Shown: positions 1 to 55,221 of the stretch, piece after piece
Layout: every line of letters begins with the position of its first letter
How positions within the stretch are numbered: position 1 is the first letter of the stretch
NCBI GenBank assembly: GCA_964551645.1
Contig: CAZKDV010000004.1
Span: forward strand, 1 to 55,221
Direction: 5' to 3'
Length of the DNA: 55,221 nucleotides
Source: an uncultured Bacteroidales bacterium
Lineage (GTDB): Bacteria; Bacteroidota; Bacteroidia; Bacteroidales; DTU049
The notes under the pieces: generated by a model
Seen by the model: only the letters and a program-made list of their open reading frames with translations
Database searches by the model: none
Told to the model about the DNA's origin: nothing
Made by a program: the position numbers and the translations under genes

Positions 1-408
1 ACCAATGATTTCGCCAGAGGCTAAACGAGGTAAATATTTTCTTTTTTGTTCTTCACTTCCAAAAATATAAATTGGATACATCACTAGTGAAGTTTGTACA
101 GAAGCCATTGAACGAACGCCCGAATCTCCTCTTTCTAATTCTTGCATAATAAGTCCGTAAGACATATAATCTAAATCAGAGCCACCGTATTCGCTTGAAA
201 TAAATGGGCCAAATGCACCAATTTCACCTAACTCTTTAACAAAATGCCTTGGAAATTCTGCTTTTTCAAAATATTCTTCTATGCTAGGTTTAACAGAGCG
301 ATTAACCCAGTCTCTAACTGCATTACGAACAATTTTTTGTTCATCTGTAAATAAATCGTCCACTACATAATAGTCAGGAGCGTTGAATTGAACTGAATGA
401 GATGACAT
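1..408 (-). CDS. acyl-CoA dehydrogenase, glutaryl-CoA dehydrogenase-like (N-terminal 136 codons; the rest lies left of the window)
   Basis: Reverse-strand frame is open to the window edge with ATG at 408..406 (absent from the ORF track because truncated). Translation MSSHSVQFNAPDYYVVDDLFTDEQKIVRNAVRDW...YGGSDLDYMSYGLIMQELERGDSGVRSMASVQTSLVMYPIYIFGSEEQKRKYLPRLASGEIIG matches the N-terminal domain of glutaryl-CoA-type ACADs. Confidence 0.85.
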   Translation of the reverse strand, partial: MSSHSVQFNAPDYYVVDDLFTDEQKIVRNAVRDWVNRSVKPSIEEYFEKAEFPRHFVKELGEIGAFGPFISSEYGGSDLDYMSYGLIMQELERGDSGVRSMASVQTSLVMYPIYIFGSEEQKRKYLPRLASGEIIG

Positions 409-437
409 AACTATTTGATTTAATTGTTTTAATACTG

Positions 438-445
438 CAAAAATA
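438..445 (-). promoter_or_regulatory. Bacteroidota-type -7 box (TATTTTTG on minus strand)
   Basis: CAAAAATA on the + strand equals TAnnTTTG on the - strand, 30 nt upstream of the ATG at 408. Confidence 0.45.
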
Positions 446-485
446 ACATTTTTTTCATTAATTATAGTCTCTTAGGTTTTTTTAA

Positions 486-493
486 TAATTTTG
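486..493 (+). promoter_or_regulatory. Bacteroidota-type -7 box TAATTTTG
   Basis: TAnnTTTG consensus 34 nt upstream of the ATG at 527; divergent from the ACAD promoter. Confidence 0.5.
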
Positions 494-526
494 CACTACT
501 AATCAAATTATTAATAAAAAAATTTC

Positions 527-1648
527 ATGCAATCAAATACAAATCAAATTGGATTTATTGACAGCTCTCGTTTGATAATTGAATCATTTGCCAGAGCAGG
601 AGCAGATGTGTTTGTTGGTTATCCGATTACACCTGCAAATCTATTATATTTATATGCCAGCAAGCGATTTCCCGAGTTTATTGCTGCTCCAGATGAAATT
701 ACAACCTTGCAATTGATGTCAGGGTATTCTGCAGCAGGAAAAATACCCATTACTGCTACTTCGTTTCCGGGATTTGCCCTTATGATTGAATCAATTAATA
801 TGGCATATATGATGGAATTGCCAATGGTAATTGTGCTTGTTCAAAGATTAGGTCCTGCAACAGGAAGTGCAACTTGTGGTGCACAAGGAGATATTGATGT
901 CGTGAATGGGGTTATTTCGGGAGGAATGTCGTTGCCTATGATTAGTTTGACTAATAGCAATGATTGTTGGGAATTATCTGCAAAAGCTATCGAAATGGCA
1001 GTAGAAATGAGAACTCCTGTTGTTTTGCTTACCTCAAAAGAAGAGGTTATGACAATGTATTCTTACGATTTTTCAAGTTTAAAAGAAATTAATAAAATTA
1101 AAAGAAATTATTATTCGGACAGTAAACCATATCTTCCATACTTGCCTTTGGATAATCTTGTGCCTGAGTTTTTGCCCGTAACGAACAATAAGCATCAAGT
1201 TAGATTTACCGCATCAACACATGATAGGCGAGGAATTATTCAAAACACTTCAGATGAAGCATTGCAAAACTCAAGGCGATTAAATGAAAAAATATTGCTA
1301 AATATGGAGCAATACCAGATGTTTGAGTTAGATGAGCAAGAAGGGGCAGAAATATTATTATTCTCGTATGGAATATCAAGTGCTGCAACAAAAGAAGCTG
1401 TAATAGAATTGCGAAAAGCAAATAAAAAAGTTTCTATGTGTTTGGCAAAAACATTATTACCAGTTCCAGATATATATTATGATATTGTTCAGCGTTATAA
1501 GATAACCGTTTTTGTTGAAGAAAATCTGACAGGACAATATAAAGCTCTTATGTTTGGAAAAAAATCGCCAAAAAACATTGTTGGGATTAACAAAATAGGT
1601 AAAATGATTGAACCTAATGAAATCATAGAACTTGTATTAACTTTTTAA
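527..1648 (+). CDS. 2-oxoacid:ferredoxin oxidoreductase, alpha subunit (KorA/VorB-like)
   Basis: 373 aa. N-terminus ...AGADVFVGYPITPAN...APDEITTLQLMSGYSAAG...ATSFPGFALMIESINMAYMMELPMVIVLVQRLGPATG is the POR/OFOR core domain signature. The TPP-binding partner follows 12 nt later. Confidence 0.85.
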   Translation: MQSNTNQIGFIDSSRLIIESFARAGADVFVGYPITPANLLYLYASKRFPEFIAAPDEITTLQLMSGYSAAGKIPITATSFPGFALMIESINMAYMMELPMVIVLVQRLGPATGSATCGAQGDIDVVNGVISGGMSLPMISLTNSNDCWELSAKAIEMAVEMRTPVVLLTSKEEVMTMYSYDFSSLKEINKIKRNYYSDSKPYLPYLPLDNLVPEFLPVTNNKHQVRFTASTHDRRGIIQNTSDEALQNSRRLNEKILLNMEQYQMFELDEQEGAEILLFSYGISSAATKEAVIELRKANKKVSMCLAKTLLPVPDIYYDIVQRYKITVFVEENLTGQYKALMFGKKSPKNIVGINKIGKMIEPNEIIELVLTF

Positions 1649-1659
1649 ATAAAAATATA

Positions 1660-2928
1660 ATGGAATATACATATCTCACAGGAGACACACTTCCTTTTTG
1701 TAAAGGTTGTGGACATATAGGAATAACTCAAAACACAGAAAAAGCTCTTCAAAAATTAGCGATAAATCCTTTGGAAGTTATACTCGTTACAGATATTGGT
1801 TGTCATGGTATTATTGATAAATCGTTTTTAACGCATACAGTTCATGGTTTACATGGTCGTTCGGTTGCTTTGGCTTCGGGAATAACCGTATCTATGAATG
1901 AATCAAGCAAAAAGGTTATAGTATTTATGGGTGATGGTAGTGCTTCAATTGGTTTACAACATATTATTGATGCTGCACATAAAAATTATAATATGACAGT
2001 TGTTGTTCATAATAATATGCTTTACGGAATGACCGGAGGACAACCAAGTGAATACACTCCAAAAGGATTTAAAACACCAACATTACCTCAAGGTGCGAGT
2101 CGTGATAATCATGATATTTGCAAACTTGTAGCTGCTGCAGGAGCAAACTATGTTAGACGGGTAGTCGGAATAGGTGATTATTCTGATATAATGGTAGAGG
2201 CATTTTCAAAACAAGGATTTTCACTTATTGAAGTAATTGAAGTTTGTCCAAGTTATGGAATGAAAGCAAATCCAAGTATGAAACTTAGAGATATTGCAAA
2301 AGAAGCTGGATTAGATGAAGGTTTGTTTGTAAATAGAGATTTACCTGCATTCAAAATGGATAGAAATATTGATGCAAAATCTCTTATTAACGATTTTCAA
2401 GTAATGCCAAAAACATATTCTGCAAAAATTAATTCTCCTCTAAAAATAATGATTAGTGGTTCGGCAGGAGAAGGAGTTCAATCAACTGCTGAAATATTAG
2501 CAAAAGCGGCAATTATTTCGGGTTTGCACACAACAAAAAAAGGAAGTTATCCTGTTACTGTGGGTATAGGCTTTTCTTCGTCAGAAGTTATTGTATCTCC
2601 TGAAATCATTCAATATACGGGTCTTTCATCTCCCGATGTACTAATTGTAACATCAAAAGATGGAATTGATTTTGCCAGTCCACGCATCCGTAAAATGAAA
2701 GAAGGAAGCGTAATTTATGTTGATGAAACTTTGCAATTGCCTGAAACACAAGCAAGTATTTTTACTTATAATTTTAGAGAAAAGGTGGGAGCAAAAAATT
2801 CATGTCTATATGCTTTGTATAAATATTTGTCAGAAACAGACACAATTCCACTTGAAGCATTTTTAGATATTATGAAATCAAGCAAAATGAGTAGTAAAGT
2901 AAATATTGATAAATTATTTGATTTGTAG
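1660..2928 (+). CDS. 2-oxoacid:ferredoxin oxidoreductase, beta (TPP-binding) subunit with C-terminal fused gamma domain
   Basis: 422 aa. It has FCKGCGHIG, DIGCHG and FMGDGSASIGLQH...NNMLYGMTGGQ TPP-binding motifs, then KIMISGSAGEGVQSTAEILAKAAIISG, which is typical of the OFOR gamma subunit. Confidence 0.85.
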   Translation: MEYTYLTGDTLPFCKGCGHIGITQNTEKALQKLAINPLEVILVTDIGCHGIIDKSFLTHTVHGLHGRSVALASGITVSMNESSKKVIVFMGDGSASIGLQHIIDAAHKNYNMTVVVHNNMLYGMTGGQPSEYTPKGFKTPTLPQGASRDNHDICKLVAAAGANYVRRVVGIGDYSDIMVEAFSKQGFSLIEVIEVCPSYGMKANPSMKLRDIAKEAGLDEGLFVNRDLPAFKMDRNIDAKSLINDFQVMPKTYSAKINSPLKIMISGSAGEGVQSTAEILAKAAIISGLHTTKKGSYPVTVGIGFSSSEVIVSPEIIQYTGLSSPDVLIVTSKDGIDFASPRIRKMKEGSVIYVDETLQLPETQASIFTYNFREKVGAKNSCLYALYKYLSETDTIPLEAFLDIMKSSKMSSKVNIDKLFDL

Positions 2929-2931
2929 AGT

Positions 2932-3714
2932 TTAAATAATCGCTTTCCAAATTAATTCCACAATATCAAGATTATCAATCTCATCTTCTTTGTTTTTATA
3001 TTTTATTCCGTCTGTTAACATAGTCATACAGAAAGGGCAAGATGTAACAATAGTATTTGTATTTGTTTCAATTGCTTCTTCAGTTCGCTCAATAAAAATT
3101 TCTTTATCTCCTTTTTCTGCATCTTTAAACATTTGAGCGCCGCCACCCCCACAACAAAGTGCAAAGCTTTTATTTCGCCTCATTTCGATATGCTTAATCC
3201 CTAAAAAATTTAATAAATCTCTTGGGGCTTGATAGATATTATTGCCTCGTCCTAAATAGCATGGGTCATGAAAAGTTGCAGTTTGCCCTTTTAGTTTAGA
3301 TTTATCTAATTTTAAGTTTCCTTTGATAATTTCTTGTTTAAGAAATTCGGTATAGTGTATAAGATTGTAATTTCCGCCCAAATCGGGATATTCATTTTTT
3401 AAAATATTATAACAGTGTGGGCAAATACAAATAATATTTTTTACTTCATATTTTGAAAAAATACCAATAAGTTTTAGAGCTTGTAATTGGAATATTATTT
3501 CATTGCCTGCTCTTTTTGCAGGATCGCCTGTACAAGTCTCTTCAGTTCCGAGTACGGCATAGTCAGTTTTTAAGTGATTTAGGATTTGAGCAAAAGTTTT
3601 GGCTACTTTCATATATCTATTGTCATACGCACCAGCACATCCAACCCAGTAGAGGTATTCAATCTTACGACCTTCAGCAAAAACATCTGACATTATTGGC
3701 ACATTTATCTTCAT
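2932..3714 (-). CDS. CCG-domain (cysteine-rich) Fe-S oxidoreductase subunit, HdrD/GlpC/DsrK C-terminal-like
   Basis: 260 aa with two Cys-rich CCG-type blocks (WVGCAGAYD...CTGDP...CICPHCY and HDPCYLGRG...ALCCGGGGAQ...TSCPFC). It starts 7 nt after the stop of the upstream membrane Fe-S gene. Confidence 0.75.
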   Translation of the reverse strand: MKINVPIMSDVFAEGRKIEYLYWVGCAGAYDNRYMKVAKTFAQILNHLKTDYAVLGTEETCTGDPAKRAGNEIIFQLQALKLIGIFSKYEVKNIICICPHCYNILKNEYPDLGGNYNLIHYTEFLKQEIIKGNLKLDKSKLKGQTATFHDPCYLGRGNNIYQAPRDLLNFLGIKHIEMRRNKSFALCCGGGGAQMFKDAEKGDKEIFIERTEEAIETNTNTIVTSCPFCMTMLTDGIKYKNKEDEIDNLDIVELIWKAII

Positions 3715-3721
3715 TTCATAA

Positions 3722-5041
3722 TTATTTTTGTTCTGTCCATTTCAGTCTGTCTTCTTTTGAATATTGCCATGGAGATCCATTATTTTCAATATTTGCAAAA
3801 ATTGTGTTTAGTTGATGTGGAGCATTTCCTTCTTCCATTACAAGATAACGCCTCAAATCAATAATAAAAGTAGTATGGTCAATATTCAAAGGACATTCTT
3901 TGGCGCAAGCATTGCATGTTACGCATGCCCAAATTTCTTCTTCAGTAACATAATCTCTAATTAAAGATTTGTTGTCATTATATGCTGTGCCTTCTTTTTT
4001 CAAACCTTTTGATTTTTCATTCATTCGCTTACGAATATCCATAAATAGCTTTCGTGGAGATAGTGCTTTGCCAGTAATATTGGCAGGACATACAGCAGTG
4101 CATCGTCCACATTGCGTACAGGCAAGCGAATCAATATAGTTTTTCCAAGTAATATTTTCGACATCTAAAATTCCAAATCTCTCAATTTTTTCAGTTTGAG
4201 AAATAGCGTCAATGTTTGTAAATAGTTCAGGATTTAGTATAATTTGTGCTTCTTTTGTGATTTGCTCCATAGTGTATAATTTACTCAAAGGAGATAATCT
4301 GCTTAAAAATACATTGGGCAATGAAAGAAAAATATGAAAATGTTTAGAATATGGTAAGATATTAGCAAAAATAAAAATCAAAAGTATATGTGTCCACCAA
4401 TTAAACTTGTACCAAAAAATGAGTTTTGGAGTAGATAAATTTGAAAATAAAGGAGCTATGTATTTGCTTATCGGATAGTTTACCACACAAGCATCAGTAT
4501 GCAGTGCCATAAAAAATGTATTTAAACCTGCAAGGCTAAGCATCAATAAAAAAATAAAAGTCAAAGCAAGATATGCGTCTTTGTGGTTTTTTTTGCTTAA
4601 TTCTTTTCCATGCAAACGAGCAATATTCAAATAATATCGCCTTATAATGAAAATAATTATACAAATTCCTATTATGTATGCAAACACATCACCAAAGCTC
4701 ATTAAAAAACAATAGGTATTTCCTAATATTGCGAAACTTTTTTCTAGTCCAAAAACTCCATCAACGACTATTTCTAAACTTCCGAAAAGAATTATGCAAA
4801 ATCCCCAAAATACAAGAGCGTGCATAATTCCAGCTATACGATTACGAAAAATTTTTTTTTGAAAAAATCCATTGACAAAGATTAGTTTGATGCGTTTGCC
4901 AATTCTTTTTATAGGATAAGCACTTCTGGTTAGCTTGAAGTTTTCAATAATTATACTAATGGAATATATAAAAACTCCAATTGTAATAATCAAAAGAGAT
5001 GTAAAAATTAATTTCTCCATTGTGATTGTTAGCTTGAACAC
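3722..5041 (-). CDS. integral-membrane protein with C-terminal 2x[4Fe-4S] ferredoxin domain (DsrM/HdrE-like anchor fused to a DsrK/HdrD-like N-terminal part)
   Basis: 439 aa with about six hydrophobic helices carrying conserved-looking His residues. Two motifs follow: CTQCGRCTAVCP and CVTCNACAKECP (CxxCxxCxxxCP). Confidence 0.75.
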   Translation of the reverse strand: MFKLTITMEKLIFTSLLIITIGVFIYSISIIIENFKLTRSAYPIKRIGKRIKLIFVNGFFQKKIFRNRIAGIMHALVFWGFCIILFGSLEIVVDGVFGLEKSFAILGNTYCFLMSFGDVFAYIIGICIIIFIIRRYYLNIARLHGKELSKKNHKDAYLALTFIFLLMLSLAGLNTFFMALHTDACVVNYPISKYIAPLFSNLSTPKLIFWYKFNWWTHILLIFIFANILPYSKHFHIFLSLPNVFLSRLSPLSKLYTMEQITKEAQIILNPELFTNIDAISQTEKIERFGILDVENITWKNYIDSLACTQCGRCTAVCPANITGKALSPRKLFMDIRKRMNEKSKGLKKEGTAYNDNKSLIRDYVTEEEIWACVTCNACAKECPLNIDHTTFIIDLRRYLVMEEGNAPHQLNTIFANIENNGSPWQYSKEDRLKWTEQK

Positions 5042-5170
5042 AAACTTGCTTGTAAAAGTATAAAAATTTTATATATGCAAAAAAATTATTTAGAGTAAAA
5101 TACTTTAAGGAATAAGATTATTATACAAGTAGATAAGAAAAAAATCGTAATTTTACGCAAAAATTTTTTC

Positions 5171-5632
5171 ATGGAACAGATTCTTCTATACATACTTATT
5201 TTTATTATAGCGATTGTAAGCTCTGTAAGAAAGAATAAAAAGAAAACTCAACAAGCCCAACAACAAGCAAAAAAAGTTGAAAAAACAGTAGTAGAACAAA
5301 AAAAATCAGAATTTCAAGGCTTTATACAACAATTAAAAGAGCAATTTGGAGAAGATATTCCAGAAGATAAAAAACTACAGCCAATTCAGACAGAACAACC
5401 CATTTCGTTCAATAAAAAGCGAAATTATACTGATAAAGAACGAAAATTAACAGATTCAAAAGTATATATAGAATCTAAGTTGCAAGGAAAAAATGTAAAA
5501 ACTCAAAAAAATCTTACTATTCTCGAAACAGAAGAAGAAGTTGCGGAAGATATTGATATTCAATTTGTTGAAATAGATGATGCAAGAAAGGCTTTTATAT
5601 TTTCAGAAATTTGGAACAGAAAATATGTGTAG
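5171..5632 (+). CDS. hypothetical membrane-anchored K/Q/E-rich protein
   Basis: 153 aa. N-terminal hydrophobic helix (ILLYILIFIIAIVSSV), then a highly charged low-complexity region, then C-terminus DDARKAFIFSEIWNRKYV. No family recognised. Confidence 0.5.
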   Translation: MEQILLYILIFIIAIVSSVRKNKKKTQQAQQQAKKVEKTVVEQKKSEFQGFIQQLKEQFGEDIPEDKKLQPIQTEQPISFNKKRNYTDKERKLTDSKVYIESKLQGKNVKTQKNLTILETEEEVAEDIDIQFVEIDDARKAFIFSEIWNRKYV

Positions 5633-5673
5633 AGTGAGAAATTTTGCTTTTTTTTGCATATTGGAAATTTATG

Positions 5674-5681
5674 TATTTTTG
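5674..5681 (+). promoter_or_regulatory. Bacteroidota-type -7 box TATTTTTG
   Basis: TAnnTTTG 39 nt upstream of the ATG at 5720. Confidence 0.5.
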
Positions 5682-5719
5682 CCAATTATTAAAATAGTAA
5701 AATAAAAATTATACAAACT

Positions 5720-8700
5720 ATGTTTAAAAAATTACTTAGCGGATTTAGCTTAATGTTGCTGATAACAGCCACTGTTCTTGCACAAAGCGGAACACTTATG
5801 GGTAAATTGAAAGATAAGGAAACTGGAGAACCAATTCCGTTTGCTAATATAGTTGCTGAAACAGCAGGGCGCCAAGTGGGAGGTTCTACAACAAACTTTG
5901 ACGGAGAATATACTATCAGACCAATTACTCCAGGTAGATATGATGTTAAAGCAACTTATGTCGGATACAAACCAATTATGATTCAAAATGTTATTATTTC
6001 TCCTGATAAAATAACATTTTTAGATGTTGAAATGGAATCAACTGCGGTTACTTTAACCACATTTGAAGTTGTTGATTATAAAGTCCCACTTATAGAAAAA
6101 GATGGTGGTGCTTCTGGCGGAACATTAACTAAAGAAGAAATTGAAAAAATGCCCGGCAGAAGTGCTACTTCTGTTGCAGTTACAGTTGGTGGTGTGTTTT
6201 CACAAGACGGTGAAGTTGGAAGCATCAGAGGACAAAGAAGCGAGGGTACAGTTATGTATATAGATGGTGTTCGTGTTAGAGGTTCCGGAGCTCTTCCAAA
6301 ATCTGCACTTGATCAAGTTCAAGTTATTACCGGAGGTTTGCCAGCACAATACGGAGATGCTACAGGTGGTATTATCCAAATTACTACCAGAGGAGCTTCA
6401 AGAGAGTTTGGTGGTGGCGTTGAGTTTCTTACATCTCAGTTTTTAGACCCTTATGGGTATAATTTGTTAGGATTTAGTGTTCAAGGACCACTTATTAAAG
6501 GCTCTGGAGAAAATAGTACATCTTTACTTGGATTTTTTCTTTCAGGAGAACTTAGCAGACAAGCTGACGGTAGACCATTTGCAACGCCAATAGGGGTATA
6601 TAAAGCTACAGATGAAGTTCTTGAATACTTAGAAGAAAATCCATTAAGACCTACAGGTTTAGGCTTCGGTGCTTTCCAAAACGGATCTTATATCAGAATG
6701 TCTGATTTAGAAAAAATGAAGTCAAAAATAAATAATACATCTTACGGTGTTAATTTGGCTGGAAGATTAGATGTTAGAACAAACCCAAACTCAAACTTAG
6801 CATTCGGAGGTTCTTTGAATTATAATACTGGAATTGCCTATGTTCATAGCTATAGCTTGTTCAATCATAAAAGCTTTCCTGTTTCAACAGATAATACTTG
6901 GCGTGTTTACGGAAGATATATGCAAAGATTTCCTACCGATTCTGCAAGCAGATCTCCAATTCAAAATGTTAACTATACAATCCAAGCAGACTATTCAAAA
7001 TATACAAGTATAGCACAAGATGCTAATCATAGAGATAATTTATTTGACTATGGATATATTGGTAAGTTTACGACTCATAAAGTTAAATCTTATGAATTAG
7101 GTGATTTGCCAAACAAAGGATTATATGATGTGTATATACACAATGGGTTTAGAGATACATTATACGATTTTGAACCTATGGATGTAAACCCAATTTTGGC
7201 AACATATACAGGAAGATATTATGACTTATATCCATTATATTCAGGAATGTACTCTAATAGTGTTTTAGTTCAAAATGGTGGAGGATTATTGAATGGAGAA
7301 ATGCCACCTTCAATTTATGGATTATGGACAAGTCCGGGAACAGTATATAATAGTTACGGATATTCTGACGCTAGTTCAGTAGGTATCACAGCTCAAGCTT
7401 CTGCCGATGTTGGAAGGCATGCAATTCAATTCGGATTTCAATATGAACAAAGATCAGACAGTTATTACGGTTCTGCTCCAGCTGGATTATGGTACAGAAT
7501 GAGGCAACTTACAAATAAACATATCGAACAAATTGATACAGCTAACCCTATTCTTGTGTTTGATGCAATGGGTATATTTCAAGATACTGTTTGGTATAAT
7601 AGATTATATGATGGTGCATCTCAATCATTTTTTGACTATAATTTGAGACAACACTTGAATTTGCCTGTTGATGGCTTAGATTGGTTAGATATTGACAGTT
7701 ACGACCCAAGTACATTTGATATTTCATGGTTTAGTGCTGACGAATTATTAAATGAAGGAACAAGTCCTTATGTTGCATACTATGGATACGACCACACAGG
7801 TAAAAAATTGAAACATAAGCCAAGTTTTGATGATTTCTTCACTAAACAGGATAAATACGGAAATTATACTCGCGAAATCCCTGCATTTGAACCTATTTAT
7901 ATGGCAGGTTATATTCAAGATAAATTTGCATTTAGAGATTTGATTTTCAATATCGGAATTCGTGTTGACAGATTTGATGCAAACCAAAAAGTATTAAAAG
8001 ATCCATACTTATTATATGAGGCAAAAACAGTAGGAGATATTGGAGATGAGTTTGGAGAAATTCCTTCAAATATGGGAGATGATTTTGTTATCTACATGAA
8101 TGATACAAGATTTCCGAATGCAATTTTAGGCTATCGTGATGGCGATGTATGGTACAATGCTCAGGGGCTTGAAATTACTGACCCAACTTTAATTTCTTCT
8201 CCAGGAGGTATTGCTCCTTATTTAGTAAATCCGGAATTAACCAAACCAACATCAGATGCCTTTAAAGATTACGAACCTCAGATTAGCGTTATGCCTCGTT
8301 TGTCTTTCTCTTTCCCAATTTCTGACGAAGCTCTTTTCTTTGCTCACTACGATGTTGTTACACAACGCCCAACAACTGGATTAAGATTAGACCCAACAGA
8401 CTATTACTTTATTCAAGCGAAAGGACAAAGCGTTTTGAACAACCCAAATTTAAAACCTCAAATGACCGTTGATTATGAACTTGGTTTTCAACAAATGCTG
8501 AATATTCGTTCATCAATTAAATTTTCAGCTTACTATAAAGAAATGCGTAACCAAATTCAAGTTTATCGCTTTACAGGAGCTCACCCCATGTCGTATATTT
8601 CATATAATAATATTGACTTTGGTACAGTTAAAGGTATGACTATTTCTTATGACCTAAGAAGAAATGTAAATATTTGGATAAAAGCTAATTATACATTACA

Positions 8701-9367
8701 ATTTGCTGATGGAACAGGTTCTTCAGCTACTTCTGGTATCAACTTAGTTAGAACAGGACAGCCAAATCTTAGAATCATTAATCCTCTTGATTATGACAGA
8801 AGACATAACTTTTCATTAGTTGTTGACTATAGATATGGTAAAGGAAAAAACTATAACGGTCCAGTTATAACAAGAAAAGTAGCTGGCTCTGACAAGCTAA
8901 AAACTTATCCTATTTTACAAAATACTGGTGTTAACTTTACATTTATTGGTGGTTCTGGAGTTCCTTATAGCCGTTCGAGTACTGTTGTTCCAACACAAAT
9001 AGGAGGTGGTACTTATGTTCTACAAGGATCAATGAACGGTTCAAGATTACCTTGGCAGTTTACAATAAATGCTAGGTTGGATAAAGAGATTTCTATTGCT
9101 CACGGAGCAGATAAGAAAAAAACAACTGACTTTAATGTTTATCTTGAAGTCATGAATGTATTGAATGCTCAAAATATTCTTGGTGTATATCGTGCAACTG
9201 GTAATCCTGATGATGATGGTTATCTTGCAGCTGCTGAGTATCAAGCAGGTATTCAAGCACAATTAGACCCAGAATCATTCCGCCAACAATATGCTCTTGC
9301 CGTAAATAGTCCATATAACTATAGTTTACCAAGAAGAATTAGATTAGGAATAGTTTATAATTTTTAA
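5720..9367 (+). CDS. TonB-dependent-type outer-membrane receptor with N-terminal CarboxypepD_reg-like domain (1215 aa)
   Basis: Signal peptide, then GTLMGKLKDKETGEPIPFANI...FDGEYTIRPITPGRYDVKATYVGY (carboxypeptidase-regulatory fold). Plug region has IRGQRSEGTVMYIDGVRV...VITGGLPAQYGDATGGIIQITTRG. A very long beta-barrel region ends in RIRLGIVYNF. Confidence 0.85.
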   Translation: MFKKLLSGFSLMLLITATVLAQSGTLMGKLKDKETGEPIPFANIVAETAGRQVGGSTTNFDGEYTIRPITPGRYDVKATYVGYKPIMIQNVIISPDKITFLDVEMESTAVTLTTFEVVDYKVPLIEKDGGASGGTLTKEEIEKMPGRSATSVAVTVGGVFSQDGEVGSIRGQRSEGTVMYIDGVRVRGSGALPKSALDQVQVITGGLPAQYGDATGGIIQITTRGASREFGGGVEFLTSQFLDPYGYNLLGFSVQGPLIKGSGENSTSLLGFFLSGELSRQADGRPFATPIGVYKATDEVLEYLEENPLRPTGLGFGAFQNGSYIRMSDLEKMKSKINNTSYGVNLAGRLDVRTNPNSNLAFGGSLNYNTGIAYVHSYSLFNHKSFPVSTDNTWRVYGRYMQRFPTDSASRSPIQNVNYTIQADYSKYTSIAQDANHRDNLFDYGYIGKFTTHKVKSYELGDLPNKGLYDVYIHNGFRDTLYDFEPMDVNPILATYTGRYYDLYPLYSGMYSNSVLVQNGGGLLNGEMPPSIYGLWTSPGTVYNSYGYSDASSVGITAQASADVGRHAIQFGFQYEQRSDSYYGSAPAGLWYRMRQLTNKHIEQIDTANPILVFDAMGIFQDTVWYNRLYDGASQSFFDYNLRQHLNLPVDGLDWLDIDSYDPSTFDISWFSADELLNEGTSPYVAYYGYDHTGKKLKHKPSFDDFFTKQDKYGNYTREIPAFEPIYMAGYIQDKFAFRDLIFNIGIRVDRFDANQKVLKDPYLLYEAKTVGDIGDEFGEIPSNMGDDFVIYMNDTRFPNAILGYRDGDVWYNAQGLEITDPTLISSPGGIAPYLVNPELTKPTSDAFKDYEPQISVMPRLSFSFPISDEALFFAHYDVVTQRPTTGLRLDPTDYYFIQAKGQSVLNNPNLKPQMTVDYELGFQQMLNIRSSIKFSAYYKEMRNQIQVYRFTGAHPMSYISYNNIDFGTVKGMTISYDLRRNVNIWIKANYTLQFADGTGSSATSGINLVRTGQPNLRIINPLDYDRRHNFSLVVDYRYGKGKNYNGPVITRKVAGSDKLKTYPILQNTGVNFTFIGGSGVPYSRSSTVVPTQIGGGTYVLQGSMNGSRLPWQFTINARLDKEISIAHGADKKKTTDFNVYLEVMNVLNAQNILGVYRATGNPDDDGYLAAAEYQAGIQAQLDPESFRQQYALAVNSPYNYSLPRRIRLGIVYNF

Positions 9368-9403
9368 CAATTTAAAAAATAAGAAATATTAAGATTAAAT
9401 AAT

Positions 9404-12400
9404 ATGAAAAAGTTAATAATAAACATCTTCGCTTTAATTGTAATAACGGCAACGGTTTATGCAGATAAGAATCCGGACGATAAGCTAGCTATGGTTGCTA
9501 AATCTACTGCTGCTGGTTGTTTGCCTGCATCTGCTCATATTGAATTAAAGATAAATAATGTTCGTGCAAGAATAAATACAGGTGGTGATATGTGGTGGGA
9601 CTTAGCCGGTTCAGCTTTGTATGAAATCCCTAAGGGTTCACAAAAACACTCAATGTTTTCTGCTTCTCTTTGGATTGGAGGCGTTGATGTTAACGGACAG
9701 TTGAAACTTGCTGCTTTAAGATACAGACAAGTAGGAAATGATTATTGGCCTGGTCCACTTTCTGTTGATGGAACGGCATCAATTGACCCAGAAACTTGTA
9801 TTAAATATGATAGACACTATGTAATATACAAACAAGAAGTAGAAGATTTTTTAGGCTGGAGAACAATGCCTGAATTATATCCTGATTATCAAGTGCCTCG
9901 TTCAATTATGGATTATCCTGCACACGGAGACCCAACAAGGAATGAAGCAAAATATTTAGCACCTTTCTTTGATGCAGATAATGACGGAGAGTATAATTGG
10001 GAAGCAGGAGATTATCCTTATTATGATTTGGATAATAGTCTTTGTCCATTATATCTTCAACATGGAGCAACCAGACAACCAACTATGGGTTCGGATCCGG
10101 AATACGGCACTCCGACAGAAAAAGGCGGTTTATTGACTGACCAAGTATTAAAAGGAGATCAAACGGTTTGGTGGGTATTTAACGATAAAGGAAATGTTCA
10201 CACAGAAACAGGCGGAGCTCCTATAGGTTTAGAAATTAGAGCGCAAGCATTTGCTTTTACAACTAATGATGAAATCAACAATATGACTTTTTATAGTTAT
10301 GAAATTATCAATCGTTCAACATATAGATTAACAGAAACATACTTTTCACAATGGGTTGATTCAGATATTGGATATGCTTTTGATGACTATATTGGTTGTG
10401 ATGTACAAAGAGGCTTGGGTTATAGCTATAATGGTAAGGCAATTGATGGTTCCGGAAAATTTGACCACTACGGAGAGCAACCACCTGCAATTGGAGTTGA
10501 CTTTTTTCAAGGTCCTTATATGGATTCTGACGGAATAGATAATCCAAAATATTCTCATGTAGTAAATCCTGAAACTGGAGATACTACTTTTGTTCAGCTT
10601 TGTGATGAAAGTATCAATGGTGTAAACTTCGGAAATGGTATTGTTGATGACGAACGCTTTGGTATGAGAAAATTTGTTTATCATAATAATACAGGTGGTT
10701 ATTGGGCTATGACTGACCCAAGTATTGCACCTGAATATTATAATATATTAAGAGGTATTTGGAAAGATGGAACAAGAATGTTATACGGAGGTAATGCACA
10801 CTTAAATTCAGGTGCTTACGGTCCAGAATGTGATTTTATGTTCCCCGGCGATACTGACCCATGCGATTGGGGTATTGGAGGAATTCCACCTAATGGACCA
10901 AGATATTGGACAGAAGAAGTTGCTGGAAACGAGCCTTACGACAGACGATTTATGCAATCAGCAGGACCATTTACACTTGAACCAGGAGCCGTAAATTATA
11001 TTACTGTTGGTATTCCTTGGGCTCGTGCTATAACTGGCGGTCCATGGGCTTCAGTTGAATTATTAAGATTAGTGGACGACAAATGCCAAAGACTATTTGA
11101 TAACTGCTTTAGAGTTGTTGACGGACCTGATGCTCCAGACTTAGTTATTCGCGAACTTGATAAAGAAATTATTATATATTTGACTAACAAACCAAATAGT
11201 AATAATTATAATGAAAAATATGAAGAATTTGACCCTTCAATTGTTTCTCCTGATTCATTAGTTGGAGAAGAAAGATATGATTCTATTTATAGATTTGAAG
11301 GATACCAAATTTTCCAATTAAAAGATCCTACAGTTTCAGCTGTTGATGTACACAATCCAGACTTAGTAAGATTAGTTGCTCAGTGCGATGTTAAAAATGG
11401 AGTTTCACGATTAATTAATTTTTATTATTCCGAAGATTTAGCTGCTGTTATACCTATTGAAGAGGTTGATGGTGCAGATGCCGGAATTGTTAAATCATTC
11501 AGAGTTCTTGAAGATAAATTTGCAACTGGTGATAAACGCTTAGTAAACAACAAAAAATATTATTTCATGGCTTTAGCTTATGGTTATAATGAATATGAAA
11601 GATATTCGCAAGACCCAGCGTATCAAGTTGCCGGAGAAGCAAGTTTGTTTGGGCAACAAAGACCATATCTAGCTGGTAGAAAGAATATTGATGTTTATAC
11701 TGCAATTCCTCATAAAACTGAACCATTATCAGGAGGAACGGTTATTAATGCTAACTATGGAGCAGGACCACAAATCACAAGAATTGAAGGAAATGGAAAC
11801 GGAAATTTAGTTCTTGAGCTAACAAAAGAATCTATAGATGAAATTGTTAAAAATGGTATGGCAGAAAGAGTAACTTATAAAAACAATAGAGGTCCATTAA
11901 ACATTCAGGTTATTGATCCATTGAAAGTTAAACCTGCTAAATATATAGTGAAATTTAATGTTGATGGAGATATTAATGATGCTACTTGGACAATGCACGA
12001 GCTTGATGCAAGTGATAATATTGTAGCATCATATCATTCTGATAAATCTATAAGTGTAGGAAGTGAACAATTATTCTTAGATCTTGGAATATCTTTATCA
12101 ATACAGCAAAGTTCAAAACCCGGAGATCTTGAGCATGAAACAAATGGATTGTTGGAATCATCAATAGTATATGCTGATAGCTCTAAGAGATGGTTGTCAG
12201 GTCTTCCGAATATTGATGGACCAGGCCCGTTTAACTGGATACGCTCCGGAACAACTTATGATAGAGATGATCCAAACAATAATGATTACGAATTTAACGA
12301 AACTACACTATCGTGGTTAGACCCTGATCAACATTATGAAAAAATATTGGGAGGTACTTGGGCTCCTTATCGTATGGCATCAAGATTTGAGCATGGACCT

Positions 12401-13459
12401 GCAAGAGGATTATTGCATAGCTTAAGCCGTCTTGACGATGTTCATAGCATAGATGTTGTATTTACGCCCGATAAGTCTAAATGGACTAGATGCCCGGTAA
12501 TTGAAACAGGTGAAGATAGATTGCTATCAGAAGGTGGAGCGGCAAAATTTGAGTTGAGAAAACATGCTTCAATTGATAAAGATGGCAAAACAGGAACCGC
12601 AGAAGCTAATTATGACAACAGAACAGTAGGTATGGGTTGGTTCCCTGGGTATGCAATCAATATTGAAACTGGCGAAAGAATGAATATGATGTATGGAGAA
12701 GATAGTTGGTTAGCCGGAGAAAACGGAAATGACATGATGTTTAACCCAACTTCAAGATATACAGGTTTAAATACTTATTTCTTTGGTGGAAAACATTTCT
12801 TGTACATTTTTGGAAACTTTAAAACTGCTAATTTAGACTTGTCACCAGCTTATGACGAAGGTGCATGGACACATGATAAATTAACTTCAGGTGGAACTGT
12901 GGAAATGAGAAATCTATATCGCTCTATTATGTGGGTAAGTGTTCCTATGGCATTGTCAGATGAAGAATGGTTATCTAATGAAGCAAGAGTACGCATCAGG
13001 GTTTCTCGCCCATATTCAAGATATTATTCTTCCTCTCCTTTGGTTAGTACTAAGAATCCACAAAATAATAATTGGCCAATGTATGAGTTTAATACTTTTG
13101 ATTTAGCAACAACTACAAGCGACTTGCCAACAGCTAAAACTGCTCTTGATTTAATTAATGTAGTGCCAAATCCATACTACTCATATAGTGATTATGAAAT
13201 GACTCAGTTGGACAACTTGGTTAAAATAACTAATTTGCCTCCTAAGTGTACTGTGTCAATTTTTACTGTTAGCGGTACTATGATTAGACAATTTACTAAG
13301 GACGACCCAACAACAATTATTGAGTGGGATTTGAAAAATTATGCAGGAATACCAATTTCAGGAGGAATGTATTTGATACATATTGATGTTCCAGGCGTTG
13401 GAGAAAAAACTGTGAAATGGTTCGGTTCATTACGACCACTTGATTTAAATGCATTTTAA
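9404..13459 (+). CDS. secreted 1351-aa protein of unknown function with T9SS type-A-like C-terminal sorting domain
   Basis: Signal peptide MKKLIINIFALIVITATVYA. C-terminal about 80 aa (LINVVPNPYYSYSD...VKITNLPPKCTVSIFTVSGTMIRQF...GGMYLIHIDVPGVGEKTVKWF) has the Por secretion-tail pattern. It starts 36 nt after the receptor gene. Confidence 0.8.
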   Translation: MKKLIINIFALIVITATVYADKNPDDKLAMVAKSTAAGCLPASAHIELKINNVRARINTGGDMWWDLAGSALYEIPKGSQKHSMFSASLWIGGVDVNGQLKLAALRYRQVGNDYWPGPLSVDGTASIDPETCIKYDRHYVIYKQEVEDFLGWRTMPELYPDYQVPRSIMDYPAHGDPTRNEAKYLAPFFDADNDGEYNWEAGDYPYYDLDNSLCPLYLQHGATRQPTMGSDPEYGTPTEKGGLLTDQVLKGDQTVWWVFNDKGNVHTETGGAPIGLEIRAQAFAFTTNDEINNMTFYSYEIINRSTYRLTETYFSQWVDSDIGYAFDDYIGCDVQRGLGYSYNGKAIDGSGKFDHYGEQPPAIGVDFFQGPYMDSDGIDNPKYSHVVNPETGDTTFVQLCDESINGVNFGNGIVDDERFGMRKFVYHNNTGGYWAMTDPSIAPEYYNILRGIWKDGTRMLYGGNAHLNSGAYGPECDFMFPGDTDPCDWGIGGIPPNGPRYWTEEVAGNEPYDRRFMQSAGPFTLEPGAVNYITVGIPWARAITGGPWASVELLRLVDDKCQRLFDNCFRVVDGPDAPDLVIRELDKEIIIYLTNKPNSNNYNEKYEEFDPSIVSPDSLVGEERYDSIYRFEGYQIFQLKDPTVSAVDVHNPDLVRLVAQCDVKNGVSRLINFYYSEDLAAVIPIEEVDGADAGIVKSFRVLEDKFATGDKRLVNNKKYYFMALAYGYNEYERYSQDPAYQVAGEASLFGQQRPYLAGRKNIDVYTAIPHKTEPLSGGTVINANYGAGPQITRIEGNGNGNLVLELTKESIDEIVKNGMAERVTYKNNRGPLNIQVIDPLKVKPAKYIVKFNVDGDINDATWTMHELDASDNIVASYHSDKSISVGSEQLFLDLGISLSIQQSSKPGDLEHETNGLLESSIVYADSSKRWLSGLPNIDGPGPFNWIRSGTTYDRDDPNNNDYEFNETTLSWLDPDQHYEKILGGTWAPYRMASRFEHGPARGLLHSLSRLDDVHSIDVVFTPDKSKWTRCPVIETGEDRLLSEGGAAKFELRKHASIDKDGKTGTAEANYDNRTVGMGWFPGYAINIETGERMNMMYGEDSWLAGENGNDMMFNPTSRYTGLNTYFFGGKHFLYIFGNFKTANLDLSPAYDEGAWTHDKLTSGGTVEMRNLYRSIMWVSVPMALSDEEWLSNEARVRIRVSRPYSRYYSSSPLVSTKNPQNNNWPMYEFNTFDLATTTSDLPTAKTALDLINVVPNPYYSYSDYEMTQLDNLVKITNLPPKCTVSIFTVSGTMIRQFTKDDPTTIIEWDLKNYAGIPISGGMYLIHIDVPGVGEKTVKWFGSLRPLDLNAF

Positions 13460-13481
13460 TAAAATTAAAAATAATAATTCT

Positions 13482-14537
13482 ATGAAAAAAAGTATAAGTA
13501 TCATAATAGCAAGTATCTTTCTGCTAATGTCATTCTCGACCTTTGCAGGTAATAAGGACAGAGCAGGGCAGGGAGGTAGCTCAGAGTTATTAATTATGCC
13601 CTATGCAAGAAGTAGTGGTTGGGCAAGTTCTAATACATCTAATATCAGAGGCTTAGAAGCAATGTACTTAAATGTTGCCGGAACTGCTTTTACTCAAAAA
13701 ACTGAAGTAATATTTGCACACACCGACTGGCTAAAAGGTTCAGGTGTATCAATAAATTCATTTGGACTAACTCAAAGAGTTGGCGAAACAGGAGTGATTG
13801 GTATAGGAGTGATGAGTATGACATTCGGAGAAATTGATATTACAACAGTTAATCAACCCGAAGGAGGAATAGGTAAATTTCGTCCAAGTTTGATGAATAT
13901 CGGACTTTCTTATGCAAAAGCTTTCTCAAATAGTATATACGGAGGTATGGTTTTGAGAATCATAAATGAGTCAATAGCCGATAACTCAGCTCAAGGAATT
14001 GCGATAGATGCAGGTATTCAGTATGTTACTGGCGATAATGACCAAATAAAATTTGGAATCGCTTTACGGAATGTTGGACCTTCAATGAGGTTTAACGGAG
14101 ACGGATTGTCTTTTAGAGGAAATGTTATAGGCTCCGGTAATCAATTAACCGTAGAGCATAGATCGGCAAAGTTTGAACTACCATCTTTGTTGAATATTGG
14201 AGCTTCTTATGACTTCTTTTTAACAGAAAATCAAGAGCATATACTTACTGCATCTGGTACTTTTACCTCAAATTCATTCGAAAAAGATAATTTTAGCATA
14301 GGAGTTGAATATGATTTCAAAAAAATATTCTACTTAAGAGCTGGCTATCACTATGAAGACGGTATTTTTGAGGCAATGCCAAAAAGAACAACTGCATATA
14401 TAGGACCTACAGCAGGTTTTTCATTGCAAATACCTACTAATAAAGAAAATGGTTCTTTTATTTCTTTAGATTATTCTTATCGTGCAACTAATCCTTATCA
14501 AGGAATTCATACCATAGGTGCAAGAATTAGTATGTAA
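13482..14537 (+). CDS. PorV/PorQ-family outer-membrane beta-barrel protein (paralogue-like)
   Basis: I prefer ATG 13482 (MKKSISIIIASIFLLMSFSTFA signal peptide) over the track start 13449, which overlaps the upstream stop. N-terminus GQGGSSELLIMPYARSSGWASSNTSNIRGLEAMYLNVAG plus alternating beta-strand pattern and aromatic-rich C-terminus resemble the PorV/PorQ family. Confidence 0.7.
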   Translation: MKKSISIIIASIFLLMSFSTFAGNKDRAGQGGSSELLIMPYARSSGWASSNTSNIRGLEAMYLNVAGTAFTQKTEVIFAHTDWLKGSGVSINSFGLTQRVGETGVIGIGVMSMTFGEIDITTVNQPEGGIGKFRPSLMNIGLSYAKAFSNSIYGGMVLRIINESIADNSAQGIAIDAGIQYVTGDNDQIKFGIALRNVGPSMRFNGDGLSFRGNVIGSGNQLTVEHRSAKFELPSLLNIGASYDFFLTENQEHILTASGTFTSNSFEKDNFSIGVEYDFKKIFYLRAGYHYEDGIFEAMPKRTTAYIGPTAGFSLQIPTNKENGSFISLDYSYRATNPYQGIHTIGARISM

Positions 14538-14563
14538 AACACTTTTACGACTACATAGATTAG

Positions 14564-14594
14564 AGGTTCTTCATTAATGAAGAACCTTTTTTTT
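14564..14594 (+). terminator. rho-independent terminator of the 5720-14537 operon
   Basis: AGGTTCTTCA-TTAA-TGAAGAACCT perfect 10-bp stem followed by T8. Confidence 0.8.
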
Positions 14595-14800
14595 ATATAA
14601 ATGTTTTAATAGTTTATGAAATGTTTTATTTTTAACTAGGATAAATTGCCTAATCATCGCTTATCTAAGCTTTAAATCCTTCATTTAGTAATTTTGTTCA
14701 ATTGAGGAAAAATGTGCGTTATTTGGCGTTTAAAACAACTTTTTTGTTAAATGTATGTCGTTTGATGATATTTTGCGAATATTGCAACGGGAAATTTTGT

Positions 14801-14842
14801 TATAAAAAACATTACCCCGGATTTTTATCCGAGATAATGTTT
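14801..14842 (-). terminator. rho-independent terminator of the minus-strand lipoprotein gene
   Basis: On the minus strand: AAACATTATCTCGG-ATAAAAAT-CCGGGGTAATGTTT (14-bp stem with two G-U pairs) running into a T-tract, 31 nt past the stop at 14873. Confidence 0.65.
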
Positions 14843-14872
14843 AATAAAATTGTCAAACGAAAAATATGCAGA

Positions 14873-15724
14873 TTATTGAGGGATAGTTACAACATAGCTT
14901 AAACCCTTATAGCTTACAATAAATTTATTGTCGCATGTGCCGTCTCCGTAATCAATAAATATTTCTTCTTTCTTTGATGTAATTGTTTGTTTGCCGGCAA
15001 CTATACGCCATTCGCAACTCATGTCGATATGGATTGCTTCGGTAATTTCGATGCTGTATTCTTCGTCTGCTGCCGTAATGCCGTTTTGTGTTCCCGTAAT
15101 TTTATACTCATCATCAGAAGCAGTAATGGTTTCTTCGCCTTTTATCCACTCAATTGTGCGATTGCTCGACCATTGCGTTACGCTGTTGTTTTCGGGATTT
15201 GTGATTTTTCCGTTTTTAACCTGAAAATTGTATGATAAAAAATTGTCGCTGTTTAGTCCGTTGTTGGTTATGGTGTTTGTTCCTTCAACTCCAAAGTCGC
15301 TAACCGAATAATTTTCCAATCCGACTGTGATAATACTGCCCGTTTCTTTAAACCAATTTGTTGCATTAATCATAATTTTGCCTTTTCTTAGTTTTCCGTC
15401 ATTTCCTAAGCAGCCTTCGCCAAAATCGACAGTAATATCTTTTGGAAATGTTGTTAAGTCAAAAGGTTCGATTGTAATTAAAGCACAAAAATTATTTGAT
15501 GAAGCAAGATTTTTGCCTCCTTCCACTGAATCCTTGGCAGATAAAGTAGCACTTTGGGCTTGGTCGAAAACATCGCTGAAAAATGCTTCGGCAGTAGAAT
15601 TGCTTAAAGCTATATTTTTGGCAGTTTCGGGAGAAATAATTGTAGGCTTCTCAGTATCACACGATTGCAATACGAAGAAAGTTAAAGCAATGCTTGTTAA
15701 AAATAATAATCTCATTGTTTTCAT
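14873..15724 (-). CDS. hypothetical lipoprotein
   Basis: 283 aa with lipobox-type signal peptide MKTMRLLFLTSIALTFFVLQSC. No family recognised. Confidence 0.7.
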   Translation of the reverse strand: MKTMRLLFLTSIALTFFVLQSCDTEKPTIISPETAKNIALSNSTAEAFFSDVFDQAQSATLSAKDSVEGGKNLASSNNFCALITIEPFDLTTFPKDITVDFGEGCLGNDGKLRKGKIMINATNWFKETGSIITVGLENYSVSDFGVEGTNTITNNGLNSDNFLSYNFQVKNGKITNPENNSVTQWSSNRTIEWIKGEETITASDDEYKITGTQNGITAADEEYSIEITEAIHIDMSCEWRIVAGKQTITSKKEEIFIDYGDGTCDNKFIVSYKGLSYVVTIPQ

Positions 15725-15774
15725 GTTATTGGATTTTATGATTTATGTTATGCAAAATTAAAGAAAGTTTTTAC

Positions 15775-16800
15775 TCAAAACAAATCTCCTATTATATTAT
15801 TTTGTGTTTTCCCCAAGTGTTTATATGCCAATGGTGTTGTTAGTCTTCCTCTTGGCGTTCTTGTCAAAAATCCTTGTTGTATCAAAAAAGGCTCATACAC
15901 TTCTTCTATTGTGCCTGCGTCTTCGCCCACGGCTGTTGATATAGTGTTTAGCCCTACGGGTCCTCCGTTAAATTTTTCTATTATTGTCAATAATATTTTA
16001 TTGTCCATTTCGTCCAATCCGTACACATCTACATTTAGTGAGCTTAAAGATTTTTGTGTTATTTCTATATTTATTTTTCCGTCTCCGTCTATTTGTGCAA
16101 AATCTCTAATTCTTCTTAATAATAGGTTTGCAATTCTTGGTGTTCCGCGGCTTCTTTTCGCAATTTCTGTTGCTGCTTCTTCTGATATTGGTATTTGCAA
16201 TATTTTTGCTGATCGTTTAATAATTCCTTTCAGCACATCGGCAGTATAATATGCAAGTCGCGAATTAATTCCGAATCGAGACCTCAGAGGGGCTGTAAGC
16301 AATCCGCTACGGGTTGTTGCCCCAATCAGCGTAAAAGGGTTAATTTTTATTTGTATGCTTTTGGCACTTGGTCCTGTGTCTATCATAATGTCGATGCGAT
16401 AATCTTCCATTGCCGAATACAGATATTCTTCCACCACAGAACTTAGTCGGTGAATTTCGTCAATAAACAGCACATCGTTGGCTTGCAGATTTGACAGTAG
16501 TCCTGCAAGGTCACCCGGCTTGTCAATTACCGGTCCCGAAGTGATTTTAATTCCTACATTTAATTCATTTGCAATAATGTGCGATAGCGTTGTTTTTCCA
16601 AGTCCGGGAGGTCCGTGCAACAAAACATGGTCGAGGGCTTCGCCTCTCATTACTGCTGCTTTCACAAAAACTTTAAGATTTTCGATAATATTTGCTTGCC
16701 CTTGAAAGTCGTCAAACCTGAGCGGTCGCAGTGCTTTTTCATATTCTTTTTCAGCTTGCGACAGATTATTTTGCTCCGGATTTAGTAGGTCGTTTGTCAT
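15775..16800 (-). CDS. ruvB: Holliday junction branch-migration DNA helicase RuvB
   Basis: [12 protein letters not shown]...[22 protein letters not shown]...LFIDEIHRL...[18 protein letters not shown] are canonical RuvB motifs. Confidence 0.97.
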
Positions 16801-16805
16801 TTTTC

Positions 16806-17618
16806 TTAAAATCCCTGTAGTTTTGATTTTCTAATTGAATCTTTTTTGCTTTCAGCTTGTGCATAATCGTAGTTGTAAATAGCACCCTCCCAGTCGCCAT
16901 AGGTGGTGTTGGGCAGCATGATATACTTAAAACCAAAATCATTTTGCAAACTGTCAATTATTCTAATTCTCTCTTCAACGCCTTTATTTTCGGTGAAATT
17001 GAAAAAGTCGTTCACATTGTCTCCAACCAGCAATATGATGTCATGCGTTTCTTGAATTTTTTTGCGTCTGTTTTCTTTGCACAATTCGGCTGTTTGCAAC
17101 ATCAAGTGTTTATCTTCAACTTGTGGAAAACCCAAGTTGGCAAGGTTTTTAGCTGTAGCTTCGTTGAGCTTGGCTTTGCGGTTGCTAACATAAAATATGT
17201 CAATATTTTTTGATTGAACATATTGCATAAACTCAACAGCACCGGGCATTGGTTTTGCATTGGCTTGCATACACCATTCATCCCATTTGGTAGGATATTG
17301 AAAGTTTTCGAGTATGGCTTGAGCCTGATAGGGGCTATTGTCTAACATAGTGTCGTCAATGTCAACCACTACTGCCATCTGCTTTGAGCCTTTATGTTCT
17401 CTGATTGCCTTTTCAACCGCCAATTTTCCCATTGCAAATGCTTGATAGCACAAGGCTCTCATTTCGGCTGATTGTTGTTGATACAAAATTGCAAGTTCTT
17501 GATAATAAGTTGGATGTGTTTTGTCATGGGCTTTACAACAATCTTTGGCTTTGTTGTTAGTGCAAGCTGCTACAAGTATAAAAGATGAAAAAACAATAAT
17601 AAAAAACCTATTCCTCAT
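16806..17618 (-). CDS. 5'-nucleotidase / class C acid phosphatase, lipoprotein e(P4) family (HAD superfamily)
   Basis: Lipobox [22 protein letters not shown] (DDDD-type HAD motif), [14 protein letters not shown]. It is 5 nt upstream of ruvB on the same strand. Confidence 0.85.
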
Positions 17619-17628
17619 GTTTTTTTTA

Positions 17629-17636
17629 CAAAACTA
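17629..17636 (-). promoter_or_regulatory. Bacteroidota-type -7 box (TAGTTTTG on minus strand)
   Basis: CAAAACTA on the + strand, 10 nt upstream of the ATG at 17618. Confidence 0.35.
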
Positions 17637-17799
17637 TACAAAAATTTTTGGATTGCGTTTTTTTTTAATATAAACTTTAACTATTGTAATAGATAATAAA
17701 TTGTTGTTGGTATCAAAAAGGGATTTTTACAGATATATTTCATTGTGAATGGAGTATTAAAAGTACAGTTTTGTGGCATAATGTTAAGTATATAATTTG

Positions 17800-17807
17800 T
17801 AACTTTG
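17800..17807 (+). promoter_or_regulatory. Bacteroidota-type -7 box TAACTTTG
   Basis: TAnnTTTG 17 nt upstream of ATG 17825. This argues against the TTG-initiated extension at 17771. Confidence 0.45.
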
Positions 17808-17824
17808 TAAAAACTATTTTAACT

Positions 17825-19576
17825 ATGGCAAAGAAATTATTGATACGCGATTTAACACTCCGAGACGGACAACAATCTCTTTTGGCTACCAGAATGACGC
17901 AAGAACAAATTGACAAGACATTGCCATTTTATAAAGACGCACATTTTTACGCCATGGAAGTTTGGGGTGGTGCTGTTCCAGATTCAGTTATGAGATACCT
18001 AAAGGAAGATCCTTGGGTTCGTTTACAAAAAATAAAAGAAGCAGTTGGCAATACTTCCAAACTTACTGCTTTGTCAAGAGGAAGAAATCTTTTTGGGTAC
18101 AATCCGTATCCCGAAGAGGTTATAGAAGGATTTAATAGGCTTTCTGTTCAAGCAGGAGTTGATGTAATGCGAATTTTTGATGCTTTAAATGATACAAGTA
18201 ATTTGGCATCAACCATAAAATATGTAAAGGAAAATAATGGTATTGCTGACGGAGCTGTTTGTTATACTGTTGACCCTAAACTGCAAGATGAAAAAAGATT
18301 TTTTGGTTTGATAAGGAAACAAAGGCATTTTGAACCACTTTTTACGGTTGACTATTTTGTGGAAAAAGCAAAGATTATTGAAGGTCTTGGCGCTGACATG
18401 ATTACGCTTAAAGATATGGCTGGTCTTGTTCCGCCTAAGCAAACAAGTGAGATAATAAAACGATTTAAGCAAGAATTGAAGGTTCCGATTAACTTTCATA
18501 CTCATTGTACTCCGGGTTTTGGTCTTGCTTCTGTTTTAACAGCAATTACAAGTGGCATTGATATTATTGATACTAATATTTGGTATTTTGCTGGAGGACC
18601 GGCAGCACCTGCATTTGAAATTATTTATTTGTTCTGCAAAAAGTTAGGAATTGATACAGGTGTCAACATTGAAGCAGTATCTCAAATAAATGCTCAATTA
18701 CTTGATATAAGGAGGGAATTGTCATCTTTTGACAATTATCCGTTGCCTGCTCAATTTGATGTTACCAAAGATACACTTCCATCGTCTGTAGAAAAGTTGT
18801 TTGATGCTGCAATTGAGGCAAGTTTGAAAATGGACGAGGCAGAATTGTTGAGAACAACACAAGCTATTGAAGCACATTTCGGATTTCCACCGCCTAATGA
18901 AAAAGTAAGAGATGCCGAAATTCCGGGCGGAATGTATTCAAATATGGTTGCACAACTTAAACAACTCGGACTTGAAGGCTTGATGGAAAAAGTTTTGGAA
19001 ACTGTGCCACAAGTAAGAATTGATGCGGGTTGTCCACCTTTGGTTACTCCAACAAGCCAAATAGTTGGAGTTCAGTCGGTAAACTGTGTTATTGACGAAA
19101 GCAAAAGTTTACCAAGATATACCAATAACAGCACTCAGTTTGTAAATCTTGTTAAAGGTAACTATGGAAAAACTCCTATGCCGATAAATCCTTTGTTCAG
19201 AAAGAAAATTACCGGAAGCGAGGAGGAAGTTCCGTATGACACAAGTACTTACAAAAAGCAAAACAATCCGAGTTTTTCCGAATATGGAAATGCTAAATTA
19301 GCCGACAACGAAAAAGAAGAATTGCTGTTAGAATTGTTTCCGACAGTTGCCGAAGCGTATTTGAAAGAAAAAATTCAAGTAAGTTTTGAAACTGCAAGAA
19401 ATGAGAAGATAAGAATAGAAGAAGAGGCATATTTGCAAGCAAAATTGGAATATAATTCAAAGAGCGAAGAAGAAAAGAAAGAACGACTGCTTGAAGGCTT
19501 GTATTTGTACAATTGGCATTCGTTTATGCCAGAAAAAGAAGAGAAGTCGGCAGAGCCAGAATTGAAAGAAGAGTAG
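17825..19576 (+). CDS. oxaloacetate decarboxylase alpha / transcarboxylase 5S-type carboxyltransferase, without a biotinyl domain
   Basis: MAKKLLIRDLTLRDGQQSLLATRMT..., HTHCTPGFG, PGGMYSNMVAQLK are OadA/PycB/5S signatures. No (A/V)MKM biotinylation motif is present, and the C-terminus is E/K-rich. Start moved from track 17771 (TTG) to ATG 17825. Confidence 0.85.
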   Translation: MAKKLLIRDLTLRDGQQSLLATRMTQEQIDKTLPFYKDAHFYAMEVWGGAVPDSVMRYLKEDPWVRLQKIKEAVGNTSKLTALSRGRNLFGYNPYPEEVIEGFNRLSVQAGVDVMRIFDALNDTSNLASTIKYVKENNGIADGAVCYTVDPKLQDEKRFFGLIRKQRHFEPLFTVDYFVEKAKIIEGLGADMITLKDMAGLVPPKQTSEIIKRFKQELKVPINFHTHCTPGFGLASVLTAITSGIDIIDTNIWYFAGGPAAPAFEIIYLFCKKLGIDTGVNIEAVSQINAQLLDIRRELSSFDNYPLPAQFDVTKDTLPSSVEKLFDAAIEASLKMDEAELLRTTQAIEAHFGFPPPNEKVRDAEIPGGMYSNMVAQLKQLGLEGLMEKVLETVPQVRIDAGCPPLVTPTSQIVGVQSVNCVIDESKSLPRYTNNSTQFVNLVKGNYGKTPMPINPLFRKKITGSEEEVPYDTSTYKKQNNPSFSEYGNAKLADNEKEELLLELFPTVAEAYLKEKIQVSFETARNEKIRIEEEAYLQAKLEYNSKSEEEKKERLLEGLYLYNWHSFMPEKEEKSAEPELKEE

Positions 19577-19627
19577 TAGCAGTATTTTTTTGAGAATCGG
19601 ACATCGATTGAAGATATAGCTATATTT

Positions 19628-20002
19628 TTATTTTTCTTTAAATAAGTCAATTTGTCTTCTATCTTTTTTGGTTGGTCTACCTAAGCCGCGAGGTCTAATT
19701 TCTTGTTTTGGTGAATTTGCCATTTCTTTTTTCAGCAATTCATCTTCAGGAGTAATATCATCGAAAAGTGTGTTGGCTATTGCCGCTCCAACTCTTTTGT
19801 CAATCAATGAATTTACTTTTATAAGTCGCTTATATCCGTGAAAATTGATTGTTATAATATCTCCAATGCACACTTCTTTGGCAGGTTTTGCAACTATATC
19901 ATTGATGCTGATTCTTCCGTTTTGACATGCTTCCGAAGCAAGTGAACGAGTTTTGTAAATACGAATTGAAAATAAGTATTTATCAATTCTAACTTTTGTC
20001 AT
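19628..20002 (-). CDS. S4-domain RNA-binding protein (Hsp15/HslR-like)
   Basis: [44 protein letters not shown] is an S4 fold signature. Its ATG overlaps the der stop (ATGA). Confidence 0.8.
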
Positions 20003-21306
20003 TTTTCTCTAAAATAAATTGTTATCGGCACTCCCGAAAAATTGTATAATTTCCTAATTTGATTTTCCACAAATCTTTTATACGGTTCTTTAATGTATTG
20101 AGGCAGATTGCAGAAAAATACAAAAGCAGGATAGCGAGTCGGAAGTTGGGTTATATATTTTATTTTAACCAATTTCCCTTTGTGCATAGGAGGTGGATTT
20201 TGATGTACTATTGGCAAAATTGTATCATTTAATTTACTTGTCGGAATGCGTTGAGTTCTGTTTTTATGCACTTCAATAGTCTTTTCAAGTGCTTTAAATA
20301 TTCTTTGCTTAGTAATAGCAGAAGTAAAAATTATTGGCACATCAGAAAAAGGAGCTATTCTTTGAAGAATAATTTTTTCAAATTCCTTAACCGAATTAGT
20401 GTTTTTATCAATTAAATCCCACTTATTGACTAAAATGACCAAGCCTTTATTATTTTCTGTAATTACGCTTAAAATACTCAAATCTTGCCTTTCAAATCCT
20501 TGTGTAGCGTCAATAATCAACATACATACATCAGAATTTTCAATTGAGCGAATTGTTCTTATATAAGAATAGTATTCTAAATCTTCTTGAATATTTTTTC
20601 GTTTTCTTAGTCCGGCTGTATCAATAAGTAGAAAATCAAATCCATATTGATTATATCTCGTATGTATGGCATCTCTTGTAGTTCCGGCAATTGAAGTTAC
20701 TATACTCCTGTCCTCTCCTGTCAAGGCATTTAGTAAAGATGATTTTCCGACATTGGGTCGCCCTACTATTGAAATTTTTGGAAATTCTTCCTCTTCTTCG
20801 GCTTGTTCAATGTCAGAAATGTGTTTCACAACTTCATCGAGCAAATCGCCGGTTCCTGAGCCATTTATTGCAGAAATGGGGTAAATAGTTTCAAATCCTA
20901 AGGAATAAAATTCGGTGCTTTGCAAGTGTCTTTCGTTATTATCGGCTTTGTTGGCAACCACAAACACGGGTTTATCCACTTTTCGCAAGATATGAGCCAT
21001 TTCTTCGTCGTATGGTGTAATTCCGGTAGTAACATCAACTAAAAAAATCACAACATCAGCTTCTTCAATAGCCAATTCGACTTGTTTTTTTATTTCAACA
21101 TCAAAAAAATCATCTGAATCTTTGACATATCCGCCTGTATCAACAACAGAAAACTCAATTCCGTTCCAATCGGATTTTCCATAAATGCGGTCTCTTGTTA
21201 CTCCGCTTGTGCTGTCTTCAATAGAAACACGCTTTCCCACAAGTCTGTTAAAAAAAGTTGATTTTCCAACATTTGGTCTTCCAACTATTGCAATAATATT
21301 TTTCAT
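19999..21306 (-). CDS. der: ribosome-biogenesis GTPase Der (EngA), double G-domain
   Basis: Two G-domains ([14 protein letters not shown]...DTGG...NKAD and [14 protein letters not shown]...DTAG...NKWD) plus a KH-like C-terminus. Confidence 0.95.
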
Positions 21307-21309
21307 AGA

Positions 21310-22185
21310 TTATTTTTGATATCCTAATTTTTTTAATATTTCGGCATTATTACGCCAATTTTTCACAACACGAACAGTAAGTTCGAGATGAACTTTTGTT
21401 CCTATATAATCTTCTATCATTTTTCTTGACTTAATGCCAAGTTGCTTAATTGCACTCCCGTTTTTGCCAAGCAAAATCATTTTTTGAGATTCGCGTTCTA
21501 CAAGTAAATATGCTTTTATTATGGTCAAATTTTCGGTTTCTTTATATTGCTCAATCAACACTTCGGAAGAATAAGGTATTTCTTTTTTATACAGTAAAAA
21601 TAACTGTTCGCGAATCATTTCGGCAATAAAAAAGCGCAAGTTTCTATCCGAAATGTCATCTTTTGGAAAATAAGGCGGATGTTTGGGCAAAATTGTTTTT
21701 AACAAAGGAATGATCCTGTCAGTATTAAATTTGTGCAAAGCCGAAATTATGTAAACATGTTGAGAGTTAAACTCACTCACAAGCCACTCTGAATATGACT
21801 GCAATTTATCAACAGAGCTTAAATCTGCTTTATTTACGAAAATAAATAATGGTTTGTTTTGTTTTTTTATAGTATCGCCTAAAACTCCAAAATCTTTTAC
21901 ATCGGGTTCAGTGATAAACATAAGAGCATCAGCATCTTCGAATACATTCAATACGGTGTCGTTCATTTTTTTGTGCAGGGCATAAAAAGGAGTTTCAATA
22001 TATCCGGGAGTATCGCTAAACACAATTTGAGTATCTTCATCATTATATATTCCTAAAATTCGATGTCTTGTTGTTTGTACTTTTGGAGTAACTATCACAA
22101 GTTTTTCACCTATTAAGGCATTAAGCAAAGTGGATTTTCCGACATTAGAAAAGCCAATAATATTAATAAATCCAGCTTTGTGCAT
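21310..22185 (-). CDS. era: GTPase Era
   Basis: MHKAGFINIIGFSNVGKSTLLNAL...DTPG...NKADL plus a KH domain C-terminus. Start moved from track 22245 to ATG 22185, because the extension runs into the promoter/tRNA region. Confidence 0.93.
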   Translation of the reverse strand: MHKAGFINIIGFSNVGKSTLLNALIGEKLVIVTPKVQTTRHRILGIYNDEDTQIVFSDTPGYIETPFYALHKKMNDTVLNVFEDADALMFITEPDVKDFGVLGDTIKKQNKPLFIFVNKADLSSVDKLQSYSEWLVSEFNSQHVYIISALHKFNTDRIIPLLKTILPKHPPYFPKDDISDRNLRFFIAEMIREQLFLLYKKEIPYSSEVLIEQYKETENLTIIKAYLLVERESQKMILLGKNGSAIKQLGIKSRKMIEDYIGTKVHLELTVRVVKNWRNNAEILKKLGYQK

Positions 22186-22215
22186 TTTTTTTGCTTTTAA
22201 ATGAAAAATTATTTG

Positions 22216-22231
22216 TACTTTTGCAAAAGTA
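22216..22231. promoter_or_regulatory. palindromic double -7 box TACTTTTGCAAAAGTA (TAnnTTTG on both strands)
   Basis: Perfect 16-nt palindrome. The + strand copy (22216-22223) lies 25 nt before the tRNA. The - strand copy (22231-22224) lies 39 nt before the era ATG. Confidence 0.5.
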
Positions 22232-22247
22232 AATAAAAAAATCATAT

Positions 22248-22319
<72 letters not shown>

Positions 22320-22336
22320 CTAAGAAAACTTGTAAG

Positions 22337-22363
22337 AAATCTGTAGAAATACAGATTTTTTTT
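22337..22363 (+). terminator. rho-independent terminator after the tRNA
   Basis: AAATCTGTA-GAAA-TACAGATTT followed by a T-run. Confidence 0.7.
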
Positions 22364-22452
22364 ATTTATATTAGCCCTTTGCTTACTTAATGACAAAATA
22401 TATTTTTTTTAGATAAAATAAGTTATTTTTGCTAATTAAGGTTAAAAAAACT

Positions 22453-22460
22453 TAATTTTG
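22453..22460 (+). promoter_or_regulatory. Bacteroidota-type -7 box TAATTTTG
   Basis: 40 nt upstream of ATG 22500. A second TATTTTTG lies at 22424-22431. Confidence 0.45.
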
Positions 22461-22499
22461 CATGTATAAAAAATCATTAAAATTTTAAATATTATTTAT

Positions 22500-25400
22500 A
22501 TGAAAACAATAGGCAAATTGTTTGGTTTTATGCAATTTTTAATAATTGCTATGCTCTTTAGCGGAGTTTTTTCTTTTGCGTATGGGCAATATTCAGGTAT
22601 TGGAACATTTAACAAAATAACTTCTCTTACTGATTTAACAGATGGTTATTATGTAATTGTTAATAGTGGAGATGCTTCTTTTGCAATGAATAATACCCAT
22701 AATGGAACATTTTTAGCCAACACATCTGTAACACCATCAAGTGGCAAAATAACAAATCCATCACCTTCAATCGTTTGGAAAATTGAAACAAATGGGAGTG
22801 GGCGTACAATTTATAATGAAACAACTAAAAAGTATGTATCATACACTGGCTCAAGCAATAATGTGCAAGTGGTTGATGCTGTTTCTACTGATAATCAAAG
22901 ATGGACTATTACTTATGGCTCTAATGTGTTTACATTTAAAAATGTTGCTATTAACACTAGAATGTTACAATACAATACTAGTTCACCTAGATTTGTTTGT
23001 TATCAAGCTTCTTCTAACCAGCAAAATCTATTATTATACAAAATGGTTGCTGCTACTCCAACAATAAATCTTTCATCTCCTTCGCAAACGGCTGCTGCGG
23101 ATATTACACAAAGCTCAAACAATAATATTATATCTCACTTTCAGGCTGCTATTACTACTACTGACGCAACATTAAATTCATTACAATTTACTACAACTGG
23201 TACCTATCAAGCAAGTGATATAAATGGCAATTTCAAACTTTATTATAGCACATCATCTACATTTGGCAGTGCCACTCAATTAGCCACAGTTGCTTCGGGA
23301 GTTGCTGGCGCATTTACATTTACTGGTCTTTCTAAAGCCATAGTTAGCGGAACTACTGGATATTTTTGGATTTTACTTGATGCCTCAGCAACATCAGGTG
23401 GAAACAGAACTCTGACAGTTTCGGCTAATCCAACGCTTACATTTGCAAGCGGAACACCAACAGGAACAATTACAGCAGGCGGACAAAAGACATTTAAAAC
23501 TCCAACAACACCAACAATTACAGTTGGAAGTATTGCTGCATTTGGAAATATTTGTATTAACACAACATCAGATAAATCATATGCAGTTTCAGGAATTAAT
23601 CTTGTTGAAAACATCATCATAACTTCTCCATCAGGGTATCAAATTAAAACAGGTGCTGGTTCTTGGGGAACAAGTTTAACGCTTGTTCAATCAGGAGGTA
23701 CCATTAATAGTACAACTATTGATGTGCGTTTTGCTCCAACATCTGTTCAGTCATATAGCGGAAATATTACACACACAAGTAGTGGAGCAACTCAAAGCAA
23801 TGTTGCAGTTAGTGGTGCTGGGGTTAATACCCCTCCTTCTGTTACAACTGTTACAGCTACAAGCATAACATCAGAAAGTGCTAAATCAGGAGGTAGTAAT
23901 ATTGATGCAGGTTGTGGTACTATTTCAGTTAAGGGTGTAGTTTGGGGAACTTCAGCAAATCCGACTGTAATTTCAAACATTGGAAAAACTGAAGATGGAA
24001 ATACAACAGCTAACTACACTAGCTCTATAACTGGACTTAATGCAAATACTTTGTATCACTATCGTGCGTATGCTACTAATAACGATGGAACGACAAGCTA
24101 TGGAACAGACTTAACATTTACCACTTTAAAAAATGTCCCAACAACACAGGCTTCAAACATCACATTTTCATCAGTTGATGTTTCGTCTATGAACATTAAT
24201 TGGACATCAGGAAATGGCGATAAGAGAATAGTTGTTATCAATACGACAAATTCGTTCACTAATCCGACTGACGAAACTGACCCAATTGCAAATGCTACAT
24301 ATTCGGGCTCGGGACAGCAAGTGGTGTACAATGGCAACGGTAACATTGTTACCGTAACAGGCTTGTCGCAAAAAACAACCTATTGGTTTAGAGTGTATGA
24401 ATATAACAACACAGGAACTAACACCAAATATTTAATTTCAACAGCAATAAACAATCCCAATAGCGAGCAAACAATTGATGGACCATGTGCAACTGAAAAT
24501 TTTGACAATTTGCCAACAACCAATGGAAGCACATATACATATCGTTCATGGACAGGCACAGACGGTGTAACATGGACAGCTGAAGGAGCACGAACAGATG
24601 AAAAGATTGATGGTAGCATGGCAATTTGCTTTGGAGGATCAGGAACCAAAAAGCTTAATTCTCCCACATACACAGGTGGAATGGGTAAACTGACCTTTAA
24701 ATATGTTAGAGCTTTTACAGGAACAGGAACAAGAGCGTTAGAAGTGTGGGTTAATAGCAATAAAATAGATGATATTACAGTTAATGCATCTTCAGATGTA
24801 GTTGTACTTTATTCTAAAGATATTAACATTGGAGGCAATGTTGAACTTGAAATTAAGAGCACAGGAGCTCAAGTAAAAATTGATGATATTAGCTGGGCTT
24901 GCTACGAAGATACACCAATATCAGAAATGGTGGTAAAAGGCAATTCAACAATTATTGCAAATGGCGACAACACTCCATCATTAACAGATCATACTAATTT
25001 TGGCAATATTGAGGCTGCTTTGGGTACAATAGTTAGAACATTTACAATAGACAATATCGGAACAGGAGCTCTTAATTTAACCGGAACAAGTCCTTATGTT
25101 AGTATAAGTGGTGCACATGCAGGCGATTTTACTGTTTCACAAGCTCCGAGCACTCCAATTGCTGCAAGCAGTAGCACAACATTCAAAATTACATTTGACC
25201 CAAGTATTGTGGGAGTAAGAACGGCTGTTGTTAGCATAGCAAATAATGATTCAAATAAAAATCCTTATACATTTACTATTCAAGGAACAGGCACCAATAG
25301 CAGCTTGTCTGATATTATTGAAGATAATACTATATATACTTCAAATATTGACTATACTTTATATCAAGCCGAAACAATCACCAATACTTCTCACAGTGTA

Positions 25401-28400
25401 AGTGTAATGCGATTTACAATCAGAGATGGAGGTGAAGGTAGTGATAGCGATAATTTAGGTACAGAATTAAATGGAATTACTTTTTCTGTTACAAATATAG
25501 ATAATATTCGTAGTGCTGCTTTGTTTGATGTAAACACTATGCTTGCAAATAATCCTACAATTAATTATTCTGCTGGAACTATTACATTTAGTGGCTTGAG
25601 CGGAGCAAACTTTACAGCTCCCGATAATGGAAGTAAGTCTTTAATGTTTAGAGTTAGTTTTGACAATACAGTAACTGATAAATCGCAAATGCAATTTACT
25701 ATATCAGAAGCAAATGCAAATGTTTCCGGATCAAGTTTTGCAAGCCCAAATGCCGGTGGTGCAACTTCAAGCATAGTCGGGGATAGAAATAGAATTGAAG
25801 TAGTTGCAGATAGATTAAATTTTACACAACAACCAAGCAACACAACTGTTTTTGCAAATATGTCTCCTATTATTGTTGCAGCAGTAGATGCGAATAATAA
25901 CAGAGATATTGATTTTTCATCTAGTATTTCAATCACATCAACAGGAACTTTATCAGGAAGCCCGGTATCAAGCAATGCAGTTGGTGGATATGCAACTTTT
26001 AACGAATTAATTCATACCGTTTCTGCTACAGCTTTAAAGCTAACGGCACAAACTACTGGTTTATCTTATAGCAATTCAGTTGTTTCAAATACATTTGATG
26101 TTATTGAATTTGCTTATGTAAATGGTGATTATCGTCCATTATATGCTAATGTTGATTTATCGCATAATGGTTCATGGGAATATTTTAATGGAACAACATG
26201 GGGTGCAACACCTGGAAATTTGGCTCCTCAAAATGCAGCTACAAAGCCAAGCAGAGTAATTATTGATAAAAGCGGAATTACTGGAGGTGGTAATTCTTCC
26301 AATTCATATAATGACATTATCATAATAAATGGAGGAGAATTAATATTAGACAATAATGCTAATCCAAGTGCTGATTTTATAAGTGTAGGAAAAAAACTTG
26401 AAATTCAGGACGGTGGTGCTTTGATAGTAAACGGACAGATACGCTTCAATTCGACAGCAAATTTTATTATCAGAACAGGTGGCACACTAACACTTAACAG
26501 TAGTTCAATTGGTAACAGTCATGGATTTTGGTCTGGTATTGAAAACTTTGAAATAGGTTCAAATTTTATTGTTCTCAATCATAGAAATGATGGAGGAGGA
26601 ACATCAAGTTTAATAAACACATCATACGGTGCTATTTCAAACAATTCGGCAGGTGCTAAATTTGGAAATTTGATAATAAATTTTGCTCCGTCTCAAACTT
26701 GGGTTATTATGGGAGGTGGTGAAAATATAACTCTATGTGATAATTTGACTATTACTAATGCGGGTATAAGTCCGATAGCGATGTTTTCAAATACAAATGG
26801 ACCAGTAGTTACAATTTTAGGAGATTTTACCCATAATTTAGGTATATTAGGTCTGACTAATACATTTTCAGGCACATCAACTTCACAAACACTTCATATA
26901 AATGGCAATCTTACTTCAAATGCAGGCACACTCAAGTTATTCCATTCAGCTGGAGGCAATGCAGGCGGTATTAATGTGAATCTCAAAGGAGATCTTTCAA
27001 TTGCTTCAGGTGTAACTGTTTCTAATGATGGAATACCTGCAAATTGTAGTTTTAATTTGAACGGTACAGAATTGCAAACGCTTAATATTGCACCTAATAT
27101 TACGGGTTGGAGATTTTTTGTAAAAGAAAATGCCAGCGTTCAATTAGCAGGTAATGATATGAAATTAAACGGAAATAGTACAATAACTGTTGAAACTGGA
27201 GCAACATTTGATTTTGGATTTAATGGCACAACTGCATTAAAAGTGAATCAAGTTGGCGGAACGGGAAACAGTTTTACAACACAACAAGCTAGTACATTAA
27301 TTATTACATCTCCAAATGGAATTTCAGGAGTTACAGGAGGATTAGGCAATGTTGAAGGTATTCCTACCGCAAATAGGATATTTAATCAACTTGCAACATT
27401 CCACTATAAAGGAAAAGAAAATCAAATTACTGGAAATGGCTTGACAAACGCTTCAAACGGAAAAATATTGATAGTTGAGCTATATAATAACGATATTTCG
27501 TTAACATTAACCAACGGAACAGGAATAACAAACAATACTACACTTAGTCCTGATGGAGGACGACTTGAAATTAAAAAAGGTATTCTTGTATCTGATGCTA
27601 CAGCTCCTATTTCAAGTACGGGCAAATTAATTATGTCTGATGGTACATATAAAATTGCTGAATTAACAACAGTTCCGCAATTAACAGGTACTTATGATAT
27701 TAGCGGAGGGACGATTGAACTTAATGGAGGAGAAGGCACTCAAACACTTAGAGCTGGAAAAGACTATTATAGCTTAACATTTAGCGGTGGCGGAACGAAA
27801 CTTACAAGTAGTGCAATAACAAATATTGGAGATAATAATAATGTAAATCAAGGTCTTGTTACAATTAAAGATGACAGCACTATACTCGATGTAGGAAGCT
27901 CAACATTTAGCGGTAATGCCGGACTAAATATGACTGATAATTCAAGATTTAGGATGAAAACTTTAAATCAAACATTACCTCAATTATTAGGCGATTACGA
28001 GTTAGTAGGTGGTACAATTGAATTGTATGGAACAAGTTCTTCTCAAACACATTCAATCAAAGGCGGTGTTACATATTACAATGTTGATATTAATGCTGAA
28101 GAAGCTAATATTAATGCAACTTATGCAAATGTTGTTGCAAGTTCAAGTTTTGCAGTTAATGGGACTATGTCTGTTAATAATCCTGCTTGTTTTAGAATAA
28201 GTGCAAATTATAATATTAGCGGTTTAGGTTCATTTATTGTGCAAGATGGTGCAACTTTCAAATATGCTCATGTTGATGGTATTTCATATATTGAAAATGT
28301 AGGAAATATTAGAACGGCAAATAAACAATTCTCATCTGAAGCAAGTTATGGATTTAGCGGATCGGTAAGTCAATATGCAGGAGATGGATTACCTACTCAG

Positions 28401-30788
28401 ATTAAAAATTTATACATAGACAAAACTAGTGATGATGCCATAATAACTTTAAACAACTCATTAAGCGTTACAGCTAATGTATTGTTCTTTGGTGGTAAAT
28501 TGAGTTTGGCAGATTACAACTTAACAGTAGAAAATGAAATTCAAGATTATAGTAAAGATAGATATGTAATTACAGAAGGAGAGGGTTCTTTAACACAAAA
28601 TGTTTCTAATAGTGAAGTTGTTGATTTTCCAGTTGGAGACGCTCTAAATTATATGCCTGTTAGTTTATCAACAGTATCTGGAACTTTCCCATATAGCGTA
28701 AGAGTTAAATTGCCATCGGGAACAGTTCCTACAAAATATTATCATTTATTGAGCAAGGTATGGCATATCTCTGGAGGCTTAGGAATAAATCCAGAATTTA
28801 ATTGGACGGCAGGAGTAAACAATTCTCTTGAAACGCCAAATACTTTATTGCGTTATCATATCAATCAATGGGATGATATGGAAATTGCTCCTAATAGCAC
28901 GGCTTTATATTCAGCAAAATATTCGAATATTGCTTGTTGTAGCGAATATAGTGTCGCTGCCAAAAAGAGTGCTCCTCCACTTGATTGTGTCATTAATCCA
29001 ATTCCGACACATAATGAAACTAATGTTTCCATAAATCAAACTATCTCATGGTCGGAAGTTGAAGATGCTGATTATTATGAACTTTATTTTGGAACAATAA
29101 ATCCTCCAATCTTCTATGGAAATATTACAGAAACATCTGTGCAAATAAAATTAGAATATGCAACTACTTACTATTGGAGAGTAATTCCGAAAACAATTAT
29201 TAATGAATCAGGTGATTGCCAAACTTGGCAATTTGAAACAGAGTCTTTACCAGAAGTTAAAAATATAGTTTGGAATGGTTCTGTTAGCAATGATTGGAAT
29301 ACGGCAAATAACTGGACTCCTAATTATGTTCCTCTTGCTGCTTATAATGTAACAATACCTGCATCAAACTTATATATTAATGCTCCAGTAGTTAATGAAT
29401 CTAAACAATTTCCTGCAATATGTAACGATTTAACTATAAACAATACAGCTGAATTAACAATCAATCCAAATAAAGCTTTGACAGTTAATGGAAATCTGGA
29501 TAATAATGGCAAATTGAGCATTAAATCTACAATCATCGGAGATGGTTCTTTAATTGTTGAAGGCAATGTTAGTGGAAACACTTTTTATGTTGAAAGATAT
29601 TTCACCGGAAATTGCTGGCACATGATTTCAAGCCCAATTACTGATGCGAAAGCTGGTATATTTACAAACTTATGGTTGCGTGAATATGACGAATCAACAA
29701 ATGCTTGGGGTGCGTATATTCAAGGCAAAACTACTCCATTGACAACTGGAAAGGGCTTTTTGGTTTGGTCAGCCGAAAGCACAGAAACAAGAACATTTGC
29801 TGGAAAAATTAATACCGGAACAATTTCATTCCCAATACAGTACACAAATAATCCTAATGCAATACCATTTCAAAAAGGTTGGAATTTTGTCGGGAATCCT
29901 TATACTTCTGCAATTAATTGGAATATTGCTAGCGGTTGGGATAAACAATATATCAGCAATACAATATATATTTTCAGTGCTTCGGCAGGTAATTATATAA
30001 CTTGGAATGGATTTGTTGGTGCTGCCGGTAGTGGTAAGATTGCTATGGGGCAAGGTTTCTTTGTTCATGTCATAAACTCTAATTCTGCTATTAGCATTAA
30101 TAACTCTGCTAAAATTCATGATGAAATTCAATTTAGAGCAGCAGAAGAAAAAGAGACTATTTCTCTTAAAATTGAAGGAAATAAATATATAGATGAAACT
30201 TTCTTTGTTGTGCAAAGCGATGTTTCTGACGAGTTTGATTTTCAATATGATGCGTATAAACTTGGCGGAGTGTCTGATGCTCCACAATTATATTCAAAAA
30301 AACAAAATGAAAAACTTGCAGTTAATTCAGTAAATAGCTCATCACAATTGCACGCTAAGACTATCTACCTTGAAGTTGAAGCAGAAACCGAATACTCAAT
30401 AAGCATGAAACATTCATTAAAAGATGATTTCTTGCCATATTTACATGACAGAAAGCTAAATACATATATTCCAGCAAATGAAGTGTATAATTTTATAGCT
30501 TCAGCAAATGATATGAAAGACAGATTTGAAATTGTAAACTATGCTGTTTTAAGTGTAAATGAAGCAGAATTTGAGTCTTTGAAAATTTGGGAACACAACA
30601 ATATTGTGCATATTTCAACTCCTAAACCCGAAGAAGTTAAGTCTGTTACAGTATTTAATGTGCTTGGTGGTGTAGTGTACGAAACTACCGAATTAAACAT
30701 TGACTTGCAACATCTAACAACTGGAGTTTATATTGTGAATGTGAGGACAAATGATAAAAATCAAGTCTATAAGTTTGTAATTAAATAA
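22500..30788 (+). CDS. giant (2762 aa) T9SS-secreted cell-surface protein / putative adhesin
   Basis: Signal/anchor N-terminus; T/S/N/G-rich. It has FN3-like modules (e.g. [34 protein letters not shown]...YWFRVYEYN) and a choice-of-anchor-D-like ASH/PapD module ([27 protein letters not shown]...FKITFDP). A long beta-helix-like G/N-repeat core follows, then the type-A T9SS tail ([28 protein letters not shown]...[21 protein letters not shown]). Confidence 0.9.
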
Positions 30789-30800
30789 ATGAAAAAAGCG

Positions 30801-30829
30801 AAAGGCTGTCGTAAAGGGCAGCCTTTTTT
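30801..30829 (+). terminator. rho-independent terminator of the giant surface-protein gene
   Basis: AAAGGCTGTC-GTAAAG-GGCAGCCTTT followed by a T-run, 13 nt after the stop. Confidence 0.75.
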
Positions 30830-30870
30830 ATTGCACATTGATTATCAAATTTGATTGTTGAAATAGAGCA

Positions 30871-32169
30871 TTAATCTTGATTTGTGTAATGTTTAATAAT
30901 TTTCTCAATATTGTATTTGCAGACTTCGCAAAAGTGATTATATGTAACTGACTTCATTGTGCAATCAAATGCAGGTCTGTACATGCCTTTTTCGTAATAC
31001 CCTGCTCCTTCATATACTCCTACAGGATATTTGAGCATTAGCTTATTTGGAGTTGGAATTGGCGTATCTTTTTCGAGCATATTTTTCCATTTGCTTTCAA
31101 AGTTCACCAAGTTCGTAATGTTTTCTTCCCACGGCTCAATGTTCAAGTCGTGATACGATTCAACGCTTACTTCAGAAGTGTAGTATTCGTCAGCTAATCC
31201 AGCAAAAGAGTGTCCCGTTTCGTGTATAAGAAGAAAATCGGAATTGGAATTATCAGCAGAACATGTAGCATAAAAATTGTATATTCCACCACCGCCATAA
31301 TGTTGTGTATTAACCAAAATGACAATATTGTCATAAGGAACTTGTGATGCAATATTTATCAAGTCAAAATAGTTTTTTGTCATTAAATATCTTTCACTAT
31401 CAAATGTATTAAAATTTGTCTGTAATGCAGTATGCTTATTAAATGTATTAAATTGAAGATTAGAAGATTCAGATGCGGTAAACACAGCATAAATATTGAT
31501 TTTATCTTTGTATTTGTCATAAGGAGAGCATTCTAATAGATATGATGTAAACCTTTTTGCATCATTAAAAAATTTATCAATATCATGTTTTGTATATGCG
31601 TCAGCAACAAAAACCACATCAAAAGAATTTTCAGGTTTGCCAGAGTAATAAATTGTTTTAATAAAATTTGAATCTAATTTGTGTAAACTATTATCAATAA
31701 AATAGTTAGTGTTTGGATTAAAAAATAGAGATAATTGTTGTTCCCATTTATTGAATTTATCTCTTTTTAAAAAAGTAATCTTTACCGTTTTTTTTGGAAA
31801 AGGGATTTTAAGACTTTCCTCAAAATTTTCATTATTTTTAATTCTTCCTTTTTCGGTATAAATAAATTCTTGAAATAATGAAGAATACCCATATTTGAAT
31901 ATTAATTTATTTGTTAAACTGTCGAATACTTCAATAGCGTAATCGCCATAATCAAAAGTTGGTATAGTTTTTTGCTTATTTCCACTCCAGAATGATTCTT
32001 TTTTAAATTCAAATAAATCAATTTGCTCCTTATCAATCATTCCGCTTCTATAATAATCAACTCTAAGTGCCTGTTGAGTAAAGTATTCGTCAAAAGCTAT
32101 CTGACTTGAAGTGCAAATAGGAATAAGTATAAATACAAATAAAGTAATGTATTTGTTAAGTGAAAACAT
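30871..32169 (-). CDS. M64-family (IgA-peptidase-like) zinc metallopeptidase
   Basis: Signal peptide, LRVDYYRSG N-terminal domain motif, and LIHETGHSFAGLADEY (HExxH plus downstream Glu) characteristic of family M64. Confidence 0.85.
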   Translation of the reverse strand: MFSLNKYITLFVFILIPICTSSQIAFDEYFTQQALRVDYYRSGMIDKEQIDLFEFKKESFWSGNKQKTIPTFDYGDYAIEVFDSLTNKLIFKYGYSSLFQEFIYTEKGRIKNNENFEESLKIPFPKKTVKITFLKRDKFNKWEQQLSLFFNPNTNYFIDNSLHKLDSNFIKTIYYSGKPENSFDVVFVADAYTKHDIDKFFNDAKRFTSYLLECSPYDKYKDKINIYAVFTASESSNLQFNTFNKHTALQTNFNTFDSERYLMTKNYFDLINIASQVPYDNIVILVNTQHYGGGGIYNFYATCSADNSNSDFLLIHETGHSFAGLADEYYTSEVSVESYHDLNIEPWEENITNLVNFESKWKNMLEKDTPIPTPNKLMLKYPVGVYEGAGYYEKGMYRPAFDCTMKSVTYNHFCEVCKYNIEKIIKHYTNQD

Positions 32170-32186
32170 GGGTTTAGGTTTAATTT

Positions 32187-33554
32187 TTAAATATTTTTTT
32201 CTCTAACTATCAATTGCATGTTTTGATAATCAATAATTGTAACTGTTTTATTTCTTTCAATATAGCTGGTTTCTGCAATTGCATCATAATAAGTGTTGTC
32301 TATTATTATTCTGCCTGAAGGTCTTAAAATTGTTGCAGTTATAGCATCAAGTCCAATAAATGCTTTCAGTTCCGAGTCGGAAGCCGTATAACCAGCATCA
32401 GTTGTTTCTTCGGTTTTAAGAGCAAGATGCCCAAGAAATTGTGTTTTTAAAACTTTTTGAGCAGTATAAAAGGAGCCAATCAATCCTAAAAACATGGCAA
32501 ACAAAACTAAGGTAAACGCTTTGCCGAGTTCTCCAAAATTACTTTTAGAAACGATAAACCCATCACTTTCAACTAATCCAAAAGCTAAGGAAGAAATTAT
32601 CATAATTATTCCAATGATGCCAATAACTCCGAATCCCGGGATAAGAAATACTTCAATTCCCAATAGAATAACACCTATGATAAAGACGATGATTTCCCAA
32701 TTTGAGGCAAATCCTTGTATGTATAAGGGGGCAAAAAATAATAAAGCAGCGATTATTGCAGCAATTAGTGGAAATCCTATTCCGGGAGTTTGGAGTTCAA
32801 AATATATACCTCCGATTATCACCATAATTAATAAACCACTAATTAATGGGTTGATTAAAAATCTCGTTATTCTGTCAAGTCCGCTAAGTTCTTGTTTGAT
32901 AATTTCATATTTTTTGATTTTGGCAATTTGAAAAATTTCATCAATTGTTTCTGCTTCTCCTTCACAATAATTTAGTGCAATTGCTTCTTTTACCGTAAGC
33001 GTTAATACTTTTCCAGAATCTGAAATATTTGGGATATACACATCTGGATCAACCATTGCTTGTGCAATATTTGGGTCGCGACTTTTTACTTCGGCAGTTG
33101 ACCGCATCATTGACCGCATATATGATTGATATTTATCGGGTAAAGCTTCAGCATCTTGCGTTACAACTGTTGCTGCTCCAATATTTGAGCCTTTACGCAT
33201 ATATATGCTGTCGCAAGCAATTGAAATTAATGCTCCAGCTGATGCTGCATTATTATCAATATATACCCAAACAGGAATTTTGGAGTTGAGGATACTTGTT
33301 CTTATAGAGTCTGCCATATCTACTGCACCTCCGTATGTGTTCATGTGAATTAATATTAAATCAGCATTGACCTTTTTTGCTTCTTTAAATGCCTTTTGAG
33401 TGTTATACCATGCAGGTTTTGCAATTTCTTCTTTTATTTCAAAAACATACACTTTAACTGGTTTATTATTAGTGTCTTGTGCATAAATAGAGTATGTGCA
33501 AAATATAACTATTGATAAAATGGCAAATATTTTAAAAAAATTATTCATATTCAT
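32187..33554 (-). CDS. NfeD-family membrane-bound ClpP-class serine protease (long form)
   Basis: Signal peptide; S49/ClpP-like domain (LILIHMNTYGGAVDMADSI...NNAASAGALISIACDSIYM...GAATVV); four to five TM helices; C-terminal OB-fold segment (ILRPSGRIIIDNTYYDAIAE). Confidence 0.85.
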   Translation of the reverse strand: MNMNNFFKIFAILSIVIFCTYSIYAQDTNNKPVKVYVFEIKEEIAKPAWYNTQKAFKEAKKVNADLILIHMNTYGGAVDMADSIRTSILNSKIPVWVYIDNNAASAGALISIACDSIYMRKGSNIGAATVVTQDAEALPDKYQSYMRSMMRSTAEVKSRDPNIAQAMVDPDVYIPNISDSGKVLTLTVKEAIALNYCEGEAETIDEIFQIAKIKKYEIIKQELSGLDRITRFLINPLISGLLIMVIIGGIYFELQTPGIGFPLIAAIIAALLFFAPLYIQGFASNWEIIVFIIGVILLGIEVFLIPGFGVIGIIGIIMIISSLAFGLVESDGFIVSKSNFGELGKAFTLVLFAMFLGLIGSFYTAQKVLKTQFLGHLALKTEETTDAGYTASDSELKAFIGLDAITATILRPSGRIIIDNTYYDAIAETSYIERNKTVTIIDYQNMQLIVREKNI

Positions 33555-33629
33555 GTTTTTTACAAAGTTACCTATTTTTATTACAAAATTATATTCTCTG
33601 CTTTATGAAAACTGTTGTGCTTTTTTGAG

Positions 33630-33637
33630 TAATTTTG
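33630..33637 (+). promoter_or_regulatory. Bacteroidota-type -7 box TAATTTTG
   Basis: 15 nt upstream of ATG 33653. It overlaps the TTG that the ORF track used as start. Confidence 0.45.
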
Positions 33638-33652
33638 CAAAAATTTTCAAAT

Positions 33653-34546
33653 ATGGCTTATATTACTAAAGAAAAACCTTTTTCCAAAGCTTGGCTAATA
33701 GCATATTCTCTGATTATAGTTGGAACTTGCATTATGGCAGTTGGATTTGTGTTTTTTATTTCTCCCTACAAATTAGCTCCCGGAGGAGTTTACGGTATTG
33801 CTATAGTTTTGCATCACTTGTTTGGCTTGCCAATAGGTTTGACAGGTTTAGCTCTCGATATTCCCATTACTTTGCTTGGAATTAGATTGCTTGGACCACG
33901 ATTCGGAGCAAAAACTGTATTAGGTTTTATTCTATTATCGGCTTTTATCAGCTTATTTGAGTTTACATGGGGATATCTGCCACTTGTTGAGGACGATGCT
34001 CTTTTGTCTTCAATATTTGGTGGGGTTTTGATAGGTGCAGGTTTAGGTTTAATTTTCAAATCAAAAGCAAGCTCGGGCGGTACCGATGTGATAGCGATGA
34101 TTGTTACCAAATACACCAAAATGCCTATAGGCAAAGTTTTGATATTGGTTGACGCTCTTATAGTTTTAATTGCTTTAGTTGCTTTTGAAGTTTGGAGTAT
34201 TCCGTTATATTCGTGGATAGTGATTTTTGTTACTGGCAAAGTGGTTGATGTGGTTCTGCAAGGTATGGCATACGATAAAGCATTAATAATTATTTCAGAT
34301 AAACATGAATTAATAAGAAATAAAATAATTAATGATTTACAAAGAGGTGGCACATACATCAATGGAAAGGGAATGTATAATGAACAAGATAAAAAATTAA
34401 TTTTTACTGTCGTAAACAGAAGAGAAGTTGCTATGTTGCAAGAATTTATATATAAAATTGACCCTAATGCTTTTATGACTATACTTGATGCGTCTGAAAT
34501 AATTGGTGAAGGTTTTAAATCTTTTGAGGAAAAACTTAGCACATAA
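33653..34546 (+). CDS. YitT-family membrane protein (DUF161 repeats + DUF2179)
   Basis: Polytopic membrane protein with GGVYGIAIVLHH and SSGGTDVIAMIV motifs and a soluble C-terminal domain (LIFTVVNRREVAMLQEFIYKIDPNAFMTI). Start moved to the first ATG. Confidence 0.85.
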   Translation: MAYITKEKPFSKAWLIAYSLIIVGTCIMAVGFVFFISPYKLAPGGVYGIAIVLHHLFGLPIGLTGLALDIPITLLGIRLLGPRFGAKTVLGFILLSAFISLFEFTWGYLPLVEDDALLSSIFGGVLIGAGLGLIFKSKASSGGTDVIAMIVTKYTKMPIGKVLILVDALIVLIALVAFEVWSIPLYSWIVIFVTGKVVDVVLQGMAYDKALIIISDKHELIRNKIINDLQRGGTYINGKGMYNEQDKKLIFTVVNRREVAMLQEFIYKIDPNAFMTILDASEIIGEGFKSFEEKLST

Positions 34547-34584
34547 GTTTTAAATGCTACTCTAAATCTAAAATAAGATTGTTT

Positions 34585-36189
34585 ATGAATAAAGAATACA
34601 GAACAAACTTACACTTCATTTTTTATGCAGTAGCAATTGCTGTGGGAGTGTGGATTGGAGTTTTTATAAATGGAAATACAAAATTAAAAAACCACAATAT
34701 TCAAAACAAATATTGGAAACTGAATGATGTTCTTGATTATGTGAATGAAAATTATGTAGATAGCATAGATGCCAATGTAGTTATTGAGGAAACTTTATCT
34801 TCTATTTTATTGTATTTAGACCCACATTCAAGCTATATTTCATTAGAAGAATTTCAGCTTATTAATGAGCAAATGTCGGGCAATTTTGAAGGGATAGGCA
34901 TTCAGTTTAGAATAGAAAAAGATACAGTATTGGTTGTGCATACAATTCCAAATGGACCATCAGAAAAAACAGGTATTTTAGCCGGAGATAGAATTGTTGA
35001 AGTAGATGGAGAAGGCATAGCAGGAATAGGAATTAGCAATACGGAAGTGATGAAGAAGCTAAAAGGAAAGAAAGGGAGCAAAGTTCAAATAAAAATTCAA
35101 AGACGAAATGTAGTAGATGTTCTTGACTTCACAATTGCAAGAGATGTTATTCCAACTTATAGCATAGATTACTCGGATATGCTTTCGCAAAATATAGGTT
35201 ATATCAAATTAAGTGCATTTAATTTACATTCAGATATTGAGTTTAAAGATGCTTTGAATGGTTTAATGAAAAAAGGAATGAAAAGTTTGATTTTCGACTT
35301 ACGCGGAAACGGTGGTGGCTCTCTTGAAGTTTGTATTCGTATTTTAGACAATTTCTTTGATTCAAATGAGTTATTGGTATATACACAAGGACTTAATCGA
35401 AATCGTAGAGATTATCTTTCGAGCAAAAAAGGAAGTTTTAAAGATGGAAAGATAGTTGTTTTAGTTGATGAGTTTTCTGCTTCTGCAAGTGAAATTGTTG
35501 CCGGTGCCATTCAAGACCACGATAGAGGTGTAATCATTGGAAGACGAACATTTGGCAAAGGTTTAGTGCAAGAACAAATTGCCTTAAAAGACGGTTCTGC
35601 CATAAGACTAACTGTTGCCAGATATTATACTCCTCTGGGACGCTCAATTCAAAGAAATTATGAAAGAGGTTTTAAGCAGTATTATGAAGATTTATTGTTC
35701 AGAATGGAAAATGAGGATTTAATTAGCGAAGAAAATAAAGATACGGTTAAATATGTTACAAAATCAGGTAAAACCTTGTATGGTGGCGGAGGCATAACTC
35801 CTGATGTTATCGTTAAACAGCCTGATTTATATAATGACGAACATGCAAAAATTTTCCTTGCTCATCTACATTCTTTTACATTTGAATATACTGATGTCAA
35901 TAGATATAATCTACAGAATAAATATAAAAACTCACAAGATTTTATTTCTAACTTTGAAATAACTCCACAACTTTGGCAAGAATATATGAGCTTTATCAAA
36001 AATGCTATTGATAAAGATGTGCAAACATCATCGGCAAATTTATCTTTGTCCAATCGAACATATATCAACACTTTATTAAAAGCAGGCATAGGACGCAATC
36101 TTTACGATTATGATTGCTACTATTCTATCATCAGAGAGGCAGATGAGATGCTTATAGAAGCAATTAAATATTTGAAAACAGCAAAATAG
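34585..36189 (+). CDS. S41-family C-terminal processing peptidase with PDZ domain
   Basis: FEGIGIQF..., PDZ (SEKTGILAGDRIVEVDG), LIFDLRGNGGGSL, VLVDEFSASASEIVAGAIQD, GRRTFGKG are Ctp/Prc signatures. Confidence 0.9.
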   Translation: MNKEYRTNLHFIFYAVAIAVGVWIGVFINGNTKLKNHNIQNKYWKLNDVLDYVNENYVDSIDANVVIEETLSSILLYLDPHSSYISLEEFQLINEQMSGNFEGIGIQFRIEKDTVLVVHTIPNGPSEKTGILAGDRIVEVDGEGIAGIGISNTEVMKKLKGKKGSKVQIKIQRRNVVDVLDFTIARDVIPTYSIDYSDMLSQNIGYIKLSAFNLHSDIEFKDALNGLMKKGMKSLIFDLRGNGGGSLEVCIRILDNFFDSNELLVYTQGLNRNRRDYLSSKKGSFKDGKIVVLVDEFSASASEIVAGAIQDHDRGVIIGRRTFGKGLVQEQIALKDGSAIRLTVARYYTPLGRSIQRNYERGFKQYYEDLLFRMENEDLISEENKDTVKYVTKSGKTLYGGGGITPDVIVKQPDLYNDEHAKIFLAHLHSFTFEYTDVNRYNLQNKYKNSQDFISNFEITPQLWQEYMSFIKNAIDKDVQTSSANLSLSNRTYINTLLKAGIGRNLYDYDCYYSIIREADEMLIEAIKYLKTAK

Positions 36190-36375
36190 TTGTGTTTCTA
36201 CTAACAACCTTTGATTGTTATTAAAGCTAATAAATATCATAGTTTAGGAGGTTTATAGCATTAAAAATGTCTATTAAGCTAAATTTTTGGAATAATATAT
36301 GGAAGCTGACTGGCGAAATAATTTGACACTAAGCGATTTCAAAAAACCATTTTATTATTAATTTGATAAAACATG

Positions 36376-36383
36376 TAACTTTG
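36376..36383 (+). promoter_or_regulatory. Bacteroidota-type -7 box TAACTTTG
   Basis: 20 nt upstream of ATG 36404. Confidence 0.5.
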
Positions 36384-36403
36384 CAAACTAAATATTTCAC
36401 TTT

Positions 36404-38851
36404 ATGAAAGTTTCATATAATTGGCTTAAAGAATTTGCTGATATTAGTTTGACTCCACAAGAATTATCTGTTTGCTTGACAGACTGTGGGCTTGAAGTTG
36501 AAGAGCTTACGTATTGGCAAAGTGTTAAAGGAGGACTTGAAGGAGTTGTAATCGGAAAAGTTTTGTCTAAAGAAAAACATCCAAATGCTGATAAATTAAG
36601 CCTAACTCAGGTTGATATTGGAGCTTCGGCTCCGTTGCAAATTGTTTGTGGAGCGCCTAATGTTGATGCCGGTCAAATTGTTGTAGTGGCTACTATTGGA
36701 ACAATATTGTATAAGGAAGAACAGACTTTTGAAATAAAACAAGCAAGAATTAGAGGAATTGAGTCTTTTGGAATGATTTGCTCCGAAGACGAACTCGGAA
36801 TAGGCAATTCTCACGATGGAATTATGGTATTAACAGATAGCGTTGAAGTTGGTACTCTCGCAAAGGATTATTTTGAAATCACTGAGGATTGGATTTTTAC
36901 AATTGGATTGACTCCAAATAGAATTGATGCTGCCTCTCATATCGGAGTTGCCAGAGATATTGTTGCTGCTTTAAACACTAAAAACTCAACTAAAATTACA
37001 CTCAAAGAAAAAAGCATTTCTGATTTTGTTGAGAATGAATCAAATCCCGTAAGTATAGAAATAGCAAATACAGAAGCATGTCCAAGATATAGCGGCATTA
37101 CAATTAGTGGAATTAAAATTGCTCCTTCGCCAAAGTGGTTGTCAGATAGAGTTACTTCACTCGGAATGCGACCAATTAATAATATAGTTGATATTACTAA
37201 CTATGTTATGTTTGAATTAGGACAACCTCTTCACGCTTTCGATATGGCACACTTGACAGGAAAAAAGATTGTTGTTAGAACATTTGAGAAAGAAACCCCT
37301 TTTCTTTGCCTTGATGAGGTTGAAAGAAAAATAAGTACCGAAGATTTAATGATTTGCAATGCAGAAGAAGGTATGTGTATTGCTGGTGTTTTTGGCGGAC
37401 TTAAATCAGGAGTTACAGAAAGCACTACCGATGTTTTTATTGAAAGTGCATACTTTAATCCACGCTATGTCAGAAAAACTTCTAACAGGCATGCACTTAA
37501 AACAGAATCATCATTTAGATTTGAAAGAGGCACAAATCCAAGTACAACAATTGAAGTATTAAAAAGAACAGTTCAGCTAATACTTGATATTGCAGGAGGC
37601 ACAGTTTCATCTCCAATTTATGATGTTTATCCAAAACCTATTCACAAAACTGAAATAAAACTTGAGTTTGATTATGTGCAAAAAATTATAGGTTTTTCCA
37701 TACCTACAGAAATTCAAAAGCAAATTTTGATTGATTTAGACTTTGAAATTACGCACTTTGATGATAAATATGCCATTGTGCTTACTCCTCTCAGTAAAGT
37801 TGATGTAAACAGACCAATTGATGTTGTTGAAGAAATATTACGCATTTATGGATATAATCATATTCCTTTTTCAGATTTAATGAAAACAAGTTTGAATGTT
37901 TCTATAAAACCTAATCCATATAAATTGCAAAATATAGTTTCTGACATGCTTGTTTCAAATGGTTTTTATGAATTAATGACAAACTCTCTAACTAATGCTT
38001 CGTATTACAAAAACACTACAAATGACGATTTAGTTCATGTCTTAAACCCATTGAGCAAAGAATTAAATGTTATGCGTAAAGATATGCTTTATTCCGGCAT
38101 AGAAGCTATTGTTCATAATATTAACCGCAAACAACATAATCTAAAGTTTTTTGAATTTGGGAAAATTTACAAAAAAGTTATTTCACCAAAAACTGAAAGT
38201 CTTAATAATAAATACGCTGAAGGAAACAGATTAGTGCTATTTATTACTGGCTCCGATAATCCTATTAATTGGAAACATCAAACTGCTGATACAGACTTTT
38301 ATTATTTGAAAGAATATGTTAATACAATTTTAAAAAAATTTAATGTTGAAACTCAGTTACAATCAGAGCAATCGTCTTCCGAACTTTTTACATACGGATT
38401 ATCATATAAACTAAAGAGTAAAAAAAGCATCATTGCTGAATTAGGAAAAGTGTCAGAAAATCATCTTGCACTTTTTGATTGTAAGCAAGAAGTATTTTAT
38501 GCTAATATCAATTGGGATTTATTGATAGAAATGTATGCAGAAATAGGAGCAAACATTAGTGAACCTCCCAAATATCCCGAAGTTCATAGAGATATTGCAA
38601 TGTTGTTAGATAAAGATATTCAGTATCAGCAAGTATATGATATAGTAATGGCAAATGGCGGAGGCATTGTGCAATCGGTATCTCTATTCGATGTATATCA
38701 AGGTAAAAACATACCTGAAGGAAAAAAATCTTATGCAATAAATATTATACTTCAACATAGCGAAAAAACTCTTTCGGATAAAGAAACTGAAATAATTATT
38801 AATAAAATAAAGAAAACTTTTGAAATATCTCTGAACGCAACTATCAGATAA
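36404..38851 (+). CDS. pheT: phenylalanine--tRNA ligase beta subunit
   Basis: MKVSYNWLKEF... N-terminus, tRNA-binding OB domain (KHPNADKLSLTQVDIG...QIVCGAPN), B3/4, B5 and FDX-ACB domains; 815 aa. Confidence 0.97.
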   Translation: MKVSYNWLKEFADISLTPQELSVCLTDCGLEVEELTYWQSVKGGLEGVVIGKVLSKEKHPNADKLSLTQVDIGASAPLQIVCGAPNVDAGQIVVVATIGTILYKEEQTFEIKQARIRGIESFGMICSEDELGIGNSHDGIMVLTDSVEVGTLAKDYFEITEDWIFTIGLTPNRIDAASHIGVARDIVAALNTKNSTKITLKEKSISDFVENESNPVSIEIANTEACPRYSGITISGIKIAPSPKWLSDRVTSLGMRPINNIVDITNYVMFELGQPLHAFDMAHLTGKKIVVRTFEKETPFLCLDEVERKISTEDLMICNAEEGMCIAGVFGGLKSGVTESTTDVFIESAYFNPRYVRKTSNRHALKTESSFRFERGTNPSTTIEVLKRTVQLILDIAGGTVSSPIYDVYPKPIHKTEIKLEFDYVQKIIGFSIPTEIQKQILIDLDFEITHFDDKYAIVLTPLSKVDVNRPIDVVEEILRIYGYNHIPFSDLMKTSLNVSIKPNPYKLQNIVSDMLVSNGFYELMTNSLTNASYYKNTTNDDLVHVLNPLSKELNVMRKDMLYSGIEAIVHNINRKQHNLKFFEFGKIYKKVISPKTESLNNKYAEGNRLVLFITGSDNPINWKHQTADTDFYYLKEYVNTILKKFNVETQLQSEQSSSELFTYGLSYKLKSKKSIIAELGKVSENHLALFDCKQEVFYANINWDLLIEMYAEIGANISEPPKYPEVHRDIAMLLDKDIQYQQVYDIVMANGGGIVQSVSLFDVYQGKNIPEGKKSYAINIILQHSEKTLSDKETEIIINKIKKTFEISLNATIR

Positions 38852-39385
38852 ATGGACACAAACAGACTGCCTATAATTGGAGTAATTGGACCAAGCAAAT
38901 ATACATGCAAACCAGAGGTTTTTGAGTTTGGGCATAAATTAGGCAAAGAAATTGCTAAGCTAGATGCTCACATAGTTTGCGGGGGAATGGAAGGTTTAAT
39001 GGAGTCCGTTTGCAATGGTTTTGTTGAAGTAAAAAAGCGAAAAGGAAAATCAATTGGCATTATTCCGCATGACAAAAAAGGCGCTGCCAATCCTTATTGT
39101 GAGATTGTAATTCCAACAGGAATCGGGACAGCAAGAAATATTATTGTTGTGAATACTGCCGATATTTTGATTGCCGTTGCCGGTGGTGCAGGAACATTAT
39201 CTGAAATTGCATTTGCATGGCAAAAAAATAAGCATGTGATTTGTTATACAGCTTTTGATGGTTGGGCAAAACAGCTTGCAGGACAAGCAATTGATAGTCG
39301 TAGAAGAAAACTACTTCACGAAGCAAGCTCACTAAAAGAAATTAAAGATTTAATTTCTAAAATTTTATATGTTGAAAATAATTAG
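38852..39385 (+). CDS. TIGR00725 / LOG-family (SLOG Rossmann-fold) protein
   Basis: IIGVIGPS..., VCGGMEGLMESV and VAGGAGTLSEIAFAW (PGGxGTxxE-like motif). The ATG directly abuts the pheT TAA. Confidence 0.75.
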   Translation: MDTNRLPIIGVIGPSKYTCKPEVFEFGHKLGKEIAKLDAHIVCGGMEGLMESVCNGFVEVKKRKGKSIGIIPHDKKGAANPYCEIVIPTGIGTARNIIVVNTADILIAVAGGAGTLSEIAFAWQKNKHVICYTAFDGWAKQLAGQAIDSRRRKLLHEASSLKEIKDLISKILYVENN

Positions 39386-39480
39386 TTTTGCTATCTTAAT
39401 CCCTCAATAACAATAAGTTGCCATTAGATTTTTCCGTAATGAAAAGCCATTAAATCGAAAAAAAATTATATCTTTACAAA

Positions 39481-40533
39481 ATGAAACTATATTTGAGAAT
39501 TTTATTATTCCCATTTTTTATGTTTTACATAGTAGGAGTGTATTTCAGAAATCTCCTATTCGACCTTGGCTTATTAAAAGAAGTGCCATATAATACTAAG
39601 GTAATTTCAATTGGGAATCTTAGCATGGGTGGTACTGGTAAAACTCCTCATACTGAATATCTTGCAGGCTTGCTTCTTAGTCAAGGTAAAACAGTAGCTA
39701 TATTGAGTCGAGGATACAAAAGAAAAACTAAAGGTTTTTTTGTCGTTGAAAAGCATCATACACATATAGATGTTGGTGATGAACCATGTCAGCTTCGTTC
39801 AAAATTTCAAAATGATGAAGTAATAATTGCCGTTTCGGAGAAAAGAAGAGTTGGAATCAAAAAACTCCTTAAAATTTATCCAAATATTGATATAATTCTT
39901 TTAGATGATGCTTTTCAGCACCGATATGTAAAACCGGGACTAAATATATTGTTATCAGACTATTATTCACCTTTTTGGGAAGATCGTATTTTGCCTTTTG
40001 GCAATTTGCGAGAACCTAAGAAAAGCAAGAAAAGAGCTGATATTATAGTCATTACAAAGTCTCCCATTGTTTTGTCGCCTATTATTAAAAAAGATATTTT
40101 AGTAAAAGCCGATATTCGCCAAGACCAATCTCTTTTCTTTTCTAAAATAGTTTATAAAAACTGGAAAACATTAGTAGATAATAAAGACATTGTTCCCAAA
40201 AAAAGCTATACTACAATTTTTCTATTTACCGGAATTGCAAATTCTTATCCTTTAGAGTTTTATCTAAAACAATTTTGCAACGATATAGTAACTTTTAAAT
40301 ATCCAGATCATCATTCATATACTGAAAGCGACATCTTGAAAATTTGTACAGATTTTGAAAATTACCTATCAAGCAATAAGGTTATAGTTACAACAGAAAA
40401 AGATGCAATGCGACTAAAACATTCAGAACTATTGAAATTATTTGAAGAATTTAGCGTTTACTACATTCCAATTGGTATAAAATTTTACAAAAATGAAGAA
40501 TTTAATAACTTAATATTAGAATATGTTAAATAA
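39481..40533 (+). CDS. lpxK: tetraacyldisaccharide 4'-kinase
   Basis: N-terminal membrane helix, VISIGNLSMGGTGKTP P-loop, ILSRGYKRK, ILLDDAFQHR. Confidence 0.9.
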   Translation: MKLYLRILLFPFFMFYIVGVYFRNLLFDLGLLKEVPYNTKVISIGNLSMGGTGKTPHTEYLAGLLLSQGKTVAILSRGYKRKTKGFFVVEKHHTHIDVGDEPCQLRSKFQNDEVIIAVSEKRRVGIKKLLKIYPNIDIILLDDAFQHRYVKPGLNILLSDYYSPFWEDRILPFGNLREPKKSKKRADIIVITKSPIVLSPIIKKDILVKADIRQDQSLFFSKIVYKNWKTLVDNKDIVPKKSYTTIFLFTGIANSYPLEFYLKQFCNDIVTFKYPDHHSYTESDILKICTDFENYLSSNKVIVTTEKDAMRLKHSELLKLFEEFSVYYIPIGIKFYKNEEFNNLILEYVK

Positions 40534-41344
40534 AATTAAAGAAACAACAAGTTTTATTAGAGAAAAAATTAATTTAAAACCCGAAATTGGTATCATTTTG
40601 GGCAGTGGATTAGGAAATTTATCACAAGCTATTGAAAACGCTGAAACTTTATCATATAACGAAATCCCCAATTTTCCGGTTTCTACCGTTGAAGGACACA
40701 AAGGGCAATTGATTGTTGGCACACTAAGCAATGCTCCGGTTGTTGCAATGCAAGGTCGCTTTCATTATTATGAAGGCTATTCAATGAAAGAACTAACTTT
40801 TCCAATTAGAGTGATGAAGGAATTAGGCATAAAACTTTTACTTGTTTCAAATGCTGCCGGAGGAGTAAACTCTAACTTCAAAGTTGGGGATATTATGATT
40901 ATCAATGACCACATAAACCTCATGTCCACAAATCCTCTAATCGGTAAAAATTTTGAGGAACTTGGACCTAGATTTCCAGATATGAGCGAACCTTACAAAC
41001 GAAGTTATATTGATAAAATTAATCAAATTGCACAAGAAAATAACATCAAAGTTCATAATGGAGTTTATGCAGCAGTTACTGGTCCATGCTATGAAACACC
41101 TGCCGAATATAGATATATCAGAACAATAGGAGCTGATGCAGTTGGAATGTCAACTGTGCCAGAAGTTATTGTTGCAAGACATGCCAACTTAGATTGCATG
41201 GCAATAAGTATTATTACAGACTTAGGAGGTATGCCAATTGCTGAAAAAATATCACACGAAGAAGTTATTATTGCGGCACGCAAAGCCGAACCTTTGCTCA
41301 CACAGCTGATTAAAGAATTTATTGCTGAATATAAAAAAATATAA
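40523..41344 (+). CDS. purine nucleoside phosphorylase (PNP family 2, inosine/guanosine type)
   Basis: IGIILGSGLG, STVEGHKGQLIVG, MQGRFHYYEGY, SNAAGG, GPCYETPAEYR, GADAVGMSTVPE. It overlaps lpxK by 11 nt. Confidence 0.92.
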   Translation: MLNKIKETTSFIREKINLKPEIGIILGSGLGNLSQAIENAETLSYNEIPNFPVSTVEGHKGQLIVGTLSNAPVVAMQGRFHYYEGYSMKELTFPIRVMKELGIKLLLVSNAAGGVNSNFKVGDIMIINDHINLMSTNPLIGKNFEELGPRFPDMSEPYKRSYIDKINQIAQENNIKVHNGVYAAVTGPCYETPAEYRYIRTIGADAVGMSTVPEVIVARHANLDCMAISIITDLGGMPIAEKISHEEVIIAARKAEPLLTQLIKEFIAEYKKI

Positions 41345-41456
41345 TCTGATTTTTTTTGAAAAAATTGGAAATACCTATTCTTGAGTTTTTCTAACTTAAT
41401 AAACTATTTTTTTAGTAAAACTTCGGCAAAAAAATGCTAAATCAATAAAAAATTCA

Positions 41457-43469
<2,013 letters not shown>

Positions 43470-43503
43470 TTTTAAATTATTTGTTTTTTTAATCATTTAA
43501 AAC

Positions 43504-43511
43504 TACCTTTG
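43504..43511 (+). promoter_or_regulatory. Bacteroidota-type -7 box TACCTTTG
   Basis: 23 nt upstream of ATG 43535. Confidence 0.45.
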
Positions 43512-43534
43512 CTTAAATTTTAAACATTTTTTTT

Positions 43535-43978
43535 ATGAAAAGAAACATTTTAGTAGTTGCAGTTATCATTACTGCTTTTGTTTTAGGAAGCTGTGGCAAA
43601 TATGAAGAAGGTCCAGCTTTTAGCTTGAAATCTAAAAAAGCTCGTCTTGCAGGGACATGGCAAATTGAAAAAGTATTAGAAAATGGGAAAGAAGTTCCAT
43701 TAGAAGAAGGTGATGATTTAAACATGACTTGGACTTTTGAAAAAGACGGAACAGGCAAGGTGAATTTGACATTTGGTCAAAGTTATAGTATGGATATGGA
43801 ATGGAAATTCTCAGATAATAAAGAAGAACTCCAAATGAGAACTAAGTTTGATAGTGAGTGGTCAGAATGGGAGTCTATGGAAATTCTTAGATTAACTAGC
43901 AAAGAATTTTGGGGAAAGAACACCGATACTGAAGATGGTGAAACTGTTGTAACTGAAATGCACCTTAAAAAGGTTTAA
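43535..43978 (+). CDS. small lipocalin-like lipoprotein
   Basis: Lipobox VLGSC followed by LAGTWQIEKVLENGKE, which is typical of lipocalin-like domain lipoproteins. Confidence 0.65.
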   Translation: MKRNILVVAVIITAFVLGSCGKYEEGPAFSLKSKKARLAGTWQIEKVLENGKEVPLEEGDDLNMTWTFEKDGTGKVNLTFGQSYSMDMEWKFSDNKEELQMRTKFDSEWSEWESMEILRLTSKEFWGKNTDTEDGETVVTEMHLKKV

Positions 43979-43996
43979 GAAATTAAATTGAGTATG

Positions 43997-44028
43997 AAAA
44001 AAGGCTGTCAAAAATGACAGCCTTTTTT
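43997..44028. terminator. bidirectional rho-independent terminator between convergent genes
   Basis: AAAAAAGGCTGTCA-AAAA-TGACAGCCTTTTTT is a perfect 14-bp palindromic stem with an A-run and a T-run. It sits between stops at 43978 (+) and 44030 (-). Confidence 0.85.
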
Positions 44029-44029
44029 G

Positions 44030-44656
44030 TTAAAATCGAAAACCAACAGAAAATGCTAATACTCGCTTTTGCGAGTTCATATCATTTTTGAAAAAAGGAC
44101 CTAAACCATAAGAATATGAAAGATTTGCAATTAAAAAGTTGTATCTAATGCCAGCAGAAGCAAGCATGCCATACGAAGAAGGTGCAAGGTCATTTCTTTT
44201 TAATTCCGGCTTATTATCACTAATGCCATAAAAAAATTCATAATATACACCTGCTCCTAACCAAGCCGTAACATCATAAGTTTCAATAAAGTTATATCCT
44301 ACTTGTATTGGCATATTAAAAAATTTTACATTTATGTAGTCTTCATAAATTATTAAAGGATCAGCAGTATCTGGAATTGAAATATGAGTACTAATTTGGT
44401 TTAATGTAAAATCGGCTTTTAAAAATAAAGGTTGGTTGTATGATAGAAAAAATCCATATTGATATCCTATATTCCCTTTGTCTGTAGAAATTACATCTGA
44501 TGTAACAACTGATGAATTAACACCGACATACCCGCCCATTTTGATTTTTGTTTCCTCAATTTCAGGTTTGTAATCAAAAGCAGGTTTGTAGTCAGTTTCT
44601 TGAGCTTTTACAAATACTGTAATCAAAAACAATAGACTAAATAATAAATGTTTCAT
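44030..44656 (-). CDS. small outer-membrane beta-barrel (porin-family/OmpW-like) protein
   Basis: Signal peptide MKHLLFSLLFLITVFVKAQ, alternating beta-strand pattern, C-terminal ...LAFSVGFRF. Start moved to ATG 44656. Confidence 0.65.
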   Translation of the reverse strand: MKHLLFSLLFLITVFVKAQETDYKPAFDYKPEIEETKIKMGGYVGVNSSVVTSDVISTDKGNIGYQYGFFLSYNQPLFLKADFTLNQISTHISIPDTADPLIIYEDYINVKFFNMPIQVGYNFIETYDVTAWLGAGVYYEFFYGISDNKPELKRNDLAPSSYGMLASAGIRYNFLIANLSYSYGLGPFFKNDMNSQKRVLAFSVGFRF

Positions 44657-44792
44657 ATTCAATGATTTTAAAAACAAAATACAAATTTACACATATTTTT
44701 ATAACACATGCAAGTTTTTGTTTTTGTTGATATTTTCTAAGCTCTTATGTGTTTGATATAAAGAGAAAAAAGCATAATACCAAAATCTTTTG

Positions 44793-44800
44793 TAATTTTG
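44793..44800 (+). promoter_or_regulatory. Bacteroidota-type -7 box TAATTTTG
   Basis: 25 nt upstream of ATG 44826, the first gene of the glycan island. Confidence 0.5.
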
Positions 44801-44825
44801 ATTTCGTTTTGAAATATTTTATGAT

Positions 44826-45857
44826 ATGAACCAAATTGATAAAACAAATAAAAAACATACAATTGCCATTACCGGTGCGGGAGGTGGAGTTGGACAAAGC
44901 ATTATAAAGGCATTATACAATTCAGAATATAATATAATTGCACTTGATGGAGAGCCATTGGGTACAGGTTTATATGCCGTCCCAAAATCATTTGTAATTC
45001 CTTATGCTAAGCATGAAAATTATATTGATAGTTTATTACAAGTATGTAAAGAAGAAAAAGTTGATTTACTTTTTCCGGGCATGGATGCCGAACTTAAACT
45101 GTTAGCTGCTAATGTTGATAAGTTTAAAGAAATTGGAACTACTGTTGTGGTAAGCCGTCCCGAAGTAGTTGAAATATCAGATAATAAACTACTTACATAT
45201 AAAATTTTATCTGAAATAGGGGTTGGCATACCTTTTACTGCTGATTTGCAAGGTTTTCAAATGGAACAAGCAATTTTTCCACTAATTGTGAAACAAAAAG
45301 TTGGAGGTGCCCGCTCAAAAAATGTTTTTTTACTGAAAAACAAACTCGACTGGGAAAATATTAAACAAACTATAATCGTAAACGAAAGTGAATATATAGT
45401 TCAAGAATATATTGAAGGAGATGAGTTTACTTGTGGCACAGTCAATCTAAACAATGCTTGTAAAGGAGTTATTGTGATGAAAAGAACTCTTAGAGACGGA
45501 GACACATATAAATGTTTTACTCAAAAGCATGAAGTAATTGAAGAATCTGTTAGGAAACTTGTTGAACATATTAAACCTTTTGGAGCTTGCAACATTCAAC
45601 TCCGAATGAAAGACGGCAAACCCTTTGTTTTTGAAATAAATGCTCGCTGTTCGGGAACAACTGCAGCACGAGCAATTTGCGGTTTCAATGAACCACTAAT
45701 GATAGCCAATTATTTGATTTATAAAATTGAACCAACATACAATATTCAAGAAAAATCAATTTTCAGATATTGGAACGAACTAGTTATTGATAATAAAGAT
45801 ATTGAAACTGTAAAAAACGAAAAGTCATTGACTAATTCAAATTATACTCCATTATAA
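44826..45857 (+). CDS. ATP-grasp domain protein (carbamoyl-phosphate-synthase-L-like ligase)
   Basis: Rossmann-like pre-domain IAITGAGGGVGQSIIKAL, then the ATP-grasp core (PLIVKQKVGGARSKNVFLL..., YIVQEYIEGDEFTCG, FVFEINARCSGT). Confidence 0.75.
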   Translation: MNQIDKTNKKHTIAITGAGGGVGQSIIKALYNSEYNIIALDGEPLGTGLYAVPKSFVIPYAKHENYIDSLLQVCKEEKVDLLFPGMDAELKLLAANVDKFKEIGTTVVVSRPEVVEISDNKLLTYKILSEIGVGIPFTADLQGFQMEQAIFPLIVKQKVGGARSKNVFLLKNKLDWENIKQTIIVNESEYIVQEYIEGDEFTCGTVNLNNACKGVIVMKRTLRDGDTYKCFTQKHEVIEESVRKLVEHIKPFGACNIQLRMKDGKPFVFEINARCSGTTAARAICGFNEPLMIANYLIYKIEPTYNIQEKSIFRYWNELVIDNKDIETVKNEKSLTNSNYTPL

Positions 45858-45877
45858 AACAAAATAAACTTTTTGTA

Positions 45878-46513
45878 GTGAAAATACTAATTTACAGCGA
45901 TGTACATGGCAATTTACCTGCGTTTGAAAGCATCTTGAAAAATGTTGGAAAATGCGATCAATATATTAGTCTTGGCGATATTGTCAATTATGGACCGTGG
46001 AGTAATGAATGTGTTGATTTGGCATTATCTCTGAAAAATTCAATTTGCATTATGGGAAATCATGATATTGCTTATCTAAATCGGCAATATACAGGAGAGC
46101 ATTCTCTTGTAATTCAATTTTTTCAGCATACTATTGAATGTTTTGATAGATATGAGCAAATTAGTTCGTTTATTACAGAATATCAACTAAACCAATACAA
46201 ATGTATTCACACGATAAACAAGCAGTATGTTTATCCCGACACAGAAATTATTTTGGACAACAACTATTTAATCGGACATTCGCATCACCAATTTTGTTAT
46301 CAAAACAATAACTTCGTTCTATATAACGCAGGAAGTGTGGGACAAAACAGAAAAATTATTAATATTGCAAATTATTTGGTTTTTTATCCCGAAGAAAACA
46401 AAATTGAAATGAGGTATGTAAAATATAATGTTGATGTAGTTATTCAAAAAATGAAATCAATGAAGTATCCCGAAGAATGTATTGCATACTATTTGAATAA
46501 AGAAAAAGCATAA
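45878..46513 (+). CDS. metallophosphoesterase-family protein (GTG start)
   Basis: KILIYSDVHGN, SLGDIVNYGP, MGNHD, GHSH motifs of calcineurin-like phosphoesterases. Confidence 0.8.
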   Translation: MKILIYSDVHGNLPAFESILKNVGKCDQYISLGDIVNYGPWSNECVDLALSLKNSICIMGNHDIAYLNRQYTGEHSLVIQFFQHTIECFDRYEQISSFITEYQLNQYKCIHTINKQYVYPDTEIILDNNYLIGHSHHQFCYQNNNFVLYNAGSVGQNRKIINIANYLVFYPEENKIEMRYVKYNVDVVIQKMKSMKYPEECIAYYLNKEKA

Positions 46514-46518
46514 ATTAC

Positions 46519-47427
46519 ATGAAACTTAAATTGTCTGCATTAATTATTACATATAATCAAGCTGAATACATTTCGCAAGCGATTGATGGTATTCTTATGC
46601 AAGAAACTAATTTTGAATTTGAGCTTATTATTGCAAACGACTGCTCGCCCGACAATACAGACGAAATTATCAGAAATTATATTGATACGCACCCTAAAGC
46701 ATCTTGCATTAAATATTTTCGACATCCAAAAAACATTGGAATGATGCACAATTTTGCTTTTGCTTTGAAAGAATGTAAGGGTGAATATATTGCCATTTGC
46801 GAAGGAGATGATTATTGGACTGACCCGCAAAAGTTGCAAAAACAAGTTGATGCGATGGAGCAAAATCCAGATGTTGTAATTACATATCATGATGCTTGTA
46901 AAGTTGATGCAAATAGAAATATCATCGAAAAAGGAATGTTATCCGAAAACAGAAAACGAGATTTTTCAGCCGATGAATTAAAAACCGGAATTTGGGTGCT
47001 AATGCAAAGCATGTGCGTTAGAAATGTCATAAAGGAATACCCCAAAAGTTTTTATAAAGTGTATAATGGAGATACTTTTTACACTTCTTTAATTGGCAAT
47101 TACGGCAGAGGAATGTACATACATGACATAAAGCCAACTTGCTACAGAGTGCATCAAGAAGGAATATGGTCAATGAAAACAACTGCTGAAAGAAAAATAC
47201 GATCATTGCTTACTCCAGCCGAACTTATGTTTTTTTACAAGGCAAAAGGTGATTTAAAGTTTTTCAACTACTTTAAAGACAGAACACAAAAAGCAATTAT
47301 GTCTATGTTTGAATTTCGTTTGCCATTAAAATATAAATGGCATTTGCTGAAGTTCATATTTTCCTATTCTCCGTATCTTGGCTTGCGCAATGTTGTGTAT
47401 TATACAAGAAAAACTATTTTTAATTAA
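46519..47427 (+). CDS. family 2 glycosyltransferase
   Basis: LSALIITYNQAEYISQAIDGILMQ...ELIIANDCSPDNT...YIAICEGDDYW (GT-A fold, DxD). Confidence 0.85.
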   Translation: MKLKLSALIITYNQAEYISQAIDGILMQETNFEFELIIANDCSPDNTDEIIRNYIDTHPKASCIKYFRHPKNIGMMHNFAFALKECKGEYIAICEGDDYWTDPQKLQKQVDAMEQNPDVVITYHDACKVDANRNIIEKGMLSENRKRDFSADELKTGIWVLMQSMCVRNVIKEYPKSFYKVYNGDTFYTSLIGNYGRGMYIHDIKPTCYRVHQEGIWSMKTTAERKIRSLLTPAELMFFYKAKGDLKFFNYFKDRTQKAIMSMFEFRLPLKYKWHLLKFIFSYSPYLGLRNVVYYTRKTIFN

Positions 47428-47444
47428 TTTGAACTATCTACGCA

Positions 47445-48395
47445 ATGCAAACTCCTTTTTTTTCAATTATCATTCCGATATATAATAGGGAAAAGCAATT
47501 GCTCAAAACTTTAGATTCGGTGAAAAATCAAACATTTACCGATTATGAAGTGATACTTATTGACGATGCTTCAATAGATAATTCGTATCAAATATGTATG
47601 AACTACGAAATTCAGAATAAAATAGTAATACGAAACGAACAAAACAGCGAACGATGTGTGTCAAGAAATAAAGGAATTGAAAAAGCAAGTGGTAAATATA
47701 TTTGTTTTCTTGACAGCGATGATACATTTTTGCCAAATCATCTACAAACTTTCTATGATGCCATAATTGCTCATAAATATCCAAAAGTAATGCTTTTCAC
47801 AAATAGCTATATTGAAGATGAATATGACAATAAGCGAAATAAAGAAGTTCCGTATTTTCAAGCTCAAAATGTATTTGCATATTTATTAAAATACACTCCA
47901 AATCCTGCACGCGTTTGTGTTGAACGCTCAATTTTTGAAACAATAAAATTTGACCCTGCTATTCCGGGAATTGAAGACCTTGATGCGTGGTTACATATTG
48001 CTAAATCTTATCAAATTATCCATATCCCTGAATATACAAATGTGTATTTTGTTCACTCCGAATCATACACAAAAGGAGATACAAAACGACATGAAAAAGA
48101 ATTGCAGTTTTTTACATATATGTTTCAAAAAGAAGCAATAAAAAACAGTTTACCCTCACTTTCCAAACGCAGATTACTTAGCAACAGTCATTATCATTTG
48201 GCAGTAAAAGCCGATGAATTACGACAAAGAAAAACATTTTACAAACACGCTTACAAATCATTTTTTCTGTATCCCAAAGGATATAACAATCAAATTCCGA
48301 AATCTCTTTTTGTGATGAGTTTGTACAATTTGCCGCTATTGGGCAGATTGGGACAATTTGTATATAGAAAAGCAATAAAAAGACAATCTATTTAA
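47445..48395 (+). CDS. family 2 glycosyltransferase
   Basis: FSIIIPIYNREKQLLKTLDSVKNQTF...VILIDDASIDNS...RNKGIEKASGKYICFLDSDD. Confidence 0.85.
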   Translation: MQTPFFSIIIPIYNREKQLLKTLDSVKNQTFTDYEVILIDDASIDNSYQICMNYEIQNKIVIRNEQNSERCVSRNKGIEKASGKYICFLDSDDTFLPNHLQTFYDAIIAHKYPKVMLFTNSYIEDEYDNKRNKEVPYFQAQNVFAYLLKYTPNPARVCVERSIFETIKFDPAIPGIEDLDAWLHIAKSYQIIHIPEYTNVYFVHSESYTKGDTKRHEKELQFFTYMFQKEAIKNSLPSLSKRRLLSNSHYHLAVKADELRQRKTFYKHAYKSFFLYPKGYNNQIPKSLFVMSLYNLPLLGRLGQFVYRKAIKRQSI

Positions 48396-48410
48396 GCGTA
48401 TATTTGCAAT

Positions 48411-49463
48411 ATGAAAAGCCAAATACATATAAACTATAAATTGCCTCTCAATTATCAGCCAGAATGGGAACATTTGTTCAAACCAGATTATAAATATAAA
48501 ACCGTTGATTTGAAGGTAAAAGAATTAAAAAATGTATTTGTAAATCAGTCGGGACTTGTTTTAAAAAATGGCTTACTTGTAAAAGGGTGTGCTCCAAACA
48601 TTGGTTTTTCAAATTACGATAAAGGCTTTTATTTTCAACATTGGCGAAAAGCTACCGAGCAAATGCTAGTGTGTAAATATGGAAAAAGTTTAGAAGCAAT
48701 AAAATTAGACGATAACAGAAAATATTTAGTTATACATTCTCCGTGGTTTAGTTATTATTTTTGGCTAACTGAGTGTCTGCCTCGCTTGCTGATGGTTAAA
48801 GAGCAACTTCACGAATTGGTGCTATTGTTTCCTGCTGGGTGGAAGAAGTTTCCATTTGTAAACCAAACATTAGAAATGTTTCCGCAATTACAAATTTATG
48901 AAATTCCGTTTGGTAAACATTTGTTTGTAAAAAATCTGGTAATGCCCGAAGTAAAACCATGGACACCAATGTTTATTCCCGAACAGGTTTTGGAAGTAAG
49001 AGAATTGTTTTTTGATGCAATAAGAAATGAAGAAATTCAAAATTTGAATGTTTACTTATCAAGAAAAGATTCAAATCGTAAAAACTTAGTAAATGATAAT
49101 GAAGTTACTGTTTTACTTGAAAAACACAATTTTGAAATTCATCAAATGAGTAAGCTTTCTATTTTTGAACAAGTATCTTTGATGAGGAGCACAAATAACA
49201 TTATTTCTATTACTGGTGCTGGCATGGCAAATTTTATGTTCCTAAAAGAAAATGCTAATGTTATTGACCTTACAAATATTATGTATCTAAAAGACAGACA
49301 TTATAAATTTCACTTTTGGAAACTTTGTAATATTATTAATGCTAACTATATTGTTCAATTTTGCGAACACGAAAATAACTTGAATGTTCCCAGACGAAGT
49401 TTACAAAATATAATGATAGATATCCCTACTTTAAAAAATAACTTACAAATAATTTTTGCATAA
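48411..49463 (+). CDS. GT61/DUF563-family glycosyltransferase-like protein
   Basis: YYFWLTECLPRL..., YLSRKDSNRKNLVNDNEV...FEQVSLMRSTNNIISITGAGMANFMF follows the DUF563 pattern. Confidence 0.7.
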   Translation: MKSQIHINYKLPLNYQPEWEHLFKPDYKYKTVDLKVKELKNVFVNQSGLVLKNGLLVKGCAPNIGFSNYDKGFYFQHWRKATEQMLVCKYGKSLEAIKLDDNRKYLVIHSPWFSYYFWLTECLPRLLMVKEQLHELVLLFPAGWKKFPFVNQTLEMFPQLQIYEIPFGKHLFVKNLVMPEVKPWTPMFIPEQVLEVRELFFDAIRNEEIQNLNVYLSRKDSNRKNLVNDNEVTVLLEKHNFEIHQMSKLSIFEQVSLMRSTNNIISITGAGMANFMFLKENANVIDLTNIMYLKDRHYKFHFWKLCNIINANYIVQFCEHENNLNVPRRSLQNIMIDIPTLKNNLQIIFA

Positions 49464-50387
49464 ATGGATAATAAAAACTATACCGTAAATACTATTATTT
49501 CTGATTTTGGCAATTCAATAATAAAAATAATAGGAGATGCAAATATTGTTTTTTTTACTTTCTGTTCAATGAACTTTCCAAAAAAAAATGCAATAACATG
49601 GTTGGGAAAAAAATATTATGATAATAACACAGTCAATTTAAGCAACTTACAACCCTCTGTTTTTATTGTAGATCATAGCTTTGATGCTACTGACATTAAA
49701 AATAAAGCATTCATTGTTGCCGAAAAGCCTAAATTGCTTTTTATTAATATATTAAAAAAATATTTCGAGAAAAAATACAAATACAATATCCATCCAACAG
49801 CAGTAATTTCTGACGAAGCAATTATTGAAGATAATGTTTACATTGGACCAAATTGTATTATTGGCAATTGTACTATTAAAAGTGGGACTACATTAGACGG
49901 CAACAATTTTATATATGATAATGTTTTAATTGGAAAAAATGTAAGTATTCAAGCCGGAGCAGTAATTGGCTCTCAAGGAATGAGTTTTGCTAGTTATGCA
50001 GATAAAAACTTAATTGGATTTCCATCTTTGGGTAGAGTTATAGTTGAGGATAATGTTGCAATTGGAAGTAATGCAGTTATTGACTGTGCAGTTATTGATG
50101 ATACAATTATAGGGAAAGGAACAAAAATAAATAGTTCTGCGTTTATCGGAAATTCTGTTTGTATTGGAAAAAATAATTACATAAGTGTGTGCGTTAACAT
50201 TAACGGTAGCGTAGTTATTGGAGATGAAAACTTTATTGGGTCTAATTCTACAATTCGAAATAAAATTACAATTGGCAATAATAACACTATTGGAGCAGGA
50301 GCAGTTGTTGTTAAACCTATTAAAGATAATGAAACTGTATTTGGCAATCCGGCAAAAAAACAAAATATAAAAGGAATTACACTATGA
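49464..50387 (+). CDS. LpxD-like left-handed beta-helix (hexapeptide) N-acyltransferase
   Basis: LpxD-type N-terminal domain, then many hexapeptide repeats (IEDNVYIGPNCIIGNCTI...VEDNVAIGSNAVI...VIGDENFIGSNSTI). The ATG abuts the preceding TAA. Confidence 0.8.
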   Translation: MDNKNYTVNTIISDFGNSIIKIIGDANIVFFTFCSMNFPKKNAITWLGKKYYDNNTVNLSNLQPSVFIVDHSFDATDIKNKAFIVAEKPKLLFINILKKYFEKKYKYNIHPTAVISDEAIIEDNVYIGPNCIIGNCTIKSGTTLDGNNFIYDNVLIGKNVSIQAGAVIGSQGMSFASYADKNLIGFPSLGRVIVEDNVAIGSNAVIDCAVIDDTIIGKGTKINSSAFIGNSVCIGKNNYISVCVNINGSVVIGDENFIGSNSTIRNKITIGNNNTIGAGAVVVKPIKDNETVFGNPAKKQNIKGITL

Positions 50388-51031
50388 AAATAAATTTAGC
50401 AGAAAAAATTTTAATTTTATCCCCTCATACTGATGATGCTGAGCTTGGAGCTGGCGGTTTTATTTCCCAATTATTAGAAGAAGAAAAAAATATTTTATGG
50501 GTAGTTTTTTCTTCAGCAAGAGAGTCAGTCCCCAAAAATATGCCAATAGATACTCTTTCAGTAGAGTTTAAAAATGTAATGAAATCAATTGGGTTAGAAA
50601 AAAATAATTATTTATTACTAGATTATGTAGTTCGTAGGTTAAATGAAAAACGACAAGATATTTTAGAAATGCTTGTTAAAATTAAAAAAGAATTTAATCC
50701 AGACTTGGTTATAGGTCCATCAATAAATGATTACCATCAAGACCATCAGGTTGTTGCTACCGAAATGATTAGGGCATTTAAAATGAGCGCCAGTATAATT
50801 TCTTATGAATTGCCATGGAACAATTTAAAATTTGAAAATCAAATGTTTGTCAAATTAGAAGAAAAGCATATTGACCATAAAATTAAAATGTTAAAAAACT
50901 ATAAATCTCAGATTTATCAAAACAAACCTTATTTTTCAGAAAACTTTATTAAAGGTCATGCATATTCAAGAGGTACACAAGTTTCAACAGAATATGCTGA
51001 AGCATTTGAGGTTGTCAGAATGATTATTTAA
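50384..51031 (+). CDS. PIG-L/LmbE-family N-acetylglucosaminyl deacetylase
   Basis: ILILSPHTDDAELGAGG and NDYHQDHQ zinc-site motifs. ATGA overlap with the acyltransferase gene. Confidence 0.85.
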   Translation: MKINLAEKILILSPHTDDAELGAGGFISQLLEEEKNILWVVFSSARESVPKNMPIDTLSVEFKNVMKSIGLEKNNYLLLDYVVRRLNEKRQDILEMLVKIKKEFNPDLVIGPSINDYHQDHQVVATEMIRAFKMSASIISYELPWNNLKFENQMFVKLEEKHIDHKIKMLKNYKSQIYQNKPYFSENFIKGHAYSRGTQVSTEYAEAFEVVRMII

Positions 51032-51074
51032 TTTTGCGAATACAAAAATAATCAAAATATTGAAACTATAATAG

Positions 51075-51540
51075 AGAGCACAACAGTACTTCTCCGTAAA
51101 CTCTGTGGTAAAATCTCAACAACTTATTAACCACAAAGCACACAAAGCAAGCACAAAGGGCACAATTCTATTTCTCTGTGAACTTAGTGCCTCCACTGTG
51201 AACTCTGTGGTAAAAAAAATGACACTTCATTAACCACAAAGCACACAAAGAATGCACAGAGGACACAACACTATTCCTCCGTGAACATTGTGCCTCCTCA
51301 GTGAACTCTGTGGTTAAAAAAACGACACTTCATTAACCACAAAGAACACAAAGCAAACACAAAGGGCACAATTCTATTTCCTTGTGAGCTTAGTGCCTAC
51401 ATTGTGAACTCTGTGGTTAAAAAAAGGAAATTCATTAACCACAAAGCACACAAAGCAAACACAAAAACACAGTTTTATCTTTCTGTGAATTTAGTTCTTC
51501 TACTATGGTGAAAAAATAATTATATTTGTAAAAAATCATT
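51075..51540. repeat. tandem array of about 103-bp palindromic CACAAAG-rich units (partial copy, three full copies, one degenerate copy)
   Basis: Units at 51127-51229, 51230-51332 and 51333-51434; a degenerate unit from 51435; a partial unit at about 51075-51126. Each starts TTAACCACAAAGCACACAAAG and ends GTGAACTCTGTGGTTAA(A)n. Confidence 0.9.
51521..51528 (+). promoter_or_regulatory. Bacteroidota-type -7 box TATATTTG
   Basis: 12 nt upstream of ATG 51541, inside the degenerate last repeat unit. Confidence 0.4.
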
Positions 51541-51924
51541 ATGACCGAAAACGAAATAGCCATAAAAGTAATCGAATGTGCAATAAAAGTTCACAAAGCA
51601 TTAGGTCATGGTTTGTTAGAAGAAGCATATAAAAAATGCCTTTACTATAAATTAGTCAAAGAAGGCTTGTATGTGGAGAAAGAAAAAGTCTTACCATTAA
51701 TTTTTGAAGACATCGAAATTGATAGAGCCTATAGAATTGATTTGCTTGTAGAAAACAAACTTGTTTTAGAATTAAAAAGTGTTGAAGCATTAAATGATGT
51801 ACATTTAGCCCAAATATTAACTTATTTAAAGTTAGGCGACTTCAAATTAGGATTGCTACTGAATTTTAATGTAACAATAATGAAAAATGGCATAAGAAGA
51901 GTAATAAATGGGACACTTAATTAA
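51541..51924 (+). CDS. GxxExxY-family protein (small, PD-(D/E)XK-like fold by recollection)
   Basis: 127 aa. KVHKALGHGLLEEAYKKCLYYKL contains the GxxExxY signature. YRIDLLVENKLVLELKSV resembles a D...ExK-type core. The stop codon lies inside the next repeat unit. Confidence 0.85.
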   Translation: MTENEIAIKVIECAIKVHKALGHGLLEEAYKKCLYYKLVKEGLYVEKEKVLPLIFEDIEIDRAYRIDLLVENKLVLELKSVEALNDVHLAQILTYLKLGDFKLGLLLNFNVTIMKNGIRRVINGTLN

Positions 51925-51992
51925 CCACAAAGCACACAATTGTATTTATTCGTGAACTTAGTGCCTCCACTGTGAACTCTGTGGTTAAAAAA
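51921..51992. repeat. terminal (shortened) copy of the same repeat unit
   Basis: TTAACCACAAAGCACACAA...CGTGAACTTAGTGCCTCCACTGTGAACTCTGTGGTTAAAAAA. The second half is identical to unit 1. Confidence 0.85.
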
Positions 51993-52006
51993 TTAATTTC
52001 TTAATA

Positions 52007-52189
52007 TATTTGTTCAATATTGCCAAATCACATTACAATACATCTAAATATGTTCCTTTTGGAGCTATTAGCAAAGCCATGCCTTATTTGATTAGGAGAG
52101 CGGAAGAAAAAAACTCATCTGTGCAAGAACAATCAAATAGAGAATTGTACAATATCAAAAAAGAATTAAAAAGAAGGAAAAACAAATAG
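52007..52189 (+). pseudogene. 3'-terminal remnant (about 60 codons) of a proline dehydrogenase gene
   Basis: The frame is open only from 51989; the in-frame TAA at 51986-51988 lies inside the repeat. Translation ...YLFNIAKSHYNTSKYVPFGAISKAMPYLIRRAEEKNSSVQEQSNRELYNIKKELKRRKNK* matches my recollection of the conserved Pro_dh C-terminus (KY-P-[FY]-G...MPYLIRRAEEN...RE). No start codon, promoter or upstream coding sequence is present. Confidence 0.65.
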
Positions 52190-52204
52190 ATTTTTTTCTG
52201 CCTT

Positions 52205-54865
52205 TTACCTAATGATAGTTAGCGAAGATTTGTGTATTTTGTCATAGTAGTAGAACAAATAATAGTATGTTCCTTCTGACAAATTATCTCCGTCCCAATC
52301 GTTTTGATAGTCGGTTTGTTCAAATACCTTGTTGCCCCAACGGTTGAACACAGCTATTTTGTTAGGTATTTTGTGTCCATTAACAATTTCAAGTTTATCG
52401 TTTATTCCGTCCCCATTTGGAGTGATAATATTTGGAAATGTCAATTGGTCGTCTATAATTTTCACCTCTTTAGTGATTGAATCTTCACACTTATAATCGT
52501 TTGACAAATAAAGAGTTACTGTGTAAGACGAATCAACACCTGGGTATGTATGAGCTACATTATTTTTAGATGTATTATCTTGTGTTCCATCGCCAAAATC
52601 CCAAAGCCAATATTGTGCATCAGAAGTAGATGTAAAACTTATATTTGGCTCAATAACAGTTCCATAGTCGGGAGAAAAAGTAAAATCGGCAATTGGTTGT
52701 GGATATGCTTGAATATAATCATTCATAGTCAATGATTTTTTACAACCCTTATCACTTGAAACAGAGAGTTTAACGCTATATTTACCTTCAGTATATGTGT
52801 TTGAAGGATTTTGCTGAGTTGAAGAATTTCCATCACCAAAATCCCAATTCCACTCAACAATATTGCTTCCGCTTGATGCATCATTAAATTGTACTGTAAT
52901 GGGCGAACAGCCAGAAATAGGATTTCCGGAAAAACTAATTATTGGAGACGGAAAAACCGAAAGCTGAACAGATGCAGAACCAAAACATTCATTTTCATCG
53001 CTAACTGTAACTGTATATGTACCGGACATATTAGAAGTTGTGTTAGTGATATTATTTGAAGAATTTGTGCTTGAAAATGAATTTGGTCCCGACCACACAT
53101 AAGAATCTTGTGTACTTGAAGGGCTTGCATTGGCACTAAAAGTAAGTGCTTCGCCTTCGCAAATATCGTTGTTTGAAGTAATAGTAACATCAAGTTTGTG
53201 TTCGTCAACAGTAACACATCCTGTGATTACTTCATTCTTTGCATCGGTAACTGTAACGCAATATGTTTCGGCACACAAACCAACAGCTGTTTTTGTAGTT
53301 TGAGCCATTCCGTCATTCCACTGATAAGTATATGGTTCTTGTCCTCCCGATACTGTAACTGTTGCTGTTCCAGTGCATGTAATAATAGGTTCTGGATTGC
53401 ATGTAGTGTTACAATAACCAATTGTTGGGTTGGCTGCACTTGTTCCCCAATCTCCACCATCAGGAACTCTTCTATAGCTTAAACCTTCAAATTGTCCCGC
53501 TTCGTAACTAGTTATATATTTTTTTCTATCATTAGGAATACTTGTATATGAAGCCAAAGGACCTGTATAATTACAAGCACCAATAACACCTGGATTACAC
53601 GGAGAACATGACATACATGAGTTTGATTGATTTCCCCAAGAAATAGCATCTTGAGGTACTCCATTCCTATCATAAAAAGCAAACCAACCACCTGCATTTG
53701 GGAACCATAATCTATAACCACCGCCTAAGCATATTCTTGAAGCATTATTTATCACAATTTCAACAGTTTTTCCACCATTTTGAACTAAATGTTGTGCAGG
53801 AACAGCAGGTGCATACATGCCTCTAATCAGACAAAAGCCTTGAGGAGGAATAATTGTACCTTCGGGAATCAAAAAGCCTCCGGGATAATCTATATTACCA
53901 TCTATGGCATTATTTCCAAGGAAATAACAAGAAATATCAATGGATTGACACTCATCAGGATTATACAACTCAATCCATTCTCCATGACAATCTCCGGAAG
54001 AAAAACCAGGTCCAAGTCCATAAATTGAACCATCATTATATGTTGGAGCAAGCATAACTTCATTTATCAATATTGAAGGTCCTTCATAATTGCAACCAAA
54101 ACCATTGCAAACGGTATTAATTTCCGCAGACATTGAAATTTCCATATCAGTTAATTTAATATATGAAAGTTTCACTTCATCAATGGCAAAACCGGGGTCA
54201 GTTCCTCCTCCATAAGTATAATCAAACATAAATCCAATCAATAGACTTGCTTTATTGTCAAAAGCAGGATTTTTAACAGATTCAAATGTCCATGCATCTG
54301 TGCCATTATATGTTTTGCCTATATCATTCCAAGTGTTTCCATTATCTGTACTATACCAAACAGAACCTCTTTCACCATTGCATAACCACCAAAAAGAAAG
54401 TGTTACATCACTAATGCCCGTTGTATTAATTGGAGTAGCCATTTTTGTGAAAATTGTACCTGCCTGACCACCAACAAAGCCGGCTGAAGTACCATCAATA
54501 TAATTGCAATTGGCAACTCCACTCTCCTCAGCATCTTTAGAAACAGTATGCAAATAGAAACTTTGTGGACTATTGGTTACTCCTGAAGGTTGATTTTTTG
54601 TATCAACAACAGTAACTGGCATAAATCCCAAAAATGTGTAGGTTCCACCTTGATAAACATTATTGACAATCCAAACATTTGCACTGGAAGCACCTAAACT
54701 ACCAACATCATTAGTGTTAAGTGTCCATTTTGATATGCCACTTTCAAAATTATCATAAAATAATTCAATTTCTTGAGCATTTGCACTTATAACCGTAAAA
54801 AAAGCTATACCTACAATTGATAACTTTGAGGACATATAATTAGAAAAATACTTTAATGTTTTCAT
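52205..54865 (-). CDS. T9SS type-B-CTD (gliding-motility-associated C-terminal domain) surface protein with lamin-tail and PKD domains
   Basis: The C-terminus FPNIITPNGDGINDKLEIVNG...AVFNRWGNKVFEQTDYQNDWDG...GTYYYLFYY is the type-B sorting domain. It has two PKD modules (WNWDFGDGNSS, WLWDFGDGTQD) and an LTD (ILINEVM...GEWIELYNP). Start ambiguous: ATG at 54901, 54865 or 54835. Confidence 0.85.
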   Translation of the reverse strand: MKTLKYFSNYMSSKLSIVGIAFFTVISANAQEIELFYDNFESGISKWTLNTNDVGSLGASSANVWIVNNVYQGGTYTFLGFMPVTVVDTKNQPSGVTNSPQSFYLHTVSKDAEESGVANCNYIDGTSAGFVGGQAGTIFTKMATPINTTGISDVTLSFWWLCNGERGSVWYSTDNGNTWNDIGKTYNGTDAWTFESVKNPAFDNKASLLIGFMFDYTYGGGTDPGFAIDEVKLSYIKLTDMEISMSAEINTVCNGFGCNYEGPSILINEVMLAPTYNDGSIYGLGPGFSSGDCHGEWIELYNPDECQSIDISCYFLGNNAIDGNIDYPGGFLIPEGTIIPPQGFCLIRGMYAPAVPAQHLVQNGGKTVEIVINNASRICLGGGYRLWFPNAGGWFAFYDRNGVPQDAISWGNQSNSCMSCSPCNPGVIGACNYTGPLASYTSIPNDRKKYITSYEAGQFEGLSYRRVPDGGDWGTSAANPTIGYCNTTCNPEPIITCTGTATVTVSGGQEPYTYQWNDGMAQTTKTAVGLCAETYCVTVTDAKNEVITGCVTVDEHKLDVTITSNNDICEGEALTFSANASPSSTQDSYVWSGPNSFSSTNSSNNITNTTSNMSGTYTVTVSDENECFGSASVQLSVFPSPIISFSGNPISGCSPITVQFNDASSGSNIVEWNWDFGDGNSSTQQNPSNTYTEGKYSVKLSVSSDKGCKKSLTMNDYIQAYPQPIADFTFSPDYGTVIEPNISFTSTSDAQYWLWDFGDGTQDNTSKNNVAHTYPGVDSSYTVTLYLSNDYKCEDSITKEVKIIDDQLTFPNIITPNGDGINDKLEIVNGHKIPNKIAVFNRWGNKVFEQTDYQNDWDGDNLSEGTYYYLFYYYDKIHKSSLTIIR

Positions 54866-55023
54866 TTTAAAAAATACTTTTAAATAAATAACTATTTGCA
54901 ATATTAGAAAAAAAAAGTGAAATTGTACATAAGTTTTTCTTTAAAGCTATTAAAAATCTAAATTACACATCTATTTAATAATAAACATTATACGATACAA
55001 AAATACTTTTGATATAATCTTCG

Positions 55024-55031
55024 TAATTTTG
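55024..55031 (+). promoter_or_regulatory. Bacteroidota-type -7 box TAATTTTG
   Basis: 42 nt upstream of ATG 55074. Confidence 0.45.
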
Positions 55032-55073
55032 CACTTTAATATGTAATTAATTAACAACTAAAAATAATATACT

Positions 55074-55221
55074 ATGGAAAGCGATATTTTAATTGCGCGA
55101 GAGGCTAAAATTAAGCCAATCGTAGAGATTGCAGAGCAGTTAGGCTTAAAAGCAGATGATTTAGAACTCCTGACTTCGACACTGGGTCACCCAAAATTAA
55201 AATCAAACAATTTTGCTAACT
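55074..55221 (+). CDS. fhs: formate--tetrahydrofolate ligase, first about 49 codons (runs off the window)
   Basis: MESDILIAREAKIKPIVEIAEQLGLKADDLEL matches the conserved Fhs N-terminus. The last 17 codons do not (see findings). Confidence 0.6.
   Translation, partial: MESDILIAREAKIKPIVEIAEQLGLKADDLELLTSTLGHPKLKSNNFAN

Follow-up and report, generated by a model that had tools for sequence, protein, structure and literature searches.

The three adjacent genes at positions 5720-14537 of the window (the whole stretch of 55,221 nucleotides that was analysed, which is also the whole contig) encode a genuine TonB-dependent transporter (TBDT; gene 1), a large protein that is predicted to reach the cell surface via the T9SS (gene 2) and an outer-membrane barrel of the PorV/PorQ family (gene 3). 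Judged from the related genomes, the best explanation appears to be that the trio is inherited as one self-contained outer-membrane module across Bacteroidia. We propose that gene 3 may permanently dock gene 2 via an uncleaved CTD beside the transporter, where gene 2 would act as a capture or processing subunit; we give this reading somewhat less than an even chance. No description of this trio was found in the literature.

All three open reading frames are located on the + strand (gene 1, 5720-9367, 1215 aa; gene 2, 9404-13459, 1351 aa; gene 3, 13482-14537, 351 aa), with spacers of 36 nt between gene 1 and gene 2 and 22 nt between gene 2 and gene 3. For gene 3 the ORF list also offers an earlier ATG at 13449. 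Gene 3 is followed on the + strand by an intrinsic terminator (14562-14594), made up of a hairpin of 12 bp with a 4-nt loop and of a T8 run. Its hairpin (14562-14589) folds with -18.5 kcal/mol (z = -6.27), and none of 200 shuffles was equally stable, while the remaining + strand terminator-like matches within 4500-16000 have 5-bp stems. The ORF list and the RNA fold thereby bear out the co-directional trio closed by a strong terminator that the original prediction had described. The same prediction named a TAnnTTTG box (TATTTTTG), which is read from the sequence at 5674-5681 (+ strand) as a promoter box of the Bacteroidota -7 type; the gene-1 ATG lies 46 nt downstream and a TTTG (5653-5656) 17 nt upstream of the box. 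This motif was found within 150 nt 5' of gene 1 in 24 of 59 related loci, where it clusters 53-74 nt before the ATG. In this AT-rich DNA such a box is not rare, with 69 copies on the + strand across the window, nine within the operon. A promoter at this site is plausible.

A member of the neighbourhood that was absent from the original prediction is g0 (5171-5632, + strand), often present as an accessory gene 5' of the trio. It encodes a small membrane protein of 153 aa that has a TM helix at its N-terminus, the motif ARKAFIFSEIWNRKYV at its C-terminus and a stretch rich in K and Q; Pfam and NCBIfam searches with g0 gave no match. In 37 of 69 testable loci, gene 1 is preceded by an ORF of the g0 type that carries [RK]KAVIYSEILNRPY at its C-terminus and whose end lies about 100-130 nt from gene 1.

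The protein encoded by gene 1 has a signal peptide (residues 1-21) and ends with F. As predicted, Pfam identifies a CarboxypepD_reg-like domain (residues 25-105, 57 bits) and a plug (PF07715, residues 135-218, 31.8 bits vs a cutoff of 23.9). Between both domains, residues 114-125 comprise a conserved TonB-box-like TFEVVDYKVPLI, which we take to resemble the EVVV-type TonB boxes of Bacteroidota TBDTs. PF00593 was not matched by Pfam in the gene 1 of the window and is present in many of its homologues, and a gene-1 sequence profile matched the PDB with the N-terminal domain alone. The AF2 model (pLDDT 83.4, pTM 0.78) shows a barrel of about 22 strands around the plug with long extracellular loops. 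A Foldseek search of the PDB gave 188 matches at E<=1e-3, headed by PirA, PfeA, Cir, FhuA and BtuB (E 1e-26 to 1e-21, TM(target) 0.6-0.77), and the model superposes on ordinary TBDTs of 600-800 aa (E 1e-26, TM 0.6-0.77). The barrel had been called oversized, which has to be corrected because about 22 strands are normal and the added length resides in long loops between strand pairs. These loops are about equally conserved as the strands (0.59-0.79 vs 0.76). No SusC/RagA family was among the NCBIfam matches of gene 1 at E<=0.1, and, as noted before, no SusD-like gene adjoins it, so that a member of the SusC/RagA subfamily with a SusD partner was rejected. The link to PorF that had been drawn earlier is supported by none of the results presented here.

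Gene 3 encodes a FadL-like barrel with an SPI signal peptide (TFA/GN). The NCBIfam subfamily model NF033709 (PorV_fam) is passed with 144.6 bits (cutoff 90, residues 36-349), and the family profile finds PorV of F. johnsoniae (6h3i_F, E 1.9e-15) and, weakly, TodX, in agreement with the PorV/PorQ-like nature assigned to it before. Weak similarity to FadL and Phenol_MetA_deg was likewise observed. The protein could be identified neither as canonical PorV (NF033710, 63.4 bits vs a cutoff of 250) nor as PorQ (NF033711, 63.3 bits vs 220) or PorV2 (NF052325, 40.6 bits vs 325). No second PorV-like ORF was found in the window or in the flanks of 80 loci.

Gene 2 carries an SPI signal peptide (VYA/DK, seen by eye) and Ca-binding-like DxDxDG loops. 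Outside its CTD it falls into no Pfam, NCBIfam or PDB family, searched as a single sequence and as a profile against the PDB; a characterised enzyme family, which the original prediction had named as an argument against itself, was thus rejected. The AF2 model (pLDDT 74.7) is nearly all-beta, and Foldseek returned weak beta-sandwich matches alone (E 2.5e-4, TM 0.11-0.23), including GH15-like, GH116 and GH94 N-terminal domains, with no confident functional match. Gene 2 was rejected as PorU, since it gives no match to a C25-type peptidase body and reaches 12-23 bits on NF033707 (1095 positions, cutoff 420), which is matched at its last ~85 positions only. It was also rejected as PorZ, for which 24-50 bits were obtained with the full-length model NF052228 (cutoff 260) and the CTD part alone matches (model positions 661-740, 23-29 bits). 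A homologue search with gene 2 gave more than 7000 proteins; this uncharacterised family numbers 7537 clusters at 50% identity, and a relative of gene 2 occurs in at least 594 species genomes.

The CTD of gene 2 (residues ~1240-1351, 13121-13456, + strand) ends with the family-specific tail RPLDLNAF. In NCBIfam searches the isolated CTD scores 29.3 bits on the PorZ C-terminus, 21.2 bits on TIGR04183 and 17.8 bits on the PorU C-terminus; neither PF18962 (Pfam) nor the type B model TIGR04131 is matched by gene 2. By these scores the CTD is probably of the type A class and most similar to those of PorZ and PorU, which are retained. The type-A-like T9SS domain of the original prediction thus probably holds as a class, with some orthologues passing TIGR04183 at 31-35 bits (range 14-35), whereas the window copy remains below the cutoff of 23 both as full-length protein (16.9 bits) and as isolated CTD. 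The mean distances across loci are 0.61 for the CTD, 0.69 for the body and 0.52 for the N-terminal domain, which is the only measured segment evolving more slowly than the CTD. Gene-2 paralogues that have neither gene 1 nor gene 3 in their vicinity (L056, L075, L082) show the same kind of CTD and the same tail; the CTD type is therefore a trait of the gene-2 family and no mark of the operon copies. From its weak similarity (24-50 bits) to the PorZ model, confined to the C-terminal region, we infer that the CTD may be retained on mature gene 2.

Of 78 testable related loci from different species, 77 have gene 1, gene 2 and gene 3 in this order on the same strand, so that a gene order confined to close relatives does not speak against the original prediction. 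The median gaps in these loci are 43 nt (gene 1/gene 2) and 42 nt (gene 2/gene 3). Identities range from 37 to 57% for gene 1, 43 to 58% for gene 2 and 39 to 62% for gene 3, and the flanking genes vary. Identity amounts to 55-79% among the 120 homologues that are nearest to gene 1 and to gene 2. In 66-68 loci the trio adjoins greA and a HIT gene at a fixed chromosomal position, from which the place of the window copy differs. A Reg_prop/Y_Y_Y sensor kinase and a LytTR regulator are encoded upstream of the trio in about 25 loci. We also looked for a riboswitch and found none, and the characterised recurrent flanking genes include no substrate-linked enzyme genes.

In a mirror-tree distance comparison of 57-70 loci, a method in which correlations can also stem from rate or composition effects common to outer-membrane proteins, the distances of the CTD correlated with those of gene 3 at r 0.77-0.80 and with those of gene 2's own body at 0.61-0.64. 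The partial correlation between CTD and gene 3 given the body and gene 1 is 0.46 (70 loci), a value that was reached in none of 300 permutations, and it amounts to 0.55 if GreA+HIT is included as control (57 loci). For comparison, partial r is 0.15-0.17 between CTD and gene 1 and 0.11 between CTD and control. Gene 1, the gene-2 body and gene 3 show pairwise partial r of 0.35-0.44 vs 0.11-0.25 with the control (57 loci). The private relationship of gene 2 and gene 3 that had been suggested gains from this co-variation and from the likeness of the CTD to PorZ and PorU, while the suggested shuttle role and contact with the transporter stay conjectural.

According to the mechanism that we propose, gene 2 (150 kDa) would cross the inner membrane via Sec and the outer membrane via the T9SS, as its signal peptide and type-A-class CTD suggest. 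At the translocon it would be taken over by gene 3 as its dedicated barrel, which would hold the uncleaved CTD for good, like PorQ with PorZ and PorV with PorU. Gene 2 would consequently stay surface-exposed, next to or above the long conserved loops of gene 1, and might feed substrate to this transporter, in the role that the lipoproteins SusD, BtuG and XusB have elsewhere. There are weak hints that the substrate could be a glycan, namely the matches to GH15-like, GH116 and GH94 N-terminal domains and the sensor kinase and LytTR regulator upstream. The trio might even represent a new class of TonB uptake complex, found in several hundred species of Bacteroidota or more, with a non-lipoprotein T9SS substrate as capture or lid subunit whose uncleaved CTD sits in a private PorV-like barrel; we consider this wider claim less likely than not.

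Other explanations have to be weighed against this one. A transient private shuttle, in which gene 3 ferries gene 2 from SprA, PorU cleaves the CTD and gene 2 ends up on anionic LPS or is released and still serves the transporter, is in our opinion unlikely. PorV is established as shuttle of type A cargo (cited in PMC12578637 and PMC10994853), the type A class of the CTD and the orthologues passing TIGR04183 fit this role, and the co-variation of CTD and gene 3 would suit any specific contact between CTD and barrel. However, a shuttle for a single cargo lacks an obvious rationale because the general PorV serves many different CTDs. Moreover, with the N-terminal domain as the only measured segment that evolves more slowly, the CTD looks more like a lasting contact surface than like a signal that is discarded, and its best matches, PorZ and PorU, have retained CTDs (PMC10202324). 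Permanent anchoring as in PorQ-PorZ is the reading that we favour. The same co-variation argues against three genes that are co-regulated and physically independent, with gene 2 as secreted or surface enzyme or binder that makes or gathers a substrate, gene 1 as its importer and gene 3 as FadL-type channel or helper without CTD docking. Operon membership proves co-expression only, gene-2 paralogues also occur alone, and gene 3 has its weak similarity to TodX, FadL and Phenol_MetA_deg; yet these matches are far weaker than those to the PorV/PorQ model and to PorV, and gene 2 belongs to no recognisable catalytic family, so that we regard such independence as improbable.

The unusual conservation for surface proteins (genes 1 and 2, nearest 120 homologues), the fixed position beside greA and HIT and the lack of a riboswitch or of substrate-linked enzymes among the characterised recurrent flanking genes would be consistent with a housekeeping envelope role. 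The trio would then be a structural, outer-membrane-biogenesis or surface-coat module, with the TBDT-like barrel as platform and no nutrient uptake. This is quite unlikely, as the plug and TonB-box-like motif of gene 1 point to energised transport, the two-component sensor upstream in about 25 loci suggests regulated, non-constitutive use, and the window copy is located elsewhere on the chromosome. It is most improbable of all that genes 2 and 3 are the lineage's own PorU-PorV, i.e. sortase and housekeeping PorV, and gene 1 a mere neighbour. The genes porU and porV are adjacent in P. gingivalis and F. johnsoniae, which the layout of genes 2 and 3 resembles, the CTD weakly matches the PorU C-terminus and the window shows no other PorV. 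But the PorU model is matched at the last ~85 of 1095 positions with 12-18 bits vs 420, the gene-2 model is near all-beta and no C25 peptidase is matched, gene 3 obtains 63 bits vs the PorV cutoff of 250, and gene 1 is linked across 78 loci.

The closest known counterparts of the proposed anchor are PorQ-PorZ and PorV-PorU, in which the CTD is uncleaved and serves as membrane anchor bound to the barrel (PMC10202324). They likewise combine a PorV/PorQ-family barrel with a large surface protein that is exported by the T9SS, as is predicted for gene 2, and the gene-2 CTD scores highest on the PorZ and PorU C-termini. In contrast, gene 2 matches neither body, gene 3 stays below the cutoffs of the PorQ and PorV equivalogs, and the pair shares its operon with a TBDT, with nothing suggesting a role in cargo attachment. 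Barrels of the PorP/SprF family, e.g. SprF for SprB, are each specific for a cargo with a type B CTD that is encoded next to them, and serve its surface anchorage (PMC9143113, PMC10202324). As in SprF-SprB the barrel gene adjoins the cargo gene, whereas gene 3 is of PorV/PorQ type and the CTD is probably of type A class without TIGR04131 match. A FadL-family barrel that stably binds a surface protein by its extracellular loops, against a larger barrel, is known from BamG-BamH (PMC12578637). This sets a precedent for docking by a FadL-like barrel, although BamH is a lipoprotein, the large barrel is BamA and not a TBDT, and there is no T9SS signal.

SusC/SusD, BtuB-BtuG and XusA-XusB share with the trio a TBDT with CarboxypepD_reg-like domain, long loops and an adjoining gene for a surface protein, and the gene-1 model matches XusA (9gbc, Foldseek E 1.5e-21). 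Unlike in these systems, the partner is no lipoprotein but a protein of 1351 aa with SPI signal and CTD, which is therefore predicted to reach the surface via the T9SS, and a PorV-like barrel is the third component; from SusC/SusD the trio differs also by the missing SusC/RagA model match of gene 1. IhtA-IhtB of P. gingivalis consists of a TBDT and a surface haem-binding partner, IhtB, which is called a lipoprotein (PMC12094164). Here too a TBDT is encoded with a surface-exposed outer-membrane partner, but IhtA-IhtB has no dedicated PorV-like barrel, IhtB is a small, chelatase-like protein, and haem or iron is the known substrate. IhtB has reportedly been listed among CTD-family proteins.

The surface partners of Bacteroidota TBDTs are currently understood to be lipoproteins (SusD, BtuG, XusB), and PorV-family barrels to belong to the machinery for secretion and attachment. 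If the proposal is true, a conserved operon would unite both systems, PorV-like barrels would be able to serve as permanent docking sockets for functions other than secretion, and the T9SS would be an assembly route for nutrient-uptake machines. Gene 2 and gene 3 would then be a tractable pair for the question what decides between cleavage and retention of a CTD, and the trio would offer a first clue to the function of an unannotated family of ~1350-aa proteins, which counts over 7500 clusters at 50% identity.

The three genes of the predicted operon lie on the plus strand, gene 1 at 5720-9367 (1215 aa), gene 2 at 9404-13459 (1351 aa) and gene 3 at 13482-14537 (351 aa), with spacers of 36 nt and 22 nt, as described in the original prediction. 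The single strong terminator-like site claimed for the region was also recovered among the plus-strand sites of 4500-16000; it consists of a 12-bp hairpin followed by T8 (14562-14594, +). RNA folding assigned -18.5 kcal/mol to this hairpin (z = -6.3), and none of 200 shuffled sequences was as stable. The TAnnTTTG box at 5674-5681 (+) is by itself weak evidence of a promoter in DNA of 33% GC, because the motif occurs 69 times on the plus strand of the window, nine of these within the operon. It is present at most 150 nt upstream of gene 1 in 24 of 59 related loci, mostly 53-74 nt 5' of the start codon, and a promoter within the spacer upstream of gene 1 appears plausible. The window yielded no riboswitch, and the sequences upstream of gene 1 and of the small ORF g0, which precedes it (5171-5632, +), contain no Rfam element of any kind. 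The 153-aa product of g0 has an N-terminal transmembrane helix, a K/Q-rich stretch and the conserved C-terminal motif ARKAFIFSEIWNRKYV, and matches no family. ORFs of the g0 type end about 100-130 nt 5' of gene 1 in 37 of 69 testable loci.

According to a family scan of the neighbouring ORFs, the trio is flanked in the window by housekeeping genes. These encode 2-oxoacid:ferredoxin oxidoreductase subunits, an Fe-S/CCG pair, RuvB, a HAD-superfamily (IIIB) acid phosphatase and a Der/EngA-like GTPase with two MMR_HSR1 domains and an EngA-type KH domain. A SusD-like gene, whose absence beside gene 1 had been pointed out, was indeed not found in this neighbourhood. The terminator is followed (14598-15724) by an AT-rich spacer of 278 nt and, beyond it, by a 283-aa ORF on the minus strand (14873-15724) without Pfam or NCBIfam match. 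Elsewhere on the minus strand (30871-33554) a 432-aa ORF without NCBIfam match adjoins a 455-aa protein with a ClpP/SppA-like serine protease domain.

Relatives of gene 2 are numerous. More than 7000 homologues are contained in a database clustered at 90%, the best 120 of which are 55-72% identical over the full length. The family comprises 7537 clusters (50% identity) at E<=1e-3 and 2292 at E<=1e-30, and a scan of one genome per species detected it in at least 594 genomes. Linkage was examined in the 80 best loci by tblastn and ORF clustering. Wherever the flank exists, gene 2 is immediately preceded by gene 1 and immediately followed by gene 3, which is the case in 77 related loci with median gaps of 43 nt (gene 1-gene 2) and 42 nt (gene 2-gene 3); with the window locus included, the clustering placed gene 1 and gene 3 in 78 loci each. 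The three exceptions are a locus that has no upstream flank (L034), an orphan paralogue from a MAG that carries the full trio at another locus (L056 and L041, respectively), and a locus with gene 2 on its own (L075). The carriers belong to Bacteroidales, Lentimicrobiaceae, Marinilabiliales-type and a few Flavobacteriales MAGs, so the gene order is kept far beyond close relatives. One locus, L083 (GCA_042576465.1), is labelled candidate division KSB1 and shows a Bacteroidales-type context of sensor, LytTR, g0, trio, greA and HIT. It was not accepted as an occurrence outside Bacteroidota, since this identical context may reflect mislabelling; the alternative to a doubtful taxonomic label is a transfer of the block.

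In 66-68 of the 80 related loci, the next genes after the trio are greA and one of the HIT family (e.g. L081 18913-19800; L083 13319-14204). In about a third (~25 loci) a sensor kinase of ~1050 aa, composed of a Reg_prop propeller, Y_Y_Y and a LytS-type kinase domain, is encoded upstream together with a LytTR regulator (L003 1475-5461; L081 5434-9474; L083 1-3550); the pair may regulate the trio. The window copy has neither of these neighbourhoods; an Fe-S oxidoreductase pair adjoins it on one side and ruvB on the other. Its placement indicates that the trio is a mobile, conserved unit which moved as such in this lineage.

Gene 1 encodes a signal peptide, a CarboxypepD_reg-like domain (25-105) and a Plug (135-218) according to Pfam, and the conserved motif TFEVVDYKVPLI is located between the N-terminal domain and the plug, at the expected site of a TonB box. 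Profile searches matched solved transporters over the N-terminal domain alone; PF00593 was found in many homologues, and the NCBIfam matches of gene 1 do not include the SusC/RagA-type family. The AF2 model (pLDDT 83.4, pTM 0.78) had 188 PDB matches at E<=1e-3 in Foldseek, with PirA, PfeA, Cir, FhuA and BtuB at the top (E 1e-26 to 1e-21, TM(target) 0.6-0.77). As modelled, gene 1 is clearly a TonB-dependent transporter. The original prediction of an oversized barrel is ruled out by the model and the Foldseek comparison: long strand pairs with turns of 2-5 residues alternate with loops of 30-140 residues, and the extra length therefore belongs to extracellular loops and not to a bigger barrel.

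The product of gene 2 has a cleavable type I signal peptide. Only its last ~110 residues are recognisable: Pfam gave no match, and no relative was found in the PDB by sequence, neither with the single sequence nor with a profile. The AF2 model of residues 21-1215 (pLDDT 74.7) is almost wholly beta. Foldseek returned weak matches to the beta-sandwich N-domains of GH15-like, GH116 and GH94 enzymes (E 2.5e-4, TM 0.11-0.23), the catalytic (alpha/alpha)6 barrel of which is missing from the model. Six long homologues contain inserted BNR or Ig-like domains according to Pfam and nothing else. A known enzyme was therefore rejected as identity of gene 2, as Pfam, NCBIfam, PDB sequence searches and Foldseek yielded a weak beta-sandwich likeness at most. 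With the conserved gene order and no characterised enzyme family for gene 2, two of the objections foreseen in the original prediction do not apply. L075 (14046-16040) encodes a protein of 665 aa that carries a canonical type A CTD (PF18962, 48 bits) and is weakly similar to residues ~116-542 of gene 2. This resemblance suggests that the N-terminal region of gene 2 is an autonomous module which is also present in shorter cargo.

When the isolated CTD was scored, the PorZ model ranked first through its C-terminal part (29 bits), ahead of TIGR04183, the sorting domain of type A (21.2 bits, cutoff 23), and of the PorU C-terminus (17.8 bits). As these matches are confined to the CTD, a PorU-like sortase and PorZ were rejected as identities of gene 2. 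On TIGR04183 its orthologues range from 14 to 35 bits, and some exceed the cutoff. Gene 2 ends in …KWFGSLRPLDLNAF, the family tail being …RPxDLNxF. Neither the tail nor the CTD score serves as a marker of operon-linked copies, since orphan paralogues share both, and judged from these sequences the CTD type is a trait of the family. Second copies of gene 2 are located directly 3' of gene 3 (L058, L060, L061) or after greA-HIT (L009, L014, L064), and distant paralogues occur in tandem without a transporter or PorV-like gene (L082 3668-12137). The tail is missing only from extra copies directly after gene 3 (L058 15387-19412 and L061 15379-19416, both ending …KWFGALSE), while the copies after greA-HIT retain it. 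Between second and first copy, the CTD is 90% identical and the body, i.e. gene 2 without its CTD, 74-80% in L009 and L064; in L014 both are about equal (74% and 72%).

The contig encodes further T9SS cargo. A 2762-aa ORF (22500-30788, +) combines a choice-of-anchor D domain with a strong type A sorting domain (TIGR04183, 34.5 bits), and an 898-aa ORF (52205-54901, -) carries a type B sorting domain (TIGR04131, 39.6 bits), so both CTD classes are in use in the organism.

Gene 3 was correctly predicted as a member of the PorV/PorQ family. It passes the NCBIfam subfamily model with 144.6 bits (cutoff 90) and stays below the equivalog cutoffs of PorV (63/250), PorQ (63/220) and PorV2 (41/325). 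The profile of its family detected F. johnsoniae PorV at E 1.9e-15 and TodX weakly. No second PorV-like ORF was found in the window, which is the entire contig, or in any flank of the related loci, the range to which this search was confined.

Pairwise distance matrices of 70 loci were compared (mirror-tree), and 57 loci were used when GreA+HIT served as a control. The CTD of gene 2 correlates with gene 3 at r = 0.77 and with the rest of gene 2 at r = 0.64. Given the body and gene 1, the partial correlation of CTD and gene 3 is 0.46 (70 loci), a value reached in 0 of 300 permutations; that of CTD and gene 1, given the body and gene 3, is 0.15. With the control included (57 loci), the values are 0.55 for gene 3, 0.17 for gene 1 and 0.11 for the control itself, each given the respective others and the body. 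Within gene 2 the mean distance is 0.61 in the CTD, compared with 0.69 in the body; of the segments measured, the N-terminal domain (0.52) is the only one that changes at a slower pace than the CTD.

PorV binds type A CTDs at the translocon, and gene 3 could likewise be a transient shuttle for gene 2. However, the co-variation of CTD and gene 3 is the pattern expected of a lasting interface and not of a disposable signal, and although a mirror-tree signal falls short of proof, we regard a mere shuttle as unlikely. The co-variation must be read with caution because the orphan paralogues bear the same CTD type and tail, and shared rate shifts among outer-membrane proteins may be a source of the signal. 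That the trio consists of co-regulated yet independent parts seems rather improbable to us, too. To a housekeeping role of the trio in the envelope we give little credence. Least of all do we expect genes 2 and 3 to be a lineage-specific PorU-PorV pair: the CTD weakly resembles the PorU C-terminus, the remainder of gene 2 does not match PorU, and gene 3 scores far below the cutoff for PorV itself.

Precedents exist for a stable attachment. PorU and PorZ retain their CTDs and remain on PorV and PorQ, respectively, and cognate PorV-like barrels were proposed to shield CTDs from cleavage (PMC10202324). The FadL-like BamG is a stable dock for the surface protein BamH (PMC12578637). For the trio we infer that gene 3 would anchor gene 2 on the cell surface via its CTD, and that gene 2 would be positioned at the conserved loops of gene 1 as capture or processing subunit of the transporter. 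We tentatively favour this docking arrangement, with a probability approaching an even chance. A glycan is weakly hinted at as the substrate, both by the beta-sandwich matches of gene 2 to N-domains of glycosidases and by the sensor kinase of propeller type that a third of the loci contain.

The trio comprises a TonB-dependent transporter, a PorV-family barrel other than canonical PorV, PorQ or PorV2, and a large protein with signal peptide and CTD, all in tight conserved linkage. The genomes make a strong case that the three form one functional module; its mechanism is inferred. No description of the trio was found in the full-text literature searched, which leaves out most subscription journals. 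Every single part is of a known kind, and it is the combination that is new: an operon conserved in hundreds of species joins a transporter with a T9SS cargo, presumably the transporter's partner on the surface, and with a putatively private PorV-family barrel.

Follow-up and report, generated by a model that had tools for sequence, protein, structure and literature searches.

The tandem array of palindromic units beside the GxxExxY gene of this contig is made up of clustered copies, lacking the ORF, of both ends of a small gene cassette, in whose normal state the gene lies inside one split element; the palindromes are ORF-less derivatives of that state. The ends present in the window (the whole stretch of 55,221 nucleotides analysed) carry a 7-base motif that is conserved in more than ten bacterial phyla, which points to a selfish gene cassette that is widespread and apparently undescribed. 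We give a rough probability of 0.55 to the explanation as a whole, in which the iterated 7-mers of the ends would be recognition sites for the cassette's nuclease and the array originated by deletion and tandem duplication. A limited, thin literature search retrieved only incidental mentions of GxxExxY or PDDEXK_3 and no description of the cassette; with the lack of an Rfam family, this agrees, within the reach of that search, with the impression in an earlier note on this DNA that the element type is undescribed.

In the window, the array and the gene occupy an intergenic region of a polysaccharide locus, with a PIG-L gene on one side and the remnant of a proline dehydrogenase on the other. 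Tandem Repeats Finder resolves 51099-51495 as a single array (period 103, 3.9 copies, 80% matches, score 512), by far the top-scoring tandem repeat of the window, and thereby establishes that the array is real. Four units of ~103 nt run head-to-tail upstream of the gene together with one partial unit, and one shortened copy lies downstream, all on the forward strand. Each unit comprises an ~88-nt imperfect palindrome followed by an ~15-nt A-rich spacer, the unit ends being TTAACCACAAAG...CTCTGTGGTTAA, and pairwise identity among units is 81-89%. By alignment to the full units, the partial copy u0 (51075-51126), also found in a sister contig (L090), retains the interior and the 3' arm (...GTAAACTCTGTGGTAAAA) and lacks the 5' arm; u1 (51127-51229) is a closed, ORF-less hairpin at 51127-51214 with a 15-nt spacer, bearing three CACAAAG modules in its 5' arm and three CTNNGTG modules in its 3' arm; u2 (51230-51332) and u3 (51333-51434) are likewise closed hairpins (51230-51317 and 51333-51420) with spacers, u3 also being detected as an inverted repeat with 39-nt arms that are 74% complementary; and u4 (51435-51510) is degenerate, its 5' arm intact (TTAACCACAAAGCACACAAAG...) and its 3' arm decayed (...CTGTGAATTTAGTTCTTCTACTATGGTG). 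A 30-nt A/T-rich leader lies between u4 and the ATG. Immediately 3' of the gene, alignment and inverted-repeat detection place u5 (51921-51988), a closed hairpin of 68 nt in whose TTAACC terminus the TAA stop codon of the gene falls. This order of closed hairpin, ORF and closed hairpin is a variant of the usual layout. The boundaries drawn in the earlier note for u0 through u4 stand; the end of u1, which it read as GTGGTTAA, is GTGGTAAA, and the copy it placed after the gene is present but ends at 51988, shortened by an internal deletion of ~20 nt.

The motif is concentrated in this region. When one mismatch at most is allowed, TTAACCACAAAG occurs eight times in the window, every time in the array region, against an expectation of 0.68 from shuffled sequences (eight were reached in 0 of 100 shuffles), and the 940 nt of the array region hold 13 of the 33 forward and 11 of the 30 reverse modules of the whole window. 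The palindromic form of the units, the iteration of CACAAAG and the junction hairpins between adjacent units were found as the earlier note had described them. As it had also reported, the array contains only spurious ORFs and no unique spacers; the units abut and their ~15-nt spacers resemble each other, and a CRISPR array was rejected on these grounds. At the Rfam gathering score the window has a single match, a tRNA at 22248-22319, the array region being unmatched, and at permissive thresholds the array gives only sub-threshold, miRNA-like hairpin matches. The odd peptide tails mentioned in the earlier note are indeed translated repeat sequence: the window yields NHKAHKASTKGT and NSVVKK, and comparable tails, NHKARQESTKSTEK and FNRKGRKGFSKAHKEEF among them, are found in database proteins and loci.

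The cassette itself was defined from GxxExxY genes at other loci. At least two modules lie within 110 nt upstream of 52 of 70 GxxExxY genes (74%) and within the same distance downstream of 56 (80%), with both sides occupied at 45, while comparable module runs occur in 0.5-1% of background windows; in 43 of 65 distinct loci the gene sits within a split element, with a run of forward modules upstream and of reverse modules downstream. The association claimed in the earlier note is therefore strong, but "flanking" describes it incompletely, the gene being inside the element. Complete cassettes measure 486 nt at the median. The 5' arm consists of (T)TAACC[A/G]CAAAG and two or three further 7-nt modules, C[A/G]CN[A/G]AG, mostly with a 9-nt period; a leader with a median of 14 nt then precedes an ORF for a PD-(D/E)XK nuclease of ~125 amino acids, and the 3' arm carries the same modules inverted, terminating in CTTTG[T/C]GGTTAA and an A-run. 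All 53 split arm pairs in GxxExxY loci enclose a GxxExxY ORF, as does the one convincing pair (L005) in 0.6 Mb of unselected loci, making GxxExxY the sole cargo seen between CACAAAG arms. (In a general search for further ORFs whose flanks can pair, GC-rich noise overwhelmed the output.) Neighboring genes share the orientation of the cassette in 54 of 61 cases upstream and 46 of 55 downstream, at median gaps of 97 and 101 nt. Cassettes are wedged between co-oriented host genes, leaving no space in which they could have their own promoter or terminator.

ORF-less palindromes of 65-94 nt arise from such cassettes by internal deletion of the ORF, as two other loci show. Each closed unit of L091 has a loop made of the 5' leader CACAGATAAACTTAC fused to the final codons of the ORF, and closed-unit loops in L114 likewise retain the leader and last ORF codons, the ORF there being carried by one member of an array with a 100-nt period. 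Arrays like that of the window recur independently at both loci. They grow by local tandem duplication, through unequal recombination or slippage, with the spacer copied too: in L091, 57 nt of spacer outside the element belong to the repeat unit, and two of the units read the same. The sister contig L090, 97% identical to the window, demonstrates that copy number varies between close strains and that arrays expand and contract. A single upstream unit is present there, against about four in the window; u1 is the only full upstream unit common to both, and u2 through u4 (283 nt) are missing. In addition, u2 shows 90% identity to the copy that follows the gene in L090, the 9 nt preceding TTAACC included, and the full-length homologue of u5 there spans 87 nt (positions 898-984 of L090).

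Solo hairpins are dispersed, amounting to 91 copies at 89 genome loci, mostly beside unrelated housekeeping genes. A GxxExxY gene lies within 1.5 kb of only four of these copies; among strict elements within GxxExxY loci, 14 of 17 lie at most 500 nt from the gene. Bearing identical 12-nt termini, such hairpins are found in Bacteroidota, Verrucomicrobiota, Acidobacteriota, Planctomycetota, Cyanobacteria and other phyla, and modules and termini are unchanged in hosts of 33-68% GC from more than ten phyla. Contamination of metagenome-assembled genomes was rejected as the source of these cross-phylum matches, the non-Bacteroidota loci having a median GC of 0.57 against 0.40, as was spread by phage, given one match among 2.9 million viral contigs and no PHROG match.

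The gene in the window (51541-51924, forward strand) encodes a PD-(D/E)XK nuclease-fold protein of 127 amino acids that matches Pfam PDDEXK_3 (E = 3e-39; 134 bits, cut-off 22) and NCBIfam TIGR04256 (E = 1e-39; 135 bits, cut-off 35). The catalytic residues D67, E77 and K79 are all present and invariant across 61 homologues. A structure predicted with moderate confidence (pLDDT 64) has the topology ααβββαβ, and its Foldseek fold matches are PD-(D/E)XK nucleases, none of them significant; no sequence relatives were found among solved structures. The invariant D/E/K residues and the non-significant fold matches make the protein a plausible nuclease. Membership in a defense system was rejected, PADLOC yielding only weak Cas4-like matches (E ~ 1e-3).

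In the mechanism we favor, the iterated 7-mers would be sequence-specific recognition sites, arranged like the ends of multi-site transposons and bound most plausibly by the cassette's own nuclease. That protein would act in trans on full cassettes and on ORF-less copies, either to excise or spread them or to regulate its own expression, and hairpin potential would be a by-product of identical sites inverted at both ends. Mobility is only putative. Empty sites and target duplications were looked for without success: relatives of the PIG-L gene at 76-81% identity have unrelated downstream DNA, direct repeats are lacking outside the TTAA ends (a TTAA or TA duplication inside the termini being indistinguishable without an empty site), and no near-identical cassette copies were seen in different contexts. 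Copies within one genome are highly diverged, which also counts against our main explanation. A right flank common to loci L039 and L013 proved coincidental.

Iterated recognition sites are favored over a structured RNA because conservation is confined to the 7-nt modules and complementarity between the linkers does not exceed chance (0.31 and 0.24, where arms taken from different elements give 0.28 and 0.27). Swapping arms among closed elements costs almost no pairing (p = 0.06). The two possibilities raised in the earlier note, iterated protein-binding sites and a long foldable RNA, have thus separated, the former fitting better and the latter less well. Some observations run the other way. 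Cognate arms pair somewhat better than non-cognate arms (-35.9 versus -29.5 kcal/mol, p = 1.5e-4), which counts against recognition sites, although much of this edge arises because both arms of an element share the CAC or CGC subtype. Pairing that is better on the antisense than on the sense strand (36 versus 15 loci, p = 0.002) is not predicted by recognition sites, and the 9-nt and 7-nt periods, which are not helical repeats, also count against our main explanation.

The same observations bear on an RNA device like that of the intervening sequences (IVSs) of 23S rRNA, whose excision by RNase III is established. Here pairing of the arms within a transcript that reads through the operon would loop out the ORF, and RNase III would cut the stem, freeing the cassette mRNA and leaving the host transcript functional, with ORF-less copies as leftover processing or stabilizer hairpins. 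The co-orientation of cassettes with their neighbors and the want of space for a promoter or terminator suit such a device, as do the duplexes of -36 to -39 kcal/mol that arms around the ORF can form, the folding z-scores of -3 to -7 of the window hairpins, and a second cargo family of the same layout, PF05635, that is named after its location in 23S rRNA IVSs. We nevertheless consider it unlikely, given the lack of complementarity between linkers and the poorer pairing of the sense strand compared with the antisense. The orientation of solo hairpins to flanking genes is random (38 versus 41), with no bias relative to the direction of transcription and no excess of G.U over A.C, G.T and A.C mismatches being about equally frequent (177 versus 151). 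The units of the window fold with a strong minus-strand preference; as a general property, strand-specific RNA structure was rejected over 91 copy interiors (47 versus 44, with G.T again close to A.C). Covariation support is weak, with only two compensatory pairs among five local units, and RNase III requires no conserved 7-mer, leaving the conservation of the motif across phyla unexplained.

Three further explanations fare worse. Hairpins domesticated by their hosts, used by a conserved host factor as non-canonical terminators, mRNA 3' stabilizers or nucleoid or insulator sites (roles of the kind proposed for REP and BIME), would retain only a historical link to GxxExxY. They would account for the finding that solo hairpins abut the 3' end of a gene in 79 cases and the 5' end in 44, for the age and high divergence of copies within a genome, and for the persistence of some hairpins at orthologous sites across species (80-97% identity, against 68-87% in the flanks). 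The 3' bias, however, is equally expected of any tolerated insertion, the flank 3' of the element is A-rich, not T-rich, and supplies no U-tract, and no intrinsic terminator-like site occurs in 50900-52300, on which grounds a terminator was rejected. The proximity of most strict elements to a GxxExxY gene also argues against domestication, and module sequences differ between the cargo families, implicating the cargo and not a host factor; we regard this explanation as improbable. That the array is a functionless local duplication, or has a copy number inflated by assembly, is very improbable: the single upstream unit of L090 could be cited in its favor, and tandem duplication is the growth mode that arrays display, but the array is hardly assembler-made, because its units are only 81-89% alike, which also speaks against the artefact that the earlier note had named as a possible refutation. 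The independent arrays of L091 and L114 and a widespread element family with a conserved motif speak against it as well. Least probable of all is an integron-like cassette array with the palindromes as attC recombination sites. Imperfect palindromes of 65-94 nt, TTAAC...GTTAA ends faintly like R''/R' core sites, better folding of the bottom strand in the window and its order of hairpin, ORF and hairpin resemble such an array. Against these stand the usual layout, with the ORF within a split palindrome and not followed by a complete site, the lack of the core-site consensus at most copies, and the finding of no cargo other than GxxExxY between CACAAAG arms; attC sites conserve structure over sequence, the opposite of what is seen here. 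No integrase was found among the scanned subset of the window's 36 ORFs.

The nested layout extends to a second family. Genes for the four-helix-bundle (23S-IVS) protein (PF05635/TIGR02436), including PF05635 genes of Flavobacteriaceae, have the same architecture with nAGAYn modules in place of CACAAAG, so the link suggested in the earlier note holds for architecture but not for the CACAAAG sequence. These cassettes have no nuclease, which counts against our main explanation; the architecture common to both families may serve something independent of the cargo. On a tentative and rather speculative extension, GxxExxY proteins would be putative end-binding nucleases (transposases or excisases) of a new class of ~0.5-kb, TTAA-bounded mobile cassettes with iterated 7-mer ends; the ORF-less hairpins would be their REPIN- or MITE-like non-autonomous partners, four-helix-bundle cassettes a parallel class with its own end motif, and ORF-containing 23S rRNA IVSs members that landed in rRNA. 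GxxExxY (TIGR04256/PDDEXK_3) and four-helix-bundle (TIGR02436/PF05635) proteins form very large, multi-copy families of unknown function in many phyla, and in each the gene is nested between its own iterated-motif ends, wedged in housekeeping operons, and leaves ORF-less hairpins. Both families gain concrete, testable biology as selfish cassettes with defined cis sites, which provides a starting point for the long-standing question of why 23S rRNA IVSs carry an ORF. The analysis further defines a cross-phylum intergenic repeat absent from Rfam and explains several annotation artefacts, namely N-terminal NHKGHK, HEGHE and TKDTK tails, C-terminal SVVK tails and spurious small ORFs in arrays.

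Among known systems, REP/REPIN sequences and their RAYT transposase (Bertels and Rainey 2011; PMC3116915) are similarly dispersed intergenic imperfect palindromes of ~70-100 nt, with occasional tandem clusters, long vertical persistence and an associated gene flanked by repeats; the solo hairpins are such extragenic palindromes. The partner here is a PD-(D/E)XK nuclease of ~125 amino acids and not a Y1 HUH transposase, its gene is multi-copy and normally inside the element, each arm has three or four iterated 7-mers instead of one REP, and the element sequence is common across phyla, not lineage-specific. Integron attC sites and gene cassettes differ in that the GxxExxY element keeps its motif and not its structure, with the ORF inside the split element. 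MITEs and their autonomous parents, including hairpin repeats of the Correia and ERIC type, share terminal inverted repeats, intergenic location, lack of coding capacity and ORF-less copies from an ORF-bearing parent by internal deletion, as in L091 and L114; the GxxExxY parent, by contrast, encodes PDDEXK_3 and no recognized transposase, and its elements lack bursts of near-identical copies, conserve their motif across phyla and have no target-site duplication seen outside TTAA. The 23S rRNA IVSs with an ORF (PF05635, "S23p") also hold a small ORF between complementary ends, as do 43 of 65 GxxExxY loci, and are inserted co-directionally in a host transcription unit; in the GxxExxY cassette the cargo is a nuclease, the arms carry CACAAAG instead of nAGAYn, linker pairing is not conserved, and the element of the window lies outside rRNA, with no rRNA match there in Rfam. 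The TnsB sites of Tn7, the ends of Mu and the subterminal repeats of CACTA/En-Spm elements are multi-site transposon ends. The GxxExxY element, only ~0.5 kb long and encoding a single tiny PD-(D/E)XK protein, is likened to them by its ends alone, in which, as in theirs, copies of a short motif separated by variable linkers recur at one end and, in inverted orientation, at the opposite end.

The strongest tandem array of the window lies at 51099-51495 (period 103, 3.9 copies, 80% matches, score 512), and we interpret it with high confidence as copies of GxxExxY cassette ends that lack the ORF and were duplicated in tandem; in such a cassette the ORF lies between a forward 5' arm and an inverted 3' arm of 7-nt modules. 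Sequence reading and alignment of the units upheld the boundaries proposed in the earlier note: a partial copy (u0, ~51075-51126), u1 (51127-51229), u2 (51230-51332), u3 (51333-51434) and a degenerate u4 (51435-51510) precede the GxxExxY gene (51541-51924), and a 68-nt copy, u5 (51921-51988), follows it. Each unit comprises an imperfect palindrome of ~88 nt and an A-rich spacer of ~15 nt, and the pairing envisaged across junctions of adjacent units is possible. The sequence TTAACCACAAAG (at most one mismatch) occurs at eight sites, all in this region, against 0.68 expected; the array matched no Rfam family. A spurious 42-aa ORF at 51105-51233 (…NHKAHKASTKGT…NSVVKK) represents arms translated by ORF callers, as do the N-terminal extensions NHKARQESTKSTEK, FNRKGRKGFSKAHKEEF and MHKEHREKF with which GxxExxY proteins are called elsewhere (P0016, P0051; L098, L130, L136, L145).

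Identity among the units is 81-89%, a divergence that an assembler would not produce. An independent assembly of the locus, the JGI metagenome contig L090 (flanks 97% identical to the window), carries one upstream unit versus ~4 in the window, whose surplus of 283 nt corresponds to u2-u4. Because L090 holds the equivalent of u1 and a full-length (87 nt) post-gene copy without u2-u4, the array is real, yet variable between strains. Window u2 and the L090 post-gene copy are 90% identical, including the 9 nt ahead of TTAACC. The 59-aa ORF at 52010-52189 is the C-terminal end of a proline dehydrogenase (Pfam Pro_dh positions 237-276 of 278), intact in L090; the window has lost ~1.05 kb between two GTTCAATATT direct repeats. 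At codon 23 of the window GxxExxY gene, His (GHGLLEEAY) replaces a nearly invariant Pro that the 98%-identical L090 copy keeps, so the window gene may be a mildly damaged copy. Upstream of it lie glycosyltransferase, hexapeptide transferase and PIG-L genes and downstream, on the opposite strand, a PKD/SprB protein with a T9SS tail; these neighbors and the window's GC content of 33% indicate a Bacteroidota host.

GxxExxY genes are normally enclosed by a split element. In 80 GxxExxY loci from metagenomes, picked by protein rather than by repeat, 70 genes had enough flank for arms to be sought within 110 nt: at least two forward modules occurred upstream of 52 (background windows, 0.5%) and at least two reverse modules downstream of 56 (background windows, 1.0%), with both arms at 45. 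All 53 split arm pairs in GxxExxY loci enclose a GxxExxY ORF, as does the single convincing split pair (L005) in 0.6 Mb of unselected loci. The split-arm layout accounts for 43 of 65 distinct genes; in another six, a closed hairpin stands upstream and the gene has its own 3' arm, and two share the window layout of an ORF between closed hairpins, of which L089 and L004 are additional cases. ORF-bearing elements (median length 486 nt) have 3-4 modules in each arm at a dominant spacing of 9 nt, a median of 14 nt from last module to ATG, and termini reading (T)TAACC[A/G]CAAAG ... CTTTG[T/C]GGTTAA followed by an A-run; two sub-types carry CACAAAG or CGCAAAG modules. At two loci the 25 nt ahead of the 5' arm read ...AATAATGGCAACTAA (L115, ~5890-5915; L118, ~2380-2410), resembling the tail of another GxxExxY-like ORF, which suggests tandem cassettes.

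How such arrays might arise is indicated by locus L091, where an ORF-bearing copy comes after at least four closed units, each of 147 nt. The loop of every closed unit joins the 5' leader to the final ORF codons, identifying these units as internal deletions of the ORF; since the repeat unit also takes in 57 nt of spacer outside the element, and two of the units are identical in the printed sequence, tandem duplication is a likelier origin than re-insertion. Locus L114 has a 100-nt period, with at least four closed units, an ORF-bearing unit and at least five further closed units, and the window array belongs to this same recurrent type. One end of the L114 array (~1455-1500) adjoins what looks like a tRNA gene 3' end on the minus strand (…GGAGACGAAGGGATTCGAACCC…).

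The product of the window gene is a PDDEXK_3/TIGR04256 "GxxExxY" protein; a 2012 survey assigns PDDEXK_3 no known function and notes "multiple transfers". Residues D67, E77 and K79 do not vary among 61 homologues, and an AlphaFold model of moderate confidence (pLDDT 64, pTM 0.65) has an ααβββαβ core. A sequence search of the PDB found no relative, and Foldseek returned no significant match to the model, its best, non-significant matches being small PD-(D/E)XK nucleases (XisH family, PspGI, a Cas4, VRR-NUC, EcoRV). Cassettes run in the same direction as the upstream neighbor in 54 of 61 cases and the downstream neighbor in 46 of 55; median gaps of 97 nt upstream and 101 nt downstream are too short to house a promoter or terminator belonging to the cassette, and neither is predicted in the window.

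A comparable architecture surrounds four-helix-bundle (PF05635) genes, sampled as one gene (L115:1548-1904, E=4e-42) and five relatives. Three genera (Algibacter, Winogradskyella and a Flavobacteriaceae MAG; L177-L180, ~1001-1357) have the gene in the trp operon, ordered trpE-trpG-[gene]-trpD, and two (Aequorivita, Leeuwenhoekiella; L181, L183, ~1001-1360) have it between fadB-like and thiolase genes. Every gene examined is nested between modular inverted arms, with a module of nAGAYn (period ~7 nt) instead of CACAAAG, so the two kinds of cassette share a layout, with an arm sequence that is cargo-specific.

ORF-less copies are widespread, which counts against a local duplication without function. 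The pattern TTAACCACAAAG-N40-70-CTCTGTGGTTAA, applied to one genome per species, retrieved 91 copies in 89 loci. Among the 80 loci with titles listed, 48 are from Bacteroidota and 32 from other groups (Verrucomicrobiota, Acidobacteriota, Planctomycetota, Hydrogenedentota, Lentisphaerota, Chlamydiota, Cyanobacteria, Nitrospira, Desulfobacterales, Calditrichota, WOR-3, Micavibrio); the latter are not mis-binned contigs, because their median GC is 0.57 versus 0.40 in Bacteroidota loci. Copies (65-94 nt) are modular, with 2-4 CAC[AG][AG]AG modules in the 5' half, matching CT[CT][CT]GTG modules in the 3' half and freely varying interiors; conservation ends exactly at the terminal TTAA, outside which no direct repeats were found. 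The earlier note's association of the repeat with GxxExxY holds at GxxExxY loci, where arms flank most genes, but not for solo copies, only 4 of 91 having such an ORF within 1.5 kb. Genes flanking the 91 copies are unrelated housekeeping genes with no family enriched; copies face the 3' end of a gene in 79 instances and the 5' end in 44, and they are oriented at random with respect to those genes (38 vs 41). In Hydrogenedentota (L024, 4900-6250, minus strand; L027), a second module type, CACGAAT x3, translating as NHEWTRIYTNK, precedes each closed CACAAAG hairpin, the whole forming part of a repeat of 330-490 nt that may represent nested or composite elements. A Pyrinomonadaceae MAG (L064, 2130-2740) has an rbfA-like ORF between hairpins of GGGTGTT/AACACCC 7-mers, a further family of modular palindromes, built on another motif.

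Two readings of the palindromes had been offered, a long foldable RNA and iterated protein-binding sites. Folding of the window units is much more favorable for the minus strand, at -36 to -40 kcal/mol (z -5 to -7), than for the plus strand, at ~-25 kcal/mol, and their local consensus has 31 pairs on the minus strand versus 24 on the plus, with compensatory changes at two pairs only. Across the family, neither strand is favored in the interiors (47 vs 44), G.T mismatches are about as frequent as A.C mismatches (177 vs 151), exchanging arms between elements hardly weakens pairing relative to cognate arms (p=0.06), and complementarity of the 2-nt linkers at variable positions is at chance (0.31, 0.24 vs 0.28, 0.27 for arms of different elements), A.A being the most frequent combination. 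These features indicate that the conserved feature is an iterated, then inverted 7-nt motif rather than a continuous helix, favoring binding sites over the foldable RNA. The two arms of one element agree at the CAC/CGC sub-type position only, and in ORF-bearing elements antisense pairs slightly better than sense (36 vs 15 loci, p=0.002).

The main rival, in which RNase III would cut an IVS-like RNA stem, would account for the promoter-less layout wedged in operons and for the PF05635 link, yet it leaves unexplained the conserved motif, the non-complementary linkers and the absence of sense-strand bias. With moderate confidence, we consider the 7-mers most likely to be sites recognized by a factor whose specificity is conserved, the best candidate being the cassette's own nuclease; the iterated, inverted motif more closely resembles multi-site transposon ends or iterons than structured RNA.

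In four cases the solo hairpin occupies orthologous sites in different species, with 80-97% identity against 68-87% in the flanks. No near-identical cassettes in differing contexts occur among the compared loci, copies inside one genome are strongly diverged, and comparison with relatives yielded no empty site. We infer from their architecture and cross-phylum spread that cassettes may be mobile. Although the element lacks some defining features of each of REPIN/RAYT, MITE/parent systems and ORF-bearing 23S IVSs, it is somewhat like all three in its working.

Follow-up and report, generated by a model that had tools for sequence, protein, structure and literature searches.

A GxxExxY nuclease gene among inverted iteron arms: evidence for a possible homing-like composite element in Bacteroidota and other phyla

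The window analyzed here, a stretch of 55,221 nucleotides from an uncultured Bacteroidales bacterium, carries a small gene of the GxxExxY/PDDEXK_3 family within an array of inverted iteron arms. Nearly every copy of the gene that we sampled has the same repeat adjacent to it, which points to a selfish gene-plus-repeat element. The reading that we favor, with somewhat less than even confidence, is that this locus is one copy of a widespread, undescribed composite element made of a homing-like selfish nuclease and a repeat module, whose mechanism we infer. The association between gene and repeat was not described in the literature that we searched on GxxExxY, PDDEXK_3, the arm sequences, the TIGR accessions, and REPIN/RAYT systems in Bacteroidetes.

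Organization of the array in the window

Five copies of a ~103-nt unit lie between 51089 and 51994 (Tandem Repeats Finder: period 103, 3.9 copies, 80% matches), and the repeat search listed five copies of each arm. Shuffled sequence would give 0.04 and 0.14 occurrences of the arm motifs in the window, where 7 and 10 were counted; outside the array, the only match in the 55 kb was a weak one with three mismatches at 38120. The features of the array are the following.

51089..51113, + strand: partial R arm opening the array, CTTCTCCGTAAACTCTGTGGTAAAA; identical in relative L001
Directly after 51089..51113, + strand: degenerate junction spacer TCTCAACAACTTA
51127..51214, + strand: unit 1, common to L001 at ~90% identity; L arm 51127-51165 (TTAACC and CACAAAG iterons), short loop, R arm ~51176-51214 ending GTGGTAAA
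51215..51229, + strand: empty junction 1-2, an A-run and TGACACTTCA, remnant of the gene tail (compare 51912-51924)
51230..51317, + strand: unit 2, L arm 51230-51268, R arm 51279-51317; absent in the 1-unit strain form
51318..51332, + strand: empty junction 2-3, AAAAAACGACACTTCA, the junction quoted in the original prediction
51333..51420, + strand: unit 3, L arm 51333-51371, 10-nt loop, R arm 51382-51420
51435..51516, + strand: unit 4, L arm 51435-51473, degenerate shortened R arm ~51478-51510, A-run 51511-51516
51517..51540, + strand: 24-nt leader with the box TATATTTG (51521-51528)
51541..51924, + strand: GxxExxY/PDDEXK_3 nuclease gene, 127 aa
51906..51924, + strand: tail module, the last six codons (I-N-G-T-L-N) and the stop
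51921..51994, + strand: unit 5, shortened; L arm 51921-51939 (two iterons), loop, R arm 51952-51988, A-run 51989-51994
52005..52021, + strand: second TATATTTG box (52005-52012), after the last unit; right edge of the sequence shared with relatives

The 384-nt gene is placed between units, in one of the unit junctions, and not inside a unit. The empty junction GTGAACTCTGTGGTTAAAAAAACGACACTTCATTAACCACAAAG (51301-51344) and the occupied one, which extends from CTACTATGGTGAAAAAA (51500-51516) across TAATTATATTTGTAAAAAATCATT and the ORF (51541-51924) to GACACTTAATTAACCACAAAG (51912-51932), are both present as the original prediction had quoted them. It had also proposed that the final codons and the stop are repeat sequence, and this was confirmed: the gene ends in GGG ACA CTT AAT TAA where the empty junctions have ACA CTT CAT TAA, the stretch 51912-51924 (GACACTTAATTAA) is common to the gene tail and the empty junctions, and the TAA stop lies within the arm terminus TTAACC. 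Each local unit is accompanied by a vestige (GACACTTCA) of the gene's conserved G-T-L tail. The leader box TATATTTG is presumably a Bacteroidetes-type -7-like box and a putative match to the TAnnTTTG consensus.

The junction had been presented as the loop of a hairpin. An inverted repeat does span it (31-37 nt per arm, 70-74% complementary, gap of 14-15 nt), but the arms within a unit, 39 nt long with a 10-nt gap, pair at least as well (74% complementarity in unit 3, where the minus strand folds much better), so that the junction hairpin is a by-product of the tandem arrangement. What had been called a hairpin is really two inverted iteron arms.

The arm directly upstream of the gene is degenerate and misses ~9 nt; it is intact in L001, a 98%-identical relative. 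Compared with the window, L001 and the contigs of runs X3 and X4 have 19-20 additional nt in unit 5. Synteny with the L001-type strain stops at ~52021, and X4 shows a loose end at 52021.

The encoded protein

In Pfam and NCBIfam, the window protein matched only the PDDEXK_3/GxxExxY profiles, over its full length and with 134.3 bits against PF13366 (curated cut-off 22) and 135.3 bits against TIGR04256 (curated cut-off 35). The G-x-x-E-x-x-Y motif reads G24-L-L-E27-E-A-Y30. Across 80 sequences, G24, E27, and Y30 are invariant, as are the catalytic residues D67, E77, and K79, and the window protein has them all. An AlphaFold2 model placed the elements of the PD-(D/E)XK core in the expected order (alpha-beta-beta-beta-alpha-beta) with a pLDDT of 93 when a second subfamily was added to the alignment; a shallow alignment had given 49. 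The best Foldseek matches of the window protein were Cas4 SSO0001, lambda exonuclease, and LHK-Exo (probability 0.96-0.99, but E only ~2e-3 and TM ~0.5). Judged by its catalytic residues and predicted fold, the protein is thus a member of the PD-(D/E)XK nuclease superfamily, as the original prediction had suggested. The invariant catalytic residues and the confident model make it likely that the enzyme is active, and a catalytic triad kept so strictly argues for cleavage rather than mere binding.

The family is large (28,620 clusters at 50% identity) and unusually conserved, with ~70% identity across phyla. Proteins of ~275 aa with two domains are found in the sequence library, indicating that tandem gene copies exist. 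The window protein carries one unusual substitution, P23H. Searches of PDB sequences with the window protein and with the profile gave no match, and an exact-protein lookup returned no record. PADLOC and PHROGs gave only weak similarity to Cas4 and no phage family, hence no evidence for a defense-system or phage gene. In a survey of the PD-(D/E)XK superfamily, PDDEXK_3/GxxExxY is entered as "Unknown" (PMC3424549).

Gene and repeat are associated across the family

The flanks of 80 GxxExxY genes, from loci in many Bacteroidota and other phyla, were compared. At least two iterons were present within 120 nt on one side in 76 of the 80, against 2.6% of control sites, and on both sides in 55; around 86 genes, CACAAAG and CGCAAAG were enriched ~50-fold within 150 nt. 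The proposal that repeat and gene form a single evolutionary unit is borne out by these numbers, and the contrary outcome, paralogues without such flanks, was looked for and did not occur. Plasmids and viral contigs are not the usual vehicles, since searches returned only two matches in the former and one in the latter.

Each arm has at most four C[A/G]CAAAG iterons, spaced by 9, 11-13, and 9 nt (350 arms across the family), and the terminus TTAACC or GGTTAA; the four-iteron architecture is common to several phyla. Arms usually occur in inverted pairs. The spacers within an arm are no more complementary within units than between them (33% vs 31.5% Watson-Crick pairs), and the palindrome therefore looks like inverted protein-binding arrays and not like a maintained stem.

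The window is not typical in the position of its gene. The junction, where the original prediction located the gene, is not supported as the typical site; the commonest position is inside a unit, in the order arm-gene-arm, with TTAACC/GGTTAA outermost. At 25 loci the gene has a strong arm on either side, giving arm-ATG...stop-arm (27 nested units by the pairing analysis), some genes are flanked by whole units instead, and three layouts exist (L-gene-R, R-gene-L, and R-gene-R). The start and stop of the ORF fall exactly at the arm ends, and the arm-gene-arm loci have no space for a promoter between arm and ATG. The distances from one arm to the next fall into two classes, 0-100 nt and 300-600 nt. 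No other recurrent ORF was found after single arms, and a search for another cargo gene in the same arms, such as the four-helix-bundle family TIGR02436, found none.

Most of the sampled arms have no gene. In a pattern search blind to the gene, GxxExxY was present at 7 of 120 arms sampled across genomes. Among the arms that lack the gene, 50 were L-R palindromes, 13 R-L, and 37 single. The loops of solitary units are unrelated in length and sequence and lack gene remnants, and MITE-style internal deletion was rejected as their general origin. Solitary units showed no bias to gene ends or to convergent, tandem, or divergent gene pairs, and a terminator role was rejected on the lack of preference for convergent or tandem pairs. 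Multi-unit arrays occur at 27% of the gene loci and at 0 of 65 gene-less loci (p = 7.5e-7). Two gene copies lie within ~3 kb of each other at 4 of the 80 loci.

Module boundary, transfer, and decay

Residue 122 (I vs V/A) and tail length predict the iteron type at 97-99% of loci (p = 9e-19), I122 going with CAC iterons and V or A122 with CGC iterons. Covariation with iteron type is confined to the last ~6 codons, the ORF body being 72.5% identical within a type and 72.2% between types. At two loci with two genes of different type, each gene has arms of its own type. Throughout the family, the stop and the final codons are part of the arm module, and the ORF body behaves as a distinct, mobile module.

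Transfer of the ORF is seen between L003 and L011. Their genes are 99.2% identical overall and 97.6% at third positions, whereas third-position identity is 60% in the flanking thiolase and 53% in the helicase, and the boundary of similarity is sharp at the ATG. The gene is far more similar than its flanks in four further pairs of loci at the same site, and in many same-site pairs it diverges at about the rate of the flanks. Third-position GC of the gene tracks host GC.

Occupied and empty alleles of one site, a comparison that the original prediction had proposed, were both observed: at one orthologous intergenic site, L063 has arm-gene-arm, L045 an empty palindrome, and L032 and L092 decayed forms. 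In-frame stops interrupt the L039 gene and the second gene copy of L063, and a 4-nt frameshift allele was present in contigs of three runs. At the window site itself, the number of units is 1 or 4 in strains that co-occur in the same samples; no gene-less allele was seen there among the strain contigs compared.

Proposed mechanism

Under the homing-like reading, the element would comprise an arm module, with four C[A/G]CAAAG iterons at most, in the 9, 11-13, and 9 nt spacing, and a TTAACC end, and an ORF module, a minimal PD-(D/E)XK nuclease lying between two arms, for which the arm module provides the last codons and the stop. Probably acting as a symmetric oligomer, the nuclease would bind the inverted iteron arrays and cut an unoccupied palindrome, and recombinational repair from an occupied copy would then copy the ORF body in, a gene conversion similar to homing; binding, cleavage, and copying are inferred. 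Occupied sites may later decay from pseudogene to empty palindrome and then to a single or degenerate arm, and empty units would therefore be targets as well as remnants. The additional units of the window with their tail remnants would come from local duplication or unequal recombination of the tail and unit together, possibly stimulated by cleavage. The selfish cassette targeting the palindrome, one of two readings offered in the original prediction, is the one that we favor, modified in that the ORF body is a module separate from the arms and tail.

Several observations fit this homing-like model less well. Arm pairs come in both orders (L-R and R-L) and one third of the gene-less arms are single, which is awkward for a fixed recognition geometry; the gene is found in three layouts; divergence at the rate of the flanks in many same-site pairs fits long vertical residence, and third-position GC of the gene follows host GC; the ~70% protein identity across phyla could reflect a host function; and the window site showed no gene-less allele.

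The first alternative is an arrangement like that of REPINs and RAYTs, in which the palindromic units replicate and a largely vertical, domesticated GxxExxY nuclease mobilizes or maintains them in trans, the gene's own ends serving as substrates. We find it unlikely, but a good deal agrees with it. Arms far outnumber genes in the pattern sample, cognate arms flank the genes, and some gene loci are syntenic across genera, as at the nuoK-nuoL site of Mariniflexile, Lutibacter, and Algibacter. The arrays alternate in orientation, as do the BIMEs of E. coli, and their restriction to the vicinity of genes could mean a preference in cis. The enzyme, however, is not a HUH/Y1 transposase, a nuclease by itself is unable to join DNA, and the genes are neither single-copy nor stable, given the two-copy loci, the pseudogenes, and the replacement or transfer of ORFs. 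Because the unit loops are unrelated in sequence and length, the units also do not have the appearance of copies of one master.

The other original reading, in which the units are passive scars left by recombinational loss of tandem GxxExxY genes and the protein does not act on the repeats, is improbable as a general account. It stands in part for this array, where the junctions hold remnants of the G-T-L tail, and the restriction of arrays to gene loci, the tandem copies shown by the two-domain proteins, and the pseudogenes and decayed units would all agree with it. It cannot account for single arms or for solitary units, whose unrelated loops hold no gene remnants, and it leaves unexplained the existence of arms and of the four-iteron architecture across phyla, the exact placement of ORF start and stop at arm ends, and an ORF 99% identical between lineages with saturated flanks.

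It is quite improbable, in our view, that the iteron arrays are host regulatory or architectural sites bound by a non-mobile GxxExxY DNA-binding or repair factor, or by another host protein, with the gene beside its own operator. The iterons are spaced in an ordered way, as is typical where proteins bind cooperatively, the spacers lack compensatory pairing, the protein is highly conserved with invariant residues, and solitary units are indifferent to gene ends and gene-pair orientation, all of which would suit such a role. A housekeeping factor, however, would not be expected to show pseudogenes, both presence and absence at a given site, or ORF transfer between lineages, copy number differs between strains, and the catalytic triad points to cleavage and not to binding alone.

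An RNA-level element, with the inverted arms forming a transcript stem (terminator, stabilizer, or RNase III site) that encloses or flanks the ORF as in 23S rRNA intervening sequences, is very unlikely: the minus strand does fold far better in the window (-40.5 vs -25.3 kcal/mol, z -6.8 vs -3.2), A.C mismatches exceed G.U on the sense strand across the family (186 vs 109), the below-threshold Rfam matches, all miRNA-like generic hairpins, lie on the minus strand, and arm-gene-arm loci lack promoter space, but the spacers show no covariation, most arm-pair mismatches are transversions, one third of arms are unpaired, the stem in the window is not followed by a U-run, gene 3' ends are not preferred, and no Rfam family matched at the gathering score.

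Nearly every sampled member of a large family without assigned function is tied to one ordered DNA motif, which provides a putative substrate. If the homing-like reading is true, it would explain the presence of GxxExxY genes within conserved operons (nuoK/nuoL, for example) and at strain-specific synteny breaks, and would account for a class of intergenic palindromes in many phyla. The pairing of tail residue and iteron type suggests a simple specificity switch, and the enzymes may serve as reagents if cleavage is sequence- or structure-specific.

Comparison with known systems

A CRISPR array does not fit the locus, as the whole 103-nt period repeats, would-be spacers included. Insertion sequences and MITEs resemble it in having inverted terminal arms around one small gene and more numerous gene-less versions. 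Here, however, there is no DDE, serine, or tyrosine transposase, gene-less units have loops that bear no relation to the ends of the gene, arm order can be R-L, and no target-site duplication can be separated, because the TTAA belongs to the palindrome; the lack of a transposase domain and of a separate duplication led us to reject an insertion sequence.

Integron cassettes and their attC sites share with the element promoterless ORFs tightly bounded by imperfect palindromes of 60-140 nt, strand-biased folding, and a stop codon overlapping the site. They differ in that the unit ends of the window, CATTAAC/GTTAAAA, do not fit the RYYYAAC/GTTRRRY cores and that the units are in tandem without an ORF between them, or dispersed singly. 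A scan of 29 window ORFs revealed no integrase, and with neither integrase nor attC cores, and with units that abut without ORFs, an integron was rejected.

The intervening sequences of 23S rRNA also place a small ORF (~120 aa, four-helix-bundle, TIGR02436) within long inverted repeats, and this ORF family has a patchy distribution, with multiple copies, in Bacteroidota and cyanobacteria. The element described here lies outside rRNA and encodes another fold.

REP/REPIN elements with their RAYT transposases and the BIME arrays of E. coli (PMC3116915, PMC3337134) are like it in several respects: a small gene has palindromic repeats of its own on either side, the repeats appear to outnumber the gene (113 of the 120 sampled arms here are gene-less), repeat type matches gene type, and arms alternate in orientation. 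The fold is nevertheless PD-(D/E)XK and not that of a HUH/Y1 (IS200/IS605-like) transposase, and the arms are ~40-nt multi-iteron arrays where REPs are 20-nt hairpins with a GTAG or CGTC tag. Unlike a RAYT gene, the GxxExxY gene can also sit inside the palindrome, and it is multi-copy, decays, and transfers.

Homing endonuclease genes share with the element a small nuclease ORF central in a symmetric sequence, occupied and empty alleles at one site (L063 vs L045), movement of the ORF independently of its flanks (L003 vs L011), and degenerate copies consistent with a homing cycle. Free-standing homing endonuclease genes are known, and I-Ssp6803I is a PD-(D/E)XK homing endonuclease; no relation to it or to another solved homing enzyme was seen, since no solved structure matched by sequence. 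The putative target differs from a conserved host gene or intron in being a repeated non-coding iteron palindrome, and it supplies the stop and last codons of the gene, cleavage here being predicted. It may be, and we put this forward slightly more tentatively than the reading of the locus itself, that GxxExxY/PDDEXK_3 nucleases and C[A/G]CAAAG palindromes form a new class of prokaryotic selfish element, in which a dispersed non-coding palindrome is the homing target of a minimal PD-(D/E)XK nuclease, is amplified locally by it, and provides the stop codon and the specificity-linked tail of its gene.

The GxxExxY gene and its repeat array

The layout originally predicted for the gene region was borne out when the sequence was reread. 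Its features are listed below.

51099-51495: tandem repeat with a period of 103 nt, 3.9 copies and 80% matches (Tandem Repeats Finder)
51521-51528: TATATTTG box after an R arm and an A-run, 5' of the GxxExxY gene
51541-51924: ORF of 127 aa, a full-length GxxExxY (PDDEXK_3) protein
52005-52012: second TATATTTG box, again after an R arm and an A-run, beyond the last unit

In each repeat unit, TTAACC and then CACAAAG iterons make up the L arm; a loop of ~10 nt separates it from the R arm, its inverse, which ends in GTGGTTAA, and the unit also includes an A-rich spacer. A separate repeat search found a fifth, shortened copy 3' of the gene. In the window the arm motifs number 7 and 10, where shuffles predict 0.04 and 0.14, and across the 55 kb they are essentially confined to the array. 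The occupied junction minus the empty one is exactly the 24-nt leader plus the ORF up to AATGG, so that promoter box and ORF do replace the junction loop. GACACTT(A/C)ATTAACC is common to occupied and empty junctions, which places the stop codon TAA within TTAACC, the terminus of the arm; the final codons are repeat sequence, as had been proposed. The extra units each retain a remnant of the gene tail, and we read them as local duplications of tail plus unit. The predicted junction hairpin fared less well: the inverted arms are present, but in a tandem array each L arm is equally complementary to the R arm on either side, making the hairpin a consequence of the tandem layout.

The TATATTTG box, which we take to be Bacteroidetes -7-like, has no gene following its second copy in the window; a gene does follow in L001, a close relative on a JGI contig. 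Upstream of the array lies a glycan-synthesis operon (ATP-grasp, metallophosphoesterase, two GT2, one GT61, hexapeptide transferase, PIG-L deacetylase), and downstream, in convergent orientation, a type IX secreted PKD/SprB/CHU_C protein, which marks the genome as Bacteroidota. No integrase or transposase was found among the 29 window ORFs scanned, all of them ordinary chromosomal genes. A very long ORF (22500-30788, 2762 aa) adjoins a tRNA gene (22248-22319). The source organism was found in bioreactor and wastewater metagenomes.

Association of gene and arms across the family

A genome scan gave 80 loci, with proteins 63-75% identical, spanning many Bacteroidota families and bins labelled Caldithrix, Neomarinimicrobiota, Brocadiaceae, Chlorobiota and Treponema. 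The iterons CACAAAG and CGCAAAG are ~50-fold enriched in the 150 nt beside the genes; two or more iterons lay no further than 120 nt away on one side of 76/80 genes and on both sides of 55/80, compared with 2.6% of control sites from the same loci. The outcome that would have spoken against a single evolutionary unit, paralogues lacking any such flanks, did not arise, and we conclude with high confidence that gene and repeat are one unit. In the commonest layout (L arm, ATG, gene, stop, R arm), the innermost L iteron abuts the ATG and the innermost R iteron holds the stop, as in ACT CTG TGA; R-gene-L, the window's own arrangement, and R-gene-R also occur. Iteron order is fixed, with at most four per arm spaced by 9, then 11-13, then 9 nt (350 arms, all loci).

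Arms are of two types, CAC and CGC, and the last residues of the protein predict the type almost perfectly. Residue 122 is I in 33/33 CAC loci and V or A in 38/40 CGC loci (p = 9e-19), the tail reading ...INGxL with CAC arms and ...VVNxL with CGC arms. Outside the tail the protein shows no type signal (identity 72.5% within types vs 72.2% between), and in two loci with two genes of different type each gene sits beside its own arm type. Since the tail follows the arm type and the protein body does not, the last ~6 codons belong with the arms, which extends to the whole family the claim first made for the stop codon. The outer nine bases of the CAC-type terminus TTAACCACA fit the DnaA-box consensus TTATCCACA at 8/9 positions, which may be coincidence.

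One set of loci (L002/L014, L016, L017) comes from Mariniflexile, Lutibacter and Algibacter. In Mariniflexile the gene lies within the operon for NADH dehydrogenase, with nuoK on one side and nuoL on the other. The Lutibacter and Algibacter loci have flanking DNA in common with it, which suggests one and the same site in all three, with different numbers of flanking units. One locus binned as Pseudanabaena (L060) is nearly identical around the gene to the Flavobacterium contigs (L046 and L070), which suggests a mis-binned contig.

Arms without the gene

In the reverse test, metagenomes were scanned for one L-arm pattern, disregarding the gene, which lay within 500 nt of 7/120 arm loci. Gene-less arms far enough from contig ends comprised 50 L-R palindromes, 13 R-L pairs, 37 single arms and 1 array, and the loops of gene-less units are unrelated and measure 4 to 127 nt. 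Paired arms are separated by either 0-100 or 300-600 nt, a bimodal distribution whose long class is the GxxExxY gene; no other recurrent ORF was found after single arms. Arm sites away from genes number ~2-2.5 per 100 kb. Multi-unit arrays, defined by at least four termini in 1.7 kb, were seen at 27% of gene loci vs 0/65 gene-less loci (p = 7.5e-7).

Transfer and decay of the ORF

In both L003 and L011 the gene occupies the same thiolase/DEAD-helicase site. At third codon positions their thiolase and helicase genes are 60% and 53% identical, respectively, while their GxxExxY genes share 97.6% of third positions and 99.2% of all positions. In the multiple alignment this high-identity tract starts sharply at the ATG and extends through ~60 nt past the stop, including the downstream L arm; a separate pairwise comparison gave 90% identity for the first 60 nt past the stop. 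In L003, ~50 nt of the thiolase 3' end are duplicated beyond the insert (3760-3806 and 4590-4642), and the remnant looks like the corresponding stretch of L011, the more distant relative, suggesting import of the gene by recombination anchored in the flank. Four more same-site pairs have genes 95-99% identical with flanks at 82-92%; one pair is reversed, its flanks being more similar than its gene, and others diverge in step with their flanks.

Occupied and empty alleles of one site, which the original prediction had proposed to look for, were found in Chitinophagales. Among the four loci sharing that site, L063 is arm-gene-arm, L045 is an empty palindrome, and L032 and L092 are decayed remnants. 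Pseudogenes with in-frame stops are still flanked by arms (L039, 3001-3381; L063, ~990-1370). The ORF body is a transferable module between arms, with its tail and stop borrowed from them.

L001 has the gene at the window's site with one upstream unit vs four and a full-length downstream unit. Identity to the window is 100% in the left flank, 97.9% in the gene (98% when rounded) and 80-90% in the units, so the repeats change fastest. Assembled contigs from metagenome runs X1 and X3 hold both the 4-unit and the 1-unit form, the latter joining 51217 to 51530, a joint also present in run X4; the array is therefore changing now. Synteny with the L001-type strain stops ~30 nt past the last arm (~52021), beyond which that strain has a proline dehydrogenase gene and the window the T9SS protein, both arrangements occurring in the same samples. 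A 4-nt GGCA tandem duplication after 51888 occurs in contigs of three of four runs but not in run X2, L001 or the window. It would shift the reading frame over the last 12 codons and remove the invariant G117 and R120. No gene-less allele of the window's site was seen in the assembled contigs of these runs. A very abundant other organism in the same sample (contigs of X3 and X4; depth 269 in X3) has a near-identical L arm in unrelated context, with 3 mismatches in 38 nt to window 51333-51370.

The protein

Residues E27, D67, E77 and K79 do not vary across 80 sequences drawn from two subfamilies, and an AlphaFold2 model from that alignment reached a pLDDT of 93. The profile match to PDDEXK_3 and the nuclease cores retrieved by Foldseek agree with the family named at the outset, PD-(D/E)XK nuclease-like. 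Because the Foldseek matches are only distant (Cas4 SSO0001, lambda exonuclease, LHK-Exo and tRNA-splicing endonucleases; E ~2e-3, TM ~0.5), the protein is a minimal PD-(D/E)XK core to which no solved structure is closely related. With 28,620 clusters at 50% identity, the family is very large. It is seldom found on plasmids or viral contigs, and a defence-system search did not place it among known defence components. Some library representatives (P0241-P0249 and others) have ~275-295 aa and two tandem GxxExxY domains, the product of gene fusion in a tandem pair or else genuine two-domain proteins.

Interpretation

The explanation fitting most observations is a homing-like cycle, with arm binding and cleavage putative. 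The nuclease would recognise paired arms and cut those that are unoccupied, repair would copy the ORF into the cut site, and occupied sites would in time degrade, leaving pseudogenes, empty palindromes and single arms. Against this stand the arm pairs in both orders (L-R and R-L) and the many loci that look vertically stable. One rival is mobilisation in trans, REPIN/RAYT-like; another is that the repeats are passive scars, close to the earlier proposal that empty units were left by lost tandem genes. The arms might also be host operator sites; solitary units showed no preference among convergent, tandem and divergent gene pairs. As for RNA stems, in this window the minus strand forms a much more stable fold (RNA, -40.5 kcal/mol) than the plus strand does (-25.3 kcal/mol), and sense-strand mismatches across the family have a weaker bias of the same sign (186 A.C vs 109 G.U). 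The two-base iteron spacers, however, show no excess complementarity within units (33% vs 31.5% between unrelated units), for which reason we read the palindrome as two inverted putative protein-binding arrays rather than a stem held by compensatory change.

No account of the GxxExxY-repeat association was found in the literature searched; a superfamily survey lists PDDEXK_3 as "Unknown" with "multiple transfers" (PMC3424549). The logic is similar to that of known selfish nucleases and repeat/transposase pairs. What is new is the enzyme family, together with the architecture of the iterons and the tail that gene and arms share.
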